A DNA stretch of 64,000 nucleotides. Source: an uncultured Methylomirabilota bacterium (lineage in GTDB: Bacteria; Methylomirabilota; Methylomirabilia; CAVQYV01). This document shows, one piece after another, positions 1 through 64,000 of this stretch. Numbering within the stretch: position 1 is the first letter of the stretch; each line of letters starts with the position of its first letter. The position numbers were made by a program, and so were the translations under genes. The notes below the pieces were generated by a model, which was not told where the DNA came from, ran no database searches, and saw nothing but the letters and a program-made list of their open reading frames with translations. The stretch lies in NCBI GenBank assembly GCA_963718295.1, contig CAVQYV010000008.1, positions 79,098 through 143,097 of the forward strand. The letters are read 5' to 3'.

Positions 1-343
1 GATCTTCGATCACATTGGACTCCTCCCCGGCCCCGGGTGCCTCCCCGGTCCCTTCCTGCGTTCCGCTCGTGCCTTGTTCCTTGGGCCAGATGATCGCCTT
101 TGCGATGCGAGACGACGGTCCTTCGTAGAATAATACATAGTCGAATCCGCGGAGGAGTCTCTCGATCCCCTCCTTCACCGGGAGGTGGCGGAATCGGACC
201 GAGATCTGGCGATTCATTCCCTCCACGCCCTTGTGGACAAAGCGGATTCCGCAGACTCGCGACAGACGGCCCAACAGGTCTTGCAAGGGGACGCCCTCTG
301 CCTCCACGCTGAGAAACCCCTTTTCGCAACGAACTAGGGGCAT
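1..343 (-). CDS. hypothetical protein, N-terminal part only (gene runs off the window start)
   Basis: Manual translation of the minus strand from ATG at 341-343 (MPLVRCEKGFLSVEAEGVPLQDLLGRLSRVCGIRFVHKGVEGMNRQISVRFRHLPVKEGIERLLRGFDYVLFYEG...) stays open to position 1; protein-like composition; not in the ORF track because no stop is inside the window; family not recognised. Confidence 0.35.
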   Translation of the reverse strand, partial: MPLVRCEKGFLSVEAEGVPLQDLLGRLSRVCGIRFVHKGVEGMNRQISVRFRHLPVKEGIERLLRGFDYVLFYEGPSSRIAKAIIWPKEQGTSGTQEGTGEAPGAGEESNVIED

Positions 344-982
344 CTTTTGAGGGTCTGCCGCCACACCGTTGGCCTCACCCGTGAAAGGAATGGCGGATAA
401 GGATAGGGAGAGGAGAATGAAACCGATACAAAATCTTACAGACTTGCTCCGGGCTTGCATGTTCATGGCCTTGCCCCACCCTCCCCCGAAGACACAAACA
501 CCTCCAGAGGGGGCATGGTCCGCCGCCTGGAGGCGGGGTCGGGTTATATTCAGAAGACGGCTGTTCATCTTTGGCTCCCGAGGTTTCCACTTTCTATCTA
601 TGCCACCCAGCCCGGTGAGAAGGTCCGGCGAGAATTCAAAGCCTGCCTACGGGGAATTCCAGCCAAGCGAACGGGTCGTCTGGATGTTTGCACCATCCAA
701 TCAGGATGTTCCACAAAACCAGAAAGAGCTAAAAAGGGAAACGAGATCAGGGGGTTTCCAGCAGAGTACTGGACACATGCCTGCATCCTGCGTTCTCTGG
801 GGGGAGGGGGGATGGGTTACAGTTGACCCGAGGGGCAAAGCCTGACCGAGAATCCGAGGCCGCAATACGAAGTGGCACGTCAATCTATCGATGCTAATGT
901 AGTCCGATAGCGGGGACTTGTCAACCCCTTTTAACCGTTTTGAGGCCCTTTTCCCAGGTCCTTGACCAAAGGCAGACGGGAC

Positions 983-2011
983 TCAGTGGATTCGTAAGAC
1001 CTTCGCCCCCCGAATCCTTCGCTCCTTCAATTCGACCAATGCCTGGTTGGCGTCCTCCAATGCATACTCCTGGAATTCAGGCCTGATGGGCACTTGGGCT
1101 GCCAATCGCAGGAAGTCGTCCACGTCTTTTCGGGTGACATTGGCCACGCTCTGGATCTTCTTCTCCATCCAGAGATGGCAGGGGTAATCCATTTCCCCCA
1201 GGGATGCCTTATCCACCTCCTCCTTCCGGATCGCATTGATGATGAGCCTCCCTCCCTTCCCCAGGTGAGTTAAGGCGACGATGATCGGTTTCCAGGCGGG
1301 CGTGGTGTCAATGGCGCAATGCATTCTCTCGGGGGGCTCATCGTCGAAGCTGCCCACCCAGAAGGCCCCCAGTTCTCTCGCGAAATCCCTCTCGCTTTCG
1401 GTTCGGGAGAATACAAAGACCTTTGCGTCTGGATGCAGGTAACGAACCATTTTCATCACCAGATGGGCGGATGCCCCAAAGCCTATCAGAGCCAGATTCT
1501 CTCCATCCTGCATCCCTGTCAAGCGCAGCGAGCGATACCCGATCGCCCCCGCGCACAGGAGAGGAGCCGCTTCGGAATCAGAGAATGATTCCGGGATTCG
1601 AAATGCGAAATCTCCTGGAACCACCGCATATTCTGCATACCCCCCATCTACATCGCGCCCCGTGGCTCGAAAATGGTCACACAGATTTTCGCTGCCGCCG
1701 AGGCAGAATTTGCATTTTCCACAAGCAGAATGGATCCAGGCAATTCCCACCCTCTCCCCATTCCTGAATTCGCCTGCCTTTCTCCCCGATCCCTCCACCC
1801 GGCCGACGATCTGATGGCCCAAAATGATGGGGAATCTCGCCGGAGGGGTTCTCCCCTCGATCTCGTCCAACTCGGTGTGACAGACCGCACAGGCTGAGAC
1901 CTTCACCAGAATCTCATTCTCTTTGGGCACAGGCAAAGGTAGATCCGCCGGGACCAGGGGGGATCTGTCTGTCTGGAGGTTGCATGGACGGTTCAGGACC
2001 AATGCCTTCAT
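983..2011 (-). CDS. zinc-dependent alcohol dehydrogenase family (MDR) oxidoreductase
   Basis: 342 aa ORF; zinc-ligand region CAVCHTELDEIEG and GHQIVGRVE, Rossmann-type LIGFGASAHLV. Confidence 0.85.
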   Translation of the reverse strand: MKALVLNRPCNLQTDRSPLVPADLPLPVPKENEILVKVSACAVCHTELDEIEGRTPPARFPIILGHQIVGRVEGSGRKAGEFRNGERVGIAWIHSACGKCKFCLGGSENLCDHFRATGRDVDGGYAEYAVVPGDFAFRIPESFSDSEAAPLLCAGAIGYRSLRLTGMQDGENLALIGFGASAHLVMKMVRYLHPDAKVFVFSRTESERDFARELGAFWVGSFDDEPPERMHCAIDTTPAWKPIIVALTHLGKGGRLIINAIRKEEVDKASLGEMDYPCHLWMEKKIQSVANVTRKDVDDFLRLAAQVPIRPEFQEYALEDANQALVELKERRIRGAKVLRIH

Positions 2012-2363
2012 CGCTTTTCATTCCTTTCCCTTCGATTTAAGGGTTCTCTTATCATGCTTGCGATTGTTTTCCTATCAAAAAGGCCCCGCAAATCGGCCCT
2101 GCCGCCCTTCTGGCCAAAAAGAACGGCGCGCTCATCTCCCCGTGGCCTCATATGGTGCAGTGTTGCAATCTCCTGGGAACAGGGCTATATTCGGGCCGCT
2201 TCCCCGTTTCCTATTCTGCATTCGCACGTTGGAATCTTGGGCCATAAAGATCTTCCCTGGGGGGTGATGCCACAAGCCGAGAAGCTCTTCCCGCTGTAGG
2301 GACTATCCCAACTCTTCCTATTCAACCTATATGTCCAAACTTTACGTCCAAAGGGGGAAATGT

Positions 2364-3704
2364 ATGAGTGGTCCCGCGCTGCTAATGATCTTGCTGGTGA
2401 GTATTGCCTTCATCGTAGTGATGACGGCGCGTTACAAGATGAACGCCTTCCTGGTTCTCATTTTGGCTGCCTTTGGAGTGGGATTGGCGTGCGGCCTGCC
2501 CGTGCCCAAAATCCTGGATGGCATCAAAGACGGTTTTGGGAGCACCATGAGGGCCATAGGCATCATCATCGTCGAGGGAACCATGATCGGTATCATCCTG
2601 GAGAAGACCGGGGCAGCCGTGAGCATGGCAAATTGGATACTGAAGATAGTAGGGAAGAATCGGGCTACGGTTGCTATGGGTGTAAGCGGCTACGTGGTGG
2701 GCATGCCCCTGTTCTGTGATACCGGTTTTGTGGTAATGAGCCCCCTGAATAAGGCCCTCGCTAACCGATCCGGTATCTCTATGGCGGTGATGGCGGTAAT
2801 CCTTTCCACCGCACTCTATTCCACTCACTGCCTGGTGCCGCCTCACCCAGGTCCTACGGCCGCTGTAGGCATCTTGGGTGTCGACATCGGAAAGGTGATC
2901 CTCTTGGGGCTGCCCCTCGCCATTCCGGGAGCCCTGGCCGGTTATTTTTGGTCCACCCGCTTTGGCAAGCGATATGATGTCCCGGCCAAGCCCGAAATGA
3001 GCTATGAACAACTCTGCGCGGCCTATGGAGAACTGCCCAGGGTGTGGAGGTCTTTCCTTCCCATCATCCTGCCTATTTTCCTGATCGCCCTGAAATCGAT
3101 CACCACCCTCCCGGGACAACCCATATCCGGAGGGAGACTCCTTTCCTTTATCAATTTCATAGGTGATCCGATCACAGCCCTGCTCATCGGGGTTTTTCTG
3201 GCTCTCTCCCTGGTCAAGAATTGGAGTGAAGAAGTCCTGGATGGATGGCTGGCGAAGGCTTTAGGATCTGCCGGATTGATTATCATCATTACGGCGGGAG
3301 GAGGCGCCTTTGGAAACATCCTGAGAATCAGCCCCATCGGAAACTACCTTGGCTCCAGTCTCTCCAAGTGGGGGATCGGGCTATTTCTCCCCTTCATTCT
3401 GGCTGCTGCCCTCAAGATTGCCCAAGGATCCTCTACGGTAGCCATCATCACCACCTCCAGCCTGATCGCCCCCATGATACAGGGTCTGGGACTTGCCACG
3501 GGATGGGGTCCGGTGCTAACGGTCTTGGCCACAGGCGCGGGCGGGATGGTCGTCTCCCATGCCAATGACAGCTACTTCTGGGTGGTCGCCAAGTTCTCGG
3601 ATCTGGATGTGCCGACTGCCTATAAGGTGCACACTTCGGGCACCCTGGTAGAGGGAATCGTCACCATGGTCGGCATCTGGGTCGTGTCCTTATTTCTTCA
3701 CTGA
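2364..3704 (+). CDS. GntP family permease (gluconate-type transporter)
   Basis: Polytopic membrane ORF with GntP-like N-terminus (RYKMNAFLVLILAAFGVGLACG); ATG at 2364 follows a purine-rich RBS; track ORF begins at 2331. Confidence 0.8.
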   Translation: MSGPALLMILLVSIAFIVVMTARYKMNAFLVLILAAFGVGLACGLPVPKILDGIKDGFGSTMRAIGIIIVEGTMIGIILEKTGAAVSMANWILKIVGKNRATVAMGVSGYVVGMPLFCDTGFVVMSPLNKALANRSGISMAVMAVILSTALYSTHCLVPPHPGPTAAVGILGVDIGKVILLGLPLAIPGALAGYFWSTRFGKRYDVPAKPEMSYEQLCAAYGELPRVWRSFLPIILPIFLIALKSITTLPGQPISGGRLLSFINFIGDPITALLIGVFLALSLVKNWSEEVLDGWLAKALGSAGLIIIITAGGGAFGNILRISPIGNYLGSSLSKWGIGLFLPFILAAALKIAQGSSTVAIITTSSLIAPMIQGLGLATGWGPVLTVLATGAGGMVVSHANDSYFWVVAKFSDLDVPTAYKVHTSGTLVEGIVTMVGIWVVSLFLH

Positions 3705-3731
3705 TTCACGCCTTTTCCCACTTCCAAAGAA

Positions 3732-3765
3732 ATAGGGGGAGGAGACGTTCGTCTCCTCCCCCTAT
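3732..3765. terminator. perfect 15-bp-stem hairpin between convergent genes (putative bidirectional terminator)
   Basis: atagggggaggagac-gttc-gtctcctccccctat between GntP (+) stop and dipeptidase (-) stop; no strong U-tract. Confidence 0.45.
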
Positions 3766-3995
3766 TCTGCTACCGTGCTTTAGGGTCTAAAGCGCCTACT
3801 TTACCTTAATCCGCCATCTTCGCCTTGAGTGCCTTGACGGTGGCGAGTCCTTCCTCTACACACTTGGCCATGAAACTATCCAGCACCGCCGCGGCCTCAG
3901 CGGCTTTTCCGGCCTTCTTCAGGGCTACCACCTTCTGCTCCACCTTCCAGGCCTCGGCGGCAAACTTCTTCTCCAGAGTGTCGAAGGCAGCTGCG

Positions 3996-5492
3996 TTATT
4001 GAATGGGGAGCGGAACGCCTTTCTTGGAGCTCCAATCCTTCAAGTAGTCAATGAAGACGTACTTGATTCCCACCGTCTCCAGTTGCACGGGCAATACCTC
4101 ATTCAGCATCTTGTATTCCTTCTCGATCCGGCTGCAATTCTCGTCGATGTATTTCTGCAGCACGGCCACCGCAGCCCCTTGCTGGCCCTTTTTGATCAGG
4201 TCCAAAGCCTGGGTCTCATAAGGGCTCTGGCGCTGGAGGATCCACTTCTCGGTCTGGTCGAAGACCCCACGCACCGTCGGATTGAGCGCCTGATAATTCA
4301 AATCGCACAGGAGCTTCACCCGATTGGCCCACCACCAAGGCGAATCAGCAGAATAGGTGCTGGTGCCGTCGCCATAGTTGGCCGGGACCTTGGGTCCGCC
4401 GAAGTAGAAGGGCTTGAACACGTTGTCGCACGGGTTGGAGAAGCTCGCCCAGTAGACCTGACGTAACAGGGGCGGCATCCAGGCCCGCAGGTGGCAAACC
4501 TCGGAAGCTGCAGAGTGATAGCCCGACTTGGGGTTGTCGTGCAGGCAGAGGGTCGCCCAGAAGGTCTCCGAGGCGCCCCAACGCGGCTCGACCACCGTCC
4601 CCTCGTGGTGATTGCGGGTGAACTTCATCATGACGGCCGGGTCGATCTTGCCGCTCAACCCCTGACACAGGGTGAAGGACTCATTGCGGCGGATCTGCAT
4701 CGCGCCGGGATCAGGGGATTCCTTCTTCCAGTAGTCGCCGTAATCGCGGGCGAAGTTGAACTCCGCCGCGGACTTGGTCCAACCCATCTCGATGGCATGC
4801 TGTACCAGATTGGGATGGGCCTCATCCCAATCGGCCTCGATGGAATAGATGTTGGAGATGGACCAGACGCCGTTCTTCACCTTCTTGGCCACCCAGTACC
4901 GGCCAGCGGTCTCCAATACCCAAGCCTCCTTGGGGTCGGCGATGATGAAGGTGTTATGGTAGTTTGCCTTGCCCCACTCGCCTGGATACTCACAATCCCC
5001 CGACTGGCCATACTTTTCCAGCAGAGCAATGATCACATGCATCGCCTCGTAGGCGGTCTTGCCCCGCTCCAGCCCCAGGCGCAGCAGGTCCATGCCCAGG
5101 AGGCCATCACCCCACTGATAGGGCTCTTTCGACCACACCGCTTCGTTGCCGATGGCCACGCCATGCTCGTTCATGCCGTGCTCGTACCCGAAGGTCCACC
5201 AGATTTTGGAGCCAAAGTGCTCATAGGTTACGGGAACCTGGGGGATCTGGATATAGGTGCACTTCACCTGCTCACCCGCGGGATGGTTCGCCCGGGCCAT
5301 GTGCACCAGAGGCTGTGCCTCCATGGGCGGCCGGTCGCTGTTCTTGGTCAAGATAATCGATCCGTCCGAGGTGGCATCCTGGACCGCTACCCAAGTGTCG
5401 CAGGGAACAGCGGCGCCGGGGAAAGTTGCAAAAGCGGCTATAAAGGCTGCGAAGAGCAATCCACTCAGGGTCTTACCCCTCTTATTTAACAT
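3996..5492 (-). CDS. C69 family dipeptidase, secreted
   Basis: Signal peptide then Cys nucleophile at mature N-terminus (AAVPCDTWVA), typical of peptidase C69; RBS aaaggagacagg before ATG at 5492; track ORF extends to 5588. Confidence 0.7.
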   Translation of the reverse strand: MLNKRGKTLSGLLFAAFIAAFATFPGAAVPCDTWVAVQDATSDGSIILTKNSDRPPMEAQPLVHMARANHPAGEQVKCTYIQIPQVPVTYEHFGSKIWWTFGYEHGMNEHGVAIGNEAVWSKEPYQWGDGLLGMDLLRLGLERGKTAYEAMHVIIALLEKYGQSGDCEYPGEWGKANYHNTFIIADPKEAWVLETAGRYWVAKKVKNGVWSISNIYSIEADWDEAHPNLVQHAIEMGWTKSAAEFNFARDYGDYWKKESPDPGAMQIRRNESFTLCQGLSGKIDPAVMMKFTRNHHEGTVVEPRWGASETFWATLCLHDNPKSGYHSAASEVCHLRAWMPPLLRQVYWASFSNPCDNVFKPFYFGGPKVPANYGDGTSTYSADSPWWWANRVKLLCDLNYQALNPTVRGVFDQTEKWILQRQSPYETQALDLIKKGQQGAAVAVLQKYIDENCSRIEKEYKMLNEVLPVQLETVGIKYVFIDYLKDWSSKKGVPLPIQ

Positions 5493-6021
5493 CCTGTCTC
5501 CTTTGAGAGATTGGGTTCGATCGAAGAATCTTAAAACGACAAGATCACTCATTTTTTGGTCTGACTTGCACTGATCCCTTCCTTTCAACAGGGCCTGCTC
5601 ATCCTTTTGGGTCCTTCAACCAAAATCCATCAACCTCAGGGCCTCGGGATGTCTCGGCGGCAGGGCCGCACCATTCAGACTTCTCATGAAACGCAACGTG
5701 ATTTCCGGATTCTCGATCCATGTTCCGGAAAACCCCGTTATCGACCTTGGCGCAGATCTGCGAAATCGACCTTTCAAACCGTATCTTCACGCAGGAAGCT
5801 ACACTGGTTGGGACCAAAGCACCAGAATCCCCTTTACACGATGACGATATATTGGTGATCGATGAGTGTCAAGGAGATTTGGAGTGATTTGGAGTGATGC
5901 CCGCTTAGTCTCACAGATCAAACCTTTGGTCTTCCTGGGCACAGGCCGATTAGGGCGTTGGGAAAAGATGGGTTATACAGGAGAAGCCTTTCTGGACTGA
6001 GACAGGACGAAGGCGTTCTGC

Positions 6022-6726
6022 TCAGACATACTGGGGCAGGACCTTCACCTGATAGCTATGTTGAAGGCTTCTCTTGAGGACGGGGTCTTCTAACTCCAGA
6101 TCATAGGAGTCGCCATAGACGATTCCCGATTGGGTGGCAACCGTGCCGGAAAAGAGCATCACCCCTTCCTGATGCCCGATTCCCTCCTTGGGCAATCCGT
6201 GCAGCAGTTCCGCAGGGGAAAGGATAGAGGCCAATGAGGCCTGCTGGTAGAGAGCCCTTTTGCCTTCCCTTGTGACCCAGCACCGCAGGGCCAACTGCTC
6301 CCAGTGATCCTTCAATTCCTCATAAGGCCAGCATTCCGAGGCTAGGCATTTCGCATACATCTGCTTCGAGGCCGGAATGGATCGAGTTTCTATATCCCGA
6401 TCGGTATGGTCGCTTCCCACAGTGACCCAGATATCGGGATCTCTCCAGAGAAGGACATATTCGACCTCACCCGAGGAGCGATCGCTCACCACTGTGATCT
6501 CATGGTCCGTGGTTAGCAGGTAAGGCGAGAGATTCATATAGATGGGAACTCGAGTGGGCTTTGGGATTCCCAACTGGAAGAGCTCATCGATGTGCGCCTG
6601 GAGCGCTTCACGGTCCCTTCCCACCCAACCGGCGCAGATCAGGTGGCTGACGGGAAAGCTCAGGTCCTTCGATGTCCCTTTGCCCCTGTGGTTGATCTTG
6701 AGACGGAGTGTCTTGGGAGTGATCAT
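6022..6726 (-). CDS. DUF2848-like hypothetical protein
   Basis: ORF from ATG at 6726 with RBS gggaggag; N-terminal region SHLICAGWVGRDREALQAHIDEL resembles DUF2848 proteins (recollection, not searched). Confidence 0.5.
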   Translation of the reverse strand: MITPKTLRLKINHRGKGTSKDLSFPVSHLICAGWVGRDREALQAHIDELFQLGIPKPTRVPIYMNLSPYLLTTDHEITVVSDRSSGEVEYVLLWRDPDIWVTVGSDHTDRDIETRSIPASKQMYAKCLASECWPYEELKDHWEQLALRCWVTREGKRALYQQASLASILSPAELLHGLPKEGIGHQEGVMLFSGTVATQSGIVYGDSYDLELEDPVLKRSLQHSYQVKVLPQYV

Positions 6727-6832
6727 CTTTTTCTCCTCCCTTCGATGAAGATAGAGATTACGGCCCTTGCGTTTTGGGATGGCTTGCAGCGTAGGAGAAT
6801 TCGACTGAAGGCAGGATTTGGCTTGGCCTGGC

Positions 6833-8279
6833 TCAGAGAGACCAATCCTCGGGGATGCGGAGCCGGTCCCCGGGTTGAATGACTGCAGAGGATTGCAGCC
6901 CATTCGTCTGCAAGAGTTGCTTCACGCTTACCCCATAGGATCGAGCAATCTTCGACAGGGTATCCCCCTGTTGGACCACATGCACCGAGTGGGATGCAGA
7001 ATTCTCGGCGCTGGAGGCTGTCTCTGCTTGCTGCGTCTCTGCTTGTTGTGCGGGAATCCTTGCCCCTCCGGCTAAGGTTTCCCTGAAGCCTTGAGGGATC
7101 GGCAAGAGGAGGTCCTTGCCCGCTGGAGGGGACTGAAAGGAAGGGAGATGGTTCATCTGGACGATCATCGGAATCGGTACCCGATAGCGTTTGCTGATCT
7201 GTGAAAGCGTATCCCCCTTTCGCACCTGGTGGCGAGCCCAGACAATTCGATCCTCCGGCGGAATCCTGGACAGGACCTCTCTAAAACGCGCTTTCGTTTC
7301 CGCCGGTATTCTCACCTTATATGGGGACTGATCGGGAGGGGTACACCCCCAATTCAGCTCCGGATTCAGTGCCAAAATCTCGCCCAATGGGACATTGCAG
7401 GCCTTGGCGATTACCCTCAAGTCGGTGCAGGAATCCACCGGCACCCGGACATATCGCGGGGAATTCTCTCGAATCCGGGGGAAGTAGTAGGTCTCAGGAT
7501 CTCTCAAGATGAGGGTAACTGCCATAAAAGCCGACACCAGTTCCCGGCTCTCCCGAGGAATCTGGAGGGACCAAAAGTCGGCTTGGGGACGATTCCGAAT
7601 CGCGCCCAGCACCCTGTCCTCCCCGGCGTTGTAGGCAGCAATGGACAGGGGCCAGGAGCCGAAGGTGCGATGGAGCTGTTTCAGGTACTTGGCTGCGGCA
7701 TGGGTGGACTTCTCCGGATCCCGACGTTCATCCACCCACCAATTCACTCGCAGGCCGAAGAGCTTGGCGGTCGTCCTTCATAAATTGCCAGAAGCCGACA
7801 GCGCCCACCCGAGAATAAGCATAGGGGTCGAAGCCGCTTTCGATGAATGCGAGATTACATAGCTCAACGGGAAGCCCAGCCCTCTCGAAGACGGTCTTCA
7901 CTTGAGCCAAATAGACCTCGGCTTTCCGGATGTCCTTCAACAGGGATTCCCGGCAATGGCTCTGATAGATCCGAAGGTAGCGGGAAACGGAATGGTTGAC
8001 TTCTACATTCAGGACCTCTGACCCGTTTGCCTTCTTGCTGGCCTTTCCCGTTCCTTGATCATTGGAGCCCGTCTGCCGAACTGAATCATTCCCTGGAATG
8101 GCCCTCTCCTCCAAAGATGCGCTCATCTCCTTTAGGAGAGAGGAGTTGACCGTCCCCTCGGGGTGCGCAGGCAGTGGGGCAAAGGCAACTGCAAGCCCGC
8201 ACAGGACAAGGGTAAGGCTCAGGTAAAGAGCGAACCCACCCACTCCTTGCTTTCTTCGATCGTATCTCAAGGGATGCAC
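6833..8279 (-). pseudogene. MltD-like lytic transglycosylase with two LysM domains, frameshifted in the SLT domain
   Basis: Track ORFs 7728..8279 (ESGFDPYAYSRVGAVGFWQFM) and 6833..7747 (NWWVDERRDPEKSTHAAAKYL...AAYNAGEDRV, two LysM repeats) are adjacent halves of one SLT domain in different frames; the alternative frame reads TTAKLFGLRVNWWV across the break. Confidence 0.65.
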
Positions 8280-8280
8280 C

Positions 8281-9090
8281 TCACAGTCTGACTTTGTCTA
8301 AAATTTGGCAGCATGCTTCATAGCCTTCCTTCTTCAGTACCTCGGGAGAGGAGAAGTCATATACGGAGAAGGATTCAATGCGTGGGGAATAGATCTCATG
8401 GACAGCTACCCCACCTGAGCGGACTGCTTCAAGCTCCCGGCGGGTCCGCTGCTTTCCCCAATAGTCAATGATCTTCCAGGGTCGATATCTCCCCCATCCG
8501 TCATAATATTTGAAGAAAAAGCCGAGATTGACCGCGAGGACGCATTCACCACCCACCTGTTGAGCGACACGGGCAGGAACATTCCCTGCGATCCCTCCAT
8601 CCAGAAATAACCTATCATCCCACGAGTGGGGCCAACCCGTGGCCGAGCTGGCGAGGAGGGGATCACCGATCTGGGATCCATCGTCCTTCCCACCGATCGT
8701 GACTCTCTTGCGCCCGCGCAGGCGAAAGGTCGTCAAATAGAAGGGGGTATGCAAATCCGAGAAGCGGACCCCCGCGAGTCCAAGTTCGCCCTCCAGAGTT
8801 GCCCTCTTCCAGGATTTGGAAAAGACCTTACGGGCCTGAAAGAGCGGAAACAAAGGAGCGAAGCCACGTTGTCCTTGGATGTGGGATGCGATTTGCCTGG
8901 CAACCCTCTCCAGCCTGTCCATGGCTTGAGAGAAGGGAAAACAGCAGTAGACGGCCCCTACCCAGGCACCGATACTCGTTCCCACAACCAGGTCGGGCCT
9001 GATACCCTTTTCCTCCAAGGCTTGTATCACGCCCAGGTGAGCTGCACCCCGAGCGGCTCCCCCTCCGAGGACCAGAGCCAATCTGCTCAT
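8281..9090 (-). CDS. patatin-like phospholipase family protein
   Basis: GGGAARGAAHLG oxyanion motif, GTSIGA (GxSxG) nucleophile elbow, DGG catalytic Asp motif. Confidence 0.8.
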   Translation of the reverse strand: MSRLALVLGGGAARGAAHLGVIQALEEKGIRPDLVVGTSIGAWVGAVYCCFPFSQAMDRLERVARQIASHIQGQRGFAPLFPLFQARKVFSKSWKRATLEGELGLAGVRFSDLHTPFYLTTFRLRGRKRVTIGGKDDGSQIGDPLLASSATGWPHSWDDRLFLDGGIAGNVPARVAQQVGGECVLAVNLGFFFKYYDGWGRYRPWKIIDYWGKQRTRRELEAVRSGGVAVHEIYSPRIESFSVYDFSSPEVLKKEGYEACCQILDKVRL

Positions 9091-9109
9091 CTCGGTCCCC
9101 GTTCAGTCT

Positions 9110-9433
9110 CTATTTCCGAGTGGATTCTTGTACCCAGCGAAGATATTCTTCCGATCCTCTTAGGATAGGTACGGCGATGATCTCCGGCACCGTGTACGAG
9201 TGAAGTTCCTTAACCCGCTCACATAATGCCGAAAAGAGATCACTCCTGCTCTTGGCGAAAAGAAGTAACTCCTCTTCCCTTTGGACAGCGCCTTCCCAGA
9301 AAAATATGGAGTAAACGGAAGGAAGGATGTTTATGCAGGCCGCCCACTTCTCCCGAATCAACACTTCCGCGATGTGATCCGCCTCTTCGCGATTGGGGAC
9401 GGTGATCAGAACTATAATATATGGGGCATCCAT
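9110..9433 (-). CDS. cutA: divalent-cation tolerance protein CutA
   Basis: About 108 aa with CutA1-like sequence (YIIVLITVPNREEADHIAEVLIREKWAACINILP...HSYTVPEIIAVPI); start chosen at MDAPY. Confidence 0.8.
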   Translation of the reverse strand: MDAPYIIVLITVPNREEADHIAEVLIREKWAACINILPSVYSIFFWEGAVQREEELLLFAKSRSDLFSALCERVKELHSYTVPEIIAVPILRGSEEYLRWVQESTRK

Positions 9434-9753
9434 GGCAGCCTCATCCATGAACGACATGAATGAAAGAAAGGTAACCGTAAAGCGATGGAATTGTCAAGCA
9501 ATTTTTTCCTGAACTCCCGCAAAGGACTGGCTCGTATTGACAAAGGAGCCGTCTTTGGTTATCGTGAATGAGCTTTTCTGCGGGTTTTCACCCTTCTCTC
9601 GCTCGAGCTCTCACGGGAGCCATCCAAGACTGCCACCCATTGAGTCTCGAAGCGGCATGAGATGACCCATGATGTGATTGTTGAGGTGCTGCCTTTTGGG
9701 GGATGTAGGAGCGCTGACCGAGATTGCTTTGTGAAGATGAAGAGGAGGAAGAG

Positions 9754-10551
9754 ATGAATCCAGAGGAGGCCAGGCTAGGCAAATGGTTTCCCAAGCTATT
9801 TGCGCTGGATGGGGAGGTGGCCCTTGTCACCGGAGGAGGTAGCGGGCTGGGTCAGGCCATTGCCCTCGGGCTCGCGGAGGCCGGATCTTCCGTTGCAGTA
9901 GCCGATATCTGGCGGGAGGGTGCCGAGGGCACTGCAGATCGCATCAGGGCGATGGGCAAAAAGGCAGCCGCGCTCCAGGTGGATGTGACCCAATCCTCCC
10001 AGGTCGAAAAGATGGCCCAGGCGGTCCTGCAGGATTGGGGCAAAATAGACATTCTGGTAAACAGTGCGGGGATTACTTATCGGGGGACAGCCTTGGAATT
10101 TCCGGAGAAGGAATGGGATCGTATCCTCGCGGTCAACCTCAAGGGCACCTTCCTTTCCTGTCAGGTAGTGGGGAGGGCAATGGTGGGTCGTGGAAGAGGC
10201 AAGATTATCAATATCGCGTCCATTGGCGGCCTGATCGCTTATTCCGGGACCATTGCCTATCTGGCCAGCAAGGGAGGGGTGGTTCAGCTGACCCGGGGAT
10301 TAGCAGTGGAGTGGGCTAAGGCCGGAGTGAGAGTGAACGCGATTGCGCCATTCGTCTTCGATACCCCTCTGGTAACCCACATCAAGGCTCAAGAGCCAGA
10401 GCATTTCCAGAGGATGATCGACAAAGCACCGATGGGCCGGCTGGGGCAAGCGGAGGAGATCATCGGGGCAGCCATCTTTTTGGCCTCATCCGCCTCCGAC
10501 TTGATCACGGGCCATATCTTAGCAGTGGACGGCGGATTTACCGCGCAATAG
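9754..10551 (+). CDS. SDR family oxidoreductase
   Basis: TGGGSGLG cofactor motif, catalytic YLASK; ATG at 9754 after gaggagg RBS (track ORF starts at TTG 9724). Confidence 0.85.
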   Translation: MNPEEARLGKWFPKLFALDGEVALVTGGGSGLGQAIALGLAEAGSSVAVADIWREGAEGTADRIRAMGKKAAALQVDVTQSSQVEKMAQAVLQDWGKIDILVNSAGITYRGTALEFPEKEWDRILAVNLKGTFLSCQVVGRAMVGRGRGKIINIASIGGLIAYSGTIAYLASKGGVVQLTRGLAVEWAKAGVRVNAIAPFVFDTPLVTHIKAQEPEHFQRMIDKAPMGRLGQAEEIIGAAIFLASSASDLITGHILAVDGGFTAQ

Positions 10552-11047
10552 ATTTTCTGGGAAAGGCAAGCTGCCGAGAAGCGGGGGGATTTTGCTCCGC
10601 GGCAATGGAAGAAAGCAGAAGGGAGTAAAGGGTGACGGCACCCAGGGCAGTGCTGTCAGCGCGAATGGAGATGGGGCTTGAAGAGTTCGAAGAAGCGGTG
10701 GGCGAGACGGGAATTGAGGGCTCAATTTGAGCTTCTTTTCATCTCGGTCCAGCAGCACCCCTCGGTAATGAGAGAAAACCTCCCATCCTCCCAAGGGGAG
10801 GAAGTATGCCAGGGCCAGCGCCACAATGATGATACAACGAAGGAACTTCATGAGCGACCTCCAGAACGAAGATATACTTGATCGCAAGCAATCTCCATGC
10901 CAGGTTGGCCGAAGCGACCTGATTCGTTGCTGACGTGTCATGAGAAGAGATTGAAGGGCCTTAGGGTTCCCCCAACGGCTGGCATCCAGGCAGAAATGAT
11001 CCCGATTTGAGGCAAGCGTCCCACACCTTTTCAAAGGAGGGCAGTCC

Positions 11048-11830
11048 ATGTTCACCTATGGCGTCAACATCTCCATGGTCTTTGCCGAGCACCCCTTCCC
11101 TGATCGAATCCAAAAGGTGGCAGAAGCCGGCTTCTCCGCCTTCGAATTCTGGTTTCCTTCCCTCTATGACATGAAGGCAGTCCAGGAGAAAAAGGAGCAA
11201 TTTGGCCTGGACGTAGCCCTGTTCAATCTCAATACCCCCCCCAACATGAAGGGCCTATTGTCGAATCCCAGGGAGGTCCAGCAGTTTCGGGACAGCCTGG
11301 ATGAGGCCGTCGGTCTAGCCCATGAGCTGGGCTGCAAGAGGATCAATACCCTGGCGGGAAATGCGCTGGAGGGGGTATCCCGAGAGGAGCAAAGGAAATG
11401 CGCCCTGGATAATCTGCGCTATGCGGCCAAGAGGCTGCAAGGTGAGGGAATCACCCTGATGTTCGAAGCCCTGAATCTCTTCGATAGCCCTGGCTACTTC
11501 CTTTCCAATTCGCGGGAGGCCTTTCAATGGGTAGAGGAGGTGGGGAGCCCCCTGGTGAAGTTCCAATATGACCTCTACCACATGCAGCTCATGGAGGGCA
11601 ATCTGCTCAACACCATCCGGGCCCACTTGGACAAGATCGGCCATATTCAGATCGCGGACGTACCTGGACGCCACGAGCCCGGCACCGGGGAGATCCATTA
11701 TCCCTTCGTCTTGAAGGCTCTGGAGGATATGGGCTATTCCGGTTATGTGAATCTGGAATATATCCCTTCCGGAAAATCGGAAGACTCCTTCCATTGGCTC
11801 CCCCGGTCTGCCCGAGGCCGGCGGGGTTGA
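11048..11830 (+). CDS. hydroxypyruvate isomerase family / xylose-isomerase-like TIM barrel protein
   Basis: 260 aa; N-terminus MFTYGVNISMVFAEHPFPDRIQKVAEAGFSAFEFW and overall layout typical of Hyi-like sugar-phosphate isomerases. Confidence 0.7.
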   Translation: MFTYGVNISMVFAEHPFPDRIQKVAEAGFSAFEFWFPSLYDMKAVQEKKEQFGLDVALFNLNTPPNMKGLLSNPREVQQFRDSLDEAVGLAHELGCKRINTLAGNALEGVSREEQRKCALDNLRYAAKRLQGEGITLMFEALNLFDSPGYFLSNSREAFQWVEEVGSPLVKFQYDLYHMQLMEGNLLNTIRAHLDKIGHIQIADVPGRHEPGTGEIHYPFVLKALEDMGYSGYVNLEYIPSGKSEDSFHWLPRSARGRRG

Positions 11831-11942
11831 GGTGAGCCGAAGGATCGCTCGGTTGCCGACTCCGACTACCCGTCCCTTAAGTGGGCGCCACGGCCCGCTC
11901 CGGAACAGCCGACCCCTTACCTTGGGAGATTAGGCAGGTCCC

Positions 11943-12671
11943 ATGTACGACGAGCGGACTTACCGCAGAGTTGCCCACGCCCCAGATCTGGTTTCTTTCG
12001 AGGTCGAGGTGAAGGAGACCAACCTCTGGGTGCAGGCGGAGTGCGACCTGTCGCTGCCATGCAGGGAGATCGTTGCCCGGCTCAGGGATGAGATCGAGAG
12101 TTACATCTCTTATCACCCGCAGTTTGCCACCTCCCTGTTGCCGGTGCGCCCCTTTGCCTTTTCTGCCCCGGTGATCCAGTTGATGGCCAGTGCATCCGAT
12201 TTGGCCAATGTAGGCCCCATGGCGGCGGTGGCCGGGGCCATCGCAGAGTTGTTGGGCGAGGAATTATCCCCCCGATCGCCGGAACTGATTGTGGAAAACG
12301 GAGGAGATATCTTTCTCCGGTCCGAGAGGTCGAGAATCGTAGCGGTTTACGCGGGAGGGTCTCCCTTCAGCCAGCGCCTGGGATTGAAGGTGAAGTCCCG
12401 GGGAGAGCCGATGGGGATCTGCACCTCTGCCGGCACGGTGGGCCATTCCTTGAGCCTGGGTGCGGCAGATGCGGCCGTCATCCTGGCGAATTCGTCCGCT
12501 CTGGCGGATGCGGTGGCCACCCGGGTCGGCAACAGGATTCAACAAAGGGGGGATATCCCAGCTGCCCTGGATCTGGCCCAATCCATCCCCGGGGTGAAAG
12601 GGGCCCTGGTGATCCTTGGAGAAGACTTGGGGGCGTGGGGGGATTTGGAGATGGTGGATCTGGCCGGTTGA
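11943..12671 (+). CDS. UPF0280 / ApbE-like family protein
   Basis: 242 aa ORF directly upstream of the PaaK-like genes; resemblance to UPF0280 is from memory, not searched. Confidence 0.45.
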   Translation: MYDERTYRRVAHAPDLVSFEVEVKETNLWVQAECDLSLPCREIVARLRDEIESYISYHPQFATSLLPVRPFAFSAPVIQLMASASDLANVGPMAAVAGAIAELLGEELSPRSPELIVENGGDIFLRSERSRIVAVYAGGSPFSQRLGLKVKSRGEPMGICTSAGTVGHSLSLGAADAAVILANSSALADAVATRVGNRIQQRGDIPAALDLAQSIPGVKGALVILGEDLGAWGDLEMVDLAG

Positions 12672-12799
12672 GGAGGAACGATCCTCGACCCAAGGATGCA
12701 TCCTGGCAAGCGTCCCTCGCCTCAAAAACTCCTTGATATTTGGACGCACTCTGCTATTTTGAGCTTTACTGCCTGCTGCCACGGAGAAAGGAGATCGGT

Positions 12800-14098
12800 A
12801 TGGTCTGGGATCCCAAATTCGAGTGCATGCCCATCGCGGAATTGAGGGATCTACAATTGGAGAGGTTGAAGGACACCTGTGAAAGGGTCTATGATCGAGT
12901 CCCCTTCTATTATCATGCCTTTCGCAAGGCGGCTTTCAAGCCGAAGGATTTCAGGTCCCTGGAAGATCTATCCCGGCTTCCCCTCACCACCAAAGACGAT
13001 CTCCGAGACAATTATCCCTTCGGGCTGTTCGCTGTTCCCTTCTCCGACATAGAGGAAATCCATACCTCCTCTGGCACGACGGGAAAACCGATCGTGGGCG
13101 GATATACCCATCGCGATATCGAGCTCTGGTCGGAGGTCATGGCCCGTTCTCTGACCTGCTCCGGCACCACCAAAGACGATGTGGTACAGAATGCCTATGG
13201 GTATGGCCTCTTCACAGGGGGCCTGGGGGTCCATTATGGAGCGAGGCGAATCGGGGCCTCCGTCATTCCCATCTCCGGCGGCAATACCAAGCGTCAGATC
13301 ATGATCATGCAGGATTTCGGGAGCACCATTCTCACCTGCACCCCCTCCTATACCCTCTATCTGGCCGAGGTAGCTGCGGAGATGGGGACCGACTTCTCCC
13401 AGATGAAGCTCAAGTCCGGCAATTTCGGGGCGGAGCCCTGGAGCGAGAATATGCGCACCGAAATTGAGAAAAAGCTCAATCTGCTCGCCCTGGATATTTA
13501 TGGCCTCACCGAGATCATTGGCCCAGGGGTGGCCAACGAATGCCAGGCGAAGCATGGCCTCCATATTTTTGAAGACCACTTCTATCCCGAGATCATCGAT
13601 CCTTCTACTGGCAAAAACCTCGCCGCCGGAGAGGCGGGAGAACTGGTGATCACCACCTTGACCAAACAGGCAATGCCCCTCATCCGCTATCGGACCCGAG
13701 ATATCACCTCCCTCATCCCCGGGACTTGCTCTTGTGGTCGAACGATGGTGCGGATGAAGAGGATCATGGGCCGGACCGATGATATGCTCATCATCCGGGG
13801 CGTCAATGTATTCCCCTCCCAGATCGAAGCCATCTTGATGCGGATCGAGGAAACGGAGCCCCATTACCAGATCGTGGTGGATCGGAAGGGGGCGCTGGAT
13901 GAGCTGGAGGTCCAGGTGGAGGTGAACGAGGGGATCTTTTCCGATGAGATCAAGCGGCTGGAGGATATCGAAAGGAAGATCGAAAGGGAGATAGAGAGCA
14001 CGCTGGGCATCTCAGTAAAGGTGCGGCTGGCAGAGCCGAGATCCATCCAGCGAAGCGAGGGCAAGGCGAAGCGGGTAATCGACAAGAGGAGTCTTTAG
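12800..14098 (+). CDS. phenylacetate-CoA ligase family (PaaK-like aryl-CoA ligase), paralog 1
   Basis: AMP-binding motif SSGTTGKP; N-terminus [24 protein letters not shown] typical of PaaK; ATG at 12800. Confidence 0.85.
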
Positions 14099-14199
14099 GC
14101 CGATCCATCCCCTGAGATCCATTTCTATTGGGCAAAGGTCGCAGGGATCTTTCCGCCGATTCGCCCGTTGATCTCTTCCGCAGAAGGGAGGGCTGATAA

Positions 14200-14631
14200 A
14201 TGAAAGTAAAACAGGTATCCATCTTTTTGGAGAACAAGGCAGGCCGCCTGGCCGAGGTGACGAATACCTTGGGGAAGGCCGGAATCAATATCCGGGCCCT
14301 TTCCCTGGCGGATACGTCCGATTTCGGTATCCTGCGCCTCATTGTCAACGACTACGAAAAGGCGGCCCGGGTGCTCAAGGAAAACGGCTTTACCGTAGGG
14401 GAAACCGAGGTCCTGGCCGTGGAGGTGCCGGATCGGCCCGGGGGACTGGGTGGGATCCTGAGCATCATCCATGAGGCGGGGATGAATGTGGAATACATGT
14501 ATGCCTTTGTGGAGAGAAGCTCGGACAACGCGGTCCTCATATTCCGCCTCGATAACATCGATGAGGCGATCCGCGCGCTCTCGAGCAAGGGCGTGAAGGT
14601 ATTGAAGGGGGAGACGGTTTATTCCCTGTAA
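14200..14631 (+). CDS. ACT domain protein
   Basis: 143 aa, two ACT-like halves ([31 protein letters not shown]...); common PaaK partner. Confidence 0.75.
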
Positions 14632-14850
14632 TGCCGCGTAATGCCGCAATGGCTGGCCAGCCTCGGGGCCAAAGGCATTTCATGGATGGAGGGGATCTCG
14701 CGGGTTAGCGGAAGGGATGAAGTTGCTCCCATTTTTCACCAGGCGTTCCATTGGCCACCGGAGGCTCTACCCCCGTAAAGCGGGGGATTTCTGTTTTTCT
14801 GAGGAGGAGACGGTCGATGAGGATTCGGCTAGGGGCCGGGAGGTGAGGCA

Positions 14851-16152
14851 TTGAAGGTTTGGGAACCGGAGTTCGAGTGCATGAGAGGGGAAACTCTCGC
14901 CCAGTTGCAGCTGGGTAGGCTCCAGGCAACTGCTCATCGCGTCTGGGAGCACGTTCCCTTCTATCGGCAGGCTTTTGGAGAGGTGGGGTTGTCCCCCCGG
15001 GATCTCCGATCGTTAGAGGATCTGAAGGAGTTGCCTTTTACCACCAAGGCAGATTTGCGGGAAAGCTATCCTTACGGGATGTTCGCCGTGCCCTTGAAAG
15101 ATGTGGTGCGGATCCATTCCTCCTCGGGCACCACTGGAAAGCCCACCGTTGTGGGCTATACCCGTAACGACATCCTGAACTGGAGCAACCTGGTGGCCCG
15201 TTTTCTCACGGCAGGCGGGGTCACTGCCGAAGACGTCGTCCAGATCTCCTTCGGCTATGGGCTCTTTACCGGGGGCTTCGGGCTCCATTATGGGGCGGAG
15301 CGCATCGGGGCCTCCGTCATTCCCGTGTCGGCCGGCAACACCCACCGACAGATCATGATCATGCAGGATTTTCGCACCACCGCCCTGGTTTGCACCCCTA
15401 CCTATGCCCTATATCTGTCCGAGGTGATGGCCGAGATGAAGGTGGATCCCCGCTCGATCTCCCTGCGCGTGGGCCTCTTTGGATCGGAACCCTGGTCGGA
15501 GAACATGCGCCGGCAGATCGAGGAGAGGCTCGGTATATGGGCTACCGACAATTATGGCCTGAGTGAGATCATTGGTCCGGGGGTAGCGGGGGAGTGCGAG
15601 GTCAAAGATGGCCTGCACCTCTTCGAGGATCATTTCCTGCCTGAGATCATCGATCCCAAAACTGGGGAGACGCTCCCCCCTGGGCATCAGGGGGAGTTAG
15701 TCCTCACCACCTTGACCAAGGAAGCCTTTCCCATGATCCGCTACCGTACCGGAGACATCACCAGCCTGAATCCCGCCCCCTGTCCCTGCGGCCGCACCCT
15801 GGCCCGGATGAAAAGGGTTTCGGGCCGGACCGATGACATGCTCATCATCCGGGGAGTCAATGTCTATCCCTCCCAAATCGAGCAGGTGCTGCTGGAGATC
15901 GAAGGAACGGTCCCCCATTACCAGATTCTGGTGGAGCGAAAAGGGGCCCTGGACGAGATGGAGGTCCTGGTCGAGGTCTCAGAGAGGATATTCTTCGATG
16001 AGATGAAGAAACAACGTGAGTTGGTGGATCTGATCCAGGAGAGGCTTCGCAGCAGCCTATCGATCTCTGCCAAGGTGAAGCTGGTGGAGCCCAAGACCCT
16101 GGCTCGCTTCGAGGGGAAGGCCCAGAGGGTGGTGGATAAGAGAGAGATATGA
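14851..16152 (+). CDS. phenylacetate-CoA ligase family (PaaK-like aryl-CoA ligase), paralog 2
   Basis: TTG start with RBS gggaggtgagg; SSGTTGKP motif; collinear with paralog 1. Confidence 0.85.
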
Positions 16153-18464
16153 TCAAAGGGCAGGGTGTATCAGATGCTAAGGGGGGTCTGCCCTCTTCCT
16201 CCATGAAGCGAATGCCGCTTTTCTTCATCATGGCAGGGCATATCGTGGTCGATCTCTCCCAGAATATCCTGCCGGTCTTATTGCCGATTCAAAAGGCGGC
16301 CTTTGGCCTCAGCTACTCCCAGGCCGGGTTGGTGGCCACCATGCTGAATCTCACCTCCTCCATGATCCAGCCCGTCTTTGGCTTCATTTCCGACCGCTGG
16401 AAGACCGACTGGTTCATCAGCCTGGGAATCCTTTGGACTGCCCTTTTTATGGGAATGACCGGCCTCGCTCCCAGCTATCCCCTCCTCCTGCTCAGCGTCA
16501 CCTTGGCTGGATTCGGAACGGCCGCCTTTCATCCCCGGGCCACCATGGGAGTCAATTACATCAGCGGCGAGAGGCGGGGATTGGCCATGGCGATCTACAC
16601 CCTGGGAGGAAACCTGGGATTCGCCTTCGGCCCCATTTTCGCGGCCTTCTTCATCCTCCGTTGGGGCATTCAGAGTACTGCCTGGTTGATTGCCTTCTCG
16701 GTGCCGATCGCGATCATCCTCTATGGGTTGCGAAAGAATCTCGCCTCCCCGCCTTCTGCCGTCGCCAAGAAACCTGGCAAGATCGCCTGGTCAGGACTTC
16801 CCTGGAAGGAACTTCTGGCCCTTTCCCTGATCGTCACCCTTCGGTCCTGGACCTATCAGGGCTTCATCATCTATTTGCCCCTCTTTCTCCAAAGTAAGGG
16901 GATCAGCCTCACCGTGGGGAGCCGTCTGCTTTTTGTCTTTCTTCTGTCGGGGGCGATCGCGGGGCTCTTAGGAGGACACCTCTCCGACCATTGGGGGCGC
17001 AAGAAGGTGATCGCGGGGAGCCTTCTCCTCTTCTCCCCTCTGATGCTCCTGGCCCTCCGGCTCACAGGTCCCTGGGTCACCTTGTTTCTGGCATTGGCAG
17101 GGACCATGCTTCTGGCCGGGTTCTCCGTGATCATCGTCTATGCCCAGGAGCTGATGCCGGGGAATCTGGGACTGGCCTCGGGCCTCATGTTGGGACTGGC
17201 CTTTGGAACGGGAGGCATCGGGGTCTTCATTTCCGGCATGATGGCGGATGCATTCGGCCTGGAGAGGAGCATCCTGTTGCTGGCCTTCATGCCTGCTTTG
17301 GCCGGCCTGCTGGCCTTGACCTTGAAAGATCGCCATCTGATCGGGATCGAGAGGATCGGCTACGCAACGCCCTTAAATCTCACCTACAGAAAGGAAGGAC
17401 CAATGGAAGAAAAGACGAATGTGGTGTTGGTGAAAGCAGAGCCGCTGGGCAGATTCTGTATCCAGCTCTTCGAAAAGGTGGGGGTACCCTCCGAGGATGC
17501 CAGGGTGCTCATGGACAATCTGATCGAGGCCGACCTTCGCGGCGTGGACACCCATGGGGTCACCCGAATCGCAGTCTATATCGAGCGGCTCCAGTCGGGG
17601 GCGGTGAAGGCGAGGCCGCAGGTGAAGGTCCTCCAGGAGACCCCGGTCTCTGCGATCCTGGACGGGGATCACGGCCTGGGGCAGATCATGTCGGCCAGGG
17701 CCATGCAGATGGCCATCCAGAAAGCAAAGGCGGGAGTCATCGGGTTGGTAGGGGTGCGGAATTCCACTCACAATGGGGCCATGGCCCACTTCGCCTCGAT
17801 GGCGGTGAAGGAAGACCTGATCGGGATCGGCCTCACCAATACCGTTCCCTTGATGGCGCCCACCGGGGGAAATCAGGCCATGATCGGGAATAACCCATTG
17901 GCCATCGCCGCCCCGGCTGGATCGGAGAAGCCTGTAATCTTCGACATGGCCTGCAGCATTGCCGCACGGGGCAAGATCATCCTGGCGGCAAAGAAGGGCG
18001 ATAAGATCCCTCTCGGGTGGGCGATCGACAAGGAAGGCTTGCCGACGGAGGATGCCAAAGCCGCCTTGGAAGGGCTAATCCTTCCGGTAGGCGGGCACAA
18101 GGGCTACGGACTTGCCCTGATGGTGGATATCCTCTCGGGTGTCCTCACCGGCGCCAACTTTGGTCCAGGGGTGGGTCCGCTCTACAACAACCCCGGCACC
18201 CAGGATATCGGCCATCTCCTGGCAGCCATCAACATCGGGGCCTTCATTCCCATCGCTGATTTCAAGGGGCGGATGGACAAGATGATCCGGGATATCAAGA
18301 ATTCCAAGAAGGCAAAAGGAACCGCAGAGATCTTCTTGCCCGGCGAGATCGAGATGGGGATCGAGGAGAAGCGGCGCAAGGAGGGGATTCCCTTGAGTCG
18401 TGCGGTTTATGACGAGGTGCGCGGCGTGGGTGAGAAATTGGGGGTGAAGGCCGACTTCGCGTAA
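16149..18464 (+). CDS. single ORF joining an MFS transporter (N-terminal about 415 aa) to an Ldh_2 family dehydrogenase (C-terminal about 355 aa)
   Basis: ATG overlaps the PaaK stop (ATATGA); 12-TM-like MFS region, then in the same frame with no stop MEEKTNVVL...DTHGVTR...[20 protein letters not shown] (Ldh_2 signatures); aaggaagga RBS 6 nt before the internal ATG at 17404. Confidence 0.6.
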
Positions 18465-18489
18465 TGTGGTCGAGGGACATTGGATAAAC

Positions 18490-18523
18490 AAAAAGCCGGC
18501 GGTTTTCCGCCGGCTTTTTGTTT
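18490..18523. terminator. bidirectional Rho-independent terminator
   Basis: caaaaa-GCCGGCGG-ttttcc-GCCGGC-tttttgttt between convergent Ldh_2 ORF and cold-shock gene; A-tract and T-tract on either side. Confidence 0.6.
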
Positions 18524-18539
18524 AGGGTCTTGGCAGTGA

Positions 18540-18740
18540 CTACGCCTTTGTTACGTTGTCCGCTTTGGGGCCCTTGGGGCTCTGAACCACGTCAAAGTTT
18601 ACTGCATCACCCTCGGCCAGGGATTTGAAACCATCGCCGCGGATTGCAGAAAAGTGCACGAAAACGTCATTGCCGTCTTCCTGCTCAATGAACCCAAAGC
18701 CCTTGGCGTCATTGAACCACTTCACAGTACCTTGTGCCAT
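18540..18740 (-). CDS. cold-shock protein (CspA family)
   Basis: [33 protein letters not shown] with RNP1/RNP2 motifs; 66 aa from ATG at 18740. Confidence 0.9.
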
Positions 18741-19165
18741 CTGCTTTTTCTTCCTTTCTTTTTCCGGTAACATGCTCCGGGGATGACGGGAGCTACCCGC
18801 CGAAGCTATCAGGGCTTTTGGGAACAAAAAAACCGCCAAGCCTCAGGAGTCTTTAGCGGTTTTCACTGCTACGACAAAAAACGCCTGCAACTTCGTGCGT
18901 ACCTTAACAAGCCCAATCTCATCTGTCAACAAAAAAATTGTGTCGATCTTCGATTTGGATGGTCAAGTCCGGCCAGGCCTTGTCTTTCGCCACTTCCTGG
19001 ACTCAAGGGAGAAGGGCTTGGGGAACGTGGCACACCCTGGAGCCAAGGAACTGGGCCAGCCTCTGGCCCGCATCGGTTCGGTCTTGAAAGACGAATCTCT
19101 TGTTCCTGAGTCTTCTATCTTCGAAGAGGTTTTTCATCACCGCTTAATGAATCCTATCGGATTCG

Positions 19166-20302
19166 CTAAGCCGCAGCCGCCAGGGCCGCCTCTATTTCCC
19201 CCCTGGCAAACTCGGACGTCTCCCGGCTCAGACTCGCCTCCAGGATCTGTTTCGCCCGGCTCCCTCCGATCCTTCCCAAAGCCCATGCCGCATAGCCGCG
19301 GACCAGATCTTCCGGGTCTTCCATCGCCTGAGCGAGGGGGGGGATGAAGGTGGGATCGCCCGTGTTCCCCAGGGCAATGGCGGCGTTTCTCTGAAAGTAT
19401 TTCTTTTCCTGAAGATAGTTGTACATGATCGGTTGGACCCGTTTGGCATAGAACTCATCCGAGAGGTTCAGGATCCTGGGGAGATCGAGGTCCTTTGCCA
19501 CATGAGACAAGAACTCATTGGGAGGCAACTCGGCATTCAGCCTGCCCTTGTTTCTGGGACAGACCTCTTGACAGATGTCGCAGCCATGGATGCAGGTACC
19601 CATTTTCTCTCGCATCTCGGGGGAGATGTAGCTGGTAAGTCCTCCCGGTGCCCCGTCCCGAGTCCAGAAGTTATTGAAGGCAATGCAGCGGCGAGGGTCC
19701 ATCTTGAGCGGCTCATAAATGGCTCCGGTTGGACAGGCTTCGATGCAAGATGAACAATGGGTGGGACAGCCGAGCTCTATAGTTGGCTCATCATAGTCCA
19801 GCTTTACATCCACCACCAAAGAGTAGAGGATGATGAATGATCCAATGCCCTCGGCGTAGGCGAAGGTATTCCTTCCGTAAGTGACGACTCCGGCCCGGGC
19901 CCCCGTCAGCCTCTCCGGGACGCAGATTCCCTGACCTATTTGGCATCCATTCCTCTCCAGGAACTCCCGCATCAATCGGTGCCGAGCGCCGTGAATTCGA
20001 TGTTCCGGAGCATTGTAGGATCTCGTAAGGTAGAGGCGGCCGATTTTGCCCACCAGGTTCTCCGGGAAGGACTCCTTCGAGTAATCGTACACTAAAGATA
20101 CGATGGATTTGGCCGAGGGCATGAGGCTCCTCGGGTGGGCGCCCGCGAGGGGTTTCCGGGGCCCTTCGATGAAAAAGGCATACGATTCCCGCCTGGACTC
20201 GAGTTCCTCGATGTAATCGGGGAATCCGTCAGCAGTGGTGAAGCCCACTTTGCTATAGCCCAGGTCGAGGGCGAAGTCCTTTATGTCTTGCGTGAGCGAC
20301 AT
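19166..20302 (-). CDS. queG: epoxyqueuosine reductase QueG-like
   Basis: Two Cys-rich 4Fe-4S motifs (CPTHCSSCIEACP, CIHGCDICQEVCP) followed by a HEAT-like C-terminus (LVRGYAAWALGRIG). Confidence 0.65.
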   Translation of the reverse strand: MSLTQDIKDFALDLGYSKVGFTTADGFPDYIEELESRRESYAFFIEGPRKPLAGAHPRSLMPSAKSIVSLVYDYSKESFPENLVGKIGRLYLTRSYNAPEHRIHGARHRLMREFLERNGCQIGQGICVPERLTGARAGVVTYGRNTFAYAEGIGSFIILYSLVVDVKLDYDEPTIELGCPTHCSSCIEACPTGAIYEPLKMDPRRCIAFNNFWTRDGAPGGLTSYISPEMREKMGTCIHGCDICQEVCPRNKGRLNAELPPNEFLSHVAKDLDLPRILNLSDEFYAKRVQPIMYNYLQEKKYFQRNAAIALGNTGDPTFIPPLAQAMEDPEDLVRGYAAWALGRIGGSRAKQILEASLSRETSEFARGEIEAALAAAA

Positions 20303-20356
20303 TTTCCCTTTGTCTCCTTCTTCTGTCTCCCCGTTCCTATCAAAAGGCCATGGGCC

Positions 20357-21508
20357 TCATTTCGCCGGAAATTTTTCTGCCAGATACCGTTCCAGCCTCT
20401 TCATGCCCTCCTCGATGTTCTCGATGGAATTGGCATAAGAGAATCGCAGATAGCCCTCTGCGTTGGAGCCGAAGTCGATCCCGGGGGTGCAGCCGACGCG
20501 GGCCTTTTGCAGGATATCGAAGGCAAATTCAAAGGAATCTGCGCAGAAGCGCTTCGCATTGGCGAGGACATAGAAGGCCCCGGTGGGCTCCACGGTGATC
20601 CCGAATCCCAACTCTCGCAGCTTGGGGATGATGAACTTGCGGCGGCTGGCATAGATGTCCTTCATGCGGGCCACATCCGGTCCCGCTTCCCTGAGGGCGG
20701 CGATTCCGGCCCATTGGACGAAGGCATTGGCGGAGATGAAGAAATTCTGCGTCATCTTTTGCAGGGGCCGGACGAACTCCGGCGGGATGATCAGGTAGCC
20801 GAGGCGCCATCCGGTCATGGCGTAGAGCTTGGAGAAGCCGTTGATCACTATGGCGTTGTGGGTGAATTCCAGGATGGAGTGCTCCTTTCCCTCGTAGACC
20901 AGGCCGTGGTAGATCTCATCGGAGATTACCGTTTTTCCCAATTCTGCAATGGCCTGCATCTTCTCCGGGGGCGTTAGATTTCCAGTGGGATTGGCCGGAG
21001 AGTTGAGAAAAATGGCCTGGGTGCGAGGGCCAATCAGGGCTTTGATCTCCTCCGGACGGTATTGAAAGCCCTCCTCTTCGTAGACATTCAGGAAGGTCGG
21101 CTTTCCCTCCGCCATGAGCACGAAATTGGGATAACAGGCATAGTAGGGATTCGGCAGGATTACTTCGTCCCCGGGCTCCAGCAGGCTCAGAAAGAGGAGA
21201 AGCATCCCGGGCGAGGTCCCCGAGGTGACCAGGATCTGGTCTGGGCTTACCTCCACCCCGTATTGATTGTGATAGTGCTCCGCAATGGCCTCTCGAAGCT
21301 CCAGGACGCCCAGGCTATGGGTGTAATGGGTCTTTCCGTCTCGGATGGCGCGGATCGCCGCCTCCTTGACGCATTCCGGCGTGTCGAAATCCGGCTCGCC
21401 CACCTCCAGGTGCACGATATCCTCTCCTTTGCGCTCCATGGACGCCGCCTTCTCCATCACCTCCATCACAATGAAAGGGGAAATCTCGCCAGACCTCTTG
21501 CTAACCAT
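20357..21508 (-). CDS. pyridoxal-phosphate-dependent aminotransferase, class I
   Basis: GEPDFDTP, PLP-lysine motif NGFSKLYAMTGWRLGY; RBS gggagg before ATG at 21508. Confidence 0.8.
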   Translation of the reverse strand: MVSKRSGEISPFIVMEVMEKAASMERKGEDIVHLEVGEPDFDTPECVKEAAIRAIRDGKTHYTHSLGVLELREAIAEHYHNQYGVEVSPDQILVTSGTSPGMLLLFLSLLEPGDEVILPNPYYACYPNFVLMAEGKPTFLNVYEEEGFQYRPEEIKALIGPRTQAIFLNSPANPTGNLTPPEKMQAIAELGKTVISDEIYHGLVYEGKEHSILEFTHNAIVINGFSKLYAMTGWRLGYLIIPPEFVRPLQKMTQNFFISANAFVQWAGIAALREAGPDVARMKDIYASRRKFIIPKLRELGFGITVEPTGAFYVLANAKRFCADSFEFAFDILQKARVGCTPGIDFGSNAEGYLRFSYANSIENIEEGMKRLERYLAEKFPAK

Positions 21509-22252
21509 GTTTGCCTCCCACCGATTCATTTCACGAGGGTCCCACATGCATGGGCCGTAGCGCTCTTGTACTCAATTCGACGGGGAAAGTCAAGGACCCA
21601 AGCCACTGACGGCTATTGGGCTTGGAGCCCCCGAGCCTGGCCGGCCAAGAGGACACTGATCTTCGCGCGCGGCATGTTCTCTCTCGATCCCATGAGACAG
21701 AGAGGTAACAAAGAGGGCAGTAGACTACCCAGAATGCGGTAGCGCTTCCCCCTTGTATACCTTTATGGCCGAGGGCATGCCGAGAGATCTGCTGAAAGCC
21801 CCGTGGCCCGACTCATCGGTCTTAGCCGCGAGACGATACATGCAATGGCTTGGTTTTTGCAAAAATTGTCCTCCGTAAGCGAGGAAGAAAACCCCATCCC
21901 CAATAGTCCTTCAACAGAGCCATTCACCATGAGAGACATACCATTCAAATTACGCCGAAAGAGCAACCCTGAGGCCATCAAAAGGCGATCCAAGCATTTT
22001 TCTGGGGGCCGCGAAGACGGAAGAGAACTGGACTGGCATAAGAAATCCAAGAGGATGGACAGTTCGCTGCGCGAGGACGATTCCGATTTCGAGAGCCCCT
22101 GGCAATCTCCATTCCCGGCTTGGTGAGCCAGATACTGCTTTGTCCCTGTAGGTGCGGTTTCAGAGTTGAAGGATGGTGTGGATTTCCACTCCAGAGACCA
22201 CATGCTGTGCAGCGCCGCGATAGGAGTATGGTTCAAGGAAGGGAGTGGAGCA

Positions 22253-24087
22253 ATGCGACGGAATCAGATCCAAATGCTCGTAGTTGCAGCTCTTGTTTTC
22301 TTCTCACTCTTGGGTGAGGTAGCACCTTCTGAGGCCTCCACCAGCGTTTTCCAGGGGTTGGAGCGCTACCCCGTGAATGGAAAGGAATGGATACCATTGG
22401 TGGATGGCAAAGCATATTTTCGGGATGCCTTCGTAGGCGGTTTGACAGCCATTCTCGACGCTGCCGATGGGGAGGAATGGGGAGGTTCGGTGGTCCGGCC
22501 TGATGGTTCCTATCTCTACTGGTATCCCATTAGATTCCATTCGAATTACCAGGGTAAATCGGACTGCTTTGTATGCTCGAATTGGCGAGAGCCCGTCTGT
22601 GGCTCGAACAGCATCATGATGCGTTGGTATACGAATGTACGTCCCGATGCGGATAGCGGATTGCCATGCTATCCCACTGGCCTCTGGAGGTATAGCTTCA
22701 CGAAGAACGGCGTTGCCTTTGCTACTCCGGAATTCACGCTTTTGCCACAGATTCCTGGGGTGCCGTGCTTCAGCCAAGGAGACCAGCAACACACCTTAGC
22801 GATTCCATCTGTAAGGGGCCGAGGAGACAATGGTCGCATTACATCCGTTCGCTGCGGCGGAAAGTACCAGATTCCCTGGACGATTGCTGCCAAAGGGTGT
22901 CTCCTGGTTAACGCTGTTATGATTCTACAATACCACGGGGTGACTACAGGGAGTCGACGGCGGAACCTGTGACGCCGGAGAACCTGAATGCCTGGCTAAT
23001 TGAAACAGGGTACGGCTATGACGCCGATAGGTGAACTGAGACTGCCAAAAGCTGAGAAAGTACTCGGGCGGGCAAGTGACATATCGCCAAATGGTCGAGT
23101 TGGATACTGATGTTCCATAGCGATGCTTTCCTTCGAGAAGAAATGTGCAAGTATGGACCTACCGTGATCCGGGTCCAGTTCGCCCGCCGGGTCATCCGGG
23201 GCCACTTCGTGGTAGGCGACTGGGCGGGACTACCCCGCAGGAAAGCACCTGGCTGATTAACGATCCAGCCGGAGGAGAAGTGACTACGTTGGCCCAAATA
23301 TGGAAATCGATACTATTGTCTCCGGAGGTTTACTGGCCCGGAATTTGGTTGGACGGACCGTTTAGTGGACTCAGTATCAAGCTATACTCCCCTGCGGAGT
23401 TCTTCTCACTGACCCGCAGGGACGGCGGACAGGGCGGGACCCCATCAGCAACATGGGCTTACAGGGAGATTCCGCGCTCTGCTTACGTGGACGTCTGCAT
23501 TGCAGATGCGGAGAATGGCGAACTCGTCCCTCCGGTAATGGAACTTGAGGTATTGCGAGCCTATAGACGGGACTTACACCCTACAGGTGACGGGGATTGA
23601 AGCGGGAGGTTACAGTCTCTATATTCGGCCTGAAGATCGGACAGGGGAATCGGCCTCCCAGACGTTGCTCGGGGAGATCCCTACCTATCCAGGTGCTATC
23701 CACAGCTATACTATCGAATACTCTGCTACTCCCGGTGCCATATTGAAGCTCTTCGGTGGCTTTGACGGACACGGCCAAAGGCCCAGTAACGTAAACATGT
23801 TCCTGTCCTACGGCAACCCTATGAGCTCTCGGGTTCAGCTTGAGGCGGGTGAGAAGACATTTCCTCTTGTGATCTTATACGGAGCCACCATTCAGCCGCA
23901 AACCTTTCGGGCTACGCTAAATGGAACGGATATAACGGCCCAGTTCCGCCCTATCCCCGGAGGAACCGAACTGATCAACCTGTCGCTGGATCCTGGCTCA
24001 AACCCATTAGTTCTGTCCGTAGACGGTGCCACCGCCTCGGGCAGGGTGGCCACGGACACGGACCGCTTGGTCTTCCTAGTGCCATGA
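22253..24087 (+). pseudogene. secreted protein with C39-like (papain-fold) peptidase domain plus C-terminal beta-rich module; several frameshifts
   Basis: Signal peptide MRRNQIQMLVVAALVFFSLLGEVAPSEA; peptidase motifs VPCFSQ, KGCLLVNAVMILQYHG, and in a shifted frame GHFVVGDWAG then LINDPAGG; coding continues across at least three frame changes (track ORFs 22166..22972, 23145..23600, 23545..24087). Confidence 0.5.
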
Positions 24088-24952
24088 GATCGGGATTCCT
24101 TTCCTGCATCTTCTTGTTAATTTTGATTATCGCGCCACCGATCAGGCAGCTCGAAATCGGAGCGACCCCCCCAGATCCCCAGCAAACACTCATGGAGAGA
24201 AAGCCGTCCAAAGAGCCCTTTCACAGTCTCACCCTCAGGCTCTTGGGTCTTAAGATGGACCGGATCAGTCAAAATTTGGTGAGCGAGCTTCTTCTGACCG
24301 ATTCCCAGGGGCGGCGAACGGGAACAGACCCCATGGCAAGAGCCAGATATAAGGAAATCCCTCAATCCGCCTACATAGAGGAATATATGGTTCGTCCAAT
24401 GAAAGAGCTTGAGATCTCCAAGCCGCTCGACGGATCATATATCGTTGCAGGTGATCGGGATAAACCGCGGAAGTTACGATTTGTCGACCTATCCGACCGA
24501 CGAAGCCGGAGACTCCCCCAATCAGCCCCGCTTTGATAACATCCCTATCGCACCCCGAATGGTACACGCCTACAAGCTGGACTACACTCGTACCCCTGGA
24601 ATTCCTCTCAAGGTCACCGGCGGCTTCGACGGGGGAGGAAAGGGGCCAACAGATATGAACAACTTCTTGACCTATGCAAATCCCATTTCCACTGAAACCG
24701 ACAATCCGGGCTGGAAAGACCCCCTTTCCTTTGATCCTATTTTATGCCCCCACCATCGATCCCGCTAGCTTCACGGCTACGCTGGATGGCGTCGATATCT
24801 CACGCCGGTTCAAGCCGATCCCCGGTGGCTACCAGGTCATTCCCCTCAAGTTCAGTGTTGGCTCGCATACCCTGATGCTTTCGGTGCAAGGGAAGACCTC
24901 CGGCGGCGAGGCGGCCACGGACACGGACAAGCTCACTTTCTCGGTTCATTGA
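24084..24952 (+). pseudogene. secreted paralog carrying only the C-terminal module of the upstream gene; two frameshifts
   Basis: ATGA start/stop overlap with upstream gene; signal peptide MRSGFLSCIFLLILIIAPP; homology to gene 1 module (GGFDGGGKGP..., ATLDGVDISRRFKPIPGG..., TDTDKLTFSVH) spread over frames at 24084, 24409 and 24674. Confidence 0.45.
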
Positions 24953-24984
24953 TGCGGGAGGGATTGAAAAGAAACCCACAATCC

Positions 24985-25341
24985 ATGAAAACTACCAAAT
25001 TGCTTTGGATTGCTGTGATCTCCGTTATTGTCCTCGCGGCCGGCTATTTGATGGTCTACAGAGGCCGACAGGCGCCGACTACGGTGGCCGCAAATACCGC
25101 GCGGCAAAATGATTCCCAAAATCAGAAGCAGGCGGGTCCGATGGCTCTCTCGGGCAAGGAACAAACGTATATCGTCGCCTCTGACTATGTCTCCGTGCGA
25201 CGGAACCAAACGTGCGTTTGCCGGAAGAGGCCCTCTCCTACAAAGAACTACAAGGAAAGGATCCCCCAAGCCTGGCCCCTTGCCTCTATTATGGAGAAAG
25301 CGTTCTGGGCGAGGCTGATCCCGCCCATCCGGACGTCATAA
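24985..25341 (+). CDS. possible small membrane-anchored hypothetical protein
   Basis: MKTTKLLWIAVISVIVLAAGYLMVYRGRQ N-terminal TM; C-terminal half looks poor; ends just before the REP/RAYT element. Confidence 0.2.
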   Translation: MKTTKLLWIAVISVIVLAAGYLMVYRGRQAPTTVAANTARQNDSQNQKQAGPMALSGKEQTYIVASDYVSVRRNQTCVCRKRPSPTKNYKERIPQAWPLASIMEKAFWARLIPPIRTS

Positions 25342-25371
25342 CTCTTCGCGCCCCGGTTCAGGGATATGCAG

Positions 25372-25809
25372 GAATCAGGGGACATAATACCGATTCTTCC
25401 CTTGCCTTTGTAAGTAGATCCTCATAGCATACCCGTATGGCCCGTATCTCGCGCATCGTCGTTCCGGGTTACCCCCACCATGTAACCCAGCGGGGCGTCC
25501 GCTCGATGGAGGTGTTTCACAGGGATGAGGAACGCCACGCTTACCTTCGGTTTCTTGCCGAGGAGGCAGGCCGCTTCGATGTGGACATCCTCTGCTGGTG
25601 CCTGATGAGCAACCATGTCCATGTCATAGCCGTCCCCCATCAGGAGACCTCTCTTGCCAGGGCGTTCGGCGAGGCGCACCGGCGCTATACCTGATGGAAG
25701 AACTTCGCGGAAGGCGTACGCGGGTATCTCTTCCAGGGACGGTTCAGCTCGTCCGTCCTCGGCGAAGATCACCTGCTTTCTGAATCGGTGAATCAGGGGA
25801 CATAATACC
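25372..25809 (+). mobile_element. REP/RAYT-like element, copy A (carries the transposase ORF; 3' part missing)
   Basis: Starts with gaatcaggggacataatac shared by all three copies; contains the Y1 HUH transposase ORF. Confidence 0.7.
25437..25808 (+). pseudogene. IS200/IS605-superfamily Y1 (HUH) transposase of the REP-associated (RAYT-like) type, nonsense codon and 3' truncation
   Basis: MARISRIVVPGYPHHVTQRGVRSMEVF...LMSNHVHVIAVP (HUH motif) ...RRYT-TGA-WKNFAEGVRGYLFQGRF; in-frame TGA at 25692-25694; ORF ends where copy B begins. Confidence 0.7.
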
Positions 25810-26100
25810 GATTCTTCCCTTGCCTTTGTCAGTAGATTCTCATAGCATACCAGTAGGGCCCGTATCTCGCGCATCGTTGTTCCGGGTTGAAAGGAGTTTC
25901 TTCGCAGCGGAGACGACCAGGCAACGGTCCGGCTCTGGCTGGCGACGCGGACGGGTCGGCCGGCAGGCGGTGAGGAGCTTATTGCCCTAGTGGAACGGCT
26001 GACGGGTCGTGACCTGCGCAAAGGGCCGCCGGGAAGGCCCAGAAAGGCGCAGGCATAAAACAGTATTATGTCCCCGGATTCCCCTGTCCCCGGATTCCCC
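25810..26100 (+). mobile_element. REP/RAYT-like element, copy B (internally deleted derivative, MITE-like)
   Basis: Same 5' end; retains only first about 8 codons (start ATG changed to AGG) fused to transposase C-terminal coding (TRTGRPAGGEELIALVERLTGRDLRKGPPGRPRKAQA); ends gtattatgtcccc plus ggattcccctgtccccggattcccc, inverted relative to the 5' end. Confidence 0.7.
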
Positions 26101-26196
26101 CGGACAAGGCTGATCACTTCATTTTCAGATGTAATAATCATTCGCTTTAGAAGTCTAAGCTGTTCCGAAACCATTTTACAATTAAAGGAGAGGTGT

Positions 26197-27024
26197 ATGA
26201 AAAAGATTTCAGTATTATTCGTCTTAGCGATTCTCTTTGTTTCTTCGATTTCCCTTGCTCAAGAAAAAGATATGAAAGGTTCGCAAGATCATCCGTTGCT
26301 TTCAAGAATTCCTAACTACTACATAAGCGACCAAGCAAAAAAAGATTTCGATAGTTATACATCCCCATACATTGATAAAGATAATGTTTGGGAAGGAAAG
26401 CTCACTCAAACAAATTATTCCGCTAAAGAAGGAACTAAAGAATTAAGCTTCCTTCAGATAGTAAAAAATTATGAAAATGCCATAAAAAAACTGGGCGGAA
26501 AAATATTGTTATCAGAAACTCGAATATTAAACGCTAAGATCGAAAAAAATAAAGGCGTTACTTATGTAAGCGTTGAGGCATTTAATGACGGAAGAAATTA
26601 CACTTTGATTATCGTCGAAAACAAACCGATGGAAGACGAAGTTACTATTGACGCTGCATCTTTGAGTAAAGGTATTTCTGAAACAGGAAAAATTGCTATT
26701 TACGGAATTTATTTTGACACCGGCAAATCAGATATCAAACCGGAATCTAAGCCAACAATTGTTGAAATTGTAAAAATGCTAAAACAAAACTCAAAGCTAA
26801 AGCTTTTTGTTGTTGGGCATACAGATATTGATGGTTCCTTGGAATCAAATATGAAATTATCATCAGGCCGCGCAGCTTCGGTTGTCAAAGCTTTAATTGA
26901 AAATGGAATTCAGGCTTCAAGATTAAAATCTGGTGGAGTTGGACCTTACTGCCCGGTTGAAAGTAATCATACCGAAGGAGGAAAAGCAAAAAACCGTAGA
27001 GTCGAGTTAGTAGAAATGTTTTAA
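26197..27024 (+). CDS. OmpA family protein (lipoprotein-like signal, C-terminal OmpA peptidoglycan-binding domain)
   Basis: MKKISVLFVLAILFVSSISLA signal; C-terminal IYFDTGKSDIKPES...LFVVGHTDIDGSLESNMKLSSGRAASV...NRRVELVEMF; AT-rich codon usage unlike the rest of the window; RBS aaaggagagg. Confidence 0.85.
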   Translation: MKKISVLFVLAILFVSSISLAQEKDMKGSQDHPLLSRIPNYYISDQAKKDFDSYTSPYIDKDNVWEGKLTQTNYSAKEGTKELSFLQIVKNYENAIKKLGGKILLSETRILNAKIEKNKGVTYVSVEAFNDGRNYTLIIVENKPMEDEVTIDAASLSKGISETGKIAIYGIYFDTGKSDIKPESKPTIVEIVKMLKQNSKLKLFVVGHTDIDGSLESNMKLSSGRAASVVKALIENGIQASRLKSGGVGPYCPVESNHTEGGKAKNRRVELVEMF

Positions 27025-27178
27025 ACTCATTTTCAACAGTCTCCGCGCTTATCCACAGACCTGCTGTCAGTAAAATCCACGACTTAAGATGATCCGCGTC
27101 CTTCTCTCACCCGAAAAGTAGTGCTAACTATGTGTATTTTGCCCTTACAACTGCCCTTCTTTCCGGCATCCTGGGGCC

Positions 27179-28613
27179 ATGTTCGTCAGGCTCAAGAGCT
27201 ATTTATCTAAAGGCAACAGATACGAATATCTCCAGATCGTCGAATCCTATCGGGATCACGGTGCCGTCCGCCAGAGAGTCGTGTCTAATATCGGCCGGCT
27301 CGATCTGCTGGCCGCCTCCGAGCAACTCGATCAGATCGTTTCGGGCCTCTCCCGCTACAGCGAGGCCTACCGTGGATTTCAAGCCTTCCTCCGGGGGAGC
27401 TGGAAGGATGTACCGCCCGCACCTGGGGACCCTGCCGATCTTTGGCCGGCTCTGGGAGGATCAGCGGCTGCCGGAGGTGATCCGGCATCTGGCCCAGGGA
27501 CGAGGGTTCCAGTTCGAAGTGGAACGAGCGGTCTTCGCCCTGGCGCTGCAACGGCTCTGTGCCCCGGGAGCGATCTTTCCGGTCGAGGATGGCTGGAGAC
27601 GGTAGAGGCCCCCGGATTGCAGGCATTGCGCCTGCAGCATCTGTACCGGACCTGCACGTTCCTGGCCGGGATCCGGGAAGAGCTGGAGCGGGAGCTCTTC
27701 TTCCGGGACCGGGATCTCTTCTCCCAGGAGCTGGACCTGGTCTTCCTGGACACCACCTCCACCTATGTGTACCGGGATCAGGAGACGCCCTATCGGCGAC
27801 GGGGGTTCTCCCGGGATCGCCGGGCCGATCTGCCCCAGTTCGTCCTGTGCGTGGCGGTGGATGCCAAGGGGTGGCCCGTAGCCTGGGAGATCTATCCGGG
27901 CAACACGGCGGACGGGGTCGCCCTGGAGCGGATCGTGGGAGCCCTGCGGGAGCGCTTTCGGATTCGGCGGGCCATCGTGGTGGCCGACCGGGGGATGATG
28001 TCCCGGGAGACGATCCGGCTGCTGGAGGCACACCCGGCCCCCTTCGACTACATCCTGGGCTGTCGGATGCGAGAACAAAAGGAGGTACGCGAAGAGGTGC
28101 TGGCCCGGGTGGGCCGCTACCAGGTCGTAGCCGGGAACCTGGAGGTGAAAGAGGTGAGCGTAGGAGGCAAGCGCTACCTCGTCTGCCGCAACCCGGAGGA
28201 GGTCCAGAAGGATCAGGCGGCCCGGGAGGCTATCCTGGCCCAGCTGGAGGAGGTCCTCTCTCAGGGTCCAAGGGACTCATGGCCAACAAGGGGTATAGGC
28301 GTTTCCTGAAGATCGGGAAAGGCTCGGTGCGCATCGATCCTTTGGCCGTCGAGCAGGATGCCCGCCTGGACGGCAAGTTCGTGCTGGCCACCAATACCGA
28401 TTGCCCGCAGCGGAGGTGGCCCGAAGCTACAAGAGCCTCTGGCGGGTGGAGCGTACCTTTCGCGAGGAGAAATCTACCTTGGAGGTGCGGCCATCTATCA
28501 CCATCGGGATGACACCTGCATCGGCACATCGTCGCCTCCTTTTGGCCCTGCGCCTGGAGGTGGACCTGCAACGGAGACTGGAGGAGAAGGAAATCGAGGC
28601 CCGGCCCAGCTGA
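27179..28613 (+). pseudogene. IS4-superfamily (IS1634-family-like) DDE transposase, multiply frameshifted
   Basis: N-terminus MFVRLKSYLSKGNRYEYLQIVESYRDHGAVRQRVVSNIGRLD; DDE region LVFLDTTSTYVY...VVADRGMMS; C-terminal segments DGKFVLATN and YKSLWRVERTFREEKSTLEVRP lie in two further frames. Confidence 0.55.
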
Positions 28614-28881
28614 TGCAACAGCTTTCCAGGTGCAGGCGGTGCACATCGGCCTGGGGGACGACACTTCCTCCACGGACATCTGGGTCCGCTTCTCTCGCCT
28701 TCCAGGCGGTGGGCATGCGTCCCCGCCGGATGGTGGAGATGGAGGGAGGAAGATGTAGTGCCAAGAATTGGAGCTAAGCGAATCTGCTAAATAATAAGTA
28801 CAGAAAGGCAGGAAGAGAAAAGCAATATGTATCAAGGCCTTTGGCCCCCTCCATACTGTTTCAGGAAGGTGTGCCATCCTT

Positions 28882-28964
28882 GGAAGAATCAGGGGACATG
28901 GAAGAATCAGGGAAGAATCAGGGGACATGGAAGAATCAGGGGACATGGAAGAATCAGGGGACAT
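28882..28964 (+). repeat. about 4.6 tandem copies of an 18-bp unit (ggaagaatcaggggacat) at the 5' end of element copy C
   Basis: Directly visible; unit equals the element 5' terminal sequence. Confidence 0.8.
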
Positions 28965-29262
28965 AATACCGATTCTTCCCTTGCCTTTATCAGTAGATTC
29001 TCATCGCATACCAGTATGGCCCGTATCCCGCGCATCGTTGTTCCGGGTTGAAAGGAGTTTCTTCGCAGCGGAGACGACCAGGGGACGGTCCGGCTCTGGC
29101 TGGCGACGCGGACGGGGCGGCCGGCAGGCGGTGAGGAGTTTATTGCCCTAGTGGAACGGCTGACGGGTCGTGACCTGCGCAAAGGGCGGCCGGGAAGGCC
29201 CAGAAAGGCGCAGGCATAAAAACAGTATTATGTCCCCGGATTCCCCTGTCCCCGGATTCCCC
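28882..29262 (+). mobile_element. REP/RAYT-like element, copy C (internally deleted derivative, MITE-like)
   Basis: Near-identical to copy B over about 300 bp, including start ATG, the same internal deletion and the same 3' end (gtattatgtccccggattcccctgtccccggattcccc). Confidence 0.7.
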
Positions 29263-29491
29263 ACAGGGGTTTTTGAACCCGAGCCTCTTGACATTCATGG
29301 GGGCGACCCACTCCCGCACCCTTCTTTCCGCCTCTTCCAGATCCTTCACGATCTTGTTGACCCCGCAGACCAAAATCACCTTCCTGGGTCCGAAGGTCAT
29401 CGCCGCCACTCGATTGCCCGTGCCATCAATGTTGAAGAGCTTGCCGTCTTCCGTTACCGCATTGCTGCTGCCAACAAACACATCGGCCAGA
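29263..29491 (-). pseudogene. internal fragment of an LUD-domain gene (duplicate of part of 34018..34674)
   Basis: About 230 bp roughly 90 percent identical to 34146..34371; encodes ADVFVGSSNAVTEDGKLFNIDGTGNRVAAMTFGPRKVILVCGVNKIVKDLEEAERRVREWVAPMNVKRLGFKNPC; bounded by element copy C and the Kelch gene 1 leader. Confidence 0.55.
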
Positions 29492-29667
29492 TGCATGCGT
29501 GATGATACGAGGTGCAACGGGAACTGCGGAGGTCCAACGGGCCTCTCATCTTGCAGGCATTGAAAGCCAATGGCCTATTTCTTGCTGAGGTCGATTTAAC
29601 AGCCTACTGGAAAGATCGTTCAGGTGGCATCCGAAGACCCGAGCGGAGATCAGAAAGGAGGAGCAAG

Positions 29668-31799
29668 GTGAAACGGAAAAGCTCCACCTCGCTGCAATTC
29701 ATTCTCTTGGTTCCCCTGTCTCTCATCATCCTTTTCGCCGCTTCCAGCCAAGGGGCAGAGCAATGGAAGGACACTTTTGTGGGTGTCCCCCGAGCGAGCG
29801 GTCCCGCCATCTGGACCGGCACGGAGATGATCGTCTGGGGAGGCACCTATTACTATAGAAGCGGAGGACGCTTCAACCCCTCCACGGACGCTTGGACACC
29901 TATTTCCAACGCCAGGGCACCGCTGCCCGGGTATGCCCACACCGCCATCTGGACCGGCACGGAGATGATCATCTGGGGAAGTGGTAGCAACAGCGGCGGA
30001 CGGTACAATCCGACTACCGATACCTGGACTCCCGCTTCGACTGCCGGAGCGCCATCACCAAGATCTGGCCACACCGCCATCTGGACCGGCACGGAGATGA
30101 TCGTCTGGGGAGGGTATGACGGCAGTTCCTATCTCAACACCGGCGCCCGCTACAATCCCACCACCAACACCTGGATTCCTCTCCCCACGGTCGGGGCACC
30201 AAGGATGAGGGAAGACCACACCGCGGTCTGGACCGGCAGCCAGATGGTTGTGTGGGGAGGGAGCAGTGCAGGAGGGCGCAAGAACACGGGCGGACGGTAC
30301 AATCCGACTACCGATACCTGGACTCCCACCTCGACTGCCAGTGCGCCATCACCAAGATCTGGCCACACCGCCATCTGGACCGGCACGGAGATGATCGTCT
30401 GGGGAGGGTATGACGGCAGCTCCTATCTCAATACGGGCGCCCTCTACAATCCGACTACCGATACCTGGACTCCCACCTCGACTGCCAGTGCGCCAGCGCC
30501 AAGATATGCCCACACCGCCATCTGGACCGGCACGGAGATGATCGTCTGGGGAGGTGGCAGCAACACCGGCGCCCTCTACAATCCGACTACCGATACCTGG
30601 ACTCCCACCTCGACTGCCAGTGCGCCAGCGCCAAGATATGCCCACACCGCCATCTGGACCGGCACGGAGATGATCGTCTGGGGAGGACACGGCAGTTTCT
30701 ATCCCGACACGGGGCCCGCTACAATCCCACCACCAACACCTGGAGGGGAATGTCCCTTGAGTACTGTCCCGAGCCCAGAGGGGATCACACCGCCATCTGG
30801 ACCGGCACGGAGATGGTCGTCTGGGGGGGGTATAACGGGTATCTCGCGGGATGGGGAGGCCACTATATCCCCCTCACGGATACGTGGAAATGGGGGGAAC
30901 CCCTAACCACAATGTGGTACCCCCCAGGGCACAGACGAGGTCACACCGCCGTCTGGACCGGCACTTGGATGATCCTCTGGGGAGGGTATGGGTACGATAA
31001 TTTTTGCGGGGGCTTTATTACATACCTCAACGACGGCAGCTTCTACTTGCCTTCTATGTATCCGGTTAATACATGGTATCGGATCTATTCCCTGGGGGCG
31101 CCACAGGCAAGATGTTGGCACACCGCCATCTGGACCGGCAGGAAGATGATCGTCTGGGGAGGATACGACGGCCGAACCTATTTCATCACCGGCGGGCGCT
31201 TCAGCCCGGAGACAAATATTTGGCAAGGCACGTCCACCGAAGGGGCACCGAGAGGAAGGTCCCGGCACACCGCCATCTGGACCGGCAAAGAGATGATCGT
31301 CTGGGGAGGACTTGATCGCACGGCCTCGTTCAACACGGGCGGGCGCTACCGCCCCAGCACCGATACCTGGTCTCCCACCTCGACTGCCAGTGCGCCATCA
31401 CCAAGATCTGGCCACACCGCCATTTGGACCGGGAAGGAAATGATCGTCTGGGGAGGGTATGACGGCAGCTCCTATCTCAACACCGGCGCCCGCTACAATC
31501 CGACTACCGATACCTGGTCTCCCATTTCCACCGCCGGTGCGCCATCACCAAGATCCGGCCATACCGCGGTCTGGACCGGCACCCAAATGATCGTGTGGGG
31601 CGGCAAGAATGCCTCTGGTTGCATGAGAACCGGGGGCCGCTACGACCCCGTCACGGACACCTGGACCCCCACCACCCTGAAGCTGGCACCCGTGGGAAGG
31701 GCCCATCACACCGCCATTTGGACTGGCACGGAGATGGTCGTCTGGGGAGGGATGAATGGTGGCTTCTACCTCAACACGGGTGGCCGCTATACCCCTTGA
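29668..31799 (+). CDS. secreted Kelch-repeat (beta-propeller) protein, paralog 1; one frameshift near 30713
   Basis: GTG start after RBS aaaggagga; signal peptide KRKSSTSLQFILLVPLSLIILFAASSQGA; about 13 repeats of the RYNPTTDTWTP...APSPRSGHTAIWTGTEMIVWGG unit; frame change between track ORFs 29512..30906 and 30750..31799. Confidence 0.6.
30436..30686 (+). repeat. perfect intragenic tandem duplication (119 bp identical, 132-bp period) inside Kelch gene 1
   Basis: ggcgccctctacaatccgactaccgatacctggactccc...gatcgtctggggagg occurs at 30436 and again at 30568. Confidence 0.75.
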
Positions 31800-31848
31800 T
31801 TCCAGCGAAATCGGAAGAATCCAGCGGAGGTCGGAAAGGAGGAACAAG

Positions 31849-33978
31849 GTGAAACGGAGGAGCTTCACCTCTCGGCAATTGGTTTTCTTGGCCTCGTTCT
31901 CTCTCATCGTGCTTTTAGCCGCTTCCGGCCAGGCAACGGAGGAATGGAAGGGCACTCCTGTGGGCGCCCCCTGGGTGGACCGTGGTCAAACCGCCATCTG
32001 GACCGGCACAGAGATGATCGTCTGGGGAGGAACCTATCACTATAGAGGGGGAGGGTGCTACAACCTTGCCACCGACACCTGGAGACCCATTTCCAACACC
32101 AAGGCGCCGAGGGCTGAATACGACCACATAGCGGTTTGGACGGGCACGGAGATGATCATCTGGGTGGGAGCCAACAACACCGGCGGCCGTTATGACCCCG
32201 CCATGGACAGGTGGTCTCCCATTTCCACCGCCGGTGCGCCATCACCAAGATCATGGCCATACCGCCGTCTGGACCGGCACGGAGATGATCATCTGGGGAG
32301 GGTATGACGGCAGCTCCTATCTCAACACGGGCGCCCGCTACAATCCGACTACCGATACCTGGTCTTCCATTTCGACCGCGGTGCGCCAACCGCGGGCCAC
32401 ACCGCCATCTGGACCGGCACGGAGATGATCATCTGGGGAGGTGGCAGCAACACCGGCGGCCGCTATGACCCCGCTACCGATACCTGGTCTCCCATTTCCA
32501 CCGCCGGTGCGCCATCACCAAGATCTAGCCATACCGTGGTCTGGACCGGCACGGAGATGATCATCTGGGGAGGGTATGACGGCACTTGGCTCAACTCGGG
32601 AGGCCGCTACGATCCTACCGGCGATACCTGGATCTCCACTTCGGTAACAGGCGCGCCCAAGGCGAGAATTGCCCACACCGCCATCTGGACCGGCAGTCAG
32701 ATGGTTGTGTGGGGAGGGAACGGTGCAAGAGGGCACAAGAAGACCGGTGGACGCTACGATCCGACGAGCGACGCCTGGACAGCTACCTCCACCCTTGGGG
32801 CGCCTGAAGGGAGGGTTTATCATACGGCGCTCTGGACGGGAAGGAGATGATCGTGTGGGGCGGGAGACGGCAGCTCGTATCCGAACGACAGCGGCGGACG
32901 CTACGATCCCGCTGCCAACGCTTGGAGCAAGATCTCCCATGATAGGAGTCCTGAGGAGAGACGCGATCACACCGCCGTCTGGACCGGCACGGAGATGATC
33001 GTGTGGGGTGGGTATAACGGGGATCATCTGGGATGGGGCGGCCACTATATCCCCCTGACGGATACCTGGACCCGGACGGAACCCCCCTCTGGTTTTCTCC
33101 GAGGTGGGGGGAGGAAGGACCACACCGCCGTCTGGACCGGCACGGAGATGATCGTCTGGGGAGGCTATGGGGACGGCAGTTGCGGATGCACTCCATACCT
33201 CAACAGCGGCGCGCGCTACCGGCCCGCGTTTTATCCCGATGATACCCGTGCCTGGCTTGGGATGTCTTACCTGGGGGCACCACAGGCAAGGCGTTGGCAC
33301 ACCGCCGTCTGGACCGGCGGGAAGATGATCGTCTGGGGAGGGTATGACGGCCGAACCCACCTTACCACCGGCGGGCGCTACAACCCGGAGACGGATATCT
33401 GGCAGGGCACCTCCACCGAAGGGGCCCCCAAAGGCAGGTCCCGGCATACTGCAATCTGGACCGGGAAGGAAATGATCGTCTGGGGAGGGCTTGGTCGCAG
33501 CGCCTCGTTCAACACGGGCGGGCGCTACCGCTTCAATACCAATACCTGGACTCCCACCTCGACCGATGGAGCGCCATCTCCAAGATATAGCCATACCGCC
33601 ATCTGGACCGGCAAAGAGATGATCGTCTGGGGAGGGTATGACGGCAGCTCCTATCTCAACACGGGCGGCCGCTACAATCCGACTACCGATACCTGGACTC
33701 CCCTCTCCACGATCGGGGCACCCACGATGAGGAAGGACCACACCGCGGTCTGGACCGGAAGCCAGATGATCGTGTGGGGCGGCAAGAATGCCTCTGGTTA
33801 CATGAGAAGCGGAGGCCGCTACGACCCCGTCACGGACACCTGGACCCCAACCACCGTGAAGCTGGCACCCGTGGGAAGGGTCCATCACACTGCCATTTGG
33901 ACTGGCACGGAGATGATCATTTGGGGAGGAATTAGCGGTGGCTTCTACCTCGAAACAGGTGGCCGCTATACCCCTTGA
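31849..33978 (+). pseudogene. secreted Kelch-repeat protein, paralog 2; at least four frameshifts
   Basis: Same leader and GTG start (ggaaaggaggaacaaggtg), same signal peptide type and repeat unit; coding alternates among track ORFs 31756..32307, 32192..32428, 32425..32850, 32995..33978; one break is a G-run length change (acgggaaggag versus expected acggggaaggag). Confidence 0.5.
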
Positions 33979-34017
33979 TTCCAAGGGGAGAAATAGGGAC
34001 CCCTTGGGGTCGGCCGC

Positions 34018-34674
34018 TCAGAACCCCAAAGGTTCCCCGACCAGCAGGACGGTGTAATCCGTCCGCAGGGGTTTCTTGGCCAATACGGTGTAGATGTTAC
34101 AGATCCTCTGGGGAGAGTTGCAGTCCGCGCATTGGCCCGTCTCCGCACAGGGGTTTTTGAATCCGAGCCGTTTGACATTCATCGGGGAGACCCACTCCCG
34201 AACCCTTCTTTCCGCCTCTTCCAGATCCTTCACGATCTTGTTGACCCCACACACCAAAATCACCTTCCTGGGTCCGAAGGTCATCGCCGCCACTCGATTG
34301 CCCGTGCCATCGATGTTGAAGAGCTTCCCGTCCTCGGTCACCGCATTGCTGCTGGCGACGAACACATCGGCCAGAAGGATCTCGCGGCGGATCCTCAATC
34401 CGTCCTCTGCCGAAAGTCCCGGTGCAAAGGGATGTAGCAGCTGGATGGGATGTTTCTTTGCCTCCTCGAAGAATCCGATCTGACTCAGGGTGATAGAGCC
34501 TCCGATTCCCACCTTCGCCCCTTCGGGAATCCTCTTGAAGACCTCCCCCGCGGCATCCGAGGCCTGGGGAATGAATTCCGCATCGAACCTGTTCTTTCTG
34601 AGCGCCTTAAGGGTCCTTTCCACCTGATGTTCCTGAAACCACTTATGGTATTCCGTCATTGCTGAAACCTCCAT
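34018..34674 (-). CDS. LUD domain (lactate-utilisation LutB/LutC-like, DUF162) protein
   Basis: 218 aa; GIGGSITLSQIG...LLADVFVASSNAVTEDGKLFNIDGTGNRVAAMTFGPRKVILVCGVNKIV typical of LUD/YkgG-like proteins. Confidence 0.65.
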   Translation of the reverse strand: MEVSAMTEYHKWFQEHQVERTLKALRKNRFDAEFIPQASDAAGEVFKRIPEGAKVGIGGSITLSQIGFFEEAKKHPIQLLHPFAPGLSAEDGLRIRREILLADVFVASSNAVTEDGKLFNIDGTGNRVAAMTFGPRKVILVCGVNKIVKDLEEAERRVREWVSPMNVKRLGFKNPCAETGQCADCNSPQRICNIYTVLAKKPLRTDYTVLLVGEPLGF

Positions 34675-35026
34675 CGCAGGATCCTCCTCCTCATCTTTGT
34701 GGCCAGAGCATATGCAGTATGAGAGTCATGGATTACATGGGTGAGGTTGTCCATAAAGCTATCAACTTTCGGGAGCGAGAACAACCCGAAACTTGTTCCG
34801 AAGGAGGGGGATCTCCGCTCTTACCCGGATCTCAAAAATGTTGACAAGTAGAGGCGAGAGGAGTAGATACCCAAGGGGGCAAGGGGGGCGCCACCCGTGC
34901 AATTCGGACTGCGTGGGATAGTTCAATCCCTTTTGAGCCAGCCGGGGCCTTTTCGAAAGGCCGGCACTTCGATTGGAGCCACACCGGTCAGGCGTGATGT
35001 ATTCTCTCATATGTCAGGAGGTTGCC

Positions 35027-35602
35027 ATGAAGAAAGCCATCCATTTCACCTTGGGAGCTCTCATCCTCTCTGCCCTTTCCGTGGGAATTGGCTTGCCCGA
35101 TCAGGCCTCTGCCACAGACGCCTCCCAAAGCACCAAGGATATCGAAAGGGCGTGGTTGCTCAAACAAGCCCTTCCCGGAGCGGATCGTTTCGAGAGCAGA
35201 GACGAGGGAGGAATCCCATACGAGATCGCCTATCGAGAAGAGGAAGTCATGGGCGGGGTGTTCTACACTGACGGCATGGGCTATGGGGGCACGATGCGGT
35301 TTATGGTGGGCCTCGACCCCGAGGGGAAGGTGGTCGAGATCGTCCTGGTGTCCCATAGGGAGAGCAAGGGGCTGGGGACCAAGGTCGCCGATCCCGTGTT
35401 CCTCTCCCAATTCCGCGGGAGGGGAGGACCTTTTGTCCTCAAGAGGGATCATCCCTCAGGAAACATCGATGGGGTGGCCGGGGCCACACTCTCCAGTCGC
35501 GGGGTGGTCATGGCCGTCGAAGAAGCGGTGAAGACCTTCCATCGCGTTTGGAAAGCGGAGGAGGGGACACCCCCGATTCCCCCTGCCAAGGGACAAGAGT
35601 GA
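35027..35602 (+). CDS. FMN-binding domain protein (exported)
   Basis: RBS caggagg before ATG at 35027; signal peptide MKKAIHFTLGALILSALSVGIG; C-terminal VDGVAGATLSSRGVVMAVEEAV resembles the FMN_bind covalent-flavinylation region. Confidence 0.55.
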   Translation: MKKAIHFTLGALILSALSVGIGLPDQASATDASQSTKDIERAWLLKQALPGADRFESRDEGGIPYEIAYREEEVMGGVFYTDGMGYGGTMRFMVGLDPEGKVVEIVLVSHRESKGLGTKVADPVFLSQFRGRGGPFVLKRDHPSGNIDGVAGATLSSRGVVMAVEEAVKTFHRVWKAEEGTPPIPPAKGQE

Positions 35603-35675
35603 GGGACGAAGAGCCGCGCGCAGCAGCCCTGCTCCGGGGGTCCTCGCCCCCCCAAGGGATAGCTTCACTCTGGCA

Positions 35676-36902
35676 ATGCGAAAATTCCTAACCTATCTTC
35701 TACTGCCGAGCGGCCTCCTCTTGCTGGCCGCCGTTGCCTTCCTGAAATGGGGGGCCAAGCCTCAATCCCTGGCCGCCCTGACGCTGATTTACCCTTATGC
35801 GGTTTTGGGGGTCGGGGCCTTTCTCGCCTGGCGTTTTCGCCAAAGCTGGCTGGCCTTTTCCGTCCTCGCCATCGTCTTGTCGGAGAGGGCCCTGCTGCAT
35901 GGTGCAACGGGGCGCGCGGGATCGGCCCATGCCCCCCTTCTCTTTCCCGCCGTGGCCCTCCTGCTTCCCCTGATCCTGGGGATCCTTTCCTTCGAGAGCG
36001 CGCGCGAGCGAGGCCCGGCGGCCCCGCGCATCCCGTTGGGCTTGAGCCTCGTCCTCTTTCAAGCCTTGATCTTAGCGATGTGTCACTCCCAGGCTCACCG
36101 GGCGGCCCGCCAGGGCTCCCTCCTGGAGCGCATCCTCACTGGCGGGGGTTTCGTCGAATGGACCCCGATCGCCCGGTTGAGTCTCGTGGCATTTGGGTTG
36201 GTCTTCCTTTTTTTCGCAATCCGATTTGCTCGCCATCCCGGTCCCATTGACAGTGGCTTTCTCTGGTCGCTGATCGCGGTCTTTCTCGCGTTGAACGCCA
36301 AAAAGGTGGGACCCATCTCCAGCTTCTACCTTTCGACCGCAGGGCTCATCCTGATCGTTTGTTTCATCGAAAACTCTTACAGTCTGGCCTACCACGATGA
36401 ATTGACGGGTCTGCCGGCGCGGAGGGCTTTGAACGAAGCCCTTCTGCGGTTGAGAGACAAATATACGGTGGCAATGATCGATGTCGATCATTTCAAACGG
36501 TTCAACGACCAGTATGGGCATGAGGTGGGCGACCAGGTGCTGCGCATGGTGGGGACTAACTTGGAGCGGATCTTGAGTGGGGCCAGAGCCTTCCGGTATG
36601 GGGGCGAGGAATTTGCCGTGCTCTTTCCCGGCAGATCATTGAGTAACGCGATCCCTTCATTGGAGGCGCTGAGAAAGACCATCGCCGCCTCGGACTTCAC
36701 CCTGCGGGGAAAAGATCGTCCCCGGGAGAAGCCGGAGACGCCGAGGCCGGCCGGGAGCCCTCCCAGGAAGATCGGGATCACCATCAGCATCGGGATCGCG
36801 GAGCGGAATGCGCGCCACACCAAGCCGGACCAGGTGATCCGGGCGGCCGATCGGGCCCTTTATCGGGCCAAGGAGGCCGGGCGAAATCGGATCAGCAACT
36901 GA
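35676..36902 (+). CDS. membrane-anchored diguanylate cyclase (GGDEF domain)
   Basis: Multi-TM N-terminal half; GGDEF domain with MIDVDHFKRFNDQYGH and active-site RYGGEEFAV. Confidence 0.85.
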   Translation: MRKFLTYLLLPSGLLLLAAVAFLKWGAKPQSLAALTLIYPYAVLGVGAFLAWRFRQSWLAFSVLAIVLSERALLHGATGRAGSAHAPLLFPAVALLLPLILGILSFESARERGPAAPRIPLGLSLVLFQALILAMCHSQAHRAARQGSLLERILTGGGFVEWTPIARLSLVAFGLVFLFFAIRFARHPGPIDSGFLWSLIAVFLALNAKKVGPISSFYLSTAGLILIVCFIENSYSLAYHDELTGLPARRALNEALLRLRDKYTVAMIDVDHFKRFNDQYGHEVGDQVLRMVGTNLERILSGARAFRYGGEEFAVLFPGRSLSNAIPSLEALRKTIAASDFTLRGKDRPREKPETPRPAGSPPRKIGITISIGIAERNARHTKPDQVIRAADRALYRAKEAGRNRISN

Positions 36903-37059
36903 TTCCCTTGCCCGGATTCGTTGGGGCGCGCCAGAGTCCCTGGAGAGGACCTTCCCATCGCAGGTCGGCCTCCTATTGAACGAAACAAGGGGACGTTGGT
37001 TCTAAGACAACTTATTACCCTGCTTAGGGCATGCTCTCCCCCTGGCCGTCCCTTTTCTC

Positions 37060-37230
37060 CGGATGGCGGGGATATCTCTCGCCGGTTCACCCCCAAGCCG
37101 GGCAGGCACCAGGTCGTGACCCTCGATCTTTACCAGGGCTCCCACACCCTGGTGCTCTCGGCGCAGGGCACCGTTTCCCCGGGCCGGACCGCCACCGCCA
37201 CCGACCCGCTGATGTTCCTGGTCCGGTGGC
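37060..37230 (+). pseudogene. orphan remnant of the C-terminal module found in the 22.2-25.0 kb secreted proteins
   Basis: DISRRFTPKPGRHQVVTLDLYQGSHTLVLSAQGTVSPGRTATATDPLMFLV aligns with DISRRFKPIPGGYQVIPLKFSVGSHTLMLSVQGKTSGGEAATDTDKLTFSV; no start, signal peptide or upstream domains. Confidence 0.35.
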
Positions 37231-37252
37231 CCCCTCGATCCAATGGCCCGCT

Positions 37253-38287
37253 TCAGGACAATTGGATGGGATAGCGTCCGTATTTCTTCACCGCCTCCGC
37301 CATGGCGAGGACGCACTCCGGGTTAAGATAGGAGGCCAGGCTGTTGCCGCTGGTCAGGATGTAGCCGCCTCCGGGCGCCACATCTCTGATCAATTCACAC
37401 ACCTCTCGGTCCACCTCCTCCGGGGTCCCCAGGCCCAGGATGTTGAGATCCACATTCCCCAGCAGGCAGACCCGCCTACCGTACTCTTTCTTCATGGCCC
37501 GAATGTCCATGGCCCCCTTTTCGTTGGGATGAAGCCCGGCTACCCCCAGATCGATCAGGGTATCGACCGCCTTCATGATGTTGCCGTCGCTGTGGAGCAC
37601 CCAGGGGATGGTGATCTTCTTCAGCACCCGCTGGTAACGGGGCACCATGAGTTCCTGGAAGATCTGAGGGGAAAAGAGCATTCCGCTCTTGAAGGCAAAA
37701 TCGTCGGTGGTGATGAAAAAGTCGAACCCCATCTGGCAGATCCGCTCCGCCACGATCTCCATCCAGTCGTAATAGAGATCCAGCAAGGTCTCGATCAGGC
37801 GCCGGTTGTCATACAAGGTCAGAGAAAATCCTTCAAATCCCAGGCCGAGAATGACCTGAAACATCCCGATGCGGGTCACGAAGGCAGTGGCGTAATCCCC
37901 CCTGTTCCGGACGAAGTTTTCTGCATCGGCATAGAGCTCGTCCTTATGGGGATCGGGAAGCTGGATCATCTCCAGGTCCGCCTCGGTCTTGATCAGACCT
38001 TCGCTCGGAAAGCCACGGCCCTCGACTCCCTCTCCCATCCGGGCATAGGTGGGGGCCCGCAGGATGTAGCTGAGACTGTCCAGCCCCAGGCGGGCAGCGA
38101 TTGCCTTGGACTCCTCGATGGTATAGGGATTGGTCACCGCCGAGGCAATCGCCTGGGTGGGCACCTGTTTCCAGCCCATCAGCTTCTGGGCCAAGGCCCG
38201 GTCGATTGCCAACTCGCACCAGGGAACCCGATCGGGCTCTTCCCGCCTGAGTGCAGTCATCACTCTTTCTCTGGAATTCATCTCCAT
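37253..38287 (-). CDS. uroporphyrinogen decarboxylase (URO-D) family protein, MtaA/CmuA-like
   Basis: 344 aa; N-terminus MEMNSRERVMTALRREEPDRVPW and overall URO-D-like layout. Confidence 0.7.
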   Translation of the reverse strand: MEMNSRERVMTALRREEPDRVPWCELAIDRALAQKLMGWKQVPTQAIASAVTNPYTIEESKAIAARLGLDSLSYILRAPTYARMGEGVEGRGFPSEGLIKTEADLEMIQLPDPHKDELYADAENFVRNRGDYATAFVTRIGMFQVILGLGFEGFSLTLYDNRRLIETLLDLYYDWMEIVAERICQMGFDFFITTDDFAFKSGMLFSPQIFQELMVPRYQRVLKKITIPWVLHSDGNIMKAVDTLIDLGVAGLHPNEKGAMDIRAMKKEYGRRVCLLGNVDLNILGLGTPEEVDREVCELIRDVAPGGGYILTSGNSLASYLNPECVLAMAEAVKKYGRYPIQLS

Positions 38288-38333
38288 TTCATGCCTCCCG
38301 ATATGAGATTGAAAGATTCAGATAGGACCCGTA

Positions 38334-39074
38334 TCACTCGACCTCCGTGCAAAGGATCTGCGCCAATTGGCGGGCGCCTCTCACCATGGTGAGATGGCCG
38401 ACGCCTCTCAGCTTGTGAATCCTGGCGTGGGGCCAGGCCTGCTGAAGATATGCTACGGACCGGCGAACCGCGGCAAAGGTCTGGATTCCATAAGCGAGAT
38501 CCACTGGAAGATTCAGGTCTCGGAGTGACCCATGTCCCTTGAATTGACCGAATAGGTGGAGGTAGTTGAGGGTTGCCTGATGATTCACATGGACGAAGGC
38601 CTCGGTGAAGTTGCCGTCCGTGGGTTGCCTATTTTGAAGGACCCGATTCACGATTCTTCGCCCCACGGGACCGGCGAAAGAGACGTAATAGGCCCGGCGG
38701 CCGAACTCACCCAGGGTGAACAGTTTGAAATACCAGGGGAGATAGGTGAAGGGATCGACCAAAACCAGCCGCCGAATGCGGCTTTTCCGCTCCCGCGCCA
38801 GTAGCATGGCGAGGAATGCCCCGCTGCAGAAACCGATCAGGGTGGAATCGCCGTGGGTCGCCTCATCGATAACAGCCGCCAATTCTTCGGTGATCAGGGA
38901 GAGATCCCAACGAGCGGGAAGAGGGGATTGGCCGTAGCCGGGCAGATCCACGCTGAGGAGCCTCATCCCTTGGGGAAGCCGGCTCGCCAATGGGGCAAAT
39001 TCACGATGGTCTCCCCCCCATCCGTGAATGGCCAGAATGGTTTTTGAGCCTTCGCCGTACTGCTTAACGTGCAT
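38334..39074 (-). CDS. alpha/beta hydrolase fold protein
   Basis: HGWGGD oxyanion region; nucleophile elbow reads GFCSG (Cys where Ser is usual). Confidence 0.75.
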   Translation of the reverse strand: MHVKQYGEGSKTILAIHGWGGDHREFAPLASRLPQGMRLLSVDLPGYGQSPLPARWDLSLITEELAAVIDEATHGDSTLIGFCSGAFLAMLLARERKSRIRRLVLVDPFTYLPWYFKLFTLGEFGRRAYYVSFAGPVGRRIVNRVLQNRQPTDGNFTEAFVHVNHQATLNYLHLFGQFKGHGSLRDLNLPVDLAYGIQTFAAVRRSVAYLQQAWPHARIHKLRGVGHLTMVRGARQLAQILCTEVE

Positions 39075-40569
39075 GCCAAAAGATCCTTTCCGCAGTCATC
39101 CGCCCGCTCAGCACCACAATGGGCAGGCCGGTGCCAGGGGTGGTGCCTGCACCGGTATAGTAGAGTCCCTGGATATCCCGATCGAAATTCCGATCCCGGA
39201 AGGGACCCAGTTGAAGCAGCGTATGGGCCGCAGCGAAGGCGGATCCATGATAGAGCCCGAACATTCGCCGCCAGTCCTCCGGCGTAAGGATGATCTCCAT
39301 CATGAGGCGCTCCGGGGGGATTTCGACATGATGGCGGCGAAGTCGGCTGAGAACCCTTGCCTTCAGCGCCGGTACGATCGTTGCCCAATCGGCAGCTCCC
39401 AGCTCTTTGGGGATGGGAGCGGGAATGAGCACGCACATTGTATGATGGCCAGCCGGCGCGAGGGTAGGATCTGTGGCGGAGGGAATGCTGACGTAGAAAG
39501 GCAGATCGTCCGGGATTCGTTGGTGCTGGAATAGCTCATCAAAGGTGGTGTGGAAATCATTGGGCAGAAAGATCGTATGGTGTTGCATTCCCTCTGCTGG
39601 ACCTCTCACCCCCCAATAGAACGTGACCACACCGGGCGTCATGGAAGGATTACGTCGGAGCAAGTTGTTGGGCCGCTGCGCATAGTCATGGGGCAAGAGC
39701 TCCCGCCGCGTGGTGGGGACATCGACGTTGGAAACCACCCACGGCCAATCTTCGGTGGTTCCATCGTCGAATTCCAGTCCCTGGATATGGCGTTTGTGGA
39801 CGATCATTTTTCGAACTCGCCGGCCGGTCAAGATGTGGACACCCAGATCAGTGGCCAGCCGGGCGATAGCCTCCACCAGGCTGTAGATCCCGCCGCGGGG
39901 GAGCCAGAGCCCGTAGGCCAGTTCGGCATAGGAAAGGATGGAAAAGAGGCCTGGCAGAGCCTTGGGGGATCCACCCAGATACATGGCGTAGGAGCCGAAG
40001 GCCTCCCGGATGTAGCGACTCTTGAAAAACCGCTTCAATTCCGAGTCAAGAGAACGCCAGACAGAGGACTTGCTCATCTCTGCGGGGGAGAGCGCGAAAA
40101 ACCACGCAAGTGGATTGTCGGTGTTCTGGCGAACGAGCTTGCGGAAGGAGAAATTGTACTTGGTTTCTGCATCGCTCAAAAAAGCGGTCAAGCCGGTTGC
40201 GGCCCCCGGCTCCAGGCGCTCACATTCACCTTTGAGGCGGCGCAGATCACTCGAAAGAGAAAAGGAAGACCCATCGGGCCACAAAAAGGCGATGGAAGGA
40301 TCCACGGGCAGAAGGGTCACATGATCGCTCAGACGCCTGCCGGCGGCGGCGAAGAGCTCCTCAAAGACCCAGGGATAATTCAATAGAGAAGGTCCGGTGT
40401 CGAAGCGGAAACCGTCCTGCTCGATCAAGTTCGCCCTGCCACCCGGGCGTGGGAGGGCCTCGAAGATGGTCACCTCAAAGCCAGCCAGGCGGAGATGAAT
40501 CGCGGCGGAGAGGCCACCCAGGCCCGCGCCGACGATGGCAATTCGTTTTGCTGAGGAGGGACGCGTCAT
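39064..40569 (-). CDS. phytoene desaturase family (CrtI/CrtN-type) FAD oxidoreductase
   Basis: IAIVGAGLGGLSAA dinucleotide motif; about 500 aa; adjacent to phytoene synthase. Confidence 0.75.
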   Translation of the reverse strand: MTRPSSAKRIAIVGAGLGGLSAAIHLRLAGFEVTIFEALPRPGGRANLIEQDGFRFDTGPSLLNYPWVFEELFAAAGRRLSDHVTLLPVDPSIAFLWPDGSSFSLSSDLRRLKGECERLEPGAATGLTAFLSDAETKYNFSFRKLVRQNTDNPLAWFFALSPAEMSKSSVWRSLDSELKRFFKSRYIREAFGSYAMYLGGSPKALPGLFSILSYAELAYGLWLPRGGIYSLVEAIARLATDLGVHILTGRRVRKMIVHKRHIQGLEFDDGTTEDWPWVVSNVDVPTTRRELLPHDYAQRPNNLLRRNPSMTPGVVTFYWGVRGPAEGMQHHTIFLPNDFHTTFDELFQHQRIPDDLPFYVSIPSATDPTLAPAGHHTMCVLIPAPIPKELGAADWATIVPALKARVLSRLRRHHVEIPPERLMMEIILTPEDWRRMFGLYHGSAFAAAHTLLQLGPFRDRNFDRDIQGLYYTGAGTTPGTGLPIVVLSGRMTAERIFWHAR

Positions 40570-40576
40570 GAAGAAA

Positions 40577-41566
40577 TCATCTCCTCAAGTAGGCCCAGGG
40601 TATCTTCCAGAACTTGCTTGGTGGTAGAGGTCTGAGCTTTTCCCACAGAGGGACGCTTTCGCGCTGTTTCGTGCCTCCCTCGCCTTGGAGAAGGCGGTGG
40701 TTCAATAGGCGATAGACATCCATGCAGGCTTTGATGGCGATGCGGCTATCCTCGGCAAAGGCGTCGAGGCCTTGCTCGGCTCGGCCATAAAACGACTCTG
40801 CCTCTTGTGCCATTTTATGGATCACCCGGGTCAGCGCAGCCTGCTGTGCGGGATCATCGGGACTTAGTACCTCAATGCCTTCTGCGCGGAGACAGTCCTG
40901 GGGGAGATAGGTGCGTCCCCGCCGCTGGTCTTCTCTCACATCCCGCAGGAAGTTGGTGAGTTGCAGGGCAATGCCGAGATGGCGTGCACTTTCCAGGGCC
41001 CGCGGGAAATCACCCGGTGTGGATGGACCGTAGACATGGGTCAGGAAATAGCCGACCACGATCGCGCTGCCGTAGACATAGGAATTGATGAGATCATCGA
41101 GGTTGGTGTATATGCGGGGATGAACATCCTGGCGCATGGCATCCAGGAAGGCGCGGTAATGATCGGGCGGAATCCGGGTCAGGCGGAAAACCTCGATCAG
41201 AGCGGCAAGAAAACAGGGCACCTTCCGTGCCAGGGCAGCCATCAGATCGTCTTCTCGCAGGGCAGCCTCGAAACATGACTCCCATTGATCCAGCCGCTGG
41301 AGGCGCTCTGGAGAGCTCAGCCGGAAAGTGTCAACGACTTCGTCCGGGTAGCGCACGTTGGCATAGAGCACCTCCACCATATCCCTCTTGTGGGAGGGCA
41401 AGAAGCGGCTGACCATGAAAAAACTGGTGGAGTAAGCGCGCATGACCGACCGCGATTGCAGCACAATGAGATGCCAGGCCCTCCCTGCATCCCCCGTCCT
41501 CCAGGCCTGCTGCCGGGTTCTCTCTTCCATCTCGCGCCAGTCTGCCTCACTCCAGACCTTCTTCAT
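40577..41566 (-). CDS. crtB: phytoene synthase (squalene/phytoene synthase family)
   Basis: YVYGSAIVVGYF and LGIALQLTNFLRDVRED signatures. Confidence 0.8.
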   Translation of the reverse strand: MKKVWSEADWREMEERTRQQAWRTGDAGRAWHLIVLQSRSVMRAYSTSFFMVSRFLPSHKRDMVEVLYANVRYPDEVVDTFRLSSPERLQRLDQWESCFEAALREDDLMAALARKVPCFLAALIEVFRLTRIPPDHYRAFLDAMRQDVHPRIYTNLDDLINSYVYGSAIVVGYFLTHVYGPSTPGDFPRALESARHLGIALQLTNFLRDVREDQRRGRTYLPQDCLRAEGIEVLSPDDPAQQAALTRVIHKMAQEAESFYGRAEQGLDAFAEDSRIAIKACMDVYRLLNHRLLQGEGGTKQRESVPLWEKLRPLPPSKFWKIPWAYLRR

Positions 41567-41628
41567 GACGCAGCCCTCATATCAAAGCTTTTGCGTCGGA
41601 GGCAAAACTATGAGAATAGATACCGGCC

Positions 41629-42150
41629 ATGAAATCTTCCTTCCTCTTGATCTGCTTCTGTCTCGCCTGTGCCGTCCCCGTTTCGGCAGCCACCCCGGAC
41701 TCCCTCTACGATCAGGCTGCGGTGTTTCAGCTCCGGGATCAGTATGAAAAGGAACACAGCTACTGTTTTCCGCGCTCCAAGGTTAGCGTGCTGGTTTTTG
41801 CCGACCGAGAAGGGGCGGAACAAATAGAGGGCTGGGTCCGGCCGCTTTACGAGCGCTATCAGGATACGATAGATATCCACGGGGTGGCGAACTTGAAGGG
41901 CGTTCCGACCTTTGCCCAGGGACTGGTACGAAAGATTTTCCGCAAGAGCCTCCAGTATCCGGTAATGCTGGACTGGTCTGGTGATGTAGCCAAATCCTAT
42001 GAGTCGCAATCGGGCATGGCCAACCTGATCTTGTTGAGCAAAGAGGGCGCCGTCGCCTTCAGGATCACCGGGGCTTCGAACCAGGAAAAACTTCAGCAAT
42101 GCTTTAGCGCGATCGACCGGCTTTTGCCGGAAGGTGCCTCGCCGCGCTGA
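41629..42150 (+). CDS. hypothetical secreted protein
   Basis: Signal peptide MKSSFLLICFCLACAVPVSAA; 173 aa, protein-like; 3' end overlaps convergent gene by about 47 bp. Confidence 0.45.
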   Translation: MKSSFLLICFCLACAVPVSAATPDSLYDQAAVFQLRDQYEKEHSYCFPRSKVSVLVFADREGAEQIEGWVRPLYERYQDTIDIHGVANLKGVPTFAQGLVRKIFRKSLQYPVMLDWSGDVAKSYESQSGMANLILLSKEGAVAFRITGASNQEKLQQCFSAIDRLLPEGASPR

Positions 42151-42850
42151 GCGAAAAGCCGGCATGCAGCACAGAGAGTATCACTCCCATCATCGCCGGC
42201 AGAACAAGGCTGCTTCCCAGGGCAAGGATGGTGAAAAACAGGATCACGCTGGCGCCGATCCATCTTGCCCAGACATTGGCCACCATCGGGCGCCGATAAA
42301 GCAGAAACAAAGCCAAGCTGACCAGAAACCATCCGGTGAAATTGCTGAGGGGCACTCCATAATAGCTGCCTCCCTCCGACCAGCGCCAATAGCCGAGCTG
42401 TCCCACGGCGAGGGGCTCCATGACCAGATCGATCGCGGTCATCCAGATCGCACCCAGCAGAGGGCGTGCCCACCCCGGCAGAGTCCACCCTATCATCATC
42501 TGCTGAACATACGCAAGCAGTACGATCCAGGCACACCCCATTGCCACGGGGACTCCGGCGACCAACGGGAAAAGGACGTCCGTGTAATGATACCGACCGA
42601 AGGGAATTCCGGTGTGCACCCCCAGCAGTTCTACGGACCAGCCCAGGATTCCCCATCCCAGGAGGGCCATCCGGTCTGCCGCTTGGGCCGATACAAGGAC
42701 GATGATCCCGCTGAGCGCCAAAAAGGCCGGAGCGGCCCATCGGGAGGCAGCGGGCGGTCCCTTGAGCACAAGATAGCTCGCCAGACCTCCGACCCACAAG
42801 ATGGCAAAGGCTAAGGCCAGCGCAGTGAGGGTGAGTTCACGGGCCCTCAT
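42104..42850 (-). CDS. carotenoid biosynthesis membrane protein (DUF422 / CruF-like, putative carotenoid 1,2-hydratase)
   Basis: Polytopic membrane protein (GIPFGRYHYTD..YYGVPLSNFTGWF) overlapping the downstream desaturase start; family assignment from context and memory. Confidence 0.5.
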   Translation of the reverse strand: MRARELTLTALALAFAILWVGGLASYLVLKGPPAASRWAAPAFLALSGIIVLVSAQAADRMALLGWGILGWSVELLGVHTGIPFGRYHYTDVLFPLVAGVPVAMGCAWIVLLAYVQQMMIGWTLPGWARPLLGAIWMTAIDLVMEPLAVGQLGYWRWSEGGSYYGVPLSNFTGWFLVSLALFLLYRRPMVANVWARWIGASVILFFTILALGSSLVLPAMMGVILSVLHAGFSLSAARHLPAKAGRSR

Positions 42851-44315
42851 ATTTTTCGACCAGACGAGCGGTGATGGCCGCTGACATCAAGACGGTCGGA
42901 ACTCCGCCGCCTGGATGACTGCTGCCGCCCACGCAATAGAGGCCGTTGATCCGCCGATCCTTGTTGGGAGGCCGCAAAAACGCATTGCGCAGGCCATGGG
43001 AATTCGTGCCATAGATCGCACCGCCCGGCATGGCATATTGCTCCGCGATCCGGCGCGGCGTCCATACGTCGGCGGCGACCACCTCGTTCGTGAAATCGGG
43101 AAAACCAGCTTTCTGCAGTCGGCGGAGGATGCGCCGCCGCGCTTCCCCGATCATGATCTCATCCCAGGGCTCAGCATCATTCGCTGGCGCATTGGCCATG
43201 ATGAAGAGGGCCTCCCCTTGGCCCGGCGTCAGGGAGCGGTCCGTGCGACTGGGCATATTGATATAGATCGTCGGGTCCTCCGGAAAACGTCGCTCCTGAA
43301 ATAGCTCATGAAACTCCTGAGCGTAGTCCGCGGAGAAGAAGACGCTGTGATGAGACCATTCCGGCAGGCTCCGGCGAAGGGCAAAGAGGAATATCAGCCC
43401 GGAAAGGGATCGCTGGTTCTCCGGGAGAGGCTGTGCGCCTTTCAGCCCGAGAAGATGCGGTAGGCACGAGGCATCCCCATTCATGATCACAGCTTCTGCC
43501 GGCAATTGCTCGCCCGTTCCCAACTCGACTCCTATTGCCCTCTTCTGCCGATAGATGATTTTCTGCACACAGGTTCCCAATCGCAGCTCGACCCCATTTT
43601 TCTGTGCCAGCGCCACCAGGGCCTCCACGATCTGGTAGAGTCCCCCACGTACATGCCAGGCCCCTATGGCATATTCCATGTAGGGTATGACGATCAGGGT
43701 GGATGGTGTGTGATAAGGGGAAGAGCCCACATAGGTGGTATAGCGGTCGAACATCCGCTGCAAATAGGGGCTGCGGAAATGGTCGCAGACGACGCGATGA
43801 TACTGTCCGAAACCCTGGCGGAGCGGCAGGTAACGAAGCGCGCCCAGCGCTTTTGGGTCCGGTCCTTCCCAGGGGGAGCGGGCCAGGAAAGTGCGCCGGG
43901 ACAGTTCGAAGAGTCGCGCTCCCAGGTTCATGAACCGAAGAAAACCCGAGGCATCTCCTGCCTCGAGCCTTCGCACGGTAGCCAGCCAGGGCGGAAGACT
44001 GGAGGTATGGGTGAATCGGGCACCATCATCAAAAAAGTACTCGGCCAGCGGAGATACCGGCATCAGTTCCAGGTAATCCTCGATCCGTTCTCCCGCCGCC
44101 TGGAAGGTCTCTGTCAGGGCTTGGGGAAGCGTGATGAGGGAAGGACCGGTATCAAAACGGTATCCTGCGGCCTCCCATCGATTCATCTTTCCCCCAGGCG
44201 ATCCAGCCTGTTCGCAGATCGTGACACGCCAGCCACGGGTTGCCAGGCGCAATGCCACTGCCAATCCGCCCAGTCCGGCCCCAATGACCACTGCTTCCCT
44301 ATTTCTGGCCTGCAT
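42837..44315 (-). CDS. phytoene desaturase family oxidoreductase (CrtD/CrtI-like)
   Basis: AVVIGAGLGGLAVA FAD motif; second desaturase paralog in the cluster. Confidence 0.75.
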   Translation of the reverse strand: MQARNREAVVIGAGLGGLAVALRLATRGWRVTICEQAGSPGGKMNRWEAAGYRFDTGPSLITLPQALTETFQAAGERIEDYLELMPVSPLAEYFFDDGARFTHTSSLPPWLATVRRLEAGDASGFLRFMNLGARLFELSRRTFLARSPWEGPDPKALGALRYLPLRQGFGQYHRVVCDHFRSPYLQRMFDRYTTYVGSSPYHTPSTLIVIPYMEYAIGAWHVRGGLYQIVEALVALAQKNGVELRLGTCVQKIIYRQKRAIGVELGTGEQLPAEAVIMNGDASCLPHLLGLKGAQPLPENQRSLSGLIFLFALRRSLPEWSHHSVFFSADYAQEFHELFQERRFPEDPTIYINMPSRTDRSLTPGQGEALFIMANAPANDAEPWDEIMIGEARRRILRRLQKAGFPDFTNEVVAADVWTPRRIAEQYAMPGGAIYGTNSHGLRNAFLRPPNKDRRINGLYCVGGSSHPGGGVPTVLMSAAITARLVEKYEGP

Positions 44316-45432
44316 TTGGTTCTCCTTGTGAGCTGCGATAGATCCGCCCCTTCCAACTTACCCCCTGACCGCTCATGCACCGGTACCAGGAGCTCAGGCC
44401 CACGGCGATCAAGGCCAGGGTAGCCAGAGGGTGGAAGAAAATGGACCACAGGGGATAGCGGAACTGCCAGGCTTGTACCGCGCGCATCAGTAGGATGGAA
44501 GTGACAGCCACCAGAGAGGAGGAGGTTACGTGTCTGATCCCCGCTCGATGCGCCAGCCACAGAAAAGGAAAGAGGAAAAGAGTTGCGTGGAAGAACAGGA
44601 AGAGCCAGAAGCTGAGCGCATGTTGGAAAGCAGGATAAACGAGCTTCTGAAAGCCCCGCCAGATCGAGGAGAAGGATTCATACATCCGGACCCGTATCAC
44701 ATCCTGTCCGTCGAGACACAGGCCCCTCATCCCTTCTTCGCGCCAAACCCGAGCCAGAGCGGTATCCTCAAAGATCTCCGATCGGACCCGGCGGTGGCCG
44801 CCCATGCGCCCATATTCCTCCCGGTGAATCAGCAGACACGCTCCGTGAGCCAGACCCAGCGCCGGAAGCTCCATTTTGAAGGAGAGGGGTGCCGGGAAGA
44901 GGGTAAAGACGACAAAATTCAACATGGGCATCAAGACCTTTTCCCAGAAGCTCCCCATATCTATGCCCGGCCAGCAGGACAGGAAGGTGATCTCTCTTTC
45001 ATGAACTTCATGCAGCATGCGGCCTATCGCACAAGGAGCCAGACGGGTGTCGGCATCCAAGAAGAGGAGCCAATCGCCCTGGGCCTCTTGCGCCAGTTGC
45101 TGGCAGGCAAAGGTCTTGCCGTACCAGCCCTCTGGCAGGTCTGCCGGAGGGAGCAGCCGCACCCGGTCCAGGCGTGCCGAGAAATCTCGGACGATATCCG
45201 GGGTGCGATCGGTGGAGGAATCATCATAGACCAGGACCTCGCACACCGCATCCCCCTGGAGTAAAAGGCTCTCCAGGCAAACCGGCAGAGTGTGCTCTTC
45301 ATTTCGGGCCGGGATTAAGACGGAGACGCAAGAGGAGGCTCCCTCAGGGTCCTCCCTAACCTTCGGCCAACCCCGGGCGTTATACAGGACCAGGGCCAAG
45401 ATGAGCAAAGTCAGGACCATAATGAATGGCAT
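44299..45432 (-). CDS. family 2 glycosyltransferase (carotenoid glycosyltransferase candidate)
   Basis: VYDDSSTD and LFLDADT (DxD) GT-A motifs; C-terminal membrane region; overlaps desaturase. Confidence 0.75.
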   Translation of the reverse strand: MPFIMVLTLLILALVLYNARGWPKVREDPEGASSCVSVLIPARNEEHTLPVCLESLLLQGDAVCEVLVYDDSSTDRTPDIVRDFSARLDRVRLLPPADLPEGWYGKTFACQQLAQEAQGDWLLFLDADTRLAPCAIGRMLHEVHEREITFLSCWPGIDMGSFWEKVLMPMLNFVVFTLFPAPLSFKMELPALGLAHGACLLIHREEYGRMGGHRRVRSEIFEDTALARVWREEGMRGLCLDGQDVIRVRMYESFSSIWRGFQKLVYPAFQHALSFWLFLFFHATLFLFPFLWLAHRAGIRHVTSSSLVAVTSILLMRAVQAWQFRYPLWSIFFHPLATLALIAVGLSSWYRCMSGQGVSWKGRIYRSSQGEPNAGQK

Positions 45433-45743
45433 GATTGTCCAATAGCTACGGCGATCGATTCACCGATGGAGTCAGTGAATCCGCCAGGAGAGCCTTTCCT
45501 CCGGGCAAATAGGGGGATCTGATCTTACACTGCAAAAGCGATAAAAGTTGAAAAATGATAGAATCCTATTGACGAAGGGCACATATCTTCGATATTCAAG
45601 TTGTGTCTTTTTTTGGCATCGCCGATGGCCCCTAACCGTAAATCATGAATAGGGCACCCGGTTCATCTCATAGGCCTCACTCTTAGCACATATCGTGTTT
45701 GGCTTCCAAGGGTAATTTTTTCATCCCTTTACGGCACACGCCC

Positions 45744-46628
45744 ATGTTCGATTTGACGACATATCTGGAAGAGAAGCGGCGGTTTGTGGACGAGGCGCTG
45801 GACCGCCACCTGCCTCCGGAGACGGAGAGGCCCTCCCTCTTGCACAAGGCGATGCGTTACAGCGTACAGTGCGGGGGAAAGCGCCTTCGTCCTATCCTCT
45901 GTCTGGCATCTTGTGAGGCAGCAGGCGGAACGCCAAGCTCGGCAATCATGCCTGCCGTGGCGCTGGAGTATTTGCATACCTACAGCCTGATTCATGATGA
46001 TCTACCCGCCATGGACAACGATGATCTGCGCCGGGGAAAACCCTCTTCCCACAAGATGTTCGGAGAGGCCAATGCCATCTTAGCCGGTGATGCCCTGCTC
46101 ACCCTGGCCTTCGCAGTGCTGGGACAGGCGATAGTGCCGGCCCCTTATCCCCCCACCGCGCTGATCCTGGAAATGGCCACCGCGGCGGGCAGTCGGGGTG
46201 TAGCCGGAGGACAGTTTGAAGATTTGGCCTCTGAGGGAAACGACCCCAATCCGGAACAACTGGACTATATTCACACCCACAAGACGGCCCAGCTGATTCG
46301 CGCCGCCTGCCGTCTGGGCGCCATCGTTGCCGGAGCGCCGCTGGAAGACCTGGAGGCCCTCAGCGCTTACGGAGAGCGAGCCGGACTCGCCTTCCAGATT
46401 GCCGACGACATCCTGAATGCCACCTCAACCCCGGAGGAGCTGGGCAAAGCCGTAGGCAGTGATGCAGCCCGCGGGAAAATGACCTATGTGGCCCTGTACG
46501 GGATCGAGCGTGCCCAGGAAAAAGCGGAGGCCCTGGCCCGGGAGGCGGCCGCCACGCTGGCGGAGATGGGCCCGCGCTCCGAGCCGCTGGCAGAACTGGC
46601 CCGTTTCATGGTTCATCGCAGCCGCTGA
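45744..46628 (+). CDS. polyprenyl synthetase family (geranylgeranyl diphosphate synthase-like)
   Basis: First Asp-rich motif LIHDDLPAMDNDDLRRG, second FQIADDILN; divergent from the carotenoid operon. Confidence 0.85.
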   Translation: MFDLTTYLEEKRRFVDEALDRHLPPETERPSLLHKAMRYSVQCGGKRLRPILCLASCEAAGGTPSSAIMPAVALEYLHTYSLIHDDLPAMDNDDLRRGKPSSHKMFGEANAILAGDALLTLAFAVLGQAIVPAPYPPTALILEMATAAGSRGVAGGQFEDLASEGNDPNPEQLDYIHTHKTAQLIRAACRLGAIVAGAPLEDLEALSAYGERAGLAFQIADDILNATSTPEELGKAVGSDAARGKMTYVALYGIERAQEKAEALAREAAATLAEMGPRSEPLAELARFMVHRSR

Positions 46629-46658
46629 TCATCCCGTTTCTTCGGAATTCGCCCCCCC

Positions 46659-47816
46659 CTAAAAGGCCAGCATCATCCGCGCATAGATCTCGGCGGCCTT
46701 CACCACCTGGTCCATCTCCACGAATTCTGATGCGGTATGGGCCTGGTCGATGCTGCCCGGCCCCAAGACGATCGTGGGAATGCCGGCCCGGGCGGTCTTG
46801 CTCCCATCCGTTCCGTAGGGAACGCCCTTCACCTTGACCTTTCCCAATACCTCGGAGATGGCCGCCTTCGCTACGTCAGCTACCTCTTCGGTCTCCCGGG
46901 TCTCCAGAGGATAATCCACCAGGAAGGGAGTCTCCATGGCCACCTGCAGCTCGGGGTCCCGGCCCCTCATTCCCTCCAGGAGTTCCTCAAAGGAGGCCAA
47001 AACCGAGTCCGGATCCTCCCCCGGGTTCAGGCGGCGGTCCAGCTCGATGACGCAGCGGTCCGGCACGATATTGATCTGAACTCCCCCCTCGATCTTTCCG
47101 ATGCTCAAGGTGGGTGGACCCACCAGGGGATGGCTGATTTGGGATAGGCGGGGCTGCATTTCCTCCTCGATCCGGTCGATGATCCGGGCCATCTTGGTGA
47201 TGGCATTGATCCCTTCCTTGGGCTTGGAGCTATGGGCCGCCTTCCCGGTCACCACGATCCTCCAACGCACCATTCCCTTGTGGGCAATGACCAAGTCCAA
47301 CTCGGTGGGCTCCCCTGCCACTGCGCCCTGCGCCCGGAAGCCGCCCTTCAGGAAATGGAGGATCCCCTTGAAGGTGTACTCCTCATCCACCGATCCCAGG
47401 AAATAGATGTCTGCCTTAGGCCTCCCTTGTTCCTTTACGGCCTTGAGGGCACAGAGCATGGCCGCGATGGAGGCCTTGTCGTCGCAGGCCCCCCTCCCAT
47501 AGAGGCGCCCCTGCTCGATCTTGGGATGGAAAGGGTCGATTTCCATTCCCTCGACCGGCATGGTATCCAGGTGGGCTTCAAAAAGCAGTCTCCTCCGGGA
47601 GTCAGCACCGGCGAGTCTTCCCAGGATGTTGGGCCGCCCGGGCAAGGCTTCATCTCGCTGGACCTCCATTCCCAGGGCCCTCAGGTAGTCGAAGATGTAA
47701 TTGCCGATCACTGCCTCTCCGTTCTTTGCCCCTTTCATGCTGGGGTTGATGCTCTCGATGGCGACCAGGTCCGACAGGACATTGATGACGTGCTCCCGGT
47801 CTACGGCGACTTGCAT
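46659..47816 (-). CDS. M20 family metallopeptidase / deacylase (ArgE/DapE-like)
   Basis: HLDTMPV and GACDDKAS metal-ligand motifs. Confidence 0.75.
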   Translation of the reverse strand: MQVAVDREHVINVLSDLVAIESINPSMKGAKNGEAVIGNYIFDYLRALGMEVQRDEALPGRPNILGRLAGADSRRRLLFEAHLDTMPVEGMEIDPFHPKIEQGRLYGRGACDDKASIAAMLCALKAVKEQGRPKADIYFLGSVDEEYTFKGILHFLKGGFRAQGAVAGEPTELDLVIAHKGMVRWRIVVTGKAAHSSKPKEGINAITKMARIIDRIEEEMQPRLSQISHPLVGPPTLSIGKIEGGVQINIVPDRCVIELDRRLNPGEDPDSVLASFEELLEGMRGRDPELQVAMETPFLVDYPLETRETEEVADVAKAAISEVLGKVKVKGVPYGTDGSKTARAGIPTIVLGPGSIDQAHTASEFVEMDQVVKAAEIYARMMLAF

Positions 47817-50101
47817 GACAAGCTCCTTTCTATTCGATATTCTGTCTTTGCTTTCGCTTCTTTCACGAAGGCCACCAGGAAGATCCAGGCGGCAAGGTTG
47901 ATGAAGGTCAATAGCAAAAGGGACTTAAGAATCCCCCATAGGGGTAGGAGGAGCGCCGAGAAGAGCAGGGCGCCCAGGGCGGAGCCCCAGAGGTCCACGG
48001 CATAGAGGGTCCCCCATGCCGCCTGGGAGCGGCTCTTAACCCACAGGGCATTCGCGAGGCAGAACTGCAGCCCTCCCAAGGCTCCTACTGCCAGGAGGAA
48101 GAAGAAGGAAAGGACCTCCACCCAACCCGACGAACCGGCGGAAGGCATGGATCCCCTCAGGGCCAGGAAGAAGAGGACACAGCAACCCATCAGGGCAGCC
48201 TGGGCGGTGAGAAGCCATCTCCTGAGACCTTGCGCTCTCCTCCCCCAGGAGGCCCCGATCCCCAAGCCGAGCATGAAGGCCGCCAGGAGGAGTCCCAGCT
48301 TGTGATAGATGAACCCATAAGAGATCTGGAAGGCCAGTAACGCTATGATCTCCAGGGAGATGGAGGTGAGGCCAGCGACAAAAACCGACCCCAAGACCGC
48401 GCCACTTGCGAGAGAGCCTCTGGTCGCCCCCAGAAAAACCAGGGAGGCGAGCAGGGCCAGGAGGCAGAGGGAGATCATAACCCAGGAAGTCCGCATGAGG
48501 AAGGGGAAAATGCTCCTTTCCCAGGCGCCGAATTGGGAGGCCCAAAGGGCAGCTCCATATAAGTGGCAGAGGGGCTCCAGATCTCGATTGATCCGAGCGT
48601 CCTGTCCCATCAGTCGATCATTCAGATAGTTCATCTTGAAGGGATGCAGGCGGAAGGGGATGAGGAACTCATTGACATATTGGTTATTGAGCTGCCGCTC
48701 CCGCAGCCGGGCGGCCAACTCCCGCGAGTCGCGCAGGAGAAGGCCCCTCTGGGGGCTGGCGAAAAATAGGCAGGTCTCTCCGGGAAAGGCCACCACCTCG
48801 GCAAAGACAGACCCCAGGGTATTCTGGATCAAAGCCAGGTATCGGGCCAGGTCCTCACTCAGGTAGTTCTCACTCGATGATACGCGGAAGGAAAAGACAC
48901 CCACCGGTTCGAGATGATCTTTTACGATCTGGAAGAATTCCCGGGTGTAAAAGCGGTTCAATTGGAGGGTGCGGGGGTCGGGGAGGTTGAGGATGATGAG
49001 GTCGTATCGTCTGTTGGATTGGCTCAACAGCAAACGCCCATCCCCATATCGGACCCTCACCCGGGGATCCTGGAGCACACTTGCTTCGGGGGGGATGTGT
49101 CGGGCCGCGAGATCGATGACCTGGGGATCCAACTCCGCGTAGTCGATCGTTAGCTTGGGATATTTGAGGGCCTGGGCCACTCCACCCCCCACGCCCCCTC
49201 CCAGGAGGAAGAGGGATTGTGGAGCGGGATGCTGCAGCAGGGCGAAATGGACTCCCTCTTCGGCGGCCGCCGGGTCGGGATAGGAGAAGAGGCGGAGGCC
49301 ATTCTCGAATAGATCGACCTGCCCCCATCGTTTCGTGACCGCAACATTGCCGTAAAGGGTATCGCGGGTATCCAGAAGGTTCAGCCCGCGCCAATGAAAT
49401 CTCCAGGAGAGCCGATCGAGGGCGGAAGGGAGGCCAAAAAAGAAGGAGAGGAGGAAAAATGCCAGCAGGAGAGCATTCACGACCAAGAGCCGCCTCGTCC
49501 CGGGCCATCGGAAGAGATCGAGTGCTATCAGCAAGTTGAGAAGCAGAATGAGAAAAGAGATCTTCAGGTTGGAAAGATGGGGGATGAAAAGATAGGTGCA
49601 GAGCATGCCTCCCAAGAAGGCCCCAATGGCCTCCCAGAGATAGACGAAAGAGACGGCCTGTCCGGGTCCACCTGAGGTCCGGGCGAAGAAGCGGGCGTTC
49701 AAGACAAACAGGAAGCCCAGGAGGAGACATAGGGGGAGGCTCAGGAGGAAGGAGAGAAGGAGGATTGTCGCCAAGGGCATGACTTCCCCCGGCCCCATGC
49801 CTAACAGGGGGCGCGCACTGCGAATCATGAGGAGGCAGACCGGGAGGGAAAAGCCAAGGGCCCCGTAGGCAAACGACAGGACCCTTTCCTCCTGATCAGC
49901 ACGATACCGGCGGGCGAGGAAATTGGCCAGGAAGCTTCCGGTCCCGACCCAGACCAGCCAGGCCGAGAGCATGATCCCCAGGGAGAGCTCGTTGCCGTAG
50001 GCCGCCACTACCATCTCCCGTAAGAGGAGGATCTGGGAGACGGCAGAGGTGAGACCCAAAGAAAGGGGAGAGGAGAGGAGGGCTCCCCTGCCCGAAATCA
50101 T
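47801..50101 (-). CDS. fused membrane (MFS-like) / spermidine synthase-like protein
   Basis: About 12 TM helices followed by aminopropyltransferase-like region (LFLLGGGVGG...IDYAELDPQVIDLA...DPRVRVRYGDGR...YDLIILNLPDP). Confidence 0.75.
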   Translation of the reverse strand: MISGRGALLSSPLSLGLTSAVSQILLLREMVVAAYGNELSLGIMLSAWLVWVGTGSFLANFLARRYRADQEERVLSFAYGALGFSLPVCLLMIRSARPLLGMGPGEVMPLATILLLSFLLSLPLCLLLGFLFVLNARFFARTSGGPGQAVSFVYLWEAIGAFLGGMLCTYLFIPHLSNLKISFLILLLNLLIALDLFRWPGTRRLLVVNALLLAFFLLSFFFGLPSALDRLSWRFHWRGLNLLDTRDTLYGNVAVTKRWGQVDLFENGLRLFSYPDPAAAEEGVHFALLQHPAPQSLFLLGGGVGGGVAQALKYPKLTIDYAELDPQVIDLAARHIPPEASVLQDPRVRVRYGDGRLLLSQSNRRYDLIILNLPDPRTLQLNRFYTREFFQIVKDHLEPVGVFSFRVSSSENYLSEDLARYLALIQNTLGSVFAEVVAFPGETCLFFASPQRGLLLRDSRELAARLRERQLNNQYVNEFLIPFRLHPFKMNYLNDRLMGQDARINRDLEPLCHLYGAALWASQFGAWERSIFPFLMRTSWVMISLCLLALLASLVFLGATRGSLASGAVLGSVFVAGLTSISLEIIALLAFQISYGFIYHKLGLLLAAFMLGLGIGASWGRRAQGLRRWLLTAQAALMGCCVLFFLALRGSMPSAGSSGWVEVLSFFFLLAVGALGGLQFCLANALWVKSRSQAAWGTLYAVDLWGSALGALLFSALLLPLWGILKSLLLLTFINLAAWIFLVAFVKEAKAKTEYRIERSLSCKSP

Positions 50102-51246
50102 CCCCAGACCCCAGGGATCTTCTCTCCGCAGTATCGGCAGGCCCCTTTTTGGAGATGGTTTTCCCGGATGCTATAGCCGACTCGACGGATCAGGGTCTTG
50201 CGACAGCGCGGACAATAGGTGTTCTCACCTTCGTGGCCCGGGACATTGCCAATGTAAACGAAAGAAAGGCCCGCATCCAGGGCAATCTGCCGTGCCCTCT
50301 CCAGGCTCTTCACCGGAGTAGGCGGGAGGTTCTTGAGCAGGTACATGGGGTGGAACCGTGTGAAATGGACCGGGACATGGGGGGAAAGCTCATTTTTGAT
50401 CCAATGACACATCTTGCGGATCGCTCCCTCCTGGTCATTGAGGGTGGGCACGGTCAGATAGACGATCTCATACCAGACACCTTGTTTCTTGAGGATCTTG
50501 AGGGATTCCAGGACCGGCTTCAGCTCCCCCTTGCAGACCTCTTGGTAGTACTTCTCGGTGAAGGCCTTCAGATCCACCTTGACCGCGTCAACTTGCCCGC
50601 AGAGTTCGGTAAGCGGTTCAGGATTGATGAAGGCATTGGTGACCACCACGCTCTTCAATCCCTTTCTTCTGGCCAGCCGGGCGATGTCGATCATATACTC
50701 AAAGAAGATGACCGGCTCGGAATAGGTGTAGGCAATGGAAGTGCATCCGGCTTGCTGCGCTTCAGAGACGATGGCCTCCGGAGGCAGATAGGAGTTCTGA
50801 ACCTGCTCTGGACGCACCTGGGAGATATCCCAATTCTGGCAGAATTTGCAGTGGATGTTGCACCCCGCCGTAGCCAGGGAAAAGGCCAGGGTGGAGGGCA
50901 GAAAATGAAAGAAGGGCTTTTTCTCGATAGGATCGACATTCAGGGCGGTGGGCCGGGAGTGGACCAGGGTATAGTAGGTGCCTTCTCGATTTTCCCTTAC
51001 TCCACAGAAGCCCCGCTCCAGATCGCCCACCCGGCAGCGCCGCGGGCAAAGTTGGCACTCCACCTCCTGGTTGGAGAGCCTCTGGTAGTATCTGGCCTCC
51101 ACCCGGGAGAGTTCGGGGACTCCGGCGAAGGCATCCTGCCCTTGCCCGTCATCCCAGATCGGATCCAGGGGAATGCGGGAGAGCGTGAAAACACAGGCCC
51201 CACCCACAACCCCCTTCAGAAACTGTCTCCGAGTGATGAATTTCAT
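50098..51246 (-). CDS. AmmeMemoRadiSam-system-type radical SAM enzyme with N-terminal twin-arginine (Tat) signal
   Basis: CNIHCKFC radical SAM cluster motif; N-terminus MKFITRRQFLKGVVGGACVFTL matches the Tat consensus. Confidence 0.75.
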   Translation of the reverse strand: MKFITRRQFLKGVVGGACVFTLSRIPLDPIWDDGQGQDAFAGVPELSRVEARYYQRLSNQEVECQLCPRRCRVGDLERGFCGVRENREGTYYTLVHSRPTALNVDPIEKKPFFHFLPSTLAFSLATAGCNIHCKFCQNWDISQVRPEQVQNSYLPPEAIVSEAQQAGCTSIAYTYSEPVIFFEYMIDIARLARRKGLKSVVVTNAFINPEPLTELCGQVDAVKVDLKAFTEKYYQEVCKGELKPVLESLKILKKQGVWYEIVYLTVPTLNDQEGAIRKMCHWIKNELSPHVPVHFTRFHPMYLLKNLPPTPVKSLERARQIALDAGLSFVYIGNVPGHEGENTYCPRCRKTLIRRVGYSIRENHLQKGACRYCGEKIPGVWG

Positions 51247-51383
51247 TCTTCTTCTTCCTTGGATTCCCTATCCTGGGTCTGCATCGTGATTTCGTGATTC
51301 AAGAAGCCTCTCCCTTTGCGTTGGCAGCCTATTCATCGCCACGACTCGAGCCTGCCTGGCCAGGCGCCGACCCCAGGGCGCAT

Positions 51384-51746
51384 CTATTTGGGAGCCAGCA
51401 GATAATCAGACAGGGCCTCCTCCTCCCGGGAGAAGTGAAAGTCAGGCATAATGGTGAAATGGTTGTACTGATGGGGGTTGCGCAGGCGTCCGATGATCCA
51501 ATCACGGGTCCTTTTTTCCTTCTTCCATATCTCCGTCAGATCGGGGGCGGCTTTCCCGCCCCTTCCCTCCATCGTGTGGCAATCCCGGCAAATCTGGGAG
51601 TCGAAGATCTTTTTTCCGCGCGCCACGCTTTGCTTGGAGGCCAAGCCGTCCACTGGCCAGGAGAGGAGGAGGCCGAGGGCGGCTCCGAAAGGAATGAAGA
51701 GCATTCGGCCCAGGCCCGCGTATCCGTTGATGCCTATTGGAATCAT
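51384..51746 (-). CDS. c-type cytochrome (single heme)
   Basis: CRDCH heme-binding motif; hydrophobic N-terminus; RBS ggagga before ATG at 51746. Confidence 0.6.
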   Translation of the reverse strand: MIPIGINGYAGLGRMLFIPFGAALGLLLSWPVDGLASKQSVARGKKIFDSQICRDCHTMEGRGGKAAPDLTEIWKKEKRTRDWIIGRLRNPHQYNHFTIMPDFHFSREEEALSDYLLAPK

Positions 51747-51809
51747 CTCATCTCCTCCGTTTCAGTTGGGTCTGCCTTCTCCATGAGAGCAAAGATCTGA
51801 TCCGTCAAA

Positions 51810-52715
51810 TCACAGGGACAGCTCAAAGACCTCGATCTCGGATTCGCGGCACTTTCCCAGCCGGTGATCGGAATCCCCCGCGGTCAGGATATAGGTGGGT
51901 GCCCGCCCCTCCTGCTCCAGGCTGGGCAGTCCGTGAACCTTGCGAATCTGGTCAAGGAGGCGCCAGGCAACAAAATCCAGGGCCACAGGATCCCGGGAGA
52001 CCAGGATCCCCTGGTAGTTCTCGACCCATTGGGATTTGAAGGCGGGTCCCCCATTATATTGCACCCGCAGGGCGTCGCAGAGGACCAGGCGGCATCTATC
52101 CCGGATCTGAGGGAGGGCACAAAGATCTGCGGGATAGGGGTTACAATGGTCGCCATGATATTTGTTGGGATTGTGGATCGCACCATAGAAATTTTTCAGG
52201 GCGGCGCTGAGGCCGGCCAGGTTATGGTCTTTGAGGAGACAGAGGTTGATTTGGGCATTGGTAAGGGAGGTAAGGATACGGCTGAGGAGGCCACCAATGG
52301 AGCCGTTCTCCACCAGATTCGGATCATACCCTACCCCCTGGGCATCGGTACCGAAACAGCGAATTCCTCGCCCATCGAAATTGAGGTAAAATCCCGCCTC
52401 CTTGAGCTCGCGGCTGCTGCGATCCCAGAGGACGATCTTCTTCTCATCCACCCCTGCCTGCTTCAGGCCCCGGCTCAGGACCGAAGCCCAGGCCGGGCTG
52501 GGTGAGAGAAGATGGCCTCCTATGGCATTCAATTTGACCCCCACTGTGTCGGAAGGCAAAAAGAGCGACTTCCACACCCCCTGGGCGGTGGAGATGCCCG
52601 TCATCTTTCGCAGGGCCGCATCGAGCATGCCCTGCAGGATCTCACCGTCCGTTGCCCCTCCGGGACCCAGGACCCTCTTGCTTCTCACGATCACGACTCG
52701 CGATTTGACGGCCAT
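51810..52715 (-). CDS. DUF362 domain protein
   Basis: Start chosen at MAVKSRVVIV; DUF362-like VGVKLNAIGG region; track ORF extends to 52844. Confidence 0.5.
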   Translation of the reverse strand: MAVKSRVVIVRSKRVLGPGGATDGEILQGMLDAALRKMTGISTAQGVWKSLFLPSDTVGVKLNAIGGHLLSPSPAWASVLSRGLKQAGVDEKKIVLWDRSSRELKEAGFYLNFDGRGIRCFGTDAQGVGYDPNLVENGSIGGLLSRILTSLTNAQINLCLLKDHNLAGLSAALKNFYGAIHNPNKYHGDHCNPYPADLCALPQIRDRCRLVLCDALRVQYNGGPAFKSQWVENYQGILVSRDPVALDFVAWRLLDQIRKVHGLPSLEQEGRAPTYILTAGDSDHRLGKCRESEIEVFELSL

Positions 52716-52874
52716 GGAGAAAAGATAGCCGAGGCCAAAGGCAAAGTCAAGCTTGCCTGAATCACCTCCGAATCGACAATCCCCTTCGCTCTTTCTTTCC
52801 TTGACAATTGGCAGGGGGCAGATTAATTTATTGCCCAGTCTCACGGGTGAGGATAAGAAAGATTGAATTGGGGA

Positions 52875-54380
52875 ATGAAACTCAAGGACATACTCTGGCT
52901 GGGGATCATTCTATGTTCCGCTTATCCGGGTCTGGTGGCCGGCAAGGCGATGGCAGCTGAGATTCGAAAACCTGCTGTGGCGGGGCTTTTCTATCCAGGG
53001 GAAAAGAAAGAACTCGCGTCGCTGGTGGACCGATACCTGAAGGAGGCACCGTTGCAGCCCTGTGCCGAGGAAGAGATCGTGGCGCTGATTGCGCCTCACG
53101 CCGGCTATCTCTATTCGGGAAGGGTCGCCGCCTACGCTTACAAGCAGATTCAGGGCAAGGAGTACGATCTGGTAGTCCTCATTGGCCCCAGCCACTCCAT
53201 GGAATTCGAGGGGGTCTCGCTCTATGGTGGGGATTGCTACGAGACCCCACTGGGAAAGGTCCAGATCGACAAGAGTTTCTCCGAGGCCCTGATCCGCCAG
53301 GAAAAATCCTTCCGCCTCCTCCCCCAAGCCCACCAGAAAGAGCACTCCTTGGAGGTTCAGCTCCCATTTCTTCAGAGATCACTGGGGAAGTTCTCTCTCC
53401 TTCCCCTCCTCATGGGTTCCCAGTCTCTTTCCTCCTGTAAGGCCCTGTCCGCGGCCTTGGTCAAGGTCCTGAAAGGCAAGAAGGCCCTCTTGGTGGCCAG
53501 CTCGGACCTCTCCCATTATCATTCTGCCAAGATGGCCAAGAGGTTGGATGATGGGGCGATCCAGGCCATTGCCGCGATGGATGGGCCCGCCCTTATCCAT
53601 CGGATGGAGGCGGGCTCCTGCGAATTGTGTGGGGCAGGCCCAGTGGCGACGGTCCTTCTGGCAGCCAAGGAAATGGGGGCCCATCGCGTGTCCATCCTGA
53701 AATATGCCGACTCCAGTGAGGTCTCCCAGGATCCCTCCGCGGTGGTGGGCTATCTTTCCGCAGCCGTCACCAGAGGCAAGGGAAAGAGCGGGAGAGAGAA
53801 GACACCGCCGCAGCAGGGGGCAAATGAAGGTTCACTGAGTGGCCGGAACCGGAGCGAGCTGCTGCAGATAGCAAGGAAAGCCATCGAGACCTATGTGAGG
53901 GAGGGAAAGGTCTGGGAACCCGAGATACCCGATCAGGATAGGGAGTTGCTCCGCCCCGGGGCCGCCTTCGTGACCCTCACCCAGGCAGGAGAACTGCGGG
54001 GCTGCATCGGCTACACCGAGGCCCTATATCCCCTCTATCGCACGGTGATCCGGTGTGCAATCGCCGCTGCCACCTCCGATCCGCGATTTGCGCCGTTGAA
54101 GTCGCAAGAGCTGGAAGAGGTCAGGATCGAAATCTCGGTGCTCAGTCCATTGAGGCAAATCCAGGATCTCTCAAAGATCCAGGTGGGCAGAGACGGGATC
54201 CAGATCGAGAAGGGGGGACAAAGGGGCCTGCTCCTTCCCCAGGTGGCGACAAAATATCATTGGGATCGGAGGACCTTCCTGGAGCAAACTTGCTACAAGG
54301 CGGGCCTGCCTTCCGATGCCTGGCACGAAGGGGCGAAGATCTTCACCTTCTCGGCGGAGATCTTTCACGAAGTCAAATGA
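52875..54380 (+). CDS. Memo-like / AMMECR1 fusion protein (AmmeMemoRadiSam protein B-A fusion) with Sec-type signal peptide
   Basis: Signal peptide MKLKDILWLGIILCSAYPGLVAG; Memo region GLFYPGE...IAPHAGYLYSG; AMMECR1 region AAFVTLTQAGELRGCIGY...LLLPQVA. Confidence 0.7.
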   Translation: MKLKDILWLGIILCSAYPGLVAGKAMAAEIRKPAVAGLFYPGEKKELASLVDRYLKEAPLQPCAEEEIVALIAPHAGYLYSGRVAAYAYKQIQGKEYDLVVLIGPSHSMEFEGVSLYGGDCYETPLGKVQIDKSFSEALIRQEKSFRLLPQAHQKEHSLEVQLPFLQRSLGKFSLLPLLMGSQSLSSCKALSAALVKVLKGKKALLVASSDLSHYHSAKMAKRLDDGAIQAIAAMDGPALIHRMEAGSCELCGAGPVATVLLAAKEMGAHRVSILKYADSSEVSQDPSAVVGYLSAAVTRGKGKSGREKTPPQQGANEGSLSGRNRSELLQIARKAIETYVREGKVWEPEIPDQDRELLRPGAAFVTLTQAGELRGCIGYTEALYPLYRTVIRCAIAAATSDPRFAPLKSQELEEVRIEISVLSPLRQIQDLSKIQVGRDGIQIEKGGQRGLLLPQVATKYHWDRRTFLEQTCYKAGLPSDAWHEGAKIFTFSAEIFHEVK

Positions 54381-54423
54381 AGCTTCCCTATTCCAATTCT
54401 AAATTTGTCAGAAGGAGAATTAG

Positions 54424-55446
54424 ATGAAGGCCTTGGTCTATCACGGAAAGGATTCCATTGCCCTGGATGAGATGAAGGAGCCCGAGTTGCAGGAGGGGGA
54501 GGCCCTGATCAAGGTCCACTATGCCGGGATCTGCGGCAGCGACCTCATGATCTGGCACGGGGCCCTGGCGCGCATCGTTCCTCCGGTCATCCTCGGACAC
54601 GAATTCTGCGGCGAGATCGTGAAGATCAAGGGCCAGCCCCAGGGCGACCTCACGGTGGGCGATCGGGTGGCGGTGGAGCCCCTCATCAACTGTGGAGTCT
54701 GCCTTCCCTGCCGCATGGGCCTCTACCATGTGTGCCGCCGACTCAGGCTCATCGGGGTCGACGTAGATGGAGGATTTGCTTCTTGGGTGAAGGCCCCATT
54801 TCACCGCATCTATAAGCTGGCGCCAGGTGCGAGCATGGAGATGGCCGCGCTGAGCGAACCCACCGCCGTAGCTGTACACATGGTGAGGCGTTCTGGCCTT
54901 CAGGTAGGGGACCTCGCGGTAATCCTGGGAGGAGGCCCCATTGGCCTGTTGGTGGCCCAGGTCGCCCGGGCGTGTGGGGCGGGACGGGTCTTCATCTCGG
55001 AGATCAACGATTTTCGGCTTGGCCTGGCCAGGGAGTTGGGCTTCGGGGTGATCGATCCCCGAAAGGGAGATCCGATCCGGGAAGTCCTGGATATGACAGA
55101 GGGAGAGGGAGCGGATGTGGTCTTCGAGGAGACCGGCTTGCCCGAGGCGGCAGCCCAGATGATTGCCATGACCAGGGTGCGGGGTCGCATTCTCCTGGGT
55201 GGGGTCCATAAGAAGCCTGCTCCCGTGGATCTGCAGAATGTGGTGATCAAGGAGATCGAGCTGGTCGGATCCAGGGTCTACGATTTTCGGGATTTCCGCA
55301 CCGCCCTGGATATGTTAAATGATGGAAGAGTAAAGGGTGCTTCGCTGATCACCAAGAAGATTCGATTGGATGAAATCATTACGGAAGGCTTCGATGTGAT
55401 TCAGGGTGGGGGCCAGGTGATGAAGATCCTGGTGAGCCCGGAGTGA
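54424..55446 (+). CDS. zinc-dependent alcohol dehydrogenase family (threonine/sorbitol dehydrogenase-like)
   Basis: GICGSDL, GHEFCGEIV zinc-ligand motifs; Rossmann LGGGPIGLL. Confidence 0.85.
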   Translation: MKALVYHGKDSIALDEMKEPELQEGEALIKVHYAGICGSDLMIWHGALARIVPPVILGHEFCGEIVKIKGQPQGDLTVGDRVAVEPLINCGVCLPCRMGLYHVCRRLRLIGVDVDGGFASWVKAPFHRIYKLAPGASMEMAALSEPTAVAVHMVRRSGLQVGDLAVILGGGPIGLLVAQVARACGAGRVFISEINDFRLGLARELGFGVIDPRKGDPIREVLDMTEGEGADVVFEETGLPEAAAQMIAMTRVRGRILLGGVHKKPAPVDLQNVVIKEIELVGSRVYDFRDFRTALDMLNDGRVKGASLITKKIRLDEIITEGFDVIQGGGQVMKILVSPE

Positions 55447-55476
55447 GCTGAGGATCGGCGAAAGGAGGAGATCGGA

Positions 55477-56319
55477 ATGCCCGTTTCAAAGGCGCTGATT
55501 GAGGAATTGGAGAAGAAGGCCAATGGGCTGCGCTGCGATGTGGTGAAAATGTGCCACCAAGCCGGCTCTGGCCATCCGGGGGGGTCGCTGTCGGCGGCCG
55601 ACATCGTGGCTGCCCTCTATTTCCACTTCATGCGGTTGGATCCCCAGAACCCGAAGTGGGAGGATCGGGATCGGTTCATCATGAGCAAGGGCCACGCCTG
55701 CCCGGTTCAATATGCGGCCCTCTCCCGCAGGGGTTTCTTTCCCGAGGAGGTTCTCTGGACCCTGCGCAAGTTCGAGAGCCCCCTGCAAGGCCATCCCGAC
55801 ATGAAATCTACCCGAGGCCTCGACATGACCTCGGGATCTCTGGGGAATGGATTGTCCATCGGGGTGGGAATGGCCCTGGGAGCCAGGATCGCGAAAAAGG
55901 ACTTCCGGGTGTACGTAATGCTGGGGGATGGAGAGCTTCAGGAAGGCCTGGTCTGGGAAGGGGCGATGGCGGCAGCCCATTTCAAGCTGGATCACCTGAC
56001 TACCTTCGTGGATTACAACAAGCTCCAGATCGATGGGGAGAATAAGGATATCATGGGACTGGAGCCGCTGGTGGGGAAATGGCAACAGTTCGGCTGGGAG
56101 ACCCTGGAGATCGACGGCCACAACATGACGGAGGTGGTGGGCGCCATCGAGCAAGCCCAGGGAATGAAGGGCAAGCCCACCTGCATCATCGCTCATACGG
56201 TCAAAGGCAAAGGGGTCTCCTATATGGAGTGCGCGGCGGAATGGCACGGCCGTGCTCCCACCGGCGAAGAGTTGGATCGGGCCCTGTGCGAGTTAGGGGA
56301 GAAGGGAGGGCAGGGTTAA
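55477..56319 (+). CDS. transketolase, N-terminal (ThDP-binding) subunit
   Basis: GSGHPGGSLS and LGDGELQEG thiamine-diphosphate motifs; 280 aa. Confidence 0.85.
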   Translation: MPVSKALIEELEKKANGLRCDVVKMCHQAGSGHPGGSLSAADIVAALYFHFMRLDPQNPKWEDRDRFIMSKGHACPVQYAALSRRGFFPEEVLWTLRKFESPLQGHPDMKSTRGLDMTSGSLGNGLSIGVGMALGARIAKKDFRVYVMLGDGELQEGLVWEGAMAAAHFKLDHLTTFVDYNKLQIDGENKDIMGLEPLVGKWQQFGWETLEIDGHNMTEVVGAIEQAQGMKGKPTCIIAHTVKGKGVSYMECAAEWHGRAPTGEELDRALCELGEKGGQG

Positions 56320-57260
56320 TGGGCGAGCGGATCACCCTACAATCGGCCTATGGGGAGGCGCTGAAGACGCTGGGATCCAAGTATCCCAATCTGGTGGTCC
56401 TGGATGCGGATCTATCCAAGATCACCCAGACCGTGCATTTTGCCAAGGCTTTCCCCGATCGCTTTTTCAACGTGGGGATTGCGGAACAGGACTTGATGGC
56501 CATCACCGCAGGCCTGGCTACCACCGGCATGATCCCGGTGGCCAACACCTACGCCTGCTTTGCGACCATGAGGGCCTGCGAGCAGGTGCGCACCTTCATT
56601 GCCTATCCCAACCTCAATGCGAAAATCGTGGCTCTGAGCGCCGGGATCGAGGAAGGATGGAGCGGAGTCACCCATCAGGCCATCGAAGATATGGCGATCA
56701 TGAGAACCATCCCCAATATGACGGTCATAGCCCCCTCGGATGCCTTCCTCACCCAAAAGGCCACTGAGGCCATGGTCCAGCATAAGGGACCCGTTTATAT
56801 GCGATTTGGCCGGAATGCCTTTCCGGTCATCTACGATGAGAAGGCCTCTTTTACGCTGGGAAAGGCGATCCAGCTGAAGGAGGGAAAGGATGTGACGCTG
56901 ATCGCCTGCGGGATCATGGTGGAAAAGGCCCTCCGGGCCGCAGAGATCCTGGAAAAGGAGCGGGTCTTTGCCCGAGTCCTGGATATGCACACTATCAAGC
57001 CCTTGGACGGGGAGGCCGTCATGGCTGCGGCCAAGGAGACCGGAGCTTTGGTGACCGCTGAGGATCATCTGGTGGCCAATGGCCTGGGCGGCGCCGTGGC
57101 GGAATATCTGGCTTCCAATTGGCCGGCGCCCTTGGAGCGGATTGGCCTTCAGGATACCTTCGGGGAGACGGGCCATCCGGACAGGCTCTTTGAAAAATAT
57201 GGGATGACGGAGAGCCATATCGCAGAGGCGGCCAGGAAGGCCATTGTGCGCAAAAGATGA
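56319..57260 (+). CDS. transketolase, C-terminal subunit
   Basis: Start overlaps upstream stop (TAATG); pyrimidine-binding and C-terminal transketolase domains. Confidence 0.85.
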
Positions 57261-57673
57261 GCGACGGGAAGATGGAGGGCTTGCAGCCGCCTCGTCCCAC
57301 GGTGGATATCATTATCGAACTGGAGGGCAGGGGCATCGTCCTGATCAGGCGAAGGAATCCTCCTTATGGCTGGGCCATCCCGGGAGGATTCGTGGATTGC
57401 GGGGAAACCCTGGAGCAGGCCGCGGTCCGTGAGGCATGGGAGGAAACCACCCTGCAGGTGGAATTGATCAGGCAGTTTCACGCCTATTCCGATCCGGACC
57501 GCGACCCCCGGAGCCATACGATCTCCATGGTCTTCATCGCCAGATCCTCGGGTGAGCCAAAGGCAGCGGATGACGCCCAGGAGATTGGGGTCTTTCGAGC
57601 CGATAGCCTGCCTCAGCCCCTGGCCTTCGATCATGGCCGGATCCTGGCCGACTATTTCTCTGGCGCCTATTAG
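57257..57673 (+). CDS. NUDIX hydrolase
   Basis: Nudix box [24 protein letters not shown]; ATGA overlap with upstream gene. Confidence 0.8.
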
Positions 57674-57682
57674 GGGAATTGG

Positions 57683-58060
57683 TTGAAGAAGCGTCTTCAG
57701 GAGCTGCTCGGCCTGATCAGGGGCCTCACCCAGGATGATCGTATTCCCGAGCGGGACAAGCTGATCCTGGGAGGCCTCCTGGCTCTCCTGATTTCCCCCC
57801 TCGACCTGATTCCCGACTTCATCCCAATTTTGGGGTATCTCGATGATTTCTTCATGTGGGTGCTGTTGCTGGATTATCTCTTTGGCAGGATTGACCGGGA
57901 GGTCCTCGTGGATCATTATCCCTGGGATCTGAGGGGCTATGAGCGGATGCGCCGTTGGGTGGGTTATGTCTCCTGGGTCATCCCCAACATGATCAAAAAC
58001 CGGATCTGGGCAAAAGCAAAGACAGGAGCATCAGATACCGAAGAGGTGAAGGAAAAATAG
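57683..58060 (+). CDS. DUF1232 (YkvA-like) small membrane protein
   Basis: TTG start; DUF1232-like LISPLDLIPDFIPILGYLDD region. Confidence 0.5.
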   Translation: MKKRLQELLGLIRGLTQDDRIPERDKLILGGLLALLISPLDLIPDFIPILGYLDDFFMWVLLLDYLFGRIDREVLVDHYPWDLRGYERMRRWVGYVSWVIPNMIKNRIWAKAKTGASDTEEVKEK

Positions 58061-58061
58061 G

Positions 58062-59240
58062 ATGGCCATTTCGACGAGGGTGAAGGAATGCATGGAGCAG
58101 TCCTCCTGGATTCGGAAGATGTTCGAGGAGGGCTGCGAATTGAAGGCCCGATGCGGACCGGAGAATGTCTTCGATTTCAGCCTGGGAAATCCCTGCCTGG
58201 AGCCGCCCCCAGGATTCCAACAGGCCCTGGAGGTGGTGGCCAAAGAGAAAATCCCCGGGAAACACGCCTACATGCCCAATGCAGGATTGGTTGAAACCCG
58301 GGTGGCCATCGCGCGTTATTTGGGGCAAGAGCATGGGATTTCCTTCGGTCCGGAGCATATCCTGATGACCTGCGGGGCAGGAGGGGGGCTGAATGTGGTC
58401 TTGAAGGCGCTCCTGGAGCCCGGAGATGAGGTCATCATCCTGATTCCCTTCTTCCCCGAGTATCGCTTCTATGTGGACAATCACGGGGGAGTGGTGATTC
58501 CCGTCAAGAGCCAGAAGGATTTCTCCCTGGACCTGGCTGCCCTGGAACGCGCCATAGGCAGAAGGACCAAGGCCCTGCTCCTGAATTCCCCTAATAACCC
58601 TACCGGAAAGGTCTATGACGTTTCCAGCTTGAGGGCCCTGGGGGAGTTGGTTCGGGAAAAGGAGCGACAATATCAGAACGACATCTATCTGATCTCGGAT
58701 GAGCCTTACTCCAAGATCGTGTATAATGGGGGCCGGGTGCCCAGCATCTTCGGGATACACCCCAACTCGATTCTGGTAACCTCCCATTCCAAGGACCTCT
58801 CTTTGCCTGGGGAACGGATCGGCTATCTCGCGATCCATCCCGCCTCGGGCCATGCAGGGGAACTGGCCTCCGCCATGACCTTTGCCCAGCGCATCCTGGG
58901 ATTTGTCAATGCCCCTGCCCTGATGCAGAGAGTGATTGCCCATCTGCAGGGCGTGAGCATCGATGTGGATTGGTATCGGATAAGGCGTGACCGTCTCTAC
59001 CGGGCCCTGTCCGAGATGGGATACACTCTGGTAAAACCGGATGGGGCCTTTTATCTTTTCCCCGAGTCCCCCGTTGATGACCTGGAGTTCGTGCAAGAGC
59101 TTCAGAAGTCAAATGTCCTGACCGTACCCGGGCGGGGGTTCGGCGCCCCCGGCTATTTTCGCATCGCATACTGCGTGGACGAGTGCGTAATCGAAGGGGC
59201 TCTCCCTGGTTTTGCCGCAGCGATCCGAAAATACCTTTAG
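58062..59240 (+). CDS. pyridoxal-phosphate-dependent aminotransferase, class I
   Basis: NSPNNPTG and PLP-lysine motif TSHSKDLSLPGERIGY. Confidence 0.8.
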   Translation: MAISTRVKECMEQSSWIRKMFEEGCELKARCGPENVFDFSLGNPCLEPPPGFQQALEVVAKEKIPGKHAYMPNAGLVETRVAIARYLGQEHGISFGPEHILMTCGAGGGLNVVLKALLEPGDEVIILIPFFPEYRFYVDNHGGVVIPVKSQKDFSLDLAALERAIGRRTKALLLNSPNNPTGKVYDVSSLRALGELVREKERQYQNDIYLISDEPYSKIVYNGGRVPSIFGIHPNSILVTSHSKDLSLPGERIGYLAIHPASGHAGELASAMTFAQRILGFVNAPALMQRVIAHLQGVSIDVDWYRIRRDRLYRALSEMGYTLVKPDGAFYLFPESPVDDLEFVQELQKSNVLTVPGRGFGAPGYFRIAYCVDECVIEGALPGFAAAIRKYL

Positions 59241-59280
59241 ATGAGCTTTCGAATTTCCGTCAAAGCAGCAGCGATCCTGG

Positions 59281-59857
59281 TCAGGCTATCAGCTTCTTGA
59301 GCAGCCAGGCCATATTTTTCCCCAGATCCTGCATGGTGGCGATACCTTCGGCGTCCTTTGCGAAGTCTTCGGGGTTGCGGGCCTGGATCAGATTCCAGTA
59401 GCTGGATCCAGGTATAATCATCCCGGCGATGAGAAAGAAGAAGTTCAAGGAGGAGAAGGCATGGGTGCCGCCGGCTCGGCGCATGGAGACCACGGCGGCG
59501 CCCACCTTTCGTTGCAAGAGATCCCCGTTCATTCGACAAACCAGGCCTGCCCGGTCGATGAGGGCTTTAATCTCAGACGTGACGTCGCTGAAGTAGACCG
59601 GGGAGCCGAGAATGATGGCATCGGACTCTACCATCTTTGCGATGTGATCATTCAAGAGGTCCAGACTTCTGGATACAGCGTCGATCCTTTGTCTCTCGGC
59701 ATTTGTAGCAGGCAAGGCAACCATGGAGAGGCCGGCCGCCCACCTGAATCAGTTCCGTCTCGATGCCTTCTCGACGAAGCTCCTGGAATACGACTTGGAT
59801 CGCTTGATAGGTGTTCCCCTTCGCCCGCGGGCTTCCATTAAAAGCAACTACTTTCAT
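59281..59857 (-). pseudogene. flavodoxin-like NADPH-dependent FMN reductase / iron-sulfur flavoprotein, frameshifted
   Basis: N-terminal half (MKVVAFNGSPRAKGNTYQ...CLACYKC) in track ORF 59648..59857, C-terminal half (DAIILGSPVYF...) in 59281..59724, different frames with about 75 bp overlap. Confidence 0.6.
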
Positions 59858-59892
59858 GTATCACCTCCGAAGTGGATGAGATTCTGTGGGTT

Positions 59893-60096
59893 TCAGTTCA
59901 CCCAGCGGCGGCTGAGGAAAAGTAAGGCTAAACCCATGATCATAATGCCCAGCCCGAAGATTCGCAGGGTGGGATTGGAGAGGCCAGGAAGGAGCTGTGC
60001 CAACTCCTTCACTTTCTCCGGACTCAGGAAATAGGGGATTCCCTCCAGGATCATGGCCAGCCCCAATGCCAATAGAAAAAGCTTCATCGCAATCAT
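59893..60096 (-). CDS. DUF2065-like small membrane protein
   Basis: 67 aa, two hydrophobic helices (MKLFLLALGLAMILEGIPYFLSPEK...). Confidence 0.4.
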   Translation of the reverse strand: MIAMKLFLLALGLAMILEGIPYFLSPEKVKELAQLLPGLSNPTLRIFGLGIMIMGLALLFLSRRWVN

Positions 60097-60179
60097 CTCC
60101 TTCCGCCCTGCCCCTTAAGGTGCGAGCCGTCTTCTTTGATTGGCTGGGATCTACGCCATTATAATAAGAACCTTCAGGA

Positions 60180-63020
60180 ATGATCAAGATGCATGAGCCC
60201 GATTTAGCCCAAGAGATGAACCAGGCTACGATGAATTCCAGCACTCAAGGACCCCCTGGGCCAGGATTGAATCCAGCTGCCGGATCCTTGCCGGAGGGAG
60301 AGAACAACCGGGAACTGGAGGAAATCCTCCAGTCGGCAGCAATAGACGCGGAGGATGCTTCGGAGGAGGCTCGTCAAAGAGGCTATGTGGATATCTTCCG
60401 TTCCTTCTACCGCAAAGAACAGGAGGGAATTTTTCGACTTCATCGGCAAGGGGCGAGTGGCCGTCAGGTAATCGAGGCGCGATCGGACCTGATGGACTCC
60501 ATCATCCAACAGCTTTACCGGCTGGCCGCCCCGGCCTCTAAGGCCCCTGAAGAAAGAAGGAGAGGCAGATGCGCAATCCTCGCCCTGGGCGGCTACGGTC
60601 GTCGAGAGCTCCATCCTCACTCCGATATTGACATCATGTTCCTCTTTGTCAAGGAGCTTCACCCCCGCATCAATTCCCTGGTGGAAAGGGTGCTTTACAC
60701 TCTTTGGGATATGGGTTTGGCGATAGGACACAGTTGCCGATCCATTCCTGAGTGCATCCGGATGGCCAGGAGGGATATTACCATCAAAACCTCCCTCCTG
60801 GAGGCCCGCCACATCGCTGGGAGTCGCAGCATCTTCGAGCAATTTGAGGTGAAGCTGGCCAAAGAGGTGATTGGGGACAAAGTCTCCCGCTTCCTGCGGC
60901 AAAGGCTAACAGAGCTGGAAGCTCGCTACGAGAAATTCGGAAGGTCCATCTATGTGCAGGAGCCCAATATCAAGGAAAGCATGGGGGGGCTGAGGGATCT
61001 CCATGCTGCCCAATGGATGGCCCGGGCGCGGTTTGGAGCCTCCACTCTGGAAGAACTGGGGCAGCAGGGGGTCATTGATCCAGGGGACTTGGCCGAGTCG
61101 CAGAAGGCCCTCGATTTTATGTGGCGCCTACGCAGTGAGCTTCATTATCTTTATGGACAGAAGAACGACGTCTTATCTCTGGCGGTCCAAAGACAGGTCG
61201 CCGATCATATGGGTTACTTGGACGACAAGGGCGTTTTTGGGGTGGAGCGTCTCATGCGGGAGTACTATTTCCATGCAACGTTCTTGCATCGTCTCTCGGA
61301 GAAGATTATCTATCGATGCCTTCTCCAAACCTGGGGGGTGCGGGAGATCATGGAGAGATTCAAGGCACGGGAAATGGGAGATGGTTTGGTGGAGATGAAG
61401 GGGAAAATCGGGATATGGCCTAAAGATAGGGAAGAATTTGCCGGGAACCCCCTGAACCTGTTACGGGTCTTCCTGCGGGCCTTGCGCAATGGTTGTTCCC
61501 TGACCCAGGACATGCAGGATCTGATTCGCTCGCGCGCCGATTCCCTGGGCGAGGATTTCCGGTCGTCCCCCCAGGCCTTTGAGCTCTTCCTATCCATACT
61601 CAAAGAGGGGCCAGGCCTTGCCGGGGCCCTGCGAACGATGCACGAATGCGGCTTGTTAGGCGCCTATCTTCCGGAGTTCTCGCGCCTGACCTGCCTGGTC
61701 CAATACGACTTCTACCACAAATACACCGTGGATGAGCACACCTTCGTGGCCTTTGATCATTACGAGGAGCTGCTTCGTAATCCACCTTCTGAGTCCAATG
61801 AATTTTCCAACATTGCCCGGGAACTGGAGAGGCCTGAGATTTTCAAGCTGGCATTATTATTGCACGATATCGGAAAAGCCGAAGGGAAAGACCATGTGAG
61901 CAAGGGGAGCAGGATTGTAGCCTCTATGCTGTCCCGATTCCCCGCGCACGAGGAAGAGAAGGAACTCATGCTGTTTCTGGTCGCCCATCATCTCACGATG
62001 GCCCATATCGCAGAGCGGCGGGACCTTGATGACGAACGGGTCATCATCGAGTTTGCCAAGAAGATCAAGGACGTGCCTCACCTCAAGATGCTCTATCTGC
62101 ACACTTTTTTGGATATCAAGGCAGTGAGCACTGAGGCCTGGACGGAGTGGAAGGCAACCTTGCTCTGGCAGCTCTACATCAAGACCCACACCATTCTCAC
62201 TCGAGGGATCCCAGAGCAGAGGGAAGACTTGCTCAGGGCGGAGAAGATTCGAAACCAAGTTACGGAGAATCTAAGGGGGGAGATCAGTGAGGCCTTGATA
62301 ACAGATCAATTCGGCAAGATGCCGGTTCGGTATATCCTCAGCACCCCGGAGGCGAAGATCGCCTCTCATCTCCGCCTGGTGCAGCATCTTGGGGAGACCT
62401 CCTTGGCCACAAATATCCAGCACTTCCCCCCGATCGGCTATTCCGAATTCACGGTCTGCACGCCCTCCCATCCCGGCCTGTTTGCTAATATCGTGGGCGT
62501 CTTAAGTGCCCACCGGATCAACATCCTCTCTGCTCAGATCTATACCCGATCGGACGGCGTAGTCATAGATACCTTCCAGGTCAACAACGTGCAAGCGATG
62601 GCTGTCACCAATGATTCTTTATGGCAAAGGGTGGAAAGCGAACTGGGTTCAGTTCTGAAAGGGAGCATCCAGGTGGAGGACTTGATCTCCGCCAATCGGG
62701 GGGCATATGGGGATCGGTTGGGAAAGAAGGTCCTGTCCCTGCCCCCTCGGGTGGAATTCGACAACCATATCTCTGACTCTTATACCGTAATCGATGTTCG
62801 GGCTGCAGATCGGCTTGGGCTCCTTTATCTTATCTCCCAGACCCTTTCCTTTCTGGGGTTGGACATCGCCTATGCGAAGATTGCCACTGAGGTCGACCAG
62901 GCGATCGACGTTTTCTATGTGACGGAGAGGGAGGGAGAAAAGATCGTGGACGAGGGACGGCTGAGTTGGATCAAGAAAACCCTGGAAGAGGTGCTATCTC
63001 GGGAGACAGGAGGATCTTGA
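60180..63020 (+). CDS. glnD: [protein-PII] uridylyltransferase / uridylyl-removing enzyme
   Basis: 946 aa; nucleotidyltransferase region, HD domain (LLLHDIGKAEGKDH), two C-terminal ACT domains. Confidence 0.85.
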   Translation: MIKMHEPDLAQEMNQATMNSSTQGPPGPGLNPAAGSLPEGENNRELEEILQSAAIDAEDASEEARQRGYVDIFRSFYRKEQEGIFRLHRQGASGRQVIEARSDLMDSIIQQLYRLAAPASKAPEERRRGRCAILALGGYGRRELHPHSDIDIMFLFVKELHPRINSLVERVLYTLWDMGLAIGHSCRSIPECIRMARRDITIKTSLLEARHIAGSRSIFEQFEVKLAKEVIGDKVSRFLRQRLTELEARYEKFGRSIYVQEPNIKESMGGLRDLHAAQWMARARFGASTLEELGQQGVIDPGDLAESQKALDFMWRLRSELHYLYGQKNDVLSLAVQRQVADHMGYLDDKGVFGVERLMREYYFHATFLHRLSEKIIYRCLLQTWGVREIMERFKAREMGDGLVEMKGKIGIWPKDREEFAGNPLNLLRVFLRALRNGCSLTQDMQDLIRSRADSLGEDFRSSPQAFELFLSILKEGPGLAGALRTMHECGLLGAYLPEFSRLTCLVQYDFYHKYTVDEHTFVAFDHYEELLRNPPSESNEFSNIARELERPEIFKLALLLHDIGKAEGKDHVSKGSRIVASMLSRFPAHEEEKELMLFLVAHHLTMAHIAERRDLDDERVIIEFAKKIKDVPHLKMLYLHTFLDIKAVSTEAWTEWKATLLWQLYIKTHTILTRGIPEQREDLLRAEKIRNQVTENLRGEISEALITDQFGKMPVRYILSTPEAKIASHLRLVQHLGETSLATNIQHFPPIGYSEFTVCTPSHPGLFANIVGVLSAHRINILSAQIYTRSDGVVIDTFQVNNVQAMAVTNDSLWQRVESELGSVLKGSIQVEDLISANRGAYGDRLGKKVLSLPPRVEFDNHISDSYTVIDVRAADRLGLLYLISQTLSFLGLDIAYAKIATEVDQAIDVFYVTEREGEKIVDEGRLSWIKKTLEEVLSRETGGS

Positions 63021-63914
63021 TTGAGGATCAGGGGGAGCACCAAAGTCTGTTGGATCCTCGGGTATCCCCTGAAGCACAGCCTCTCTCCGCTCATGCATAA
63101 CGCTGCCTTCTCCGTCTTGGGGATGGATTATGTTTACGTGCCTTTCGAGGTAAGCCCGGGAGGTTTGGCTTCTGCCATAGAGGCTCTTCGCAAGATGGAG
63201 AACTTCGTCGGGGCAAATGTGACGGTCCCCCATAAGATTCAAGCCATGAAATACCTGGATGAATGGGATTTTGAGGCGGAACAGATTGGAGCGGTAAATA
63301 CGCTCTTCAAGAAGGAGGAGAGGCTGTGGGGGGGCAATACGGATGGTCGGGGATTCTTGGCCTCCCTGCAAGAGGAGGCAGATTTCGACCCCGAAGGAAA
63401 GCAAATCATGTTGCTGGGTGCCGGAGGGGCCGCCAGGGCCGTGGCGCAGACCCTGATTCAGGAAAAGGTGGATAGGATTTACCTGGTGAATCGCACGGTG
63501 GAAAAGGCACATCAGTTGGTCTCCCTCTGGGAAGAGATACCCGGTATCCAAGCCCTGGTGCCCATGGGCTTTTCCGATCCCCTTTTCCCAGGGCGTCTTC
63601 AGGAGAGCCATCTCCTGGTCAACTCTACCTCGGTGGGTCTCTCCGGTGAGGACCCCTTCCTGTTCGACTACCGACTCTTGCCCAAGGACCTTGTAGTGTG
63701 CGACCTCATCTACGATCCCAACCCAACCCCCCTTCTGAAGGCGGCCCAGGAGCGGGGATGCCCTACCTTGAGCGGGCTTGGCATGCTGGTCTATCAAGGG
63801 GCCCTCTCCTTCGAGATATGGACCGGCCGGCCCGCGCCGGTGAAGGAGATGAGGAGGGCAGTTGAGATGAAATGCGATAATTTGCTTGACAGGGCGGGGC
63901 GGGCAAACTTATAG
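63021..63914 (+). CDS. aroE: shikimate dehydrogenase
   Basis: TTG start right after glnD stop; NVTVPHK substrate motif; LLGAGGAARAV NADP motif. Confidence 0.8.
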   Translation: MRIRGSTKVCWILGYPLKHSLSPLMHNAAFSVLGMDYVYVPFEVSPGGLASAIEALRKMENFVGANVTVPHKIQAMKYLDEWDFEAEQIGAVNTLFKKEERLWGGNTDGRGFLASLQEEADFDPEGKQIMLLGAGGAARAVAQTLIQEKVDRIYLVNRTVEKAHQLVSLWEEIPGIQALVPMGFSDPLFPGRLQESHLLVNSTSVGLSGEDPFLFDYRLLPKDLVVCDLIYDPNPTPLLKAAQERGCPTLSGLGMLVYQGALSFEIWTGRPAPVKEMRRAVEMKCDNLLDRAGRANL

Positions 63915-64000
63915 TGAGAATTCAAACCAATTCACCCGCAATCCACTAATCTTTCTTGATGAATCCGATGAGAAGCAAATCTACCATACCAGTGGGAACT

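Follow-up and report, generated by a model that had tools for sequence, protein, structure and literature searches.

A 771-codon open reading frame joining an MFS transporter to an Ldh_2-family oxidoreductase very probably consists of 2 separate genes connected by a single extra base

The window analysed here is a stretch of 64,000 nucleotides from a contig of an uncultured Methylomirabilota bacterium, and it contains the genes and features listed in Table 1. The stop codon of the second gene for a PaaK-like ligase overlapped the ATG at position 16149 (ATGA), from which a single ORF of 771 codons with no internal stops extended to position 18464 on the forward strand, according to the ORF listing and its translation. 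The predicted product matched Pfam MFS_1 in 2 stretches, the better one covering amino acids 28 to 257 (131.6 bits against a cut-off of 33.4), and Pfam Ldh_2 over amino acids 429 to 757 and profile positions 2 to 332 of 333 (416.6 bits against 38.8, E = 9e-125). A first-pass annotation of the sequence had described a stop-free frame of this length that runs from a transporter into an Ldh_2 domain, which the ORF listing and the Pfam matches confirmed, and all of the peptide motifs it quoted were present in the translation. Two full-length domain matches within one stop-free frame are far above what is expected by chance.

Table 1. Position and strand of the features at the locus, with the evidence for each.
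Feature	Position	Strand	Evidence
PaaK-like acyl/aryl-CoA ligase, first gene of conserved upstream cluster	12800..14098	+	Pfam AMP-binding and AMP-binding_C_2
ACT-domain protein, 143 aa	14200..14631	+	ORF; orthologs with Pfam ACT
Second PaaK-like ligase, 433 aa	14851..16152	+	Pfam AMP-binding and AMP-binding_C_2
771-codon ORF (MFS, shifted tail, spacer and Ldh_2)	16149..18464	+	ORF listing, Pfam
MFS transporter gene itself (Fsr-like; 12 TM helices predicted)	16203..17376	+	Orthologs, identity, hydropathy; reading broken at 17347
Micro-repeat prone to indels (GATCG / GAGAGGATCG), coding for part of the cytoplasmic tail at the C-terminus of the MFS protein	17337..17359	+	Alignments
Extra base T creating the fusion	17347	+	L019 alignment; compared with L014, equally an additional G within 17343-17345
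Native MFS stop TAA	17374..17376	+	Alignments to relatives; L019 and L020 translations end there
Ldh_2 RBS AAGGAAGGA in the native 26-nt intergenic spacer (17377-17402)	17391..17399	+	Sequence, alignments
Ldh_2-family NAD(P)-dependent 2-hydroxyacid/oxoacid oxidoreductase gene, 353 aa	17403..18464	+	Pfam Ldh_2, orthologs
Strong A/T-flanked hairpin located where the Ldh_2 and csp genes converge	18485..18524	.	Folding

The native MFS gene probably starts at the ATG at position 16203 (MKRMPLFF...), and its orthologs start with MNMKRLPIF or MKKTPIF and finish with ...RGSATQRP. One relative, P0300 (411 amino acids), was called from an ATG equivalent to that at position 16149. The identity of the window protein was 96% to 98% to P0298, P0300, P0301 and P0304, and 72% to 79% to the proteins on contigs L002, L003, L006 and L009. 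No NCBIfam subfamily cut-off was reached by the MFS part (best score 52 bits against 408); the closest homologs outside of its own cluster, with 31% to 52% identity, have been named "FSR family, fosmidomycin resistance protein-like" by JGI. A crude hydropathy script, used in place of a dedicated predictor, returned 13 greedy peaks, which we read as 12 transmembrane segments since 2 of the peaks fell inside a long TM7 region. Lysine and arginine residues were concentrated in the N-terminus, in loops 2-3, 4-5, 6-7 and 8-9 and in the C-terminal tail, and 5 of them were located in the predicted cytoplasmic central loop (amino acids 195 to 214). The MFS_1 match, the 12 hydrophobic segments and the positive-inside pattern are all shared with Fsr-type transporters, in contrast to the C-terminal tail, which runs into the next gene in this record only. 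The distribution of positive charges suggests that both ends of the transporter face the cytoplasm, so that a fused enzyme would remain in the compartment that holds its NAD(P)H; this is the side of the membrane that the first-pass annotation had proposed to determine by topology prediction.

The second part of the ORF belonged to Pfam PF02615 (Ldh_2), the profile of which was matched over its full length. The nearest solved structures were 1v9n from P. horikoshii (E = 2.7e-84) and 2x06, the L-sulfolactate dehydrogenase ComC from M. jannaschii (E = 1.6e-80), and the motifs DTHGV and GGHKGYGL aligned. All matches to NCBIfam equivalogs were below the cut-off, with scores of 318.7 against 500 for sulfolactate dehydrogenase, 264.8 against 356 for AllD, 145 against 316 for YiaK and 252.5 against 496 for a further equivalog. 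The Ldh_2 family consists of type-2 malate/L-lactate dehydrogenases and includes, besides 1v9n and 2x06, the E. coli ureidoglycolate dehydrogenase AllD. Since the cut-off was missed for every named activity, the enzyme is assigned to the family and to no particular substrate. The solved or characterised members of the family are soluble stand-alone enzymes, and so are all orthologs identified here, in which the protein was 350 to 363 amino acids long and 83% to 89% identical to that of the window.

An internal ATG preceded by a strong RBS had been reported at position 17404. The ATG is indeed in frame, as codon 419 of the ORF, and occupies positions 17403 to 17405; the RBS is also present, but the distance from the end of AAGGAAGGA to the ATG is 3 nt rather than 6 nt, and 7 nt if counted from its first AAGGA. 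A purine-rich AAAGGAA(G/A)A element was retained upstream of the Ldh_2 gene in L002, L006 to L009, L014, L019 and L020, and an identical protein of 353 amino acids was called as a gene of its own in both L019 and L020. The RBS and ATG form the conserved native start of the Ldh_2 gene, which is a separate gene in every relative, so that the soluble enzyme of 353 amino acids should be made whether or not the upstream frame continues into it. Internal initiation, which had been put forward as an alternative to the loss of a stop codon, is therefore plausible as a consequence, given the conserved native RBS and ATG, but does not compete with it as an explanation.

The genes for the 2 proteins were separate in all of the relatives examined, which comprised 7 syntenic contigs with 72% to 89% protein identity and 7 independent relatives with 96% to 99.95% identity. 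In these, the MFS protein was 363 to 411 amino acids long and its stop codon was located 25 to 26 nt before the ATG of the Ldh_2 gene; it was in frame also in L019 (99.95% identity), L020 (98.5%) and L014 (96.5%). The best match in a scan of genome contigs was likewise a metagenome-assembled genome of 89% identity with 2 separate genes. These close relatives were obtained from a search with the Ldh_2 half and from gene-context look-ups and not from the full-length search, which appeared to lack the cluster of the query itself among the matches shown; it returned distant MFS proteins of at most 52% identity and no fused match, and is uninformative about close relatives. The 771-amino-acid product was found once among about 15 billion proteins, on a single NCBI/ENA contig of 696,518 nt, and all of the other 13 members of its 90%-identity cluster were single-domain proteins: 4 MFS proteins ending with ...SATQRP and 9 Ldh_2 proteins, 8 of 353 amino acids and one fragment of 203 amino acids. 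No fused architecture was shared by the syntenic or the near-identical relatives, and the best 150 of 1.84 billion representatives included no protein combining the 2 domains. The sole match of about 770 amino acids among the representatives listed, P0190, was rejected as a fusion, being a tandem double Ldh_2 protein with no transporter. Exact look-ups of the 771-amino-acid and 753-amino-acid proteins and of 3 further window proteins in the gene-position index gave no match.

In Rosetta-stone proteins, functionally linked neighbours have been fused in some genomes, and the inference of a link requires that the fusion is maintained in some lineage. Like such proteins, the ORF shows 2 conserved operon neighbours in one chain; unlike them, it owes the fusion to one base and is confined to a single record. 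A selected bifunctional protein that couples the uptake of hydroxy- or oxo-acids to their oxidation or reduction at the membrane would be compatible with the predicted topology, and the adjacency of the 2 genes with a gap of 25 to 26 nt is conserved in the NC10-like group, which suggests a functional link. However, the fusion was absent from relatives at every distance sampled. Signals between the genes, which are expected to be lost after long-term fusion, were retained: the TAA, the spacer of 26 nt and AAGGAAGGA are intact and do not differ from those in L019, L020 and L014; the stop was merely out of frame, and a change of one base leaves no time for adaptation of a linker. We consider a selected fusion very improbable. 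The first-pass annotation had listed a true transporter-enzyme fusion among its readings and had named a stop codon between the 2 parts in orthologs as the observation that would speak against it; such a stop was present in every relative found.

The difference between the window and its relatives could be traced to a single position. L019, a contig of 4,033 nt from another assembly, was 99.95% identical to positions 16809 to 20842 of the window over 4,034 nt, with 2 differences: the T at position 17347 was missing from L019, and there was an A/G substitution at position 20570. The window reads GGGATCG at positions 17343 to 17349, compared with GGATCG in L014 and GGGACG in L019. Without the T, the MFS frame ends at the native TAA, which is retained 27 nt downstream of the extra base; with it, the frame moves into that of the Ldh_2 gene. 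Between CATC and GAGAGG, L002, L006 and L009 have 1 nt, L014 and L019 have 10 nt and L020 has 19 nt, and each of these lengths preserves the frame, whereas the length of 11 nt was found in the window only and breaks the frame. A 10-nt insertion in the window, as suggested by a first alignment, was rejected, since 9 nt are in frame and lineage-wide, as seen in L014, L019 and L020, and 1 nt is private to the window.

We conclude that the ORF very probably represents 2 adjacent and normally separate genes that are joined by one extra base in this record, with no evolved fusion and no conserved or selected architecture. The Fsr-like MFS gene and the stand-alone Ldh_2-family gene would be co-transcribed neighbours, and the T in the GATCG micro-repeat shifts the MFS frame by +1 at 9 codons before the TAA, into a frame that coincides with that of the Ldh_2 gene and is open through the 26-nt spacer. 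In L014 and L019, the Ldh_2 frame was open for 168 codons upstream of the ATG, so that any +1 indel in the last approximately 150 codons of the MFS gene would fuse the genes, and with the spacer open as well the 2 genes are read as one; judged from these nearest relatives, the open frame by itself is nothing remarkable. Whether or not the base is real, the conserved RBS and ATG of the Ldh_2 gene would still direct the synthesis of a soluble enzyme of 353 amino acids; if the base is real, a fraction of the enzyme would in addition be carried in the cytoplasm at the C-terminus of the transporter. An earlier reading of the ORF as 2 genes that had lost the stop between them was thus essentially right, except that the stop has not been mutated but is present and out of frame by one base.

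Programmed recoding, by which ribosomal frameshifting or transcriptional slippage would give both separate and fused products, was also considered, as both frames are open around the site and the GATCG motif is repeated. The zero frame, however, encodes the fused product in the window and the separate products in every relative, neither of which requires recoding. There was no slippery heptamer or long homopolymer at the site, where the longest run was GGG, and no slippery motif with a stimulatory structure was seen to be conserved in the relatives. Both the length and the sequence of the stretch varied freely from strain to strain, which a conserved recoding signal would not do. Its probability is close to negligible.

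It was observed directly that the window differs by one base, that every relative has the 2 genes apart and that the fused product is unique, whereas the origin of the base is what we infer. Our assessment leans slightly towards an assembly or consensus error, for which one possible route would be a chimeric consensus, built from GGATCG and GGGACG alleles that co-exist. An independent same-strain assembly (L019) lacked the base, and in 11.1 kb of same-strain comparisons (L017, L019 and L021) there were 2 one-base indels that break a frame against one substitution, which we counted in favour of an error. False frameshifts caused by indels in long-read or mosaic-consensus assemblies are well documented (PMC12007338, PMC9262707 and PMC8445201). 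As in such artefacts, the sequence is one base off from an otherwise identical independent assembly, the gene is intact in all relatives and indels outnumber substitutions; in contrast to them, the inserted T is located outside of any T homopolymer and the allele resembles a natural intermediate of 2 observed alleles. The second of the indels was located at position 51115 (GGGG against GGG), where the window contained an intact gene for a protein of 382 amino acids that was broken in the other assembly; on this evidence, the window cannot be called the more error-prone of the 2. ORFs at positions 22166 to 24952 were also split over 2 to 3 frames, and these could be real pseudogenes in an island. 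A check for indel errors throughout the window thus gave a mixed picture.

It is also quite possible, although short of an even chance, that the base is real and represents a very recent +1 frameshift allele in this strain, by the same mechanism as above and differing only in whether the base exists in the organism. The product would be a transporter with 12 transmembrane segments in which the last 9 native residues are replaced and which continues via 19 residues in the shifted frame (I400-P418; about 25 residues from the end of TM12) into the cytoplasmic enzyme, and the soluble enzyme would be made too. The GGGATCG of the window is a single step from both the L014 allele (+G) and the L019 allele (+T), and it restores the GATCG motif of other strains, as is expected of a true intermediate that was later compensated and not of a random insertion error. 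The site is moreover a natural indel hot spot among strains, the window is the intact assembly at position 51115, and a topology with both ends in the cytoplasm would tolerate the fusion. Against this, the allele was found in one assembly only and is missing from a contig of 99.95% identity, the frame is preserved in all other relatives, implying that a separate tail and stop of the MFS gene are under selection, and an excess of indels over substitutions between same-strain assemblies is a technical and not an evolutionary signature. That a real GGGATCG allele marks the birth of a gene fusion, in which a +1 slip in the micro-repeat attaches the oxidoreductase to the C-terminal end of the transporter it is paired with and the soluble form is kept, we regard as rather unlikely. 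With a real allele, the GGGACG of L019 would be a compensating deletion of one base, 2 bases away, that restores the stop and undoes the fusion, showing selection against the fused state within one population. The locus would then also be a small example of how easily operon neighbours can be fused where a frame is open for 168 codons, and of the restoration of a frame by a second indel nearby.

Caution is warranted for public protein collections, in which the 771-amino-acid product already merges MFS and Ldh_2 proteins in one 90%-identity cluster. Such a merged cluster can spread wrong annotations and false Rosetta-stone links.

The hairpin downstream of the Ldh_2 gene had a folding energy of -30.9 kcal/mol (z = -8.1; none of 200 shuffled sequences folded as well), and in this folding model it probably serves as an intrinsic terminator in both directions and closes the operon. 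It was missed by a consensus terminator scan and revealed by folding. At the other end of the cluster, the gene order from the first ligase onward was the same in L002, L003 and L006, and a protein identical to the ACT-domain protein of the window was present in other assemblies. L002, L003/L004/L005, L006/L007/L008 and L009 all showed the order AMP-binding, ACT, AMP-binding, MFS_1 (363 to 389 amino acids), a gap of 25 to 26 nt, and Ldh_2 (353 to 356 amino acids). The more distant MFS homolog P0001 (52% identity) was not followed by an Ldh_2 gene, and the pairing is claimed here for the NC10-like group. In these bacteria, the conserved tight pair behind 2 PaaK-like ligases and an ACT-domain protein suggests, by gene order and not by the fusion, that the transporter may supply or remove the hydroxy- or oxo-acid of the Ldh_2-family enzyme.

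The 771-codon ORF at positions 16149-18464 (+) results from a private one-base frameshift that joins 2 ordinary genes, and the "fusion protein" that it encodes is no biological feature of the group. The ORF listing of the window confirmed that the frame is free of stop codons, and Pfam matched MFS_1 towards the N-terminus, with its best stretch at aa 28-257 (131.6 bits), and an entire Ldh_2 domain across aa 429-757 (416.6 bits, E 9e-125), so that the transporter and the enzyme do share a single ORF, as described in the first-pass annotation. The internal ATG behind a ribosome-binding site was also present, although one base earlier than position 17404, where it had been placed.

The idea that the ORF represents a true transporter-enzyme fusion was contradicted by the orthologs, in which the 2 parts are separate genes, many times over with a stop codon between them. 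Stand-alone orthologs of the Ldh_2 half were 350-363 aa long with 83-89% identity, one of which bears the NCBI name candidate division NC10 bacterium. Their contigs (L002, L003/L004/L005, L006/L007/L008, and the GTDB MAG L009) were syntenic with the window in the order PaaK-like ligase, ACT protein, PaaK-like ligase, MFS_1, Ldh_2. Here, an MFS_1 protein of 363-389 aa, 72-79% identical to the window and ending in KDRHPRG(S/L)A(D/A)(Q/E)R(A/S)-stop, was followed by a 25-26-nt gap and an Ldh_2 protein of 353-356 aa. Scanning metagenomes for a DNA pattern and looking up exact proteins gave closer relatives, namely contigs from JGI (L014, 96.5% identity to the window), ENA (L020, 98.5%), and the Logan assembly of run ERR11561443 (L019, 99.95%).

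The exact 771-aa product occurred once in a collection of 15 billion proteins, on one NCBI/ENA contig of 696,518 nt from which the window presumably derives. All 13 other members of its 90% cluster were single-domain proteins, namely 4 MFS proteins of 365-411 aa, each ending in SATQRP, and 9 Ldh_2 proteins, 8 of them 353 aa long and the ninth a fragment of 203 aa. In an exhaustive HMMER search with the full fused query against 1.84 billion cluster representatives, in which a match to both halves would rank first, no MFS+Ldh_2 protein was present among the best 150 matches. These were single-domain proteins of 281-461 aa, except for one of 777 aa, which was rejected as a fusion candidate as it is a tandem double Ldh_2. 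It was also noted that the fused record links MFS transporters and Ldh_2 enzymes at 90% identity in the cluster of P0296, the representative of which is a 390-aa MFS protein. A single frameshifted entry can thus contaminate clustering and annotation transfer.

Across window positions 16809-20842, L019 differed at 2 positions only, a T at 17347 that is missing from L019 and an A/G difference at 20570. In the variable stretch around the extra base, the distant orthologs had a single nucleotide, L014 and L019 had 10 nt, and L020 had 19 nt; among the sequences compared, 11 nt was found in the window only. Since 1, 10, and 19 all equal 1 modulo 3, the TAA at window 17374-17376 is kept in frame in the relatives, as confirmed by the translated MFS tails of L019, L020, and L014; in the window translation, the MFS frame runs on past this site. 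The proposal of 2 genes whose stop had been lost was therefore right about the genes and wrong about the stop, which is still there, displaced from the frame by a single base. Furthermore, in L014 and L019 no stop codon interrupts the Ldh_2 frame over the 168 codons before its ATG, so that a +1 or -2 indel anywhere in the final ~150 MFS codons would fuse the ORFs; the length of the fused ORF adds no evidential weight.

Features of the MFS-Ldh_2 region
Feature	Source	Position	Strand	Sequence	Remark
Internal in-frame ATG	window	17403-17405	+	ATG	codon 419 of the 771-codon ORF
RBS of Ldh_2	window	17391-17399	+	AAGGAAGGA	
Micro-repeat	window	17337-17359		GATCG / GAGAGGATCG	codes MFS C-terminal tail; indel hot spot between strains
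Junction	window			CTGATCGGGATCGAGAGG	
Junction	L019			CTGATCGGGACGAGAGG	
Junction	L014			CTGATCGGATCGAGAGG	
Junction	L020			CTGATCGGATGTAGAGGATCGAGAGG	
Strong hairpin	window	18485-18524			3' of the MFS-Ldh_2 pair; -30.9 kcal/mol, z -8.1

We lean towards a technical artefact as the origin of the extra base. It is missing from a virtually identical independent assembly (L019), and an 11.1 kb same-strain comparison (L017, L019, L021) revealed two one-base frame-breaking indels versus one substitution, a ratio that is characteristic of technical error rather than evolution. Elsewhere in the window, ORFs at 22.1-25.0 kb likewise break across frames. Assemblies built from long reads or as a mosaic consensus are well known to contain false frameshifts caused by indels (PMC12007338, PMC9262707, PMC8445201). 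A real private allele is a somewhat less probable but serious contender, because indels are naturally frequent at this site and the window GGGATCG, which restores the GATCG motif, is exactly one step from GGATCG (L014) and from GGGACG (L019). A frameshift with a nearby compensating indel would leave this pattern; however, a chimeric consensus of the GGATCG and GGGACG alleles would look identical. The second same-strain indel also speaks for a real allele: at 51115 (GGGG in the window versus GGG in the Logan contig L021), the window gene (50098-51246, -) is intact and codes for a 382-aa radical-SAM protein that has a canonical twin-arginine signal (MKFITRRQFLKG) and matches three JGI sequences, whereas the L021 version is frameshifted, with a 334-aa call. 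The most novel form of the real-allele reading, a fusion allele that has only just arisen and whose sister allele has been compensated, is less likely still, and any other origin is very improbable.

The split ORFs consist of 2 tandem paralogous sets at 22166-24952 (+), each over two or three reading frames and with no Pfam match; tblastn placed aa 12-98 in frame 1 (24442-24702) and aa 92-179 in frame 2 (24683-24946). They represent decayed pseudogenes or else additional indel errors in the window assembly.

The transporter is an Fsr-like MFS protein of unassigned substrate, reaching no NCBIfam cut-off. Its orthologs begin with MNMKRLPIF or MKKTPIF, which makes ATG 16203 the probable true start. 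In one relative, the gene call begins at the ATG that corresponds to 16149. Hydropathy revealed 12 hydrophobic segments, with K/R-rich stretches at the N-terminus, in loops 2-3, 4-5, 6-7, and 8-9, and in the C-terminal tail; the predicted topology is the usual N-in/C-in, which would place an appended Ldh_2 in the cytoplasm and make a fusion topologically tolerable. If the base is real, Ldh_2 would be tied to TM12 through about 25 residues. Internal initiation, also raised previously, would apply here: the native RBS and ATG are unaltered in the window and conserved in all relatives, so production of the soluble 353-aa Ldh_2 should continue, although ribosomes that read through might lower its internal initiation.

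The enzyme is a full-length Ldh_2-family oxidoreductase whose nearest solved structures are 1v9n and the L-sulfolactate dehydrogenase 2x06. Because it scored under every equivalog cut-off, it has no assignable substrate. The pair forms the end of a conserved gene cluster, and the conserved 25-26-nt spacing suggests co-transcription; gene order likewise suggests that uptake or export is functionally linked to the redox conversion of a hydroxy- or oxo-acid.

No Rfam family reached its gathering score in the whole 64 kb, which thus gave no sign of a tRNA, rRNA, or riboswitch. At the ligase/MFS boundary (16101-16260), the window and L014 differed by about 60 substitutions and an 11-nt indel in 160 nt, versus 97-99% identity over the next 2.2 kb. 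The window-type MFS N-terminus is common to the MFS relatives P0300 and P0304, and that of L014 is different; the boundary may be a recombination breakpoint. The 766-aa protein at 47801-50101 (-) contains a spermine/spermidine-synthase domain at aa 284-407 only, and its gene has the radical-SAM gene on one side and an M28/M20-like peptidase gene on the other, as in L021. Finally, a 1-kb segment within 26001-28309 has 38% GC versus a window mean of 57% and looks like a recently acquired foreign insert; it carries an OmpA-domain ORF (26068-27024) that directly adjoins a DDE transposase ORF (27179-28309).

What the first reader, a model, noticed from the sequence alone, without database searches (positions are those of the whole stretch)
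22253..24952. Tandem secreted genes: C39-like peptidase plus shared C-terminal module, then the module alone
Gene 1 has a signal peptide and papain-fold C39-like motifs (KGCLLVNAVMILQYHG for Cys, GHFVVGDWAG for His, read in a shifted frame), followed by a roughly 270-residue module ending TDTDRLVFLVP. Gene 2 starts at an ATGA overlap, has its own signal peptide and encodes only a paralogous module ending TDTDKLTFSVH. Both are interrupted by several frame changes. The module family was not recognised and may be an undescribed secreted beta-rich domain.
Basis: partly seen in the sequence, partly recalled or inferred. Interest (0 to 1): 0.55.

Follow-up and report, generated by a model that had tools for sequence, protein, structure and literature searches.

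The report
Frame-damaged secreted cysteine peptidase gene pair
This is a real but uncharacterised pair of exported proteins, a papain-type (C39-like) cysteine peptidase with two immunoglobulin-like end domains and a second protein made of those end domains alone, and the many reading-frame breaks in this copy are most likely sequencing or assembly errors rather than biology.

Summary
Gene 1 (22253-24087) is a frame-broken copy of a ~600-aa exported protein. It has a signal peptide, an N-terminal beta-sandwich, a C39-like papain-fold peptidase (Gln/Cys/His/Asp all present) and a ~240-aa C-terminal module. Gene 2 (24084-24952, ATGA overlap) has a signal peptide plus a paralogous module (47% identity, E 3e-67).

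Intact relatives exist: P0001 is 78% identical, and 312 clusters match at E<1e-30. They occur in Acidobacteriota, Nitrospirota, Methylomirabilis and others. About half of the loci carry 1-3 module-only genes downstream, and in the closest relatives these overlap the upstream gene by 4 nt.

The module models as two generic Ig-like sandwiches. It has no Pfam or NCBIfam model and no specific match in the PDB.

Gene 1 has 14-15 frame-disrupting indels within 770 bp and gene 2 has two. There is no in-frame stop, every family-invariant residue is kept, and pN is normal. Elsewhere in the window, a single extra base fuses two housekeeping genes. That base is absent from a 99.95%-identical independent assembly and from close relatives. 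I therefore read the breaks as consensus errors (~75%), not pseudogenisation.

Function is unknown. My best guess is an exported peptidase positioned by its sandwich domains, with co-translated non-catalytic paralogues as partners. Interest is modest.

The parts
22253..24087 (+). Gene 1: exported C39-like cysteine peptidase with C-terminal module. After frame repair it is 605 aa, 78% identical to the intact P0001.
22253..22339 (+). Sec-type signal peptide of gene 1 (MRRNQIQMLVVAALVFFSLLGEVAPSEA|S).
   Evidence: Read from the sequence. In the model it is a helix at residues 2-21 with low pLDDT.
22340..22762 (+). N-terminal beta-sandwich domain (aa 30-170) with conserved Cys residues. No family model matches it.
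22763..23366 (+). Papain-fold C39-like peptidase domain. Gln 22775-22777, Cys 22898-22900, His 23203-23205, Asp 23262-23264. A Cys-Cys hairpin insertion lies between the Gln and the Cys.
22783..23552 (+). Zone holding all 14-15 frame-disrupting indels of gene 1. By nucleotide alignment they are: +1 at 22783, 22799, 22948, 22962, 23214, 23237, 23459 and 23552; +2 at ~23027; +13 at ~23103; -2 at ~22827 and ~23297; -1 at 23361 and 23404.
23367..23721 (+). Module domain D1 of gene 1: a beta-sandwich with the conserved motif LLTDPQGRRTGxDP...EIP.
23746..24084 (+). Module domain D2 of gene 1: a beta-sandwich with the motif GGFDGxGQRP..VN.FLSY and the C-terminal strand TDTDRLVFLVP.
24084..24952 (+). 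Gene 2: signal peptide, linker and module only. It is 288 aa after removal of two extra bases at ~24441-24444 and ~24700-24703. Its start overlaps the gene 1 stop (ATGA). It is 64-65% identical to the intact P0011 and P0012.
24985..25360 (+). Gene 3 remnant: a membrane-anchored protein (MKTTKLLWIAVISVIVLAAG...) conserved after the module-only gene in L027 (66% identity). It has a one-base deficit at ~25197 (CGGGAA read as CGGAA) and is cut off by the repeat element that starts at 25361. No Pfam match.

Best explanation
The locus encodes a Sec-exported, clan-CA (papain-fold, C39-like) cysteine peptidase. Its catalytic domain lies between an N-terminal beta-sandwich and a C-terminal module of two Ig-like beta-sandwich domains. 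A translationally coupled gene follows, encoding an exported, non-catalytic copy of that module alone.

Inferred mechanism: the sandwich domains position the enzyme on its target, or hold it in an assembly, in the periplasm or at the cell surface. The module-only paralogues are accessory partners. They either bind the same target or co-assemble with the enzyme through the shared module. They are made in a fixed ratio because their start codons overlap the upstream stop codons.

Shown here:
- the domain architecture
- the conserved catalytic residues
- the paralogy of the two modules
- the recurrence of the tandem arrangement in many phyla
- purifying selection on both genes

Not shown: proteolytic activity, the substrate, and any physical interaction.

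The 17 frame breaks in genes 1 and 2 of this copy are most probably single-base consensus errors of the deposited assembly, in a poorly resolved accessory stretch. The organism most likely has intact genes.
For: Family and architecture:
- Intact homologues of ~600 aa cover 100% of the repaired gene 1.
- PF13529 hits are seen.
- The model has pLDDT 91.8 and pTM 0.87, indicating a fixed domain arrangement.
- Invariant Cys, His and Asp are shown.
- The module models as two sandwiches with only generic Ig/FN3 matches.

Tandem arrangement:
- A full-length gene followed by module-only or D1-only genes occurs in L002, L005, L007, L008, L011, L016 (two copies), L020, L027, L028, L031 and the P0001 contig (two copies).
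- The 4-nt overlap is seen in the window, L002, L020, L027, L028, L031 and the P0001 contig.
- There are no other conserved neighbours.
- Selection: pN/pS is about 0.3 for gene 1 and 0.4-0.5 for gene 2.

Breaks read as artefacts:
- There is no in-frame stop.
- In the broken zone, 26 of 26 invariant and 45 of 46 strongly conserved positions are kept, as in intact homologues.
- Identity and pN to relatives are no worse than between intact relatives.
- Most events are single extra bases, whereas natural bacterial indel bias is toward deletion (general knowledge).
- The same kind of extra base at ~17347 fuses an MFS gene to an LDH2 gene. It is absent from a 99.95%-identical Logan contig of run ERR11561443 and from proteins 98.5% identical in other assemblies.
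- A second Logan contig differs from the window only by one single-base indel in 4.9 kb.
Against: - No read-level or independent-assembly evidence could be obtained for the gene 1 or gene 2 positions themselves.
- The density of breaks in gene 1 (one per ~50 bp) is far above the window's background. The two independent contigs show roughly one indel per 4-5 kb.
- The locus sits at the edge of a visibly decaying stretch: gene 3 is cut by a repeat element, a transposase remnant has an in-frame stop, and an IS transposase is broken. Relatives of this family also decay naturally: L028 has one frameshift and L024 a 1.7-kb insertion. Real inactivation is therefore not excluded.
- The repaired window protein itself has no Pfam hit.
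- Nothing tested here bears directly on what the module binds or whether the two proteins interact. About half of the loci lack a module-only gene, so it is not essential to the enzyme.
Confidence: 0.6

Rival explanations
1. The frame breaks are real. Genes 1-3 are pseudogenes in a decaying accessory island next to mobile elements, and the organism no longer makes these proteins.
For: - Gene 3 is truncated by a repeat element, and neighbouring transposase genes are degraded.
- Breaks cluster between 22 and 33 kb, while most long genes in the window are intact.
- Family members decay in other genomes: L028 has a frameshift, L024 an insertion, and the second copy in L013 is truncated.
- The public record carries the same broken ORFs (P0041, P0214).
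Against: - There are 14-15 indels in 770 bp without a single in-frame stop.
- No conserved residue is lost and pN is not elevated. Under neutral decay, that many indels should come with dozens of substitutions.
- The indels are biased toward insertion.
- A proven extra base in a housekeeping gene, relative to an independent assembly of the same population, shows that the record contains this error type.
Confidence: 0.22
2. The module-only protein is a trans-acting regulator or inhibitor of the peptidase. It would be a free copy of a domain that contacts the catalytic domain in cis, comparable to SpeB-Spi (an inhibitor homologous to the protease's own prodomain) or staphopain-staphostatin. Its role would be to protect the producer's envelope.
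For: - The gene lies directly downstream, is translationally coupled and has its own signal peptide.
- The high pTM suggests the module packs against the catalytic domain.
- Truncated, Cys-less intermediates exist, such as P0024 and the 310-aa ORF of L021.
Against: - About half of the loci have no module-only gene, which is unexpected for an obligatory self-protection factor.
- The known precedents are cytoplasmic and derive from N-terminal prodomains (from memory).
Confidence: 0.12
3. The module-only proteins are substrates or building blocks that the peptidase processes. The analogy is the periplasmic C39 peptidase FapD, which is needed for export of co-encoded Fap proteins, or protease-primed pilus subunits. 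They would assemble into a surface structure.
For: - FapD is a precedent for a Sec-exported C39 peptidase acting on products of its own operon (PMC5557850).
- The module-only genes occur in tandem arrays of 1-3 copies.
- The linker between the signal peptide and D1 is poorly predicted (pLDDT ~50).
- The C-terminal strand is strongly conserved.
Against: - No cleavage motif was identified.
- The enzyme carries the same module itself.
- There is no secretion or usher gene nearby.
Confidence: 0.1

Closest known systems
Peptidase_C39_2 (Pfam PF13529), e.g. PDB 3ERV, putative C39-like peptidase of Bacillus anthracis
   Different: - Here the catalytic domain has a ~35-aa Cys-Cys hairpin between the Gln and the Cys.
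- It is flanked by an N-terminal sandwich and a two-sandwich C-terminal module that have no family model.
- The window protein and P0001 score below the threshold.
C39 bacteriocin-processing peptidase domains of ABC exporters (PCAT1, ComA, LahT; Pfam PF03412)
   Different: - Those domains are cytoplasmic, fused to a transporter, and cut double-glycine leaders.
- This protein has a Sec signal peptide and no transporter in cis or nearby.
- PF03412 stays below its threshold.
FapD, the periplasmic C39 peptidase of the Pseudomonas fap amyloid operon
   Same: It is a stand-alone, Sec-exported C39-type cysteine peptidase encoded together with exported non-catalytic proteins (PMC5557850).
   Different: - FapD is a single domain and shares no module with its operon partners.
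- No sequence relation to FapD was tested here.
- No FapF-like pore or amyloid subunits are present at this locus.
Protease plus cognate-inhibitor gene pairs of papain-like enzymes (SpeB-Spi, staphopain-staphostatin)
   Same: A gene directly downstream of a papain-fold protease gene encodes a small non-catalytic protein. In the case of Spi, that protein is homologous to part of the protease precursor (from memory, not checked here).
   Different: - Those inhibitors are cytoplasmic, and Spi resembles the N-terminal prodomain.
- Here the copy is of the C-terminal module and is exported.
- It varies from 0 to 3 copies per locus.

Membership tests
Peptidase_C39_2 (PF13529), clan CA | Profile score at or above the Pfam gathering threshold (24 bits) | tested here: inconclusive
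   The repaired window protein gives no hit at E<=1, and P0001 scores 17.7 bits. P0003, P0007, P0008, P0009 and P0010 score 24.4-36.9 bits. 16 of 39 family members hit at E<=0.01.
Peptidase_C39_2 (PF13529), clan CA | Catalytic Gln, Cys, His and Asp/Asn in papain order | tested here: met
   Q175, C215, H311 and D330 (P0001 numbering) are invariant or nearly so. In the window they lie at 22775, 22898, 23203 and 23262.
Peptidase_C39_2 (PF13529), clan CA | Papain-like fold of the catalytic domain | tested here: met
Peptidase_C39_2 (PF13529), clan CA | Peptidase activity | not testable with these tools
   Needs recombinant protein and a Cys-to-Ala control.
C39 bacteriocin-processing peptidase (PF03412) | N-terminal cytoplasmic domain of an ABC exporter, with the profile above threshold (22 bits) | tested here: not met
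   The protein has a Sec signal peptide and is not fused to a transporter. No transporter is among the conserved neighbours. The best PF03412 score is 16.3 bits.
Ig-like / FN3-like beta-sandwich domains (the module) | Two-sheet sandwich fold | tested here: met
Ig-like / FN3-like beta-sandwich domains (the module) | Membership of a named sequence family (Big_x, fn3, PPC, Cadherin-like and similar) | tested here: not met
   No Pfam or NCBIfam hit for the module. There are only single sub-threshold hits: Big_13 in 1 of 39 members and Cadherin-like at E 0.12.
Pseudogene | Reading frame disrupted in the sequence as given | tested here: met
   14-15 breaks in gene 1, 2 in gene 2 and 1 in gene 3.
Pseudogene | Signs of relaxed constraint: in-frame stops, loss of conserved residues, raised pN | tested here: not met
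   No in-frame stops. 26/26 invariant and 45/46 conserved positions are kept. pN is 0.19-0.27, against 0.12-0.24 between relatives.
Pseudogene | Disruptions supported by independent accurate reads | not testable with these tools
   The independent Logan contigs that could be retrieved (L029, L030) do not reach 22.2-25.4 kb. Where they do overlap a break (~17347), they lack it.

The most novel reading that the evidence does not exclude
The peptidase and its module-only paralogues form an undescribed exported system. In it, free copies of the enzyme's own two-domain module either regulate the protease in trans or are processed by it and assemble into a surface structure. This would be a protease-plus-pseudo-self-module unit, spread across Acidobacteriota, Nitrospirota and Methylomirabilota.
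Probability: 0.15. Interest if true: 0.55.

Novelty: new variant of a known kind. Interest (0 to 1): 0.3.

Why it matters
**The family.** Exported C39-like peptidases outside ABC exporters are barely characterised. This family is a sizeable unnamed group of them:
- 312 clusters at 50% identity match at E<1e-30, and about 2,000 at E<1e-10.
- It is found in abundant but poorly studied soil and groundwater phyla.
- It has a fixed four-domain architecture.
- It has a recurring habit of spawning co-translated, non-catalytic copies of its own C-terminal module.

A Pfam-style definition of the N-terminal domain and of the two module domains would name several thousand 'hypothetical proteins'.

**The record.** This case also shows that the deposited contig carries single-base consensus errors that split and fuse genes. 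That matters for anyone using its annotation.

Tried and rejected
**Family and feature scans that gave nothing useful**
- Pfam on the raw ORF fragments and on my first hand-joined pieces gave no hits.
- NCBIfam, PADLOC and PHROGs on intact homologues gave nothing.
- A profile search of PDB sequences gave only 3erv_A at E 0.24.
- Rfam and tRNA scans of the window gave nothing.
- The promoter and terminator scan of 21.5-25.5 kb was no better than shuffles.

**Structure searches**
- Foldseek against viral structures gave only meaningless multi-sandwich matches, TM ~0.1.
- The afdb50 library was not available.

**Genomic context and taxonomy**
- A search for conserved neighbour genes across 26 loci found none beyond the family itself and antisense shadow ORFs. 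The aminotransferase and IS matches are only 27-30% identical and are not synteny.
- The window's organism could not be named. It is not among the GTDB species representatives hit, and cluster look-ups gave no accessions.

**Search for an independent assembly over gene 1**
- Exact look-ups of P0041, the DUF2848 gene and the LUD gene found nothing.
- Proteins from cluster look-ups may not be looked up.
- A literature search for the run accession found nothing.

**Readings I rejected**
- Programmed frameshifting or slippage was rejected. There are 15 sites, not concentrated in long homopolymer runs, with no repeated shift motif noticed.
- My first impression that 13 of the 15 breaks are +1 insertions was softened by the nucleotide alignment: +1 x8, +2, +13, -1 x2, -2 x2.
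Full report
**What is in the sequence**

On the + strand between 22253 and 24952 the coding signal jumps between all three frames. I joined the pieces by eye and searched the protein collection. That returned intact proteins of 597-691 aa covering 100% of the query.

The best is P0001 (604 aa). Its first 30 residues are identical to those of the window gene. I then aligned P0001 to the DNA with a frameshift-aware alignment. This gave a 605-aa repaired product that is 78% identical to P0001, with 15 frame changes, all between 22778 and 23556, and no in-frame stop.

Gene 2 starts at the ATG of CCATGA (24084), overlapping the gene 1 stop. It needs two single-base removals, at ~24441-24444 and ~24700-24703, to give a 288-aa product. 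Intact 288-290-aa relatives exist; P0011 and P0012 are 64-65% identical.

The C-terminal 238 aa of gene 1 align with gene 2 at 47% identity over 226 aa, E 3e-67.

**Are the frame breaks real?**

A nucleotide alignment with three relatives (L028, L002, L027) places the window-specific, frame-disrupting events as follows:
- +1 at 22783, 22799, 22948, 22962, 23214, 23237, 23459 and 23552
- +2 at ~23027
- +13 at ~23103
- -2 at ~22827 and ~23297
- -1 at 23361 and 23404

Several results argue against long-standing decay:
- There is no in-frame stop.
- In the broken zone the repaired protein keeps 26 of 26 positions that are invariant in 18 intact homologues, and 45 of 46 positions conserved at 85% or more. 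That is as good as any intact member in a leave-one-out test.
- Its identity to homologues in that zone (0.66-0.70) equals the identity among intact homologues (0.68-0.70).
- Its pN to relatives (0.19-0.27) overlaps the range between the relatives themselves (0.12-0.24), with pS near saturation.

If 14-15 indels had accumulated neutrally, dozens of substitutions, lost conserved residues and several stop codons would be expected.

The window also contains the same kind of defect in housekeeping genes. The 771-aa ORF at 16149-18464 is an MFS transporter fused to an LDH2-family dehydrogenase. Proteins 98.5-99.4% identical in other assemblies are two separate genes, and the fusion is caused by one extra base at ~17343-17347.

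An independent assembly of public run ERR11561443 (Logan contig L029, 4,033 bp) is 99.95% identical to window 16809-20842. Its single gap is exactly that base. A second contig from the same run (L030, 4,876 bp) matches window 46662-51538 with no mismatch and one single-base length difference in a C-run. Which of the two versions is right there was not resolved.

The lytic transglycosylase gene is likewise split by one extra base near 7745.

The deposited contig and an independent assembly of the same population therefore differ almost only by single-base indels. At the one site that could be judged against several relatives, the window is the odd one out.

The public record does carry the broken ORFs. 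P0041 (239 aa) and P0214 (92 aa) are exact window fragments from a 696,518-bp contig held by NCBI and ENA.

I conclude that the breaks are most probably consensus errors concentrated in a poorly resolved accessory stretch (about 75%). What keeps real pseudogenisation alive (about 22%):
- The error density in gene 1 is far above background.
- Gene 3 is truncated by a repeat element.
- Transposase genes next door are degraded.
- Relatives of this family decay naturally: L028 has one frameshift and L024 a 1.7-kb insertion.

No independent contig covering 22.2-25.4 kb could be retrieved.

**The family**

A scan of one genome per species found 23 loci. The hosts include Candidatus Methylomirabilis, several Acidobacteriota, Nitrospirae (including Candidatus Magnetominusculus xianensis HCH-1), a Deltaproteobacteria MAG, Melioribacter and others, at 32-45% identity. 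None is the window's own species.

An exhaustive profile search with the module found 4,843 cluster representatives at E<=1e-3, 2,039 at 1e-10 and 312 at 1e-30. They are a mix of ~600-660-aa full-length proteins and 240-310-aa module-only proteins. Ten unusual long or multi-stretch hits added only fn3 domains or nothing.

Some members (P0007, P0009) have lipobox-like signal peptides, read from the sequences.

**Domains**

PF13529 Peptidase_C39_2 exceeds its threshold in P0003, P0007, P0008, P0009 and P0010. It is below threshold in P0001 and absent from the repaired window protein. 16 of 39 members hit it at E<=0.01, and two also hit Peptidase_C70.

The AlphaFold2 model of P0001 is confident: pLDDT 91.8, pTM 0.87. 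Its parts are:
- a signal helix
- a beta-sandwich (30-170)
- an alpha/beta catalytic domain (about 171-360)
- two further sandwiches (366-483 and 492-603)

Its conserved signatures are L-L-T-D-x-x-G-R-R-x-G-x-D-P...E-I-P in D1, and G-G-F-D-G-x-G-Q-R-P...V-N-x-F-L-x-Y plus the terminal D-x-D-R-L-V-F strand in D2.

**Gene arrangement**

The full-length gene is followed by module-bearing genes with their own signal peptides in many loci:
- L002: 288 aa
- L008: 276 aa
- L016: 295 and 291 aa
- L027: 290 aa
- L028: 289 aa
- L031: downstream gene present
- the P0001 contig: 288 and 290 aa
- L005, L007, L011 and L020: D1-only proteins of ~200-220 aa
- L021: a 310-aa form that keeps the end of the peptidase domain
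- L013: two tandem full-length copies

About half of the loci have none.

The 4-nt start/stop overlap seen in the window also occurs in L002, L020, L027, L028, L031 and the P0001 contig. No other gene is conserved nearby.

In L027 the module-only gene is followed by a homologue (66% identity) of the membrane-anchored ORF that follows gene 2 in the window. That ORF has a one-base deficit near 25197 and is cut by the repeat at 25361.

Gene 2 relatives show pN/pS of about 0.4-0.5, so they are maintained by selection, but less tightly than the enzyme.

**How it most likely works**

Shown: an exported papain-fold peptidase with intact catalytic residues, rigidly packed with three sandwich domains, and a co-translated exported paralogue of two of them.

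Inferred: the sandwiches position the enzyme on a target in the envelope or outside the cell. The module-only proteins bind the same target or co-assemble with the enzyme. Translational coupling is the usual signature of products needed together. The variable copy number, and the absence of a module-only gene from half of the loci, fit an accessory partner better than an obligatory inhibitor.

Two alternatives remain open:
- a Spi- or staphostatin-like trans regulator
- a substrate or building block processed by the enzyme, with periplasmic FapD as a precedent for a Sec-exported C39 peptidase acting on its operon's products (PMC5557850)

Pfam PF13529 also appears in surveys of phage endolysins, so a peptidoglycan substrate is possible. 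Nothing here tests it.

**Comparison and verdict**

The catalytic domain belongs with the C39-like peptidases by fold, catalytic residues and family-level profile hits. The window sequence itself does not reach the Pfam threshold.

It is not a bacteriocin-processing C39 domain: it has a signal peptide, no transporter, and PF03412 is below threshold.

The N-terminal domain and the module are unnamed sequence families with ordinary sandwich folds. The architecture and the self-module paralogues appear undescribed, so I rate this a new variant of a known kind.

Interest is modest (0.3). The biology is unproven, the folds are ordinary, and the striking frame breaks are probably technical.

Noticed in passing
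window 16149-18464 (break at ~17343-17347): A 771-aa ORF fuses an MFS transporter to an LDH2-family dehydrogenase because of one extra base. Proteins 98.5-99.4% identical in other assemblies are two genes, and a 99.95%-identical Logan contig (L029, run ERR11561443) lacks that base.
   Followed up: yes
window ~51115-51118 (L030 position ~424): The only difference between the window and a 4,876-bp Logan contig is a C-run of 4 versus 3. It changes the called start of a radical-SAM gene (382 aa in the window, 334 aa in L030). Which version is correct was not resolved.
   Followed up: partly
window 6833-8279, minus strand (break ~7745): A lytic transglycosylase (SLT plus LysM) is split into two ORFs by what reads as one extra base inside the FMK-TAKLFGL motif.
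   Followed up: partly
window 25361-25470, 25779-26100, 28940-29262: A ~300-nt repeat with terminal inverted repeats (GGTGAATCAGGGGACATAATACCGATT...) is present in two full copies (97% identical, 3,161 nt apart) and one partial copy. The full copies bracket an OmpA-family gene and a broken IS1634-like transposase. The partial copy truncates gene 3.
   Followed up: partly
window 25437-25691 and onward: An IS200/Y1-transposase-like remnant with an in-frame stop (RRYT*WKNF...GYLFQGRFSS) lies between two copies of the repeat.
   Followed up: no
window 27179-28512: An IS1634-like DDE transposase is split over at least two frames.
   Followed up: no
window 29512-33978: Kelch-repeat beta-propeller coding sequence lies in several overlapping frames (at least two frame switches, near 30.7 kb and 31.8 kb). 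It is either one or two large genes with breaks.
   Followed up: partly
window 28881-28959: A short tandem repeat, TGGAAGAATCAGGGGACA, about four copies, lies just before the second copy of the 300-nt repeat.
   Followed up: no
L013 9983-12914; L024 9980-13242; L028 ~2823: Family members decay in other genomes. Candidatus Magnetominusculus xianensis has two tandem full-length copies, the second truncated beside an IS1634-like ORF. A Holophagales MAG has the gene interrupted by a ~1.7-kb insertion. A JGI contig has a single frameshift.
   Followed up: partly
window 12740-14098 and 14851-16152: Two paralogous AMP-binding enzymes lie close together (AMP-binding plus AMP-binding_C_2, an architecture like phenylacetate-CoA ligase).
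   Followed up: no

What the first reader, a model, noticed from the sequence alone, without database searches (positions are those of the whole stretch)
25372..29262. Three defective copies of a REP/RAYT-like element bracket a foreign-looking segment
The motif gaatcaggggacataatac begins elements at 25372, 25810 and about 28950, and two end with its inverse (gtattatgtcccc plus ggattcccctgtccccggattcccc). Copy A carries an IS200/IS605-superfamily Y1 transposase of the REP-associated type (HUH motif HVHVI) that is stopped by an in-frame TGA and cut off at its 3' end by copy B. Copies B and C are about 300-bp deletion derivatives that keep only the first codons and the C-terminal coding end. Copies B and C are direct repeats flanking about 2.8 kb containing the low-GC OmpA gene and a decayed IS1634-like transposase.
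Basis: partly seen in the sequence, partly recalled or inferred. Interest (0 to 1): 0.6.

Follow-up and report, generated by a model that had tools for sequence, protein, structure and literature searches.

The report
Decayed TIR-flanked tyrosine-transposase elements (TIRtrons)
Three dead copies of a little-studied selfish DNA element (a tyrosine "Y1" transposase gene framed by inverted repeats, known as a TIRtron) sit in a decaying stretch of an NC10-like bacterial chromosome, next to a single outer-membrane gene imported from an unrelated phylum; the element class is already described, so this is a tidy but ordinary example.

Summary
The 19-mer GAATCAGGGGACATAATAC starts three same-strand elements at 25372, 25790 (not 25810) and 28951. 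Its inverse closes two of them, at 26063-26081 and 29225-29243.

Copy A is a Y1/HUH transposase pseudogene. It has an in-frame TGA and is truncated at 25782, before the catalytic-Tyr motif. Copies B and C are 311-312 bp, 97% identical, and share one 460-bp internal deletion.

Between B and C lie two unrelated pieces:
- a 920-bp Ignavibacteriales-type OmpA fragment (GC 35%) that begins 2-3 nt after B's right end;
- a frameshifted IS1634 remnant (GC about 65%).

The label "REP/RAYT-like" is imprecise. The protein carries the signatures of TnpA-Y1 subclass 2.1 (NHVH, FQ, YVELNP in relatives). It scores below NCBI's REP-transposase cutoff. It is flanked by terminal inverted repeats with a GGGGWSAS-type core, not by GTAG REP hairpins. 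That defines the published TIRYT/TIRtron class (Di Nocera 2013; Quentin 2018).

The GGGGACATAATAC core recurs across many phyla as full elements, internally deleted copies, 25-62-bp palindromes and solo ends.

Verdict: a new member of a known kind, moderately interesting. How the foreign DNA came to lie exactly between B and C is unresolved.

The parts
25372..25390 (+). Left terminal inverted repeat of copy A (conserved core GGGGACATAATAC at 25378-25390)
   Evidence: Exact 19-mer. The same core flanks full-length relatives L003, L006 and L043.
25437..25782 (+). Copy A: 5' 115 codons of a TIRYT-type Y1 transposase pseudogene. HUH at 25614-25622, in-frame TGA at 25692-25694, truncated before the catalytic-Tyr motif.
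   Evidence: Translation. Pfam Y1_Tnp 25.2 bits against a cutoff of 23. 93.2% nt identity to L079/L082 over 25370-25782, then homology ends.
25782..25789 (+). Junction octamer GAATCGGT between A and B. It is either a partial outer repeat of the TIR or the complement of the inner ACCGATTC (25807-25814).
   Evidence: Alignment A1. An 8-bp stem appears in the DNA fold. Its origin is unexplained.
25790..26100 (+). Copy B: 311-bp internally deleted, non-autonomous element. Left end 25790-25808, start codon mutated to AGG, deletion junction 25888/25889, C-terminal coding remnant 25891-26058, right end 26063-26081, 16-bp x2 repeat 26069-26100.
26103..27024 (+). Foreign single-gene fragment: Ignavibacteriales-type OmpA-family gene (26197-27024) plus 94 nt upstream. 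GC is 0.35.
   Evidence: Pfam OmpA 66 bits. 92.4% nt identity to low-GC contigs L087-L089 over exactly 26103-27022, and 82.7% to an Ignavibacteriales MAG, L084. Protein relatives are named Ignavibacteriales.
27179..28613 (+). Decayed IS1634-family DDE transposase gene, split over at least two frames. GC is about 0.65.
   Evidence: NCBIfam transpos_IS1634 186.6 bits for profile positions 2-309 in 27179-28309. Positions 370-434 lie in a different frame at 28401-28610. Composition.
28881..28964 (+). Tandem array (18 bp x ~5, TGGAAGAATCAGGGGACA) of partial left-end units immediately outside copy C.
   Evidence: TRF score 119. Analogous nested partial end-repeats occur in more than 15 unrelated loci.
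28951..29262 (+). Copy C: 312-bp deletion derivative, 97% identical to B, with the same junction (29049/29050). Right end 29225-29243, 16-bp x2 repeat 29231-29262.
29263..29517 (-). LUD-domain gene fragment, truncated at both ends, that abuts C's right end.
   Evidence: Pfam LUD_dom 91 bits, profile positions 83-158 of 189 only. No continuation was found left of A or C.

Best explanation
The region is a small graveyard of one family of TIRtrons. A TIRtron is a compact element, about 745 bp between the two repeat cores. It consists of a gene for a ~220-aa Y1 (HUH) tyrosine transposase of TnpA-Y1 subclass 2.1 (TIRYT; Bertels group 1), tightly framed by terminal inverted repeats whose invariant core is GGGGACATAATAC.

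Copy A is a dead transposase gene. It has a stop codon and has lost its 3' half, including the catalytic tyrosine. Copies B and C are non-autonomous miniatures. They descend from a single 460-bp internal deletion and now sit at two different sites, so the miniature was copied after it arose. The most likely route is mobilisation in trans by an intact TIRYT.

Inferred mechanism, by homology to E. coli TnpA-REP and IS608 TnpA: the enzyme recognises the repeat ends on single-stranded DNA, cleaves through a 5'-phosphotyrosine intermediate and rejoins strands. This excises and re-inserts anything bounded by a left and a right end. Repeated action at the ends, or slippage there, would leave the nested partial end-repeats.

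Nothing in this window is active now. The OmpA fragment and the IS1634 remnant between B and C are separate acquisitions, trimmed or joined at the element ends.

Shown here: the anatomy, family membership, shared deletion, foreign origin of OmpA, and cross-phylum recurrence of the ends. Inferred: the catalytic mechanism, mobilisation in trans, and how the foreign DNA arrived.
For: Fold and family.
- Pfam Y1_Tnp is above cutoff for copy A and for full-length relatives.
- A profile search of solved structures gives E. coli TnpA-REP 4ER8 as the only hit, aligning the HUH, FQ/WQ and Y---NP motifs.
- An AF2 model of a relative (pLDDT 82.6) best matches 4ER8 (probability 1.00, TM 0.59), followed by IS608, ISDra2 and IS200 transposases.

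Subclass 2.1 signatures.
- NHVH and LFQGRF are present in copy A.
- RYVELNP and PWSS are present in 89-93%-identical relatives and in the family alignment.
- These match Table 1 of PMC6006769.

Terminal repeats.
- The core GGGGACAT fits GGGGWSAS at 7 of 8 positions (PMC3733652).
- The left core lies 58-59 nt upstream of the ATG (98 nt in L043). The right core lies 2-5 nt after the stop, both in the window and in the distant relative L003.

B and C as copies of one derivative.
- Same junction, same G>A change that creates a TGA, and the same 16-bp x2 right-end repeat.
- The flanks are unrelated.

Independent internal-deletion derivatives that keep both ends occur elsewhere: L025, L040 and L054, which retain tnp remnants, and L013, L016, L017, L058 and L067, inferred from the 89-506 bp spacing between inverted cores.

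Spread of the 19-mer in representative genomes: 71 stretches across Desulfuromonadales, Elusimicrobia, Planctomycetes, Armatimonadota, Acidobacteriota, Anaerolineales and others. About 17 are expected by chance (my arithmetic). Counting places where the 13-bp core matches with at most one mismatch, they comprise 4 full elements, 7 deleted copies, 16 mini-palindromes, 7 same-strand tandems and 53 solo ends.

Clustering of several same-orientation ends within 1-3 kb recurs in L024, L025, L040, L073 and L080.
Against: - No intact transposase lies in the window, and every close relative found (89-93% nt) is also a pseudogene. Activity of this sub-lineage is therefore historical at best.
- The 22-nt deletion-junction sequence has no exact match in the metagenome contig collection. 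Only two copies of the miniature are known, so a local duplication cannot be excluded.
- No TIRYT has been characterised biochemically. Only two works in the searchable library mention the term (a third copy is the preprint of one of them), and both are computational.
- The cleavage sites, the strand used and the target are unknown. No empty site was recovered.
- Outside the 13-nt core the two ends are not complementary, so a base-paired 'panhandle' substrate has no covariation support.
- The DnaA-like/HTH tail reported for part of subclass 2.1 was not detected by Pfam at E<=1.
Confidence: 0.8

Rival explanations
1. A canonical REPtron. On this reading the gene is a domesticated REP-associated tyrosine transposase (RAYT/TnpA-REP), and the repeats are REP/REPIN sequences that it maintains genome-wide.
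For: - The best structural and sequence relative in the PDB is TnpA-REP 4ER8.
- The only NCBIfam hit is REP_Tyr_transpos.
- Doublets of inverted ends 25-62 bp apart in other genomes look like REPINs (the L034 hairpin folds at -25.9 kcal/mol, z = -9.4).
Against: - Scores are well below the curated cutoff: 29.8 bits for copy A and about 54 for full-length relatives, against 80.
- There is no GT[AG]G-tagged hairpin next to the gene.
- The motifs are those of subclass 2.1, for which no REPs were found by Quentin et al..
- Three copies lie within 4 kb and none elsewhere in 64 kb. That is not a single-copy gene with dispersed REPs.
Confidence: 0.07
2. An ordinary IS200/IS605-family insertion sequence (TnpA-IS200 type) with its usual miniature derivatives.
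For: - Pfam Y1_Tnp 'Transposase IS200 like' matches.
- The element is compact, multi-copy and decays like an IS.
- Bertels et al. rank group 1, with group 6, among the most IS-like RAYT groups.
Against: - The Tyr motif in relatives is Y---NP, not Y---Q.
- The protein is about 220 aa with a C-terminal tail, not about 150 aa.
- The ends are inverted repeats rather than asymmetric subterminal hairpins.
- There is no tnpB.
- IS608, IS200 and ISDra2 structures match worse than TnpA-REP.
Confidence: 0.05
3. B and C are causally linked to the foreign DNA. One version is that a circular molecule carrying one miniature plus OmpA and IS1634 recombined with a chromosomal miniature (Campbell-type). The other is that LE(B)...RE(C) moved as one composite unit. 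This concerns the 'bracket' only and is compatible with the best explanation for what the elements are.
For: - B and C are direct repeats with one ancestry.
- Ignavibacteriales-type DNA begins 2-3 nt after B's right end (26103 against 26100).
- The other edge of the mosaic abuts C's left-end array.
- Both edges coinciding with element ends is unlikely to be accidental.
Against: - B and C differ at about 10 positions (3%), so they are not fresh products of one event.
- The outer flanks (A's tnp and the LUD fragment) do not reconstruct a single target.
- DNA left of C does not continue the donor sequence upstream of 26103.
- No second instance of the unit was found.
Confidence: 0.3
4. The low-GC OmpA insert is an assembly chimera created at repeated sequences, not a real part of this chromosome.
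For: - The GC jump is abrupt, 0.35 against 0.57.
- The fragment is flanked by repeats (miniature B and an IS remnant), which are classic places for mis-joins.
- The exact-sequence look-up of the window's OmpA product found no encoding contig on record.
Against: - A 100%-identical OmpA (P0121) and the window's GlnD (P0241) are both recorded on a contig of the same length, 696,518 bp.
- The donor-like contigs L087-L089 carry no TIR next to OmpA, so there is no shared repeat to mis-join on.
- The right junction with the IS remnant involves no repeat shared with a low-GC genome.
- The rest of the window is densely intact coding sequence.
Confidence: 0.07

Closest known systems
TIRtrons / TIRYT (TIR-associated tyrosine transposases; Di Nocera et al. 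2013, PMC3733652), equal to TnpA-Y1 subclass 2.1 (Quentin et al. 2018, PMC6006769) and RAYT group 1 (Bertels et al. 2017, PMC5581495)
   Same: - A Y1/HUH protein of about 220 aa with the NHVH, FQ, Y[IV]ELNP and PWSS motifs.
- The gene is framed at fixed short distances by terminal inverted repeats that carry a GGGGWSAS-type motif.
- No GTAG REPs.
- The repeats also occur as singles, dimers and clusters.
- The behaviour is somewhat IS-like.
   Different: - The last position of the motif is T (GGGGACAT) rather than S.
- No DnaA-like/HTH Pfam signal was found in the tail.
- The exact 13-nt core GGGGACATAATAC was not found in the searchable literature.
- I did not find internally deleted copies that share a junction, or nested partial end-repeats, described in the passages read.
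E. coli REPtron: TnpA-REP (RAYT, PDB 4ER8) with REP/BIME/REPIN sequences
   Same: - The closest solved structure and the only PDB sequence hit.
- The Y---NP tyrosine motif.
- The gene is flanked by inverted copies of its cognate repeat.
- Doublets of inverted repeats resemble REPINs.
- Repeats form clusters.
   Different: - The score is below the NCBIfam equivalog cutoff.
- The repeats are not GTAG-tagged hairpins.
- The protein is longer and has a C-terminal tail.
- There are several decayed gene copies rather than one conserved copy.
IS200/IS605 family (IS608, ISDra2) and their miniature derivatives
   Same: - The HUH/Y1 catalytic core.
- A compact single-gene element.
- Non-autonomous deletion derivatives that keep only the ends.
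- All three copies lie on one strand, as expected for strand-specific single-strand transposition (inference).
   Different: - Y---NP rather than Y---Q.
- Inverted-repeat ends rather than distinct left and right subterminal hairpins.
- No tnpB.
- No defined tetranucleotide target was seen.

Membership tests
TIRtron / TIRYT (TnpA-Y1 subclass 2.1) | Y1 HUH core domain | tested here: met
   - Pfam Y1_Tnp: 25.2 bits for copy A and 26-32 bits for full-length relatives, cutoff 23.
- The AF2 model matches 4ER8 and the IS608 transposases.
TIRtron / TIRYT (TnpA-Y1 subclass 2.1) | HuH motif NHVH and 'FQ' in place of the W motif | tested here: met
   Copy A reads ...LMSNHVHVIAVP... and ...GYLFQGRF.... 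Both are nearly invariant in alignments A2 and A3. Compared against Table 1 of PMC6006769.
TIRtron / TIRYT (TnpA-Y1 subclass 2.1) | Tyrosine motif Y[IV]ELNP followed by the serine ('SS') motif | tested here: met
   The motif is absent from copy A only because the gene is truncated at 25782. The 93%-identical L079/L082 and L001 encode RYVELNP...YPWSS at the corresponding place. It is conserved in A2.
TIRtron / TIRYT (TnpA-Y1 subclass 2.1) | Gene framed by terminal inverted repeats carrying GGGGWSAS at a fixed short distance | tested here: met
   - GGGGACAT matches at 7 of 8 positions.
- The left core is 58-59 nt before the ATG (98 nt in L043).
- The right core is 2-5 nt after the stop, in the window and in L003.
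TIRtron / TIRYT (TnpA-Y1 subclass 2.1) | C-terminal extension similar to Bac_DnaA_C, HTH_23 or HTH_28 | tested here: not met
   No such Pfam hit at E<=1 for four full-length relatives. The tail is short (TRTGRPAG...GRPRK) and its last residues are low-confidence in the model. The literature calls this domain heterogeneous in sub-group 2.1.2, so it is not strictly defining.
Canonical REPtron / RAYT (TnpA-REP) | Protein reaches the NCBIfam REP_Tyr_transpos equivalog cutoff | tested here: not met
   29.8 bits for copy A and 53.5-54.7 bits for full-length relatives, against a cutoff of 80.
Canonical REPtron / RAYT (TnpA-REP) | Gene flanked by REP hairpins with a 5' GT[AG]G tag | tested here: not met
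   - The only inverted repeats around the copies are the long-range terminal repeats.
- Local folds of A's and B's left ends are not better than shuffles (z = -0.06 and -1.5).
Canonical REPtron / RAYT (TnpA-REP) | Single conserved gene copy with a high-copy dispersed repeat family in the same genome | not testable with these tools
   Only 64 kb of the source genome is available. Within it there are three clustered dead copies and no dispersed repeats. The source genome is not among the scanned representatives.
IS200/IS605 (TnpA-IS200, subclass 1.1) | Y---Q tyrosine motif, ~150-aa protein, asymmetric subterminal hairpins without inverted repeats | tested here: not met
   Y---NP in relatives, about 220 aa, and 13-19-bp terminal inverted repeats.
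Non-autonomous miniature derivative (MITE-like) of the element | Both ends kept, internal deletion, no functional transposase, and the same derivative present at more than one site | tested here: met
   B and C share one 460-bp deletion junction and are 97% identical, with unrelated flanks. Only two copies are known, and there is no further exact junction match in metagenome contigs.

The most novel reading that the evidence does not exclude
The GGGGACATAATAC-ended TIRtrons are one mobile family, active or recently active, that spans many bacterial phyla. On this reading their inverted end-doublets (25-62 bp palindromes) and internally deleted copies are the cognate 'REPIN-equivalents' of subclass 2.1 enzymes, a subclass so far reported to lack REP-like partners. 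The nested partial end-repeats, which always restart at GAATC, and the joining of foreign DNA within 2-3 nt of an element end would then record the enzyme's cleavage and strand-transfer register. That would include an ability to join its ends to unrelated DNA.
Probability: 0.3. Interest if true: 0.55.

Novelty: new member of a known kind. Interest (0 to 1): 0.38.

Why it matters
TIRYT/subclass 2.1 is the second-largest branch of the Y1 transposase superfamily (about 15% of strains in Quentin et al.), yet it has no biochemistry and no agreed DNA partner.

This locus and its relatives give a concrete, testable substrate set:
- an invariant 13-nt core;
- a natural 311-bp mini-element;
- 25-62-bp end-doublets;
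- intact proteins to express (L003, L006, L043).

For the genome in hand, the practical message is narrower. Positions 25.3-29.5 kb are dead mobile DNA plus one gene imported from another phylum, inside a decaying 23-32 kb zone. This is not a functional system.

Tried and rejected
1. Exact-junction search. The 22-mer across the B/C deletion junction gave 0 hits in metagenome contigs. This gave no independent proof that the miniature spread further.
2. Empty site or continuation of the LUD gene. Minus-strand translations left of A and left of C show no LUD C-terminus. No fetched locus shares DNA with the window outside the elements.
3. Retrieving the source or sibling assemblies by exact protein. 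OmpA, P0121 and the 118-aa upstream ORF are not on record. P0122 and P0123 are on ~1-kb JGI contigs without DNA. The upstream ORF coordinates recorded for those contigs do not fit the window sequence exactly, so no inference was drawn.
4. Hairpin model for a single end. C's left end folds well (9-bp stem, z = -4), but A's and B's do not beyond shuffles. The stem partly derives from the outer repeat array. It was not adopted.
5. Promoter and terminator scan. Nothing was convincing in the elements.
6. IS1634 boundaries. No terminal inverted repeats were found and there was no plasmid relative.
7. tRNA-linked island. There is no tRNA in the window.
8. Plasmid carriage. Only relatives below 45% identity occur on plasmids.
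9. A single-sequence PDB search found nothing. The profile search was needed.

Full report

Yes. GAATCAGGGGACATAATAC occurs exactly at 25372, 25790 and 28951 on the + strand. Its reverse complement, with one mismatch, occurs at 26063-26081 and 29225-29243. That is five matches where dinucleotide shuffles give 0.03. The 13-nt core GGGGACATAATAC gives the same five sites and no others in the 64-kb window.

Both right ends are followed by two 16-bp units, TGTCCCCGGATTCCCC. An 18-bp unit (TGGAAGAATCAGGGGACA) is repeated about five times just outside the left end of the third copy. All three copies lie on the same strand.

**2. Anatomy of the three copies**

Copy A runs from its left end (25372) through an ORF that starts at 25437. 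The ORF carries HUH (N59-H60-V61-H62) and LFQGRF. It is stopped by an in-frame TGA at 25692-25694.

An exact-pattern scan of metagenome contigs recovered full-length relatives 89-93% identical at the DNA level (L077, L079, L082, L076, L083). Against these:
- A's homology ends at 25782. That is 115 codons in, just before the RYVELNP tyrosine motif the relatives encode.
- The full element measures about 745 bp between the two repeat cores.

Copies B (25790-26100) and C (28951-29262) are 97% identical. Each lacks the same 460 bp (L079 1506-1965) and has an identical junction...GTTCCGGGTT|GAAAGGAG.... Each retains 11 N-terminal codons and the last ~55 codons, KEFL...TRTGRPAG...GRPRKAQA. Their flanks are unrelated, so one deletion derivative was copied to a second site.

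**3. What family is it?**

Sequence and structure searches:
- Copy A passes Pfam Y1_Tnp (25.2 bits against 23), as do full-length relatives.
- Against NCBIfam the only hit is REP_Tyr_transpos, but far below its cutoff of 80: 29.8 bits for A and 53.5-54.7 bits for intact relatives.
- A profile of the family finds E. coli TnpA-REP (4ER8) as the only solved relative, at E = 0.011. The alignment matches HUH, FQ/WQ and Y---NP.
- An AlphaFold model of a relative (pLDDT 82.6) matches 4ER8 best (TM 0.59), and then the IS608, ISDra2 and IS200 transposases.

The literature settles the name. Quentin et al. 2018 (PMC6006769) define TnpA-Y1 subclass 2.1 by NHVH, FQ, Y[IV]ELNP, an 'SS' motif, a median length of 238 aa and no REPs. 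They equate it with the TIRYTs of Di Nocera et al. 2013 (PMC3733652). In that class the genes are framed by terminal inverted repeats sharing GGGGWSAS, forming 'TIRtrons'. Bertels et al. 2017 call it RAYT group 1 and rank it, with group 6, among the most IS-like RAYT groups.

The window element has every sequence signature and a GGGGACAT repeat core, which fits at 7 of 8 positions. The one reported feature I could not find is a DnaA-like/HTH Pfam signal in the tail. No GTAG-tagged hairpins flank the copies.

So 'REP/RAYT-like' is the right superfamily but the wrong branch.

**4. Relatives elsewhere**

The 19-mer (with N at position 6) has 71 matching stretches among representative genomes. About 17 would be expected by chance on uniform composition (my arithmetic). 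A few solo hits are clearly coding-sequence coincidences, for example L007 and L071.

The hosts span Desulfuromonadales, Syntrophales, Elusimicrobia, Planctomycetes, Armatimonadota, Acidobacteriota, Anaerolineales and others. They include cultured strains: Desulfobulbus rhabdoformis, and IMCC39146 with four dispersed copies on one 217-kb contig.

Counting places where the 13-bp core matches with at most one mismatch, the hits sort as follows:

| Form | Count | Distance between cores |
|---|---|---|
| Full elements with a transposase gene | 4 | 716-764 bp |
| Internally deleted copies | 7 | 89-506 bp |
| End-doublets that fold as long hairpins | 16 | 25-62 bp |
| Same-strand tandems | 7 | n/a |
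| Solo ends | 53 | n/a |

For the end-doublets, L034 folds at -25.9 kcal/mol (z = -9.4).

Three of the deleted copies (L025, L040, L054) keep the first and last codons of the gene just as B and C do. They are independent examples of the same kind of decay.

Two traits of the window recur widely:
- Nested partial repeats lie outside the ends. They always restart at (G)GAATC and stop at variable points.
- Several same-orientation ends cluster within 1-3 kb (L024, L025, L040, L073). In L080 a solo end of another subfamily truncates a transposase gene, exactly as B truncates A.

Beyond the 13-nt core, the left and right ends are not complementary. The core looks like a conserved protein-recognition site rather than a structure maintained by covariation.

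**5. The segment between B and C**

Host. The window's GlnD is 100% identical to a protein on a 696,518-bp contig. Its nearest named relatives are candidate division NC10, at 74%. A 100%-identical OmpA is recorded on a contig of the same length.

OmpA fragment. The OmpA gene is of Ignavibacteriales type: 89% protein identity to a named MAG, and 92.4% DNA identity to low-GC contigs L087-L089. The DNA homology covers exactly 26103-27022. It therefore starts 2-3 nt after B's right end and stops at the OmpA stop codon. The result is a 920-bp single-gene fragment of GC 0.35 in a window of GC 0.574.

IS1634 remnant. Next to the OmpA fragment is an IS1634-family transposase remnant of GC about 0.65, split across frames. 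The 2.8 kb is therefore a mosaic of two different origins.

Surroundings. To the right of C is a LUD-domain gene fragment truncated at both ends. The wider 23-32 kb zone contains several frameshifted paralogues, while the rest of the window is densely intact. This is a plastic, decaying zone of a chromosome that otherwise carries housekeeping genes.

**6. How it most likely works**

The following is inferred, not shown here. It rests on homology to TnpA-REP and IS608 TnpA, whose chemistry is established (reviewed in PMC6006769).

An intact TIRYT would recognise the conserved core at each end on single-stranded DNA. It would cut through a 5'-phosphotyrosine link and rejoin strands. Any segment bounded by a left and a right end could then be excised and re-inserted, including miniatures such as B and C supplied with the enzyme in trans.

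All three copies being on one strand fits a strand-specific process. The C-terminal tail carries two GRP motifs, TRTGRPAG and GRPRK, that resemble AT-hooks by eye. It might contact the A/T-rich half of the core. This is speculation.

Nothing in the window can act now:
- A lacks its catalytic tyrosine.
- B has lost its start codon.
- Both miniatures have a stop at codon 12.
- Every close relative found is also a pseudogene, including a recurrent CGA>TGA change at codon 86.

**7. The 'bracket'**

Both edges of the foreign mosaic coincide with element ends. I doubt this is accidental, but I cannot say which process produced it. Each option has a problem:
- A Campbell-type recombination of a miniature-bearing circle predicts donor DNA left of C, which is not there.
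- Composite mobilisation from LE(B) to RE(C) predicts outer flanks that were once contiguous, and they were not.
- Independent insertions followed by end-adjacent deletions need several events.
- The 3% divergence between B and C argues against a single recent event.

An assembly chimera is unlikely. OmpA and GlnD are recorded on contigs of the same length, and the donor-like contigs have no shared repeat to mis-join on.

**8. Verdict**

The object is a decayed cluster of TIRtrons: one truncated TIRYT pseudogene and two copies of a 311-bp non-autonomous derivative. It lies beside an Ignavibacteriales-derived OmpA gene and a dead IS1634, in an NC10-like chromosome.

It is a new member of a known but experimentally untouched class. 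Three things make it more than routine:
- the clean mini-element;
- the cross-phylum invariance of the 13-nt core, with REPIN-like end-doublets;
- the nested end-repeats and the foreign DNA joined at an element end.

All three are leads for defining what subclass 2.1 enzymes actually do.

Noticed in passing
window 26103-27024: A single OmpA-family gene with 94 nt of upstream DNA is 92% identical in DNA to low-GC (Ignavibacteriales-type) contigs. The homology stops exactly at its stop codon. This is a gene-sized cross-phylum import into an NC10-like chromosome.
   Followed up: yes
window 23145-24952: Two tandem paralogous genes share the motif ...GGFDG.G..P...N.FL.Y.NP... . They are split over overlapping ORFs: 23145-23600 with 23545-24087, and 24084-24536, 24409-24768 and 24674-24952. 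This suggests frameshifted pseudogenes upstream of copy A.
   Followed up: no
window 29512-32307: Tandem genes for repeat proteins (recurrent TAIWTGTEMIVWGG units, Kelch-like by eye, not tested) have near-identical signal-peptide modules. Their ORFs overlap and are out of frame (29512-30906, 30750-31799, 31756-32307).
   Followed up: no
window 29263-29517 (-): An LUD-domain gene fragment covers only profile positions 83-158 of 189. Its 3' side is cut by copy C, and its 5' side lies next to the repeat-protein gene.
   Followed up: partly
L001, L077, L079, L082 (same locus); L076/L081/L083; L080; L002: Every close relative of copy A (89-93% nt) carries stops or frameshifts. Four metagenome contigs share one orthologous insertion downstream of a TM1586-type nitroreductase gene. 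CGA>TGA at codon 86 occurs in both the window and L077.
   Followed up: partly
L080 7900-8140 (- strand): A transposase gene of this family is truncated after about 35 codons by a solo end of a different subfamily (GGGGACACCATAC) in the same orientation. This mirrors B truncating A.
   Followed up: partly
window 28881-28964; 26069-26100; 29231-29262; L012, L014, L016, L019, L020, L024, L028, L036, L037, L042, L045, L052, L057, L068, L075: Nested partial repeats lie outside the element ends. They always restart at (G)GAATC and end at variable points (GGG, GGGGACA(T), or the full core). The mechanism is unknown.
   Followed up: partly
window 25782-25814 and 28947-28979: In B the flank GAATCGGT is the exact complement of the inner ACCGATTC. 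In C, GGAAGAATC pairs with GATTCTTCC (z = -4). Both would place the conserved core in a hairpin loop.
   Followed up: partly
window 27685-27751: A 21-bp x 3.2 imperfect tandem repeat lies inside the IS1634 remnant coding region.
   Followed up: no
family alignment A2/A3, C-terminus (window 25990-26055 in B): The transposase tail has two GRP motifs (TRTGRPAG and GRPRK) that resemble AT-hooks. The last residues are low-confidence in the AF2 model.
   Followed up: no

What the first reader, a model, noticed from the sequence alone, without database searches (positions are those of the whole stretch)
29262..29491. About 230 bp of the LUD-domain gene duplicated next to element copy C and the Kelch gene 1 leader
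29262..29491 is roughly 90 percent identical to 34146..34371 inside the intact LUD gene. The copy starts exactly where element copy C ends and stops at the Kelch gene 1 leader. This suggests the element inserted into, or recombined with, a duplicated Kelch-LUD junction, and documents rearrangement in this island.
Basis: seen in the sequence. Interest (0 to 1): 0.45.

Follow-up and report, generated by a model that had tools for sequence, protein, structure and literature searches.

The report
Relic of a second LUD gene
The 239-bp repeat is real, but it is the decayed middle piece of a second, once-working copy of the LUD-domain gene, cut down on both sides next to a small mobile element, which is an ordinary kind of genomic scar.

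Summary
Window 29258-29496 matches 34142-34380 without gaps, 220/239 identical (92%). The matched stretch is codons 99-177 of the intact LUD-domain gene (34018-34674, minus strand). The copy begins where miniature element C ends (29262). It stops 75 nt upstream of a sigma-54-like promoter motif in the Kelch gene 1 leader.

This is not a recent duplicate of a Kelch-LUD junction. In the 76 core codons, 14 of 16 differences are synonymous (dS 0.33, dN 0.011). All six changes unique to the fragment are silent. The divergence equals that between the intact gene and its orthologues in related populations. So the fragment comes from a second LUD gene that evolved as a working gene for a long time and was truncated recently.

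A related metagenomic contig (L066) carries the same order: element, near full-length LUD (already with a stop and an 81-nt deletion), then the homologous leader. Relative to L066, the window lost about 0.2 kb on the element side and about 0.4 kb on the leader side.

The remnant sits in a 12.4-kb variable insert between an aminotransferase gene and the intact LUD gene. It is most likely non-functional, although the source record calls it a 118-aa CDS. Low interest.

The parts
29258..29496 (-). LUD-domain gene relic, codons 99-177 of a second LUD copy
   Evidence: 92% ungapped match to 34142-34380. Pfam LUD_dom partial hit, profile positions 83-158 of 189. dS 0.33, dN 0.011 against the intact gene.
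29140..29496 (-). 118-aa ORF called as a CDS in the source record (P0241). Its ATG lies at the right junction. The first 79 codons are LUD-derived and the last ~40 are read from the antisense of element C.
   Evidence: P0241 is 100% identical and sits on a 696,518-bp NCBI/ENA contig; translation. By my reading there is no GGAG-type ribosome-binding site upstream.
34018..34674 (-). Intact LUD-domain gene (218-aa ORF; called as 213 aa from 34659 in the source record)
   Evidence: PF02589 full length, E=4.7e-46. L098 is 95.2% identical over 34002-35117 and L099 93.3% over 33998-34798. P0302 look-up.
28951..29262 (+). Element copy C: a ~312-bp internal-deletion derivative of a Y1 (IS200/RAYT-like) transposase element, with terminal inverted repeats
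   Evidence: 97% and 100% identical to copy B (D7 and D14). Inverted repeats GAATCAGGGGACATAATACCGATT / AAACAGTATTATGTCCCCGGATTC (I6). Translation keeps the first 11 and last ~55 codons of the transposase.
28883..28950 (+). Three to four extra tandem copies of the left inverted-repeat core (GGAAGAATCAGGGGACAT) in front of element C
   Evidence: I17-I19
25790..26100 (+). Element copy B (miniature, same internal deletion as C)
25371..25782 (+). Element copy A: left end plus the 5' ~115 codons of the Y1 transposase gene (one in-frame stop), cut off by copy B
   Evidence: 90.5% over 412 nt to the ~750-bp element in L025. Y1_Tnp 27 bits against a cut-off of 23 when the stop is read through. REP_Tyr_transpos 31 bits, below the cut-off of 80.
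29497..29667 (+). Kelch gene 1 leader with a sigma-54-like promoter motif, TGGCCTATTTCTTGCT, at 29571-29586
   Evidence: 29511-29592 is homologous to the end of L066 beyond its LUD gene: local score 74 against shuffles of 16 +/- 2. Motif search.
29629..33983 (+). Kelch-repeat gene cluster, a head-to-tail tandem duplication (29629-31804 and 31810-33983)
   Evidence: 77.5% over 2214 nt. Kelch Pfam hits. The first gene of unit 2 is broken into several ORFs.
21599..33997 (.). Variable insert that holds the relic, lying between the aminotransferase gene and the intact LUD gene
   Evidence: In L022, L024, L025 and L023, LUD is followed directly by the aminotransferase and a QueG-like gene. The aminotransferase-side spacer is conserved to 21598. 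L099 shares only 20 nt beyond the LUD stop, back to 33998.

Best explanation
29258-29496 is a non-functional relic (codons 99-177) of a second LUD-domain gene. That gene lay on the minus strand, head to head with the promoter leader of the Kelch cluster, with a Y1-transposase element at its 3' side. It was a working gene for most of its history, whether as an old paralogue or as a copy acquired from a close relative. It was recently cut down by two deletions. One, of about 0.2 kb (codons 178-218 plus the 3' spacer), ends exactly at the right end of miniature element C. The other, of about 0.4 kb (codons 1-98 plus ~110-130 nt of upstream DNA), joins codon 99 to the leader, possibly across a short A(A/T)GGAT microhomology. 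The intact gene at 34018-34674, paired with an RnfG-like FMN-binding gene, is the copy kept in the nearest relatives.

Shown: the repeat, its reading frame, the selective signature and the shared gene order in L066. Inferred: that the ends were lost by deletion, the order of events and the present lack of function.
For: (1) Selection signature. In codons 101-176 there are 14 synonymous and 2 non-synonymous differences (dS 0.33, dN 0.011, dN/dS 0.035). P(<=2 of 16 non-synonymous) is 5.6e-5 even if only the fragment had been neutral since the split. Both non-synonymous changes are derived in the intact gene. The six changes unique to the fragment are all third-position silent changes (0.23^6 = 1.5e-4 under neutrality).

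(2) Depth of the split. dS between fragment and intact gene (0.33) is at least as large as between the intact gene and L098 (0.27), L099 (0.30) or L022 (0.25). The fragment lacks Ala107, which the window gene, L098, L099 and P0001 share. In a neighbour-joining tree it falls outside (L098,(L099,window LUD)). No fragment+intact pair appeared among the clades recovered in at least 11% of 1000 bootstraps. Element copies B and C differ by only ~3%.

(3) Conserved gene order. In window orientation, L066 reads: element (right end towards LUD), 90 nt, LUD on the minus strand, 128 nt, then the homologue of window 29511-29592. Its LUD 5' end is of the window type: 87.5% to the window gene against 73% to L025.

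(4) Decay in parallel. The L066 copy carries a TAG at codon 12 and an 81-nt deletion.

(5) The fragment keeps only profile positions 83-158 of 189 of the LUD domain. It lacks the C-terminal Cys-rich tail, and its ORF runs into antisense element sequence.
Against: L066 is a 1.5-kb metagenomic contig whose LUD gene is a sharp mosaic: the middle is 100%/99.5% identical to L025 and the ends are of the window type. It could therefore be partly chimeric, and its element-LUD and LUD-leader adjacencies might belong to different copies. L066 ends inside the leader, so it is not shown that Kelch genes follow there. The leader match is only 78% over 82 nt. Phylogenetic support from 227 sites is weak (54-55%). 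No close relative with an intact second copy upstream of a Kelch cluster was found. Zero non-synonymous change in the fragment lineage would also fit continuing selection on the 118-aa ORF.
Confidence: 0.68

Rival explanations
1. Displacement by homology-facilitated illegitimate recombination. DNA from a related organism carrying [LUD + Kelch cluster] recombined homologously on the FMN-binding-gene/LUD 5' side and joined illegitimately at codon 99 of the resident LUD. The resident 3' part was left as an orphan downstream of the incoming intact gene, and element C later removed codons 178-218.
For: The geometry fits: the relic lies downstream of the intact gene, in the same orientation, with the Kelch 'cargo' between them. 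Divergence at the level of related populations under purifying selection is what a xenologue would show. The DNA downstream of LUD differs in every relative examined: aminotransferase in L022-L025, element/DASS-type transporter in L066, unrelated sequence in L099, Kelch here. The mechanism is documented elsewhere (PMC3240628), and sequential displacement leaving gene remnants is described in PMC5361080.
Against: Under this model the codon-99/leader joint would be a novel illegitimate junction, so no other genome should have a LUD 5' end next to this leader. L066 has exactly that. The aminotransferase-proximal spacer ends at 21598, 7.7 kb from the relic, so further events are needed. The intact gene shows no clear mosaic boundary against L098/L099.
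Confidence: 0.15
2. One reading: a recent local duplication of a ~230-bp Kelch-LUD junction piece into which the element inserted, the copy then drifting neutrally.
For: Two copies 4.9 kb apart in direct orientation in a repeat-rich stretch; one end coincides with the end of a mobile element.
Against: 14:2 synonymous to non-synonymous, P=5.6e-5 to 9e-8 under neutral models. dS 0.33 is about ten times the divergence between element copies B and C. No part of the real Kelch-LUD junction (33979-34017) is duplicated. The fragment is not sister to the intact gene.
Confidence: 0.07
3. Assembly artefact: the fragment is a strain variant of the single LUD gene, mis-joined into the contig at repeats.
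For: Element C is a repeat (97% to B), and the source is probably a metagenome-derived contig. Related LUD alleles co-occur in metagenomes, and L066 looks mosaic.
Against: Neither junction lies in sequence shared with the intact locus. The right junction (29496/29497) is unique sequence on both sides. The fragment has six private substitutions. The contig is 696.5 kb long. An independent assembly from another project shows the same order of neighbours.
Confidence: 0.05
4. The 118-aa ORF (P0241) is a functional truncated LUD-derived protein that is still under selection.
For: No non-synonymous change is private to the fragment. An ATG sits exactly at the junction and the ORF is open for 118 codons. 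It is called as a gene in the source record.
Against: It keeps under half of the domain and has lost the conserved Cys-rich C-terminus. Its last ~40 residues are antisense element sequence. I see no Shine-Dalgarno motif upstream. The three junction-proximal differences are all non-synonymous. The equivalent copy in L066 is decaying.
Confidence: 0.05

Closest known systems
Bacterial pseudogene remnants (gene relics) next to insertion sequences or MITE-like elements in variable chromosomal regions
   Same: An internal piece of a coding sequence with both ends missing. One end abuts the terminus of a mobile element. It lies in a stretch that also holds an IS1634-family transposase and foreign low-GC DNA, and an automatic gene caller still reports it as a short ORF.
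   Different: The relic sits only 4.9 kb from an intact copy of the same gene. It shows almost no neutral decay, so the loss is recent relative to a deep split between the two copies (dS 0.33).
Stand-alone LUD-domain proteins (Pfam PF02589, formerly DUF162; sources label them 'lactate utilization protein', as for P0005 and P0015)
   Same: The intact gene is a full-length member (E=4.7e-46). The relic matches the central third of the same profile.
   Different: The relic lacks profile positions 1-82 and 159-189. No NCBIfam model and no solved structure by sequence matches even the intact protein, so its biochemical role here is unknown.
RAYT / IS200-like Y1 (HUH) transposase elements and their non-autonomous derivatives (REPINs; PMC3116915, PMC3337134, PMC5581495)
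   Same: The element next to the relic encodes a Y1_Tnp-type protein. It is flanked by inverted repeats, shows no target duplication, and occurs as short non-coding derivatives (copies B and C, and those in L022, L024 and L066).
   Different: It scores far below the curated RAYT cut-off (31-33 bits against 80). The short copies are internal-deletion derivatives that keep both ends of the transposase gene, rather than REP doublets. The gene-bearing form is itself multi-copy and decayed, unlike typical single-copy RAYTs.
Orphan gene fragments left by sequential displacement or homology-facilitated illegitimate recombination (PMC5361080, PMC3240628)
   Same: A same-orientation partial copy lies downstream of an intact gene, with cargo genes between them.
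   Different: The piece is internal rather than a 3' end, and L066 shows that the LUD-leader adjacency pre-exists elsewhere. That favours deletion from a full-length second copy.

Membership tests
LUD-domain gene (PF02589): intact member | Full-length match to the LUD_dom profile above the gathering score | tested here: met
   34018-34674: 157 bits against a cut-off of 22.6, profile positions 1-189 of 189.
LUD-domain gene: the fragment as a functional member | Complete domain with N-terminal half and C-terminal Cys-rich segment | tested here: not met
   Only profile positions 83-158 of 189 are present. Homology stops at codons 99 and 177.
Pseudogene relic of a once-functional gene | Divergence from its nearest intact relative dominated by synonymous change (past purifying selection), combined with truncation | tested here: met
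   Sd=14, Nd=2, dN/dS 0.035; truncated at both ends.
Pseudogene relic of a once-functional gene | Not expressed as a functional product | not testable with these tools
   No transcript or proteome data. There are only indirect signs: no ribosome-binding site seen, and an antisense-element tail.
Recent intragenomic segmental duplication | The copy is the closest relative of its in-genome partner, and differences are spread evenly over codon positions | tested here: not met
   14 of 19 differences are at third positions. The fragment is placed outside the clade of window LUD, L098 and L099, with weak support. dS is as large as to orthologues in other populations.
Recent intragenomic segmental duplication | Flanking sequence of the source junction (Kelch 3' end / LUD 3' end) is included in the copy | tested here: not met
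   Homology ends at 34142 and 34380, well inside the gene.
IS200/IS605-RAYT superfamily (Y1 HUH transposase) for the adjacent element | Y1_Tnp domain with HUH motif | tested here: met
   Copy A scores 27 bits against a cut-off of 23 with its stop read through, and the motif SNHVHV is present. The uninterrupted 85-aa ORF alone scores 22.4 bits, just under the cut-off.
Curated REP-associated tyrosine transposase (NF047646) | Score above the NCBIfam equivalog cut-off (80 bits) | tested here: not met
   29-33 bits.
MITE-like non-autonomous derivative (element copies B and C) | Terminal inverted repeats retained, internal coding region deleted, several copies | tested here: met
   Inverted repeats of 24-34 nt. 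Only ~66 of ~220 codons remain. Copies B and C are in the window, with further copies in L022, L024 and L066.
MITE-like non-autonomous derivative (element copies B and C) | Target-site duplication | tested here: not met
   No direct repeat flanks B or C. This is expected for Y1 transposases, so it is not disqualifying for that class.
Sigma-54 promoter in the Kelch leader | TGGC-N7-TTGCW with GG/GC spacing, conserved in a relative | tested here: met
   29571-29586: 5 matches in the window against 1.2 expected. L066 has TGGCCCATTTCTTGCT. Function was not tested.

The most novel reading that the evidence does not exclude
The complete absence of amino-acid change in the fragment lineage may not reflect a very recent truncation. 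Instead the 118-aa ORF (ATG created at the junction, LUD core, element-antisense tail) could be translated and kept by selection as a new mini-protein. Alternatively, the 239-bp direct repeats could be kept as a recombination substrate that excises the Kelch cluster.
Probability: 0.05. Interest if true: 0.45.

Novelty: new member of a known kind. Interest (0 to 1): 0.17.

Why it matters
Mostly for annotation and for reading the history of this locus. The source record's 118-aa 'LUD domain' CDS should be flagged as a pseudogene.

The relic also dates events. The lineage carried two LUD genes for a long time (dS 0.33) and lost one recently, at about the time the Y1-transposase mini-elements were active (their copies are 97% alike).

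The DNA just downstream of the LUD gene is a recombination hot spot whose content differs in every relative examined.

The two 92%-identical direct repeats flank the 4.6-kb Kelch cluster. Recombination between them could delete the cluster, which would also destroy the intact LUD gene.

None of this changes what is known about gene decay.

Tried and rejected
(1) A third LUD remnant next to the aminotransferase gene. A visual resemblance at 21600-21660 gave no protein-level hit. Only the spacer motif (TACTCA..GAAAGTCAAGGACC) aligned (score 33 against a shuffle maximum of 35). It is kept as a synteny marker only.

(2) The idea that the left junction formed through similarity between the right end of the element and the LUD sequence at 34111-34141. 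The alignment was 17/23, but 60 of 1000 shuffles score as well, so it was rejected.

(3) Leader homology to the LUD/FMN-binding-gene intergenic region (34675-35000): none.

(4) A search for Kelch gene 1 orthologues, to see what lies upstream in relatives. The best hit is 59% identity on repeats, with no orthologue.

(5) Exact look-ups of the source contig failed. Only cluster membership showed a 696.5-kb NCBI/ENA record. No DNA is available for the contig of P0001 (94% amino-acid identity).

(6) tRNA or ncRNA at the insert borders: none.

(7) PHROGs and PADLOC on the seven hypothetical ORFs at 21763-25341: nothing.

(8) PDB sequence search with the intact LUD protein: nothing.

(9) An antisense-UTR idea, that the Kelch mRNA carries anti-LUD sequence. 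The conserved sigma-54-like promoter lies downstream of the fragment, so the fragment is probably not in that transcript.

Full report
**Observation**

The repeat is real. The repeat finder lists 29258-29496 and 34142-34380 as a two-copy direct repeat of 239 nt at 92% (D9). My own count is 220/239 identical, with no indel and an offset of 4884. Similarity collapses immediately outside both ends.

The partner lies inside a 218-aa minus-strand ORF (34018-34674) that matches the whole Pfam LUD domain (PF02589, E=4.7e-46). The ORF over the copy (29140-29517) matches only profile positions 83-158 of 189. The copy corresponds to codons 99-177 and is in the same orientation as the intact gene.

**Boundaries**

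*Left.* Copies B (25790-26100) and C (28951-29262) of a short element are 97-100% identical up to 26100/29262 and then diverge (D7 and D14). LUD homology begins at 29258-29263.

*Right.* Homology ends at 29491-29496. Kelch gene 1 most plausibly starts at the GTG at 29668, which has a GGAG upstream and is followed by a signal-peptide-like N-terminus. A sigma-54-type motif, TGGCCTATTTCTTGCT, lies at 29571-29586; the window has 5 such matches against 1.2 expected.

**The element**

Copy A (25371-25782) carries the left end and ~115 codons of a Y1/HUH transposase, MARISRIVVPGYPHHVTQRG...SNHVHV. It scores Y1_Tnp 27 bits against a cut-off of 23 when its single stop is read through. It scores REP-associated tyrosine transposase 31 bits, well under the cut-off of 80.

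A ~750-bp version with a full-length but decayed gene sits in the related contig L025. Copies B and C keep the first 11 and last ~55 codons and the 24-34-nt terminal inverted repeats. They are MITE-like internal-deletion derivatives without target duplications.

**The copy is not a recent duplicate**

- Of the 19 differences, 14 are at third codon positions.
- In the 76 complete core codons, Nei-Gojobori counts are Sd=14 and Nd=2, giving dS=0.33, dN=0.011 and dN/dS=0.035.
- If the fragment had been neutral since the split while the intact gene was fully constrained, 62% of differences should be non-synonymous. P(<=2 of 16) is then 5.6e-5; with both copies neutral it is 9e-8.
- With outgroups, both non-synonymous changes (G107A, A163S) are derived in the intact gene.
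- The six changes private to the fragment are all silent (0.23^6 = 1.5e-4).
- dS to the intact gene is as large as from the intact gene to its orthologues in L098 (0.27), L099 (0.30) and L022 (0.25).
- The fragment carries window-type diagnostic states (Val106, Leu150) but lacks Ala107, which the window gene, L098, L099 and P0001 share.
- In a neighbour-joining tree it is sister to (L098,(L099,window LUD)) with weak support of 54-55%. A fragment+intact pair was not among the clades recovered in at least 11% of 1000 bootstraps.
- By contrast, element copies B and C differ by only ~3%.

The parent of the fragment was therefore a working gene for a long time, and it was truncated only recently.

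**Context**

In L022, L024, L025 and L023 (LUD 86-88% nucleotide identity), LUD is followed directly by an aminotransferase gene and a QueG-like Fe-S/HEAT gene. In the window those genes are at 20357-21547 and 19166-20302. The aminotransferase-side spacer is recognisable up to 21598.

The nearest relatives of the intact locus are L098 (95.2% over 34002-35117, including the divergent RnfG-like FMN-binding gene at 34973-35602) and L099 (93.3%). L099 shares only 20 nt beyond the LUD stop codon, back to 33998, and then differs.

So 21599-33997 (12.4 kb) is variable DNA. In order it holds:

- seven ORFs with no family match;
- elements A and B;
- an OmpA-family gene at 33-37% GC, against 57% for the window;
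- an IS1634-family transposase;
- element C;
- the relic;
- the Kelch cluster, itself a 2.2-kb tandem duplication at 77.5% identity with a frameshifted second unit.

There are no tRNA or Rfam hits.

**The related locus L066**

L066 is a 1.5-kb contig from a JGI metagenome. In window orientation it reads:

- the end of a transporter gene;
- a mini element with its right end facing LUD;
- 90 nt;
- a minus-strand LUD gene;
- 128 nt;
- 82 nt homologous to window 29511-29592, including the sigma-54-like motif (78% identity; local score 74 against shuffles of 16 +/- 2).

This is the same order and orientation as element C, relic and leader in the window. Relative to L066, the window lacks about 213 nt on the element side and about 0.4 kb on the leader side. 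The right joint may lie in a short A(A/T)GGAT microhomology, but this is tentative at 78% identity.

The L066 LUD copy is itself decaying. It has a TAG at codon 12 and an 81-nt deletion of codons 165-191.

One caveat applies. The L066 gene is a sharp mosaic: nt 136-492 are 100%/99.5% identical to L025, while nt 16-135 are 87.5% identical to the window gene and 73% to L025. This could be gene conversion or a chimeric assembly. Even so, the LUD 5' end to leader adjacency lies in contiguous, non-repeated sequence.

**Interpretation**

The best reading (about 0.68) is a relic of a second LUD gene that stood head to head with the Kelch leader and lost both ends by deletion, one of them bounded by element C. 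Whether that second gene was an old paralogue or came from a close relative cannot be decided.

The rivals are:

- *Displacement by homology-facilitated illegitimate recombination (0.15).* The geometry fits, but L066 argues against a novel joint at codon 99.
- *A recent partial duplication, as first proposed (0.07).* The selection signature contradicts this, and no part of the tail-to-tail Kelch-LUD junction is copied.
- *Mis-assembly (0.05).* Both junctions are in unique sequence, the fragment has private substitutions, the contig is 696.5 kb, and an independent assembly shows the same neighbours.
- *A functional 118-aa ORF (0.05).*

The source record does call that ORF as a gene (P0241). Its ATG arises from a junction-proximal G-to-C change, and its last ~40 residues are antisense element sequence.

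**Comparison with known kinds, and verdict**

This is an ordinary gene remnant beside a mobile element. The adjacent element belongs to the Y1 (IS200/RAYT-like) superfamily but fails the curated RAYT threshold. It behaves as a decayed multi-copy element with MITE-like derivatives rather than as a single-copy RAYT with REPINs (PMC3116915, PMC5581495).

The feature is a new instance of a known phenomenon and is of low interest. Its main uses are to flag the CDS call as a pseudogene and to serve as a marker of the locus's history.

Noticed in passing
window 25371-26100 and 28883-29262; L022, L024, L025, L066: A family of ~750-bp elements with a Y1 (IS200/RAYT-like) transposase gene and 24-34-nt terminal inverted repeats. 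It also has ~312-bp derivatives that keep both ends of the gene. An element lies next to the LUD gene in L022, L024, L025 and L066 and next to the LUD relic in the window; none is seen beside the window's intact LUD gene or in the short L023, L098 and L099 contigs. In the window's 64 kb the element occurs only in this insert.
   Followed up: partly
window 28883-28964: The left inverted-repeat core of element C (GGAAGAATCAGGGGACAT) is tandemly repeated four to five times (spacings 29, 18, 18). Copies A and B have a single copy.
   Followed up: no
window 26068-27024: An OmpA-family lipoprotein-like gene with 33-37% GC and GC3 of 0.30, in a 57% GC window. It lies between element B and an IS1634-family transposase gene and is clearly foreign DNA.
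   Followed up: partly
window 27179-28777: An IS1634-family transposase (187 bits). It is apparently interrupted: an in-frame stop at 28307-28309 is followed by a same-frame ORF at 28358-28777. The IS ends were not defined.
   Followed up: no
window 29629-33983: The Kelch-repeat cluster is a head-to-tail tandem duplication of a two-gene unit (2.2 kb, 77.5% identity). The duplication starts just after the sigma-54-like promoter. The first gene of the second unit is split into several ORFs.
   Followed up: partly
window 29571-29586; also 21846-21861 (+) and 21962-21977 (-): Sigma-54-type promoter motifs (TGGC-N7-TTGCW). The one in the Kelch leader is conserved in L066. Two more lie at the left edge of the variable insert. 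The window has 5 matches against 1.2 expected.
   Followed up: partly
L066 (whole contig) against L025: The L066 LUD gene switches abruptly from 73% to 100% identity with L025 at about nt 136 of the coding sequence and back again near nt 492. This is either gene conversion between LUD copies or a chimeric metagenome assembly.
   Followed up: partly
window 33998-34017; L098, L099, L022, L066: The DNA immediately downstream of the LUD stop codon differs in almost every relative: aminotransferase, element plus transporter, unrelated sequence, or Kelch. Here a hairpin (CCAAGGGG...CCCCTTGG at 33980-34007) is formed partly from the shared 20 nt. This looks like a recombination hot spot.
   Followed up: partly
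window 38334-44315: A carotenoid-type gene cluster on the minus strand: two amine-oxidase/phytoene-desaturase-like genes, a squalene/phytoene synthase and a Caroten_synth-family gene, with an alpha/beta hydrolase beside them. It is unrelated to the finding.
   Followed up: no
window 32515-33984 (-): A 489-aa ORF runs antisense through the Kelch genes. It is a likely artefact of the repeat's codon structure and could mislead gene callers.
   Followed up: no
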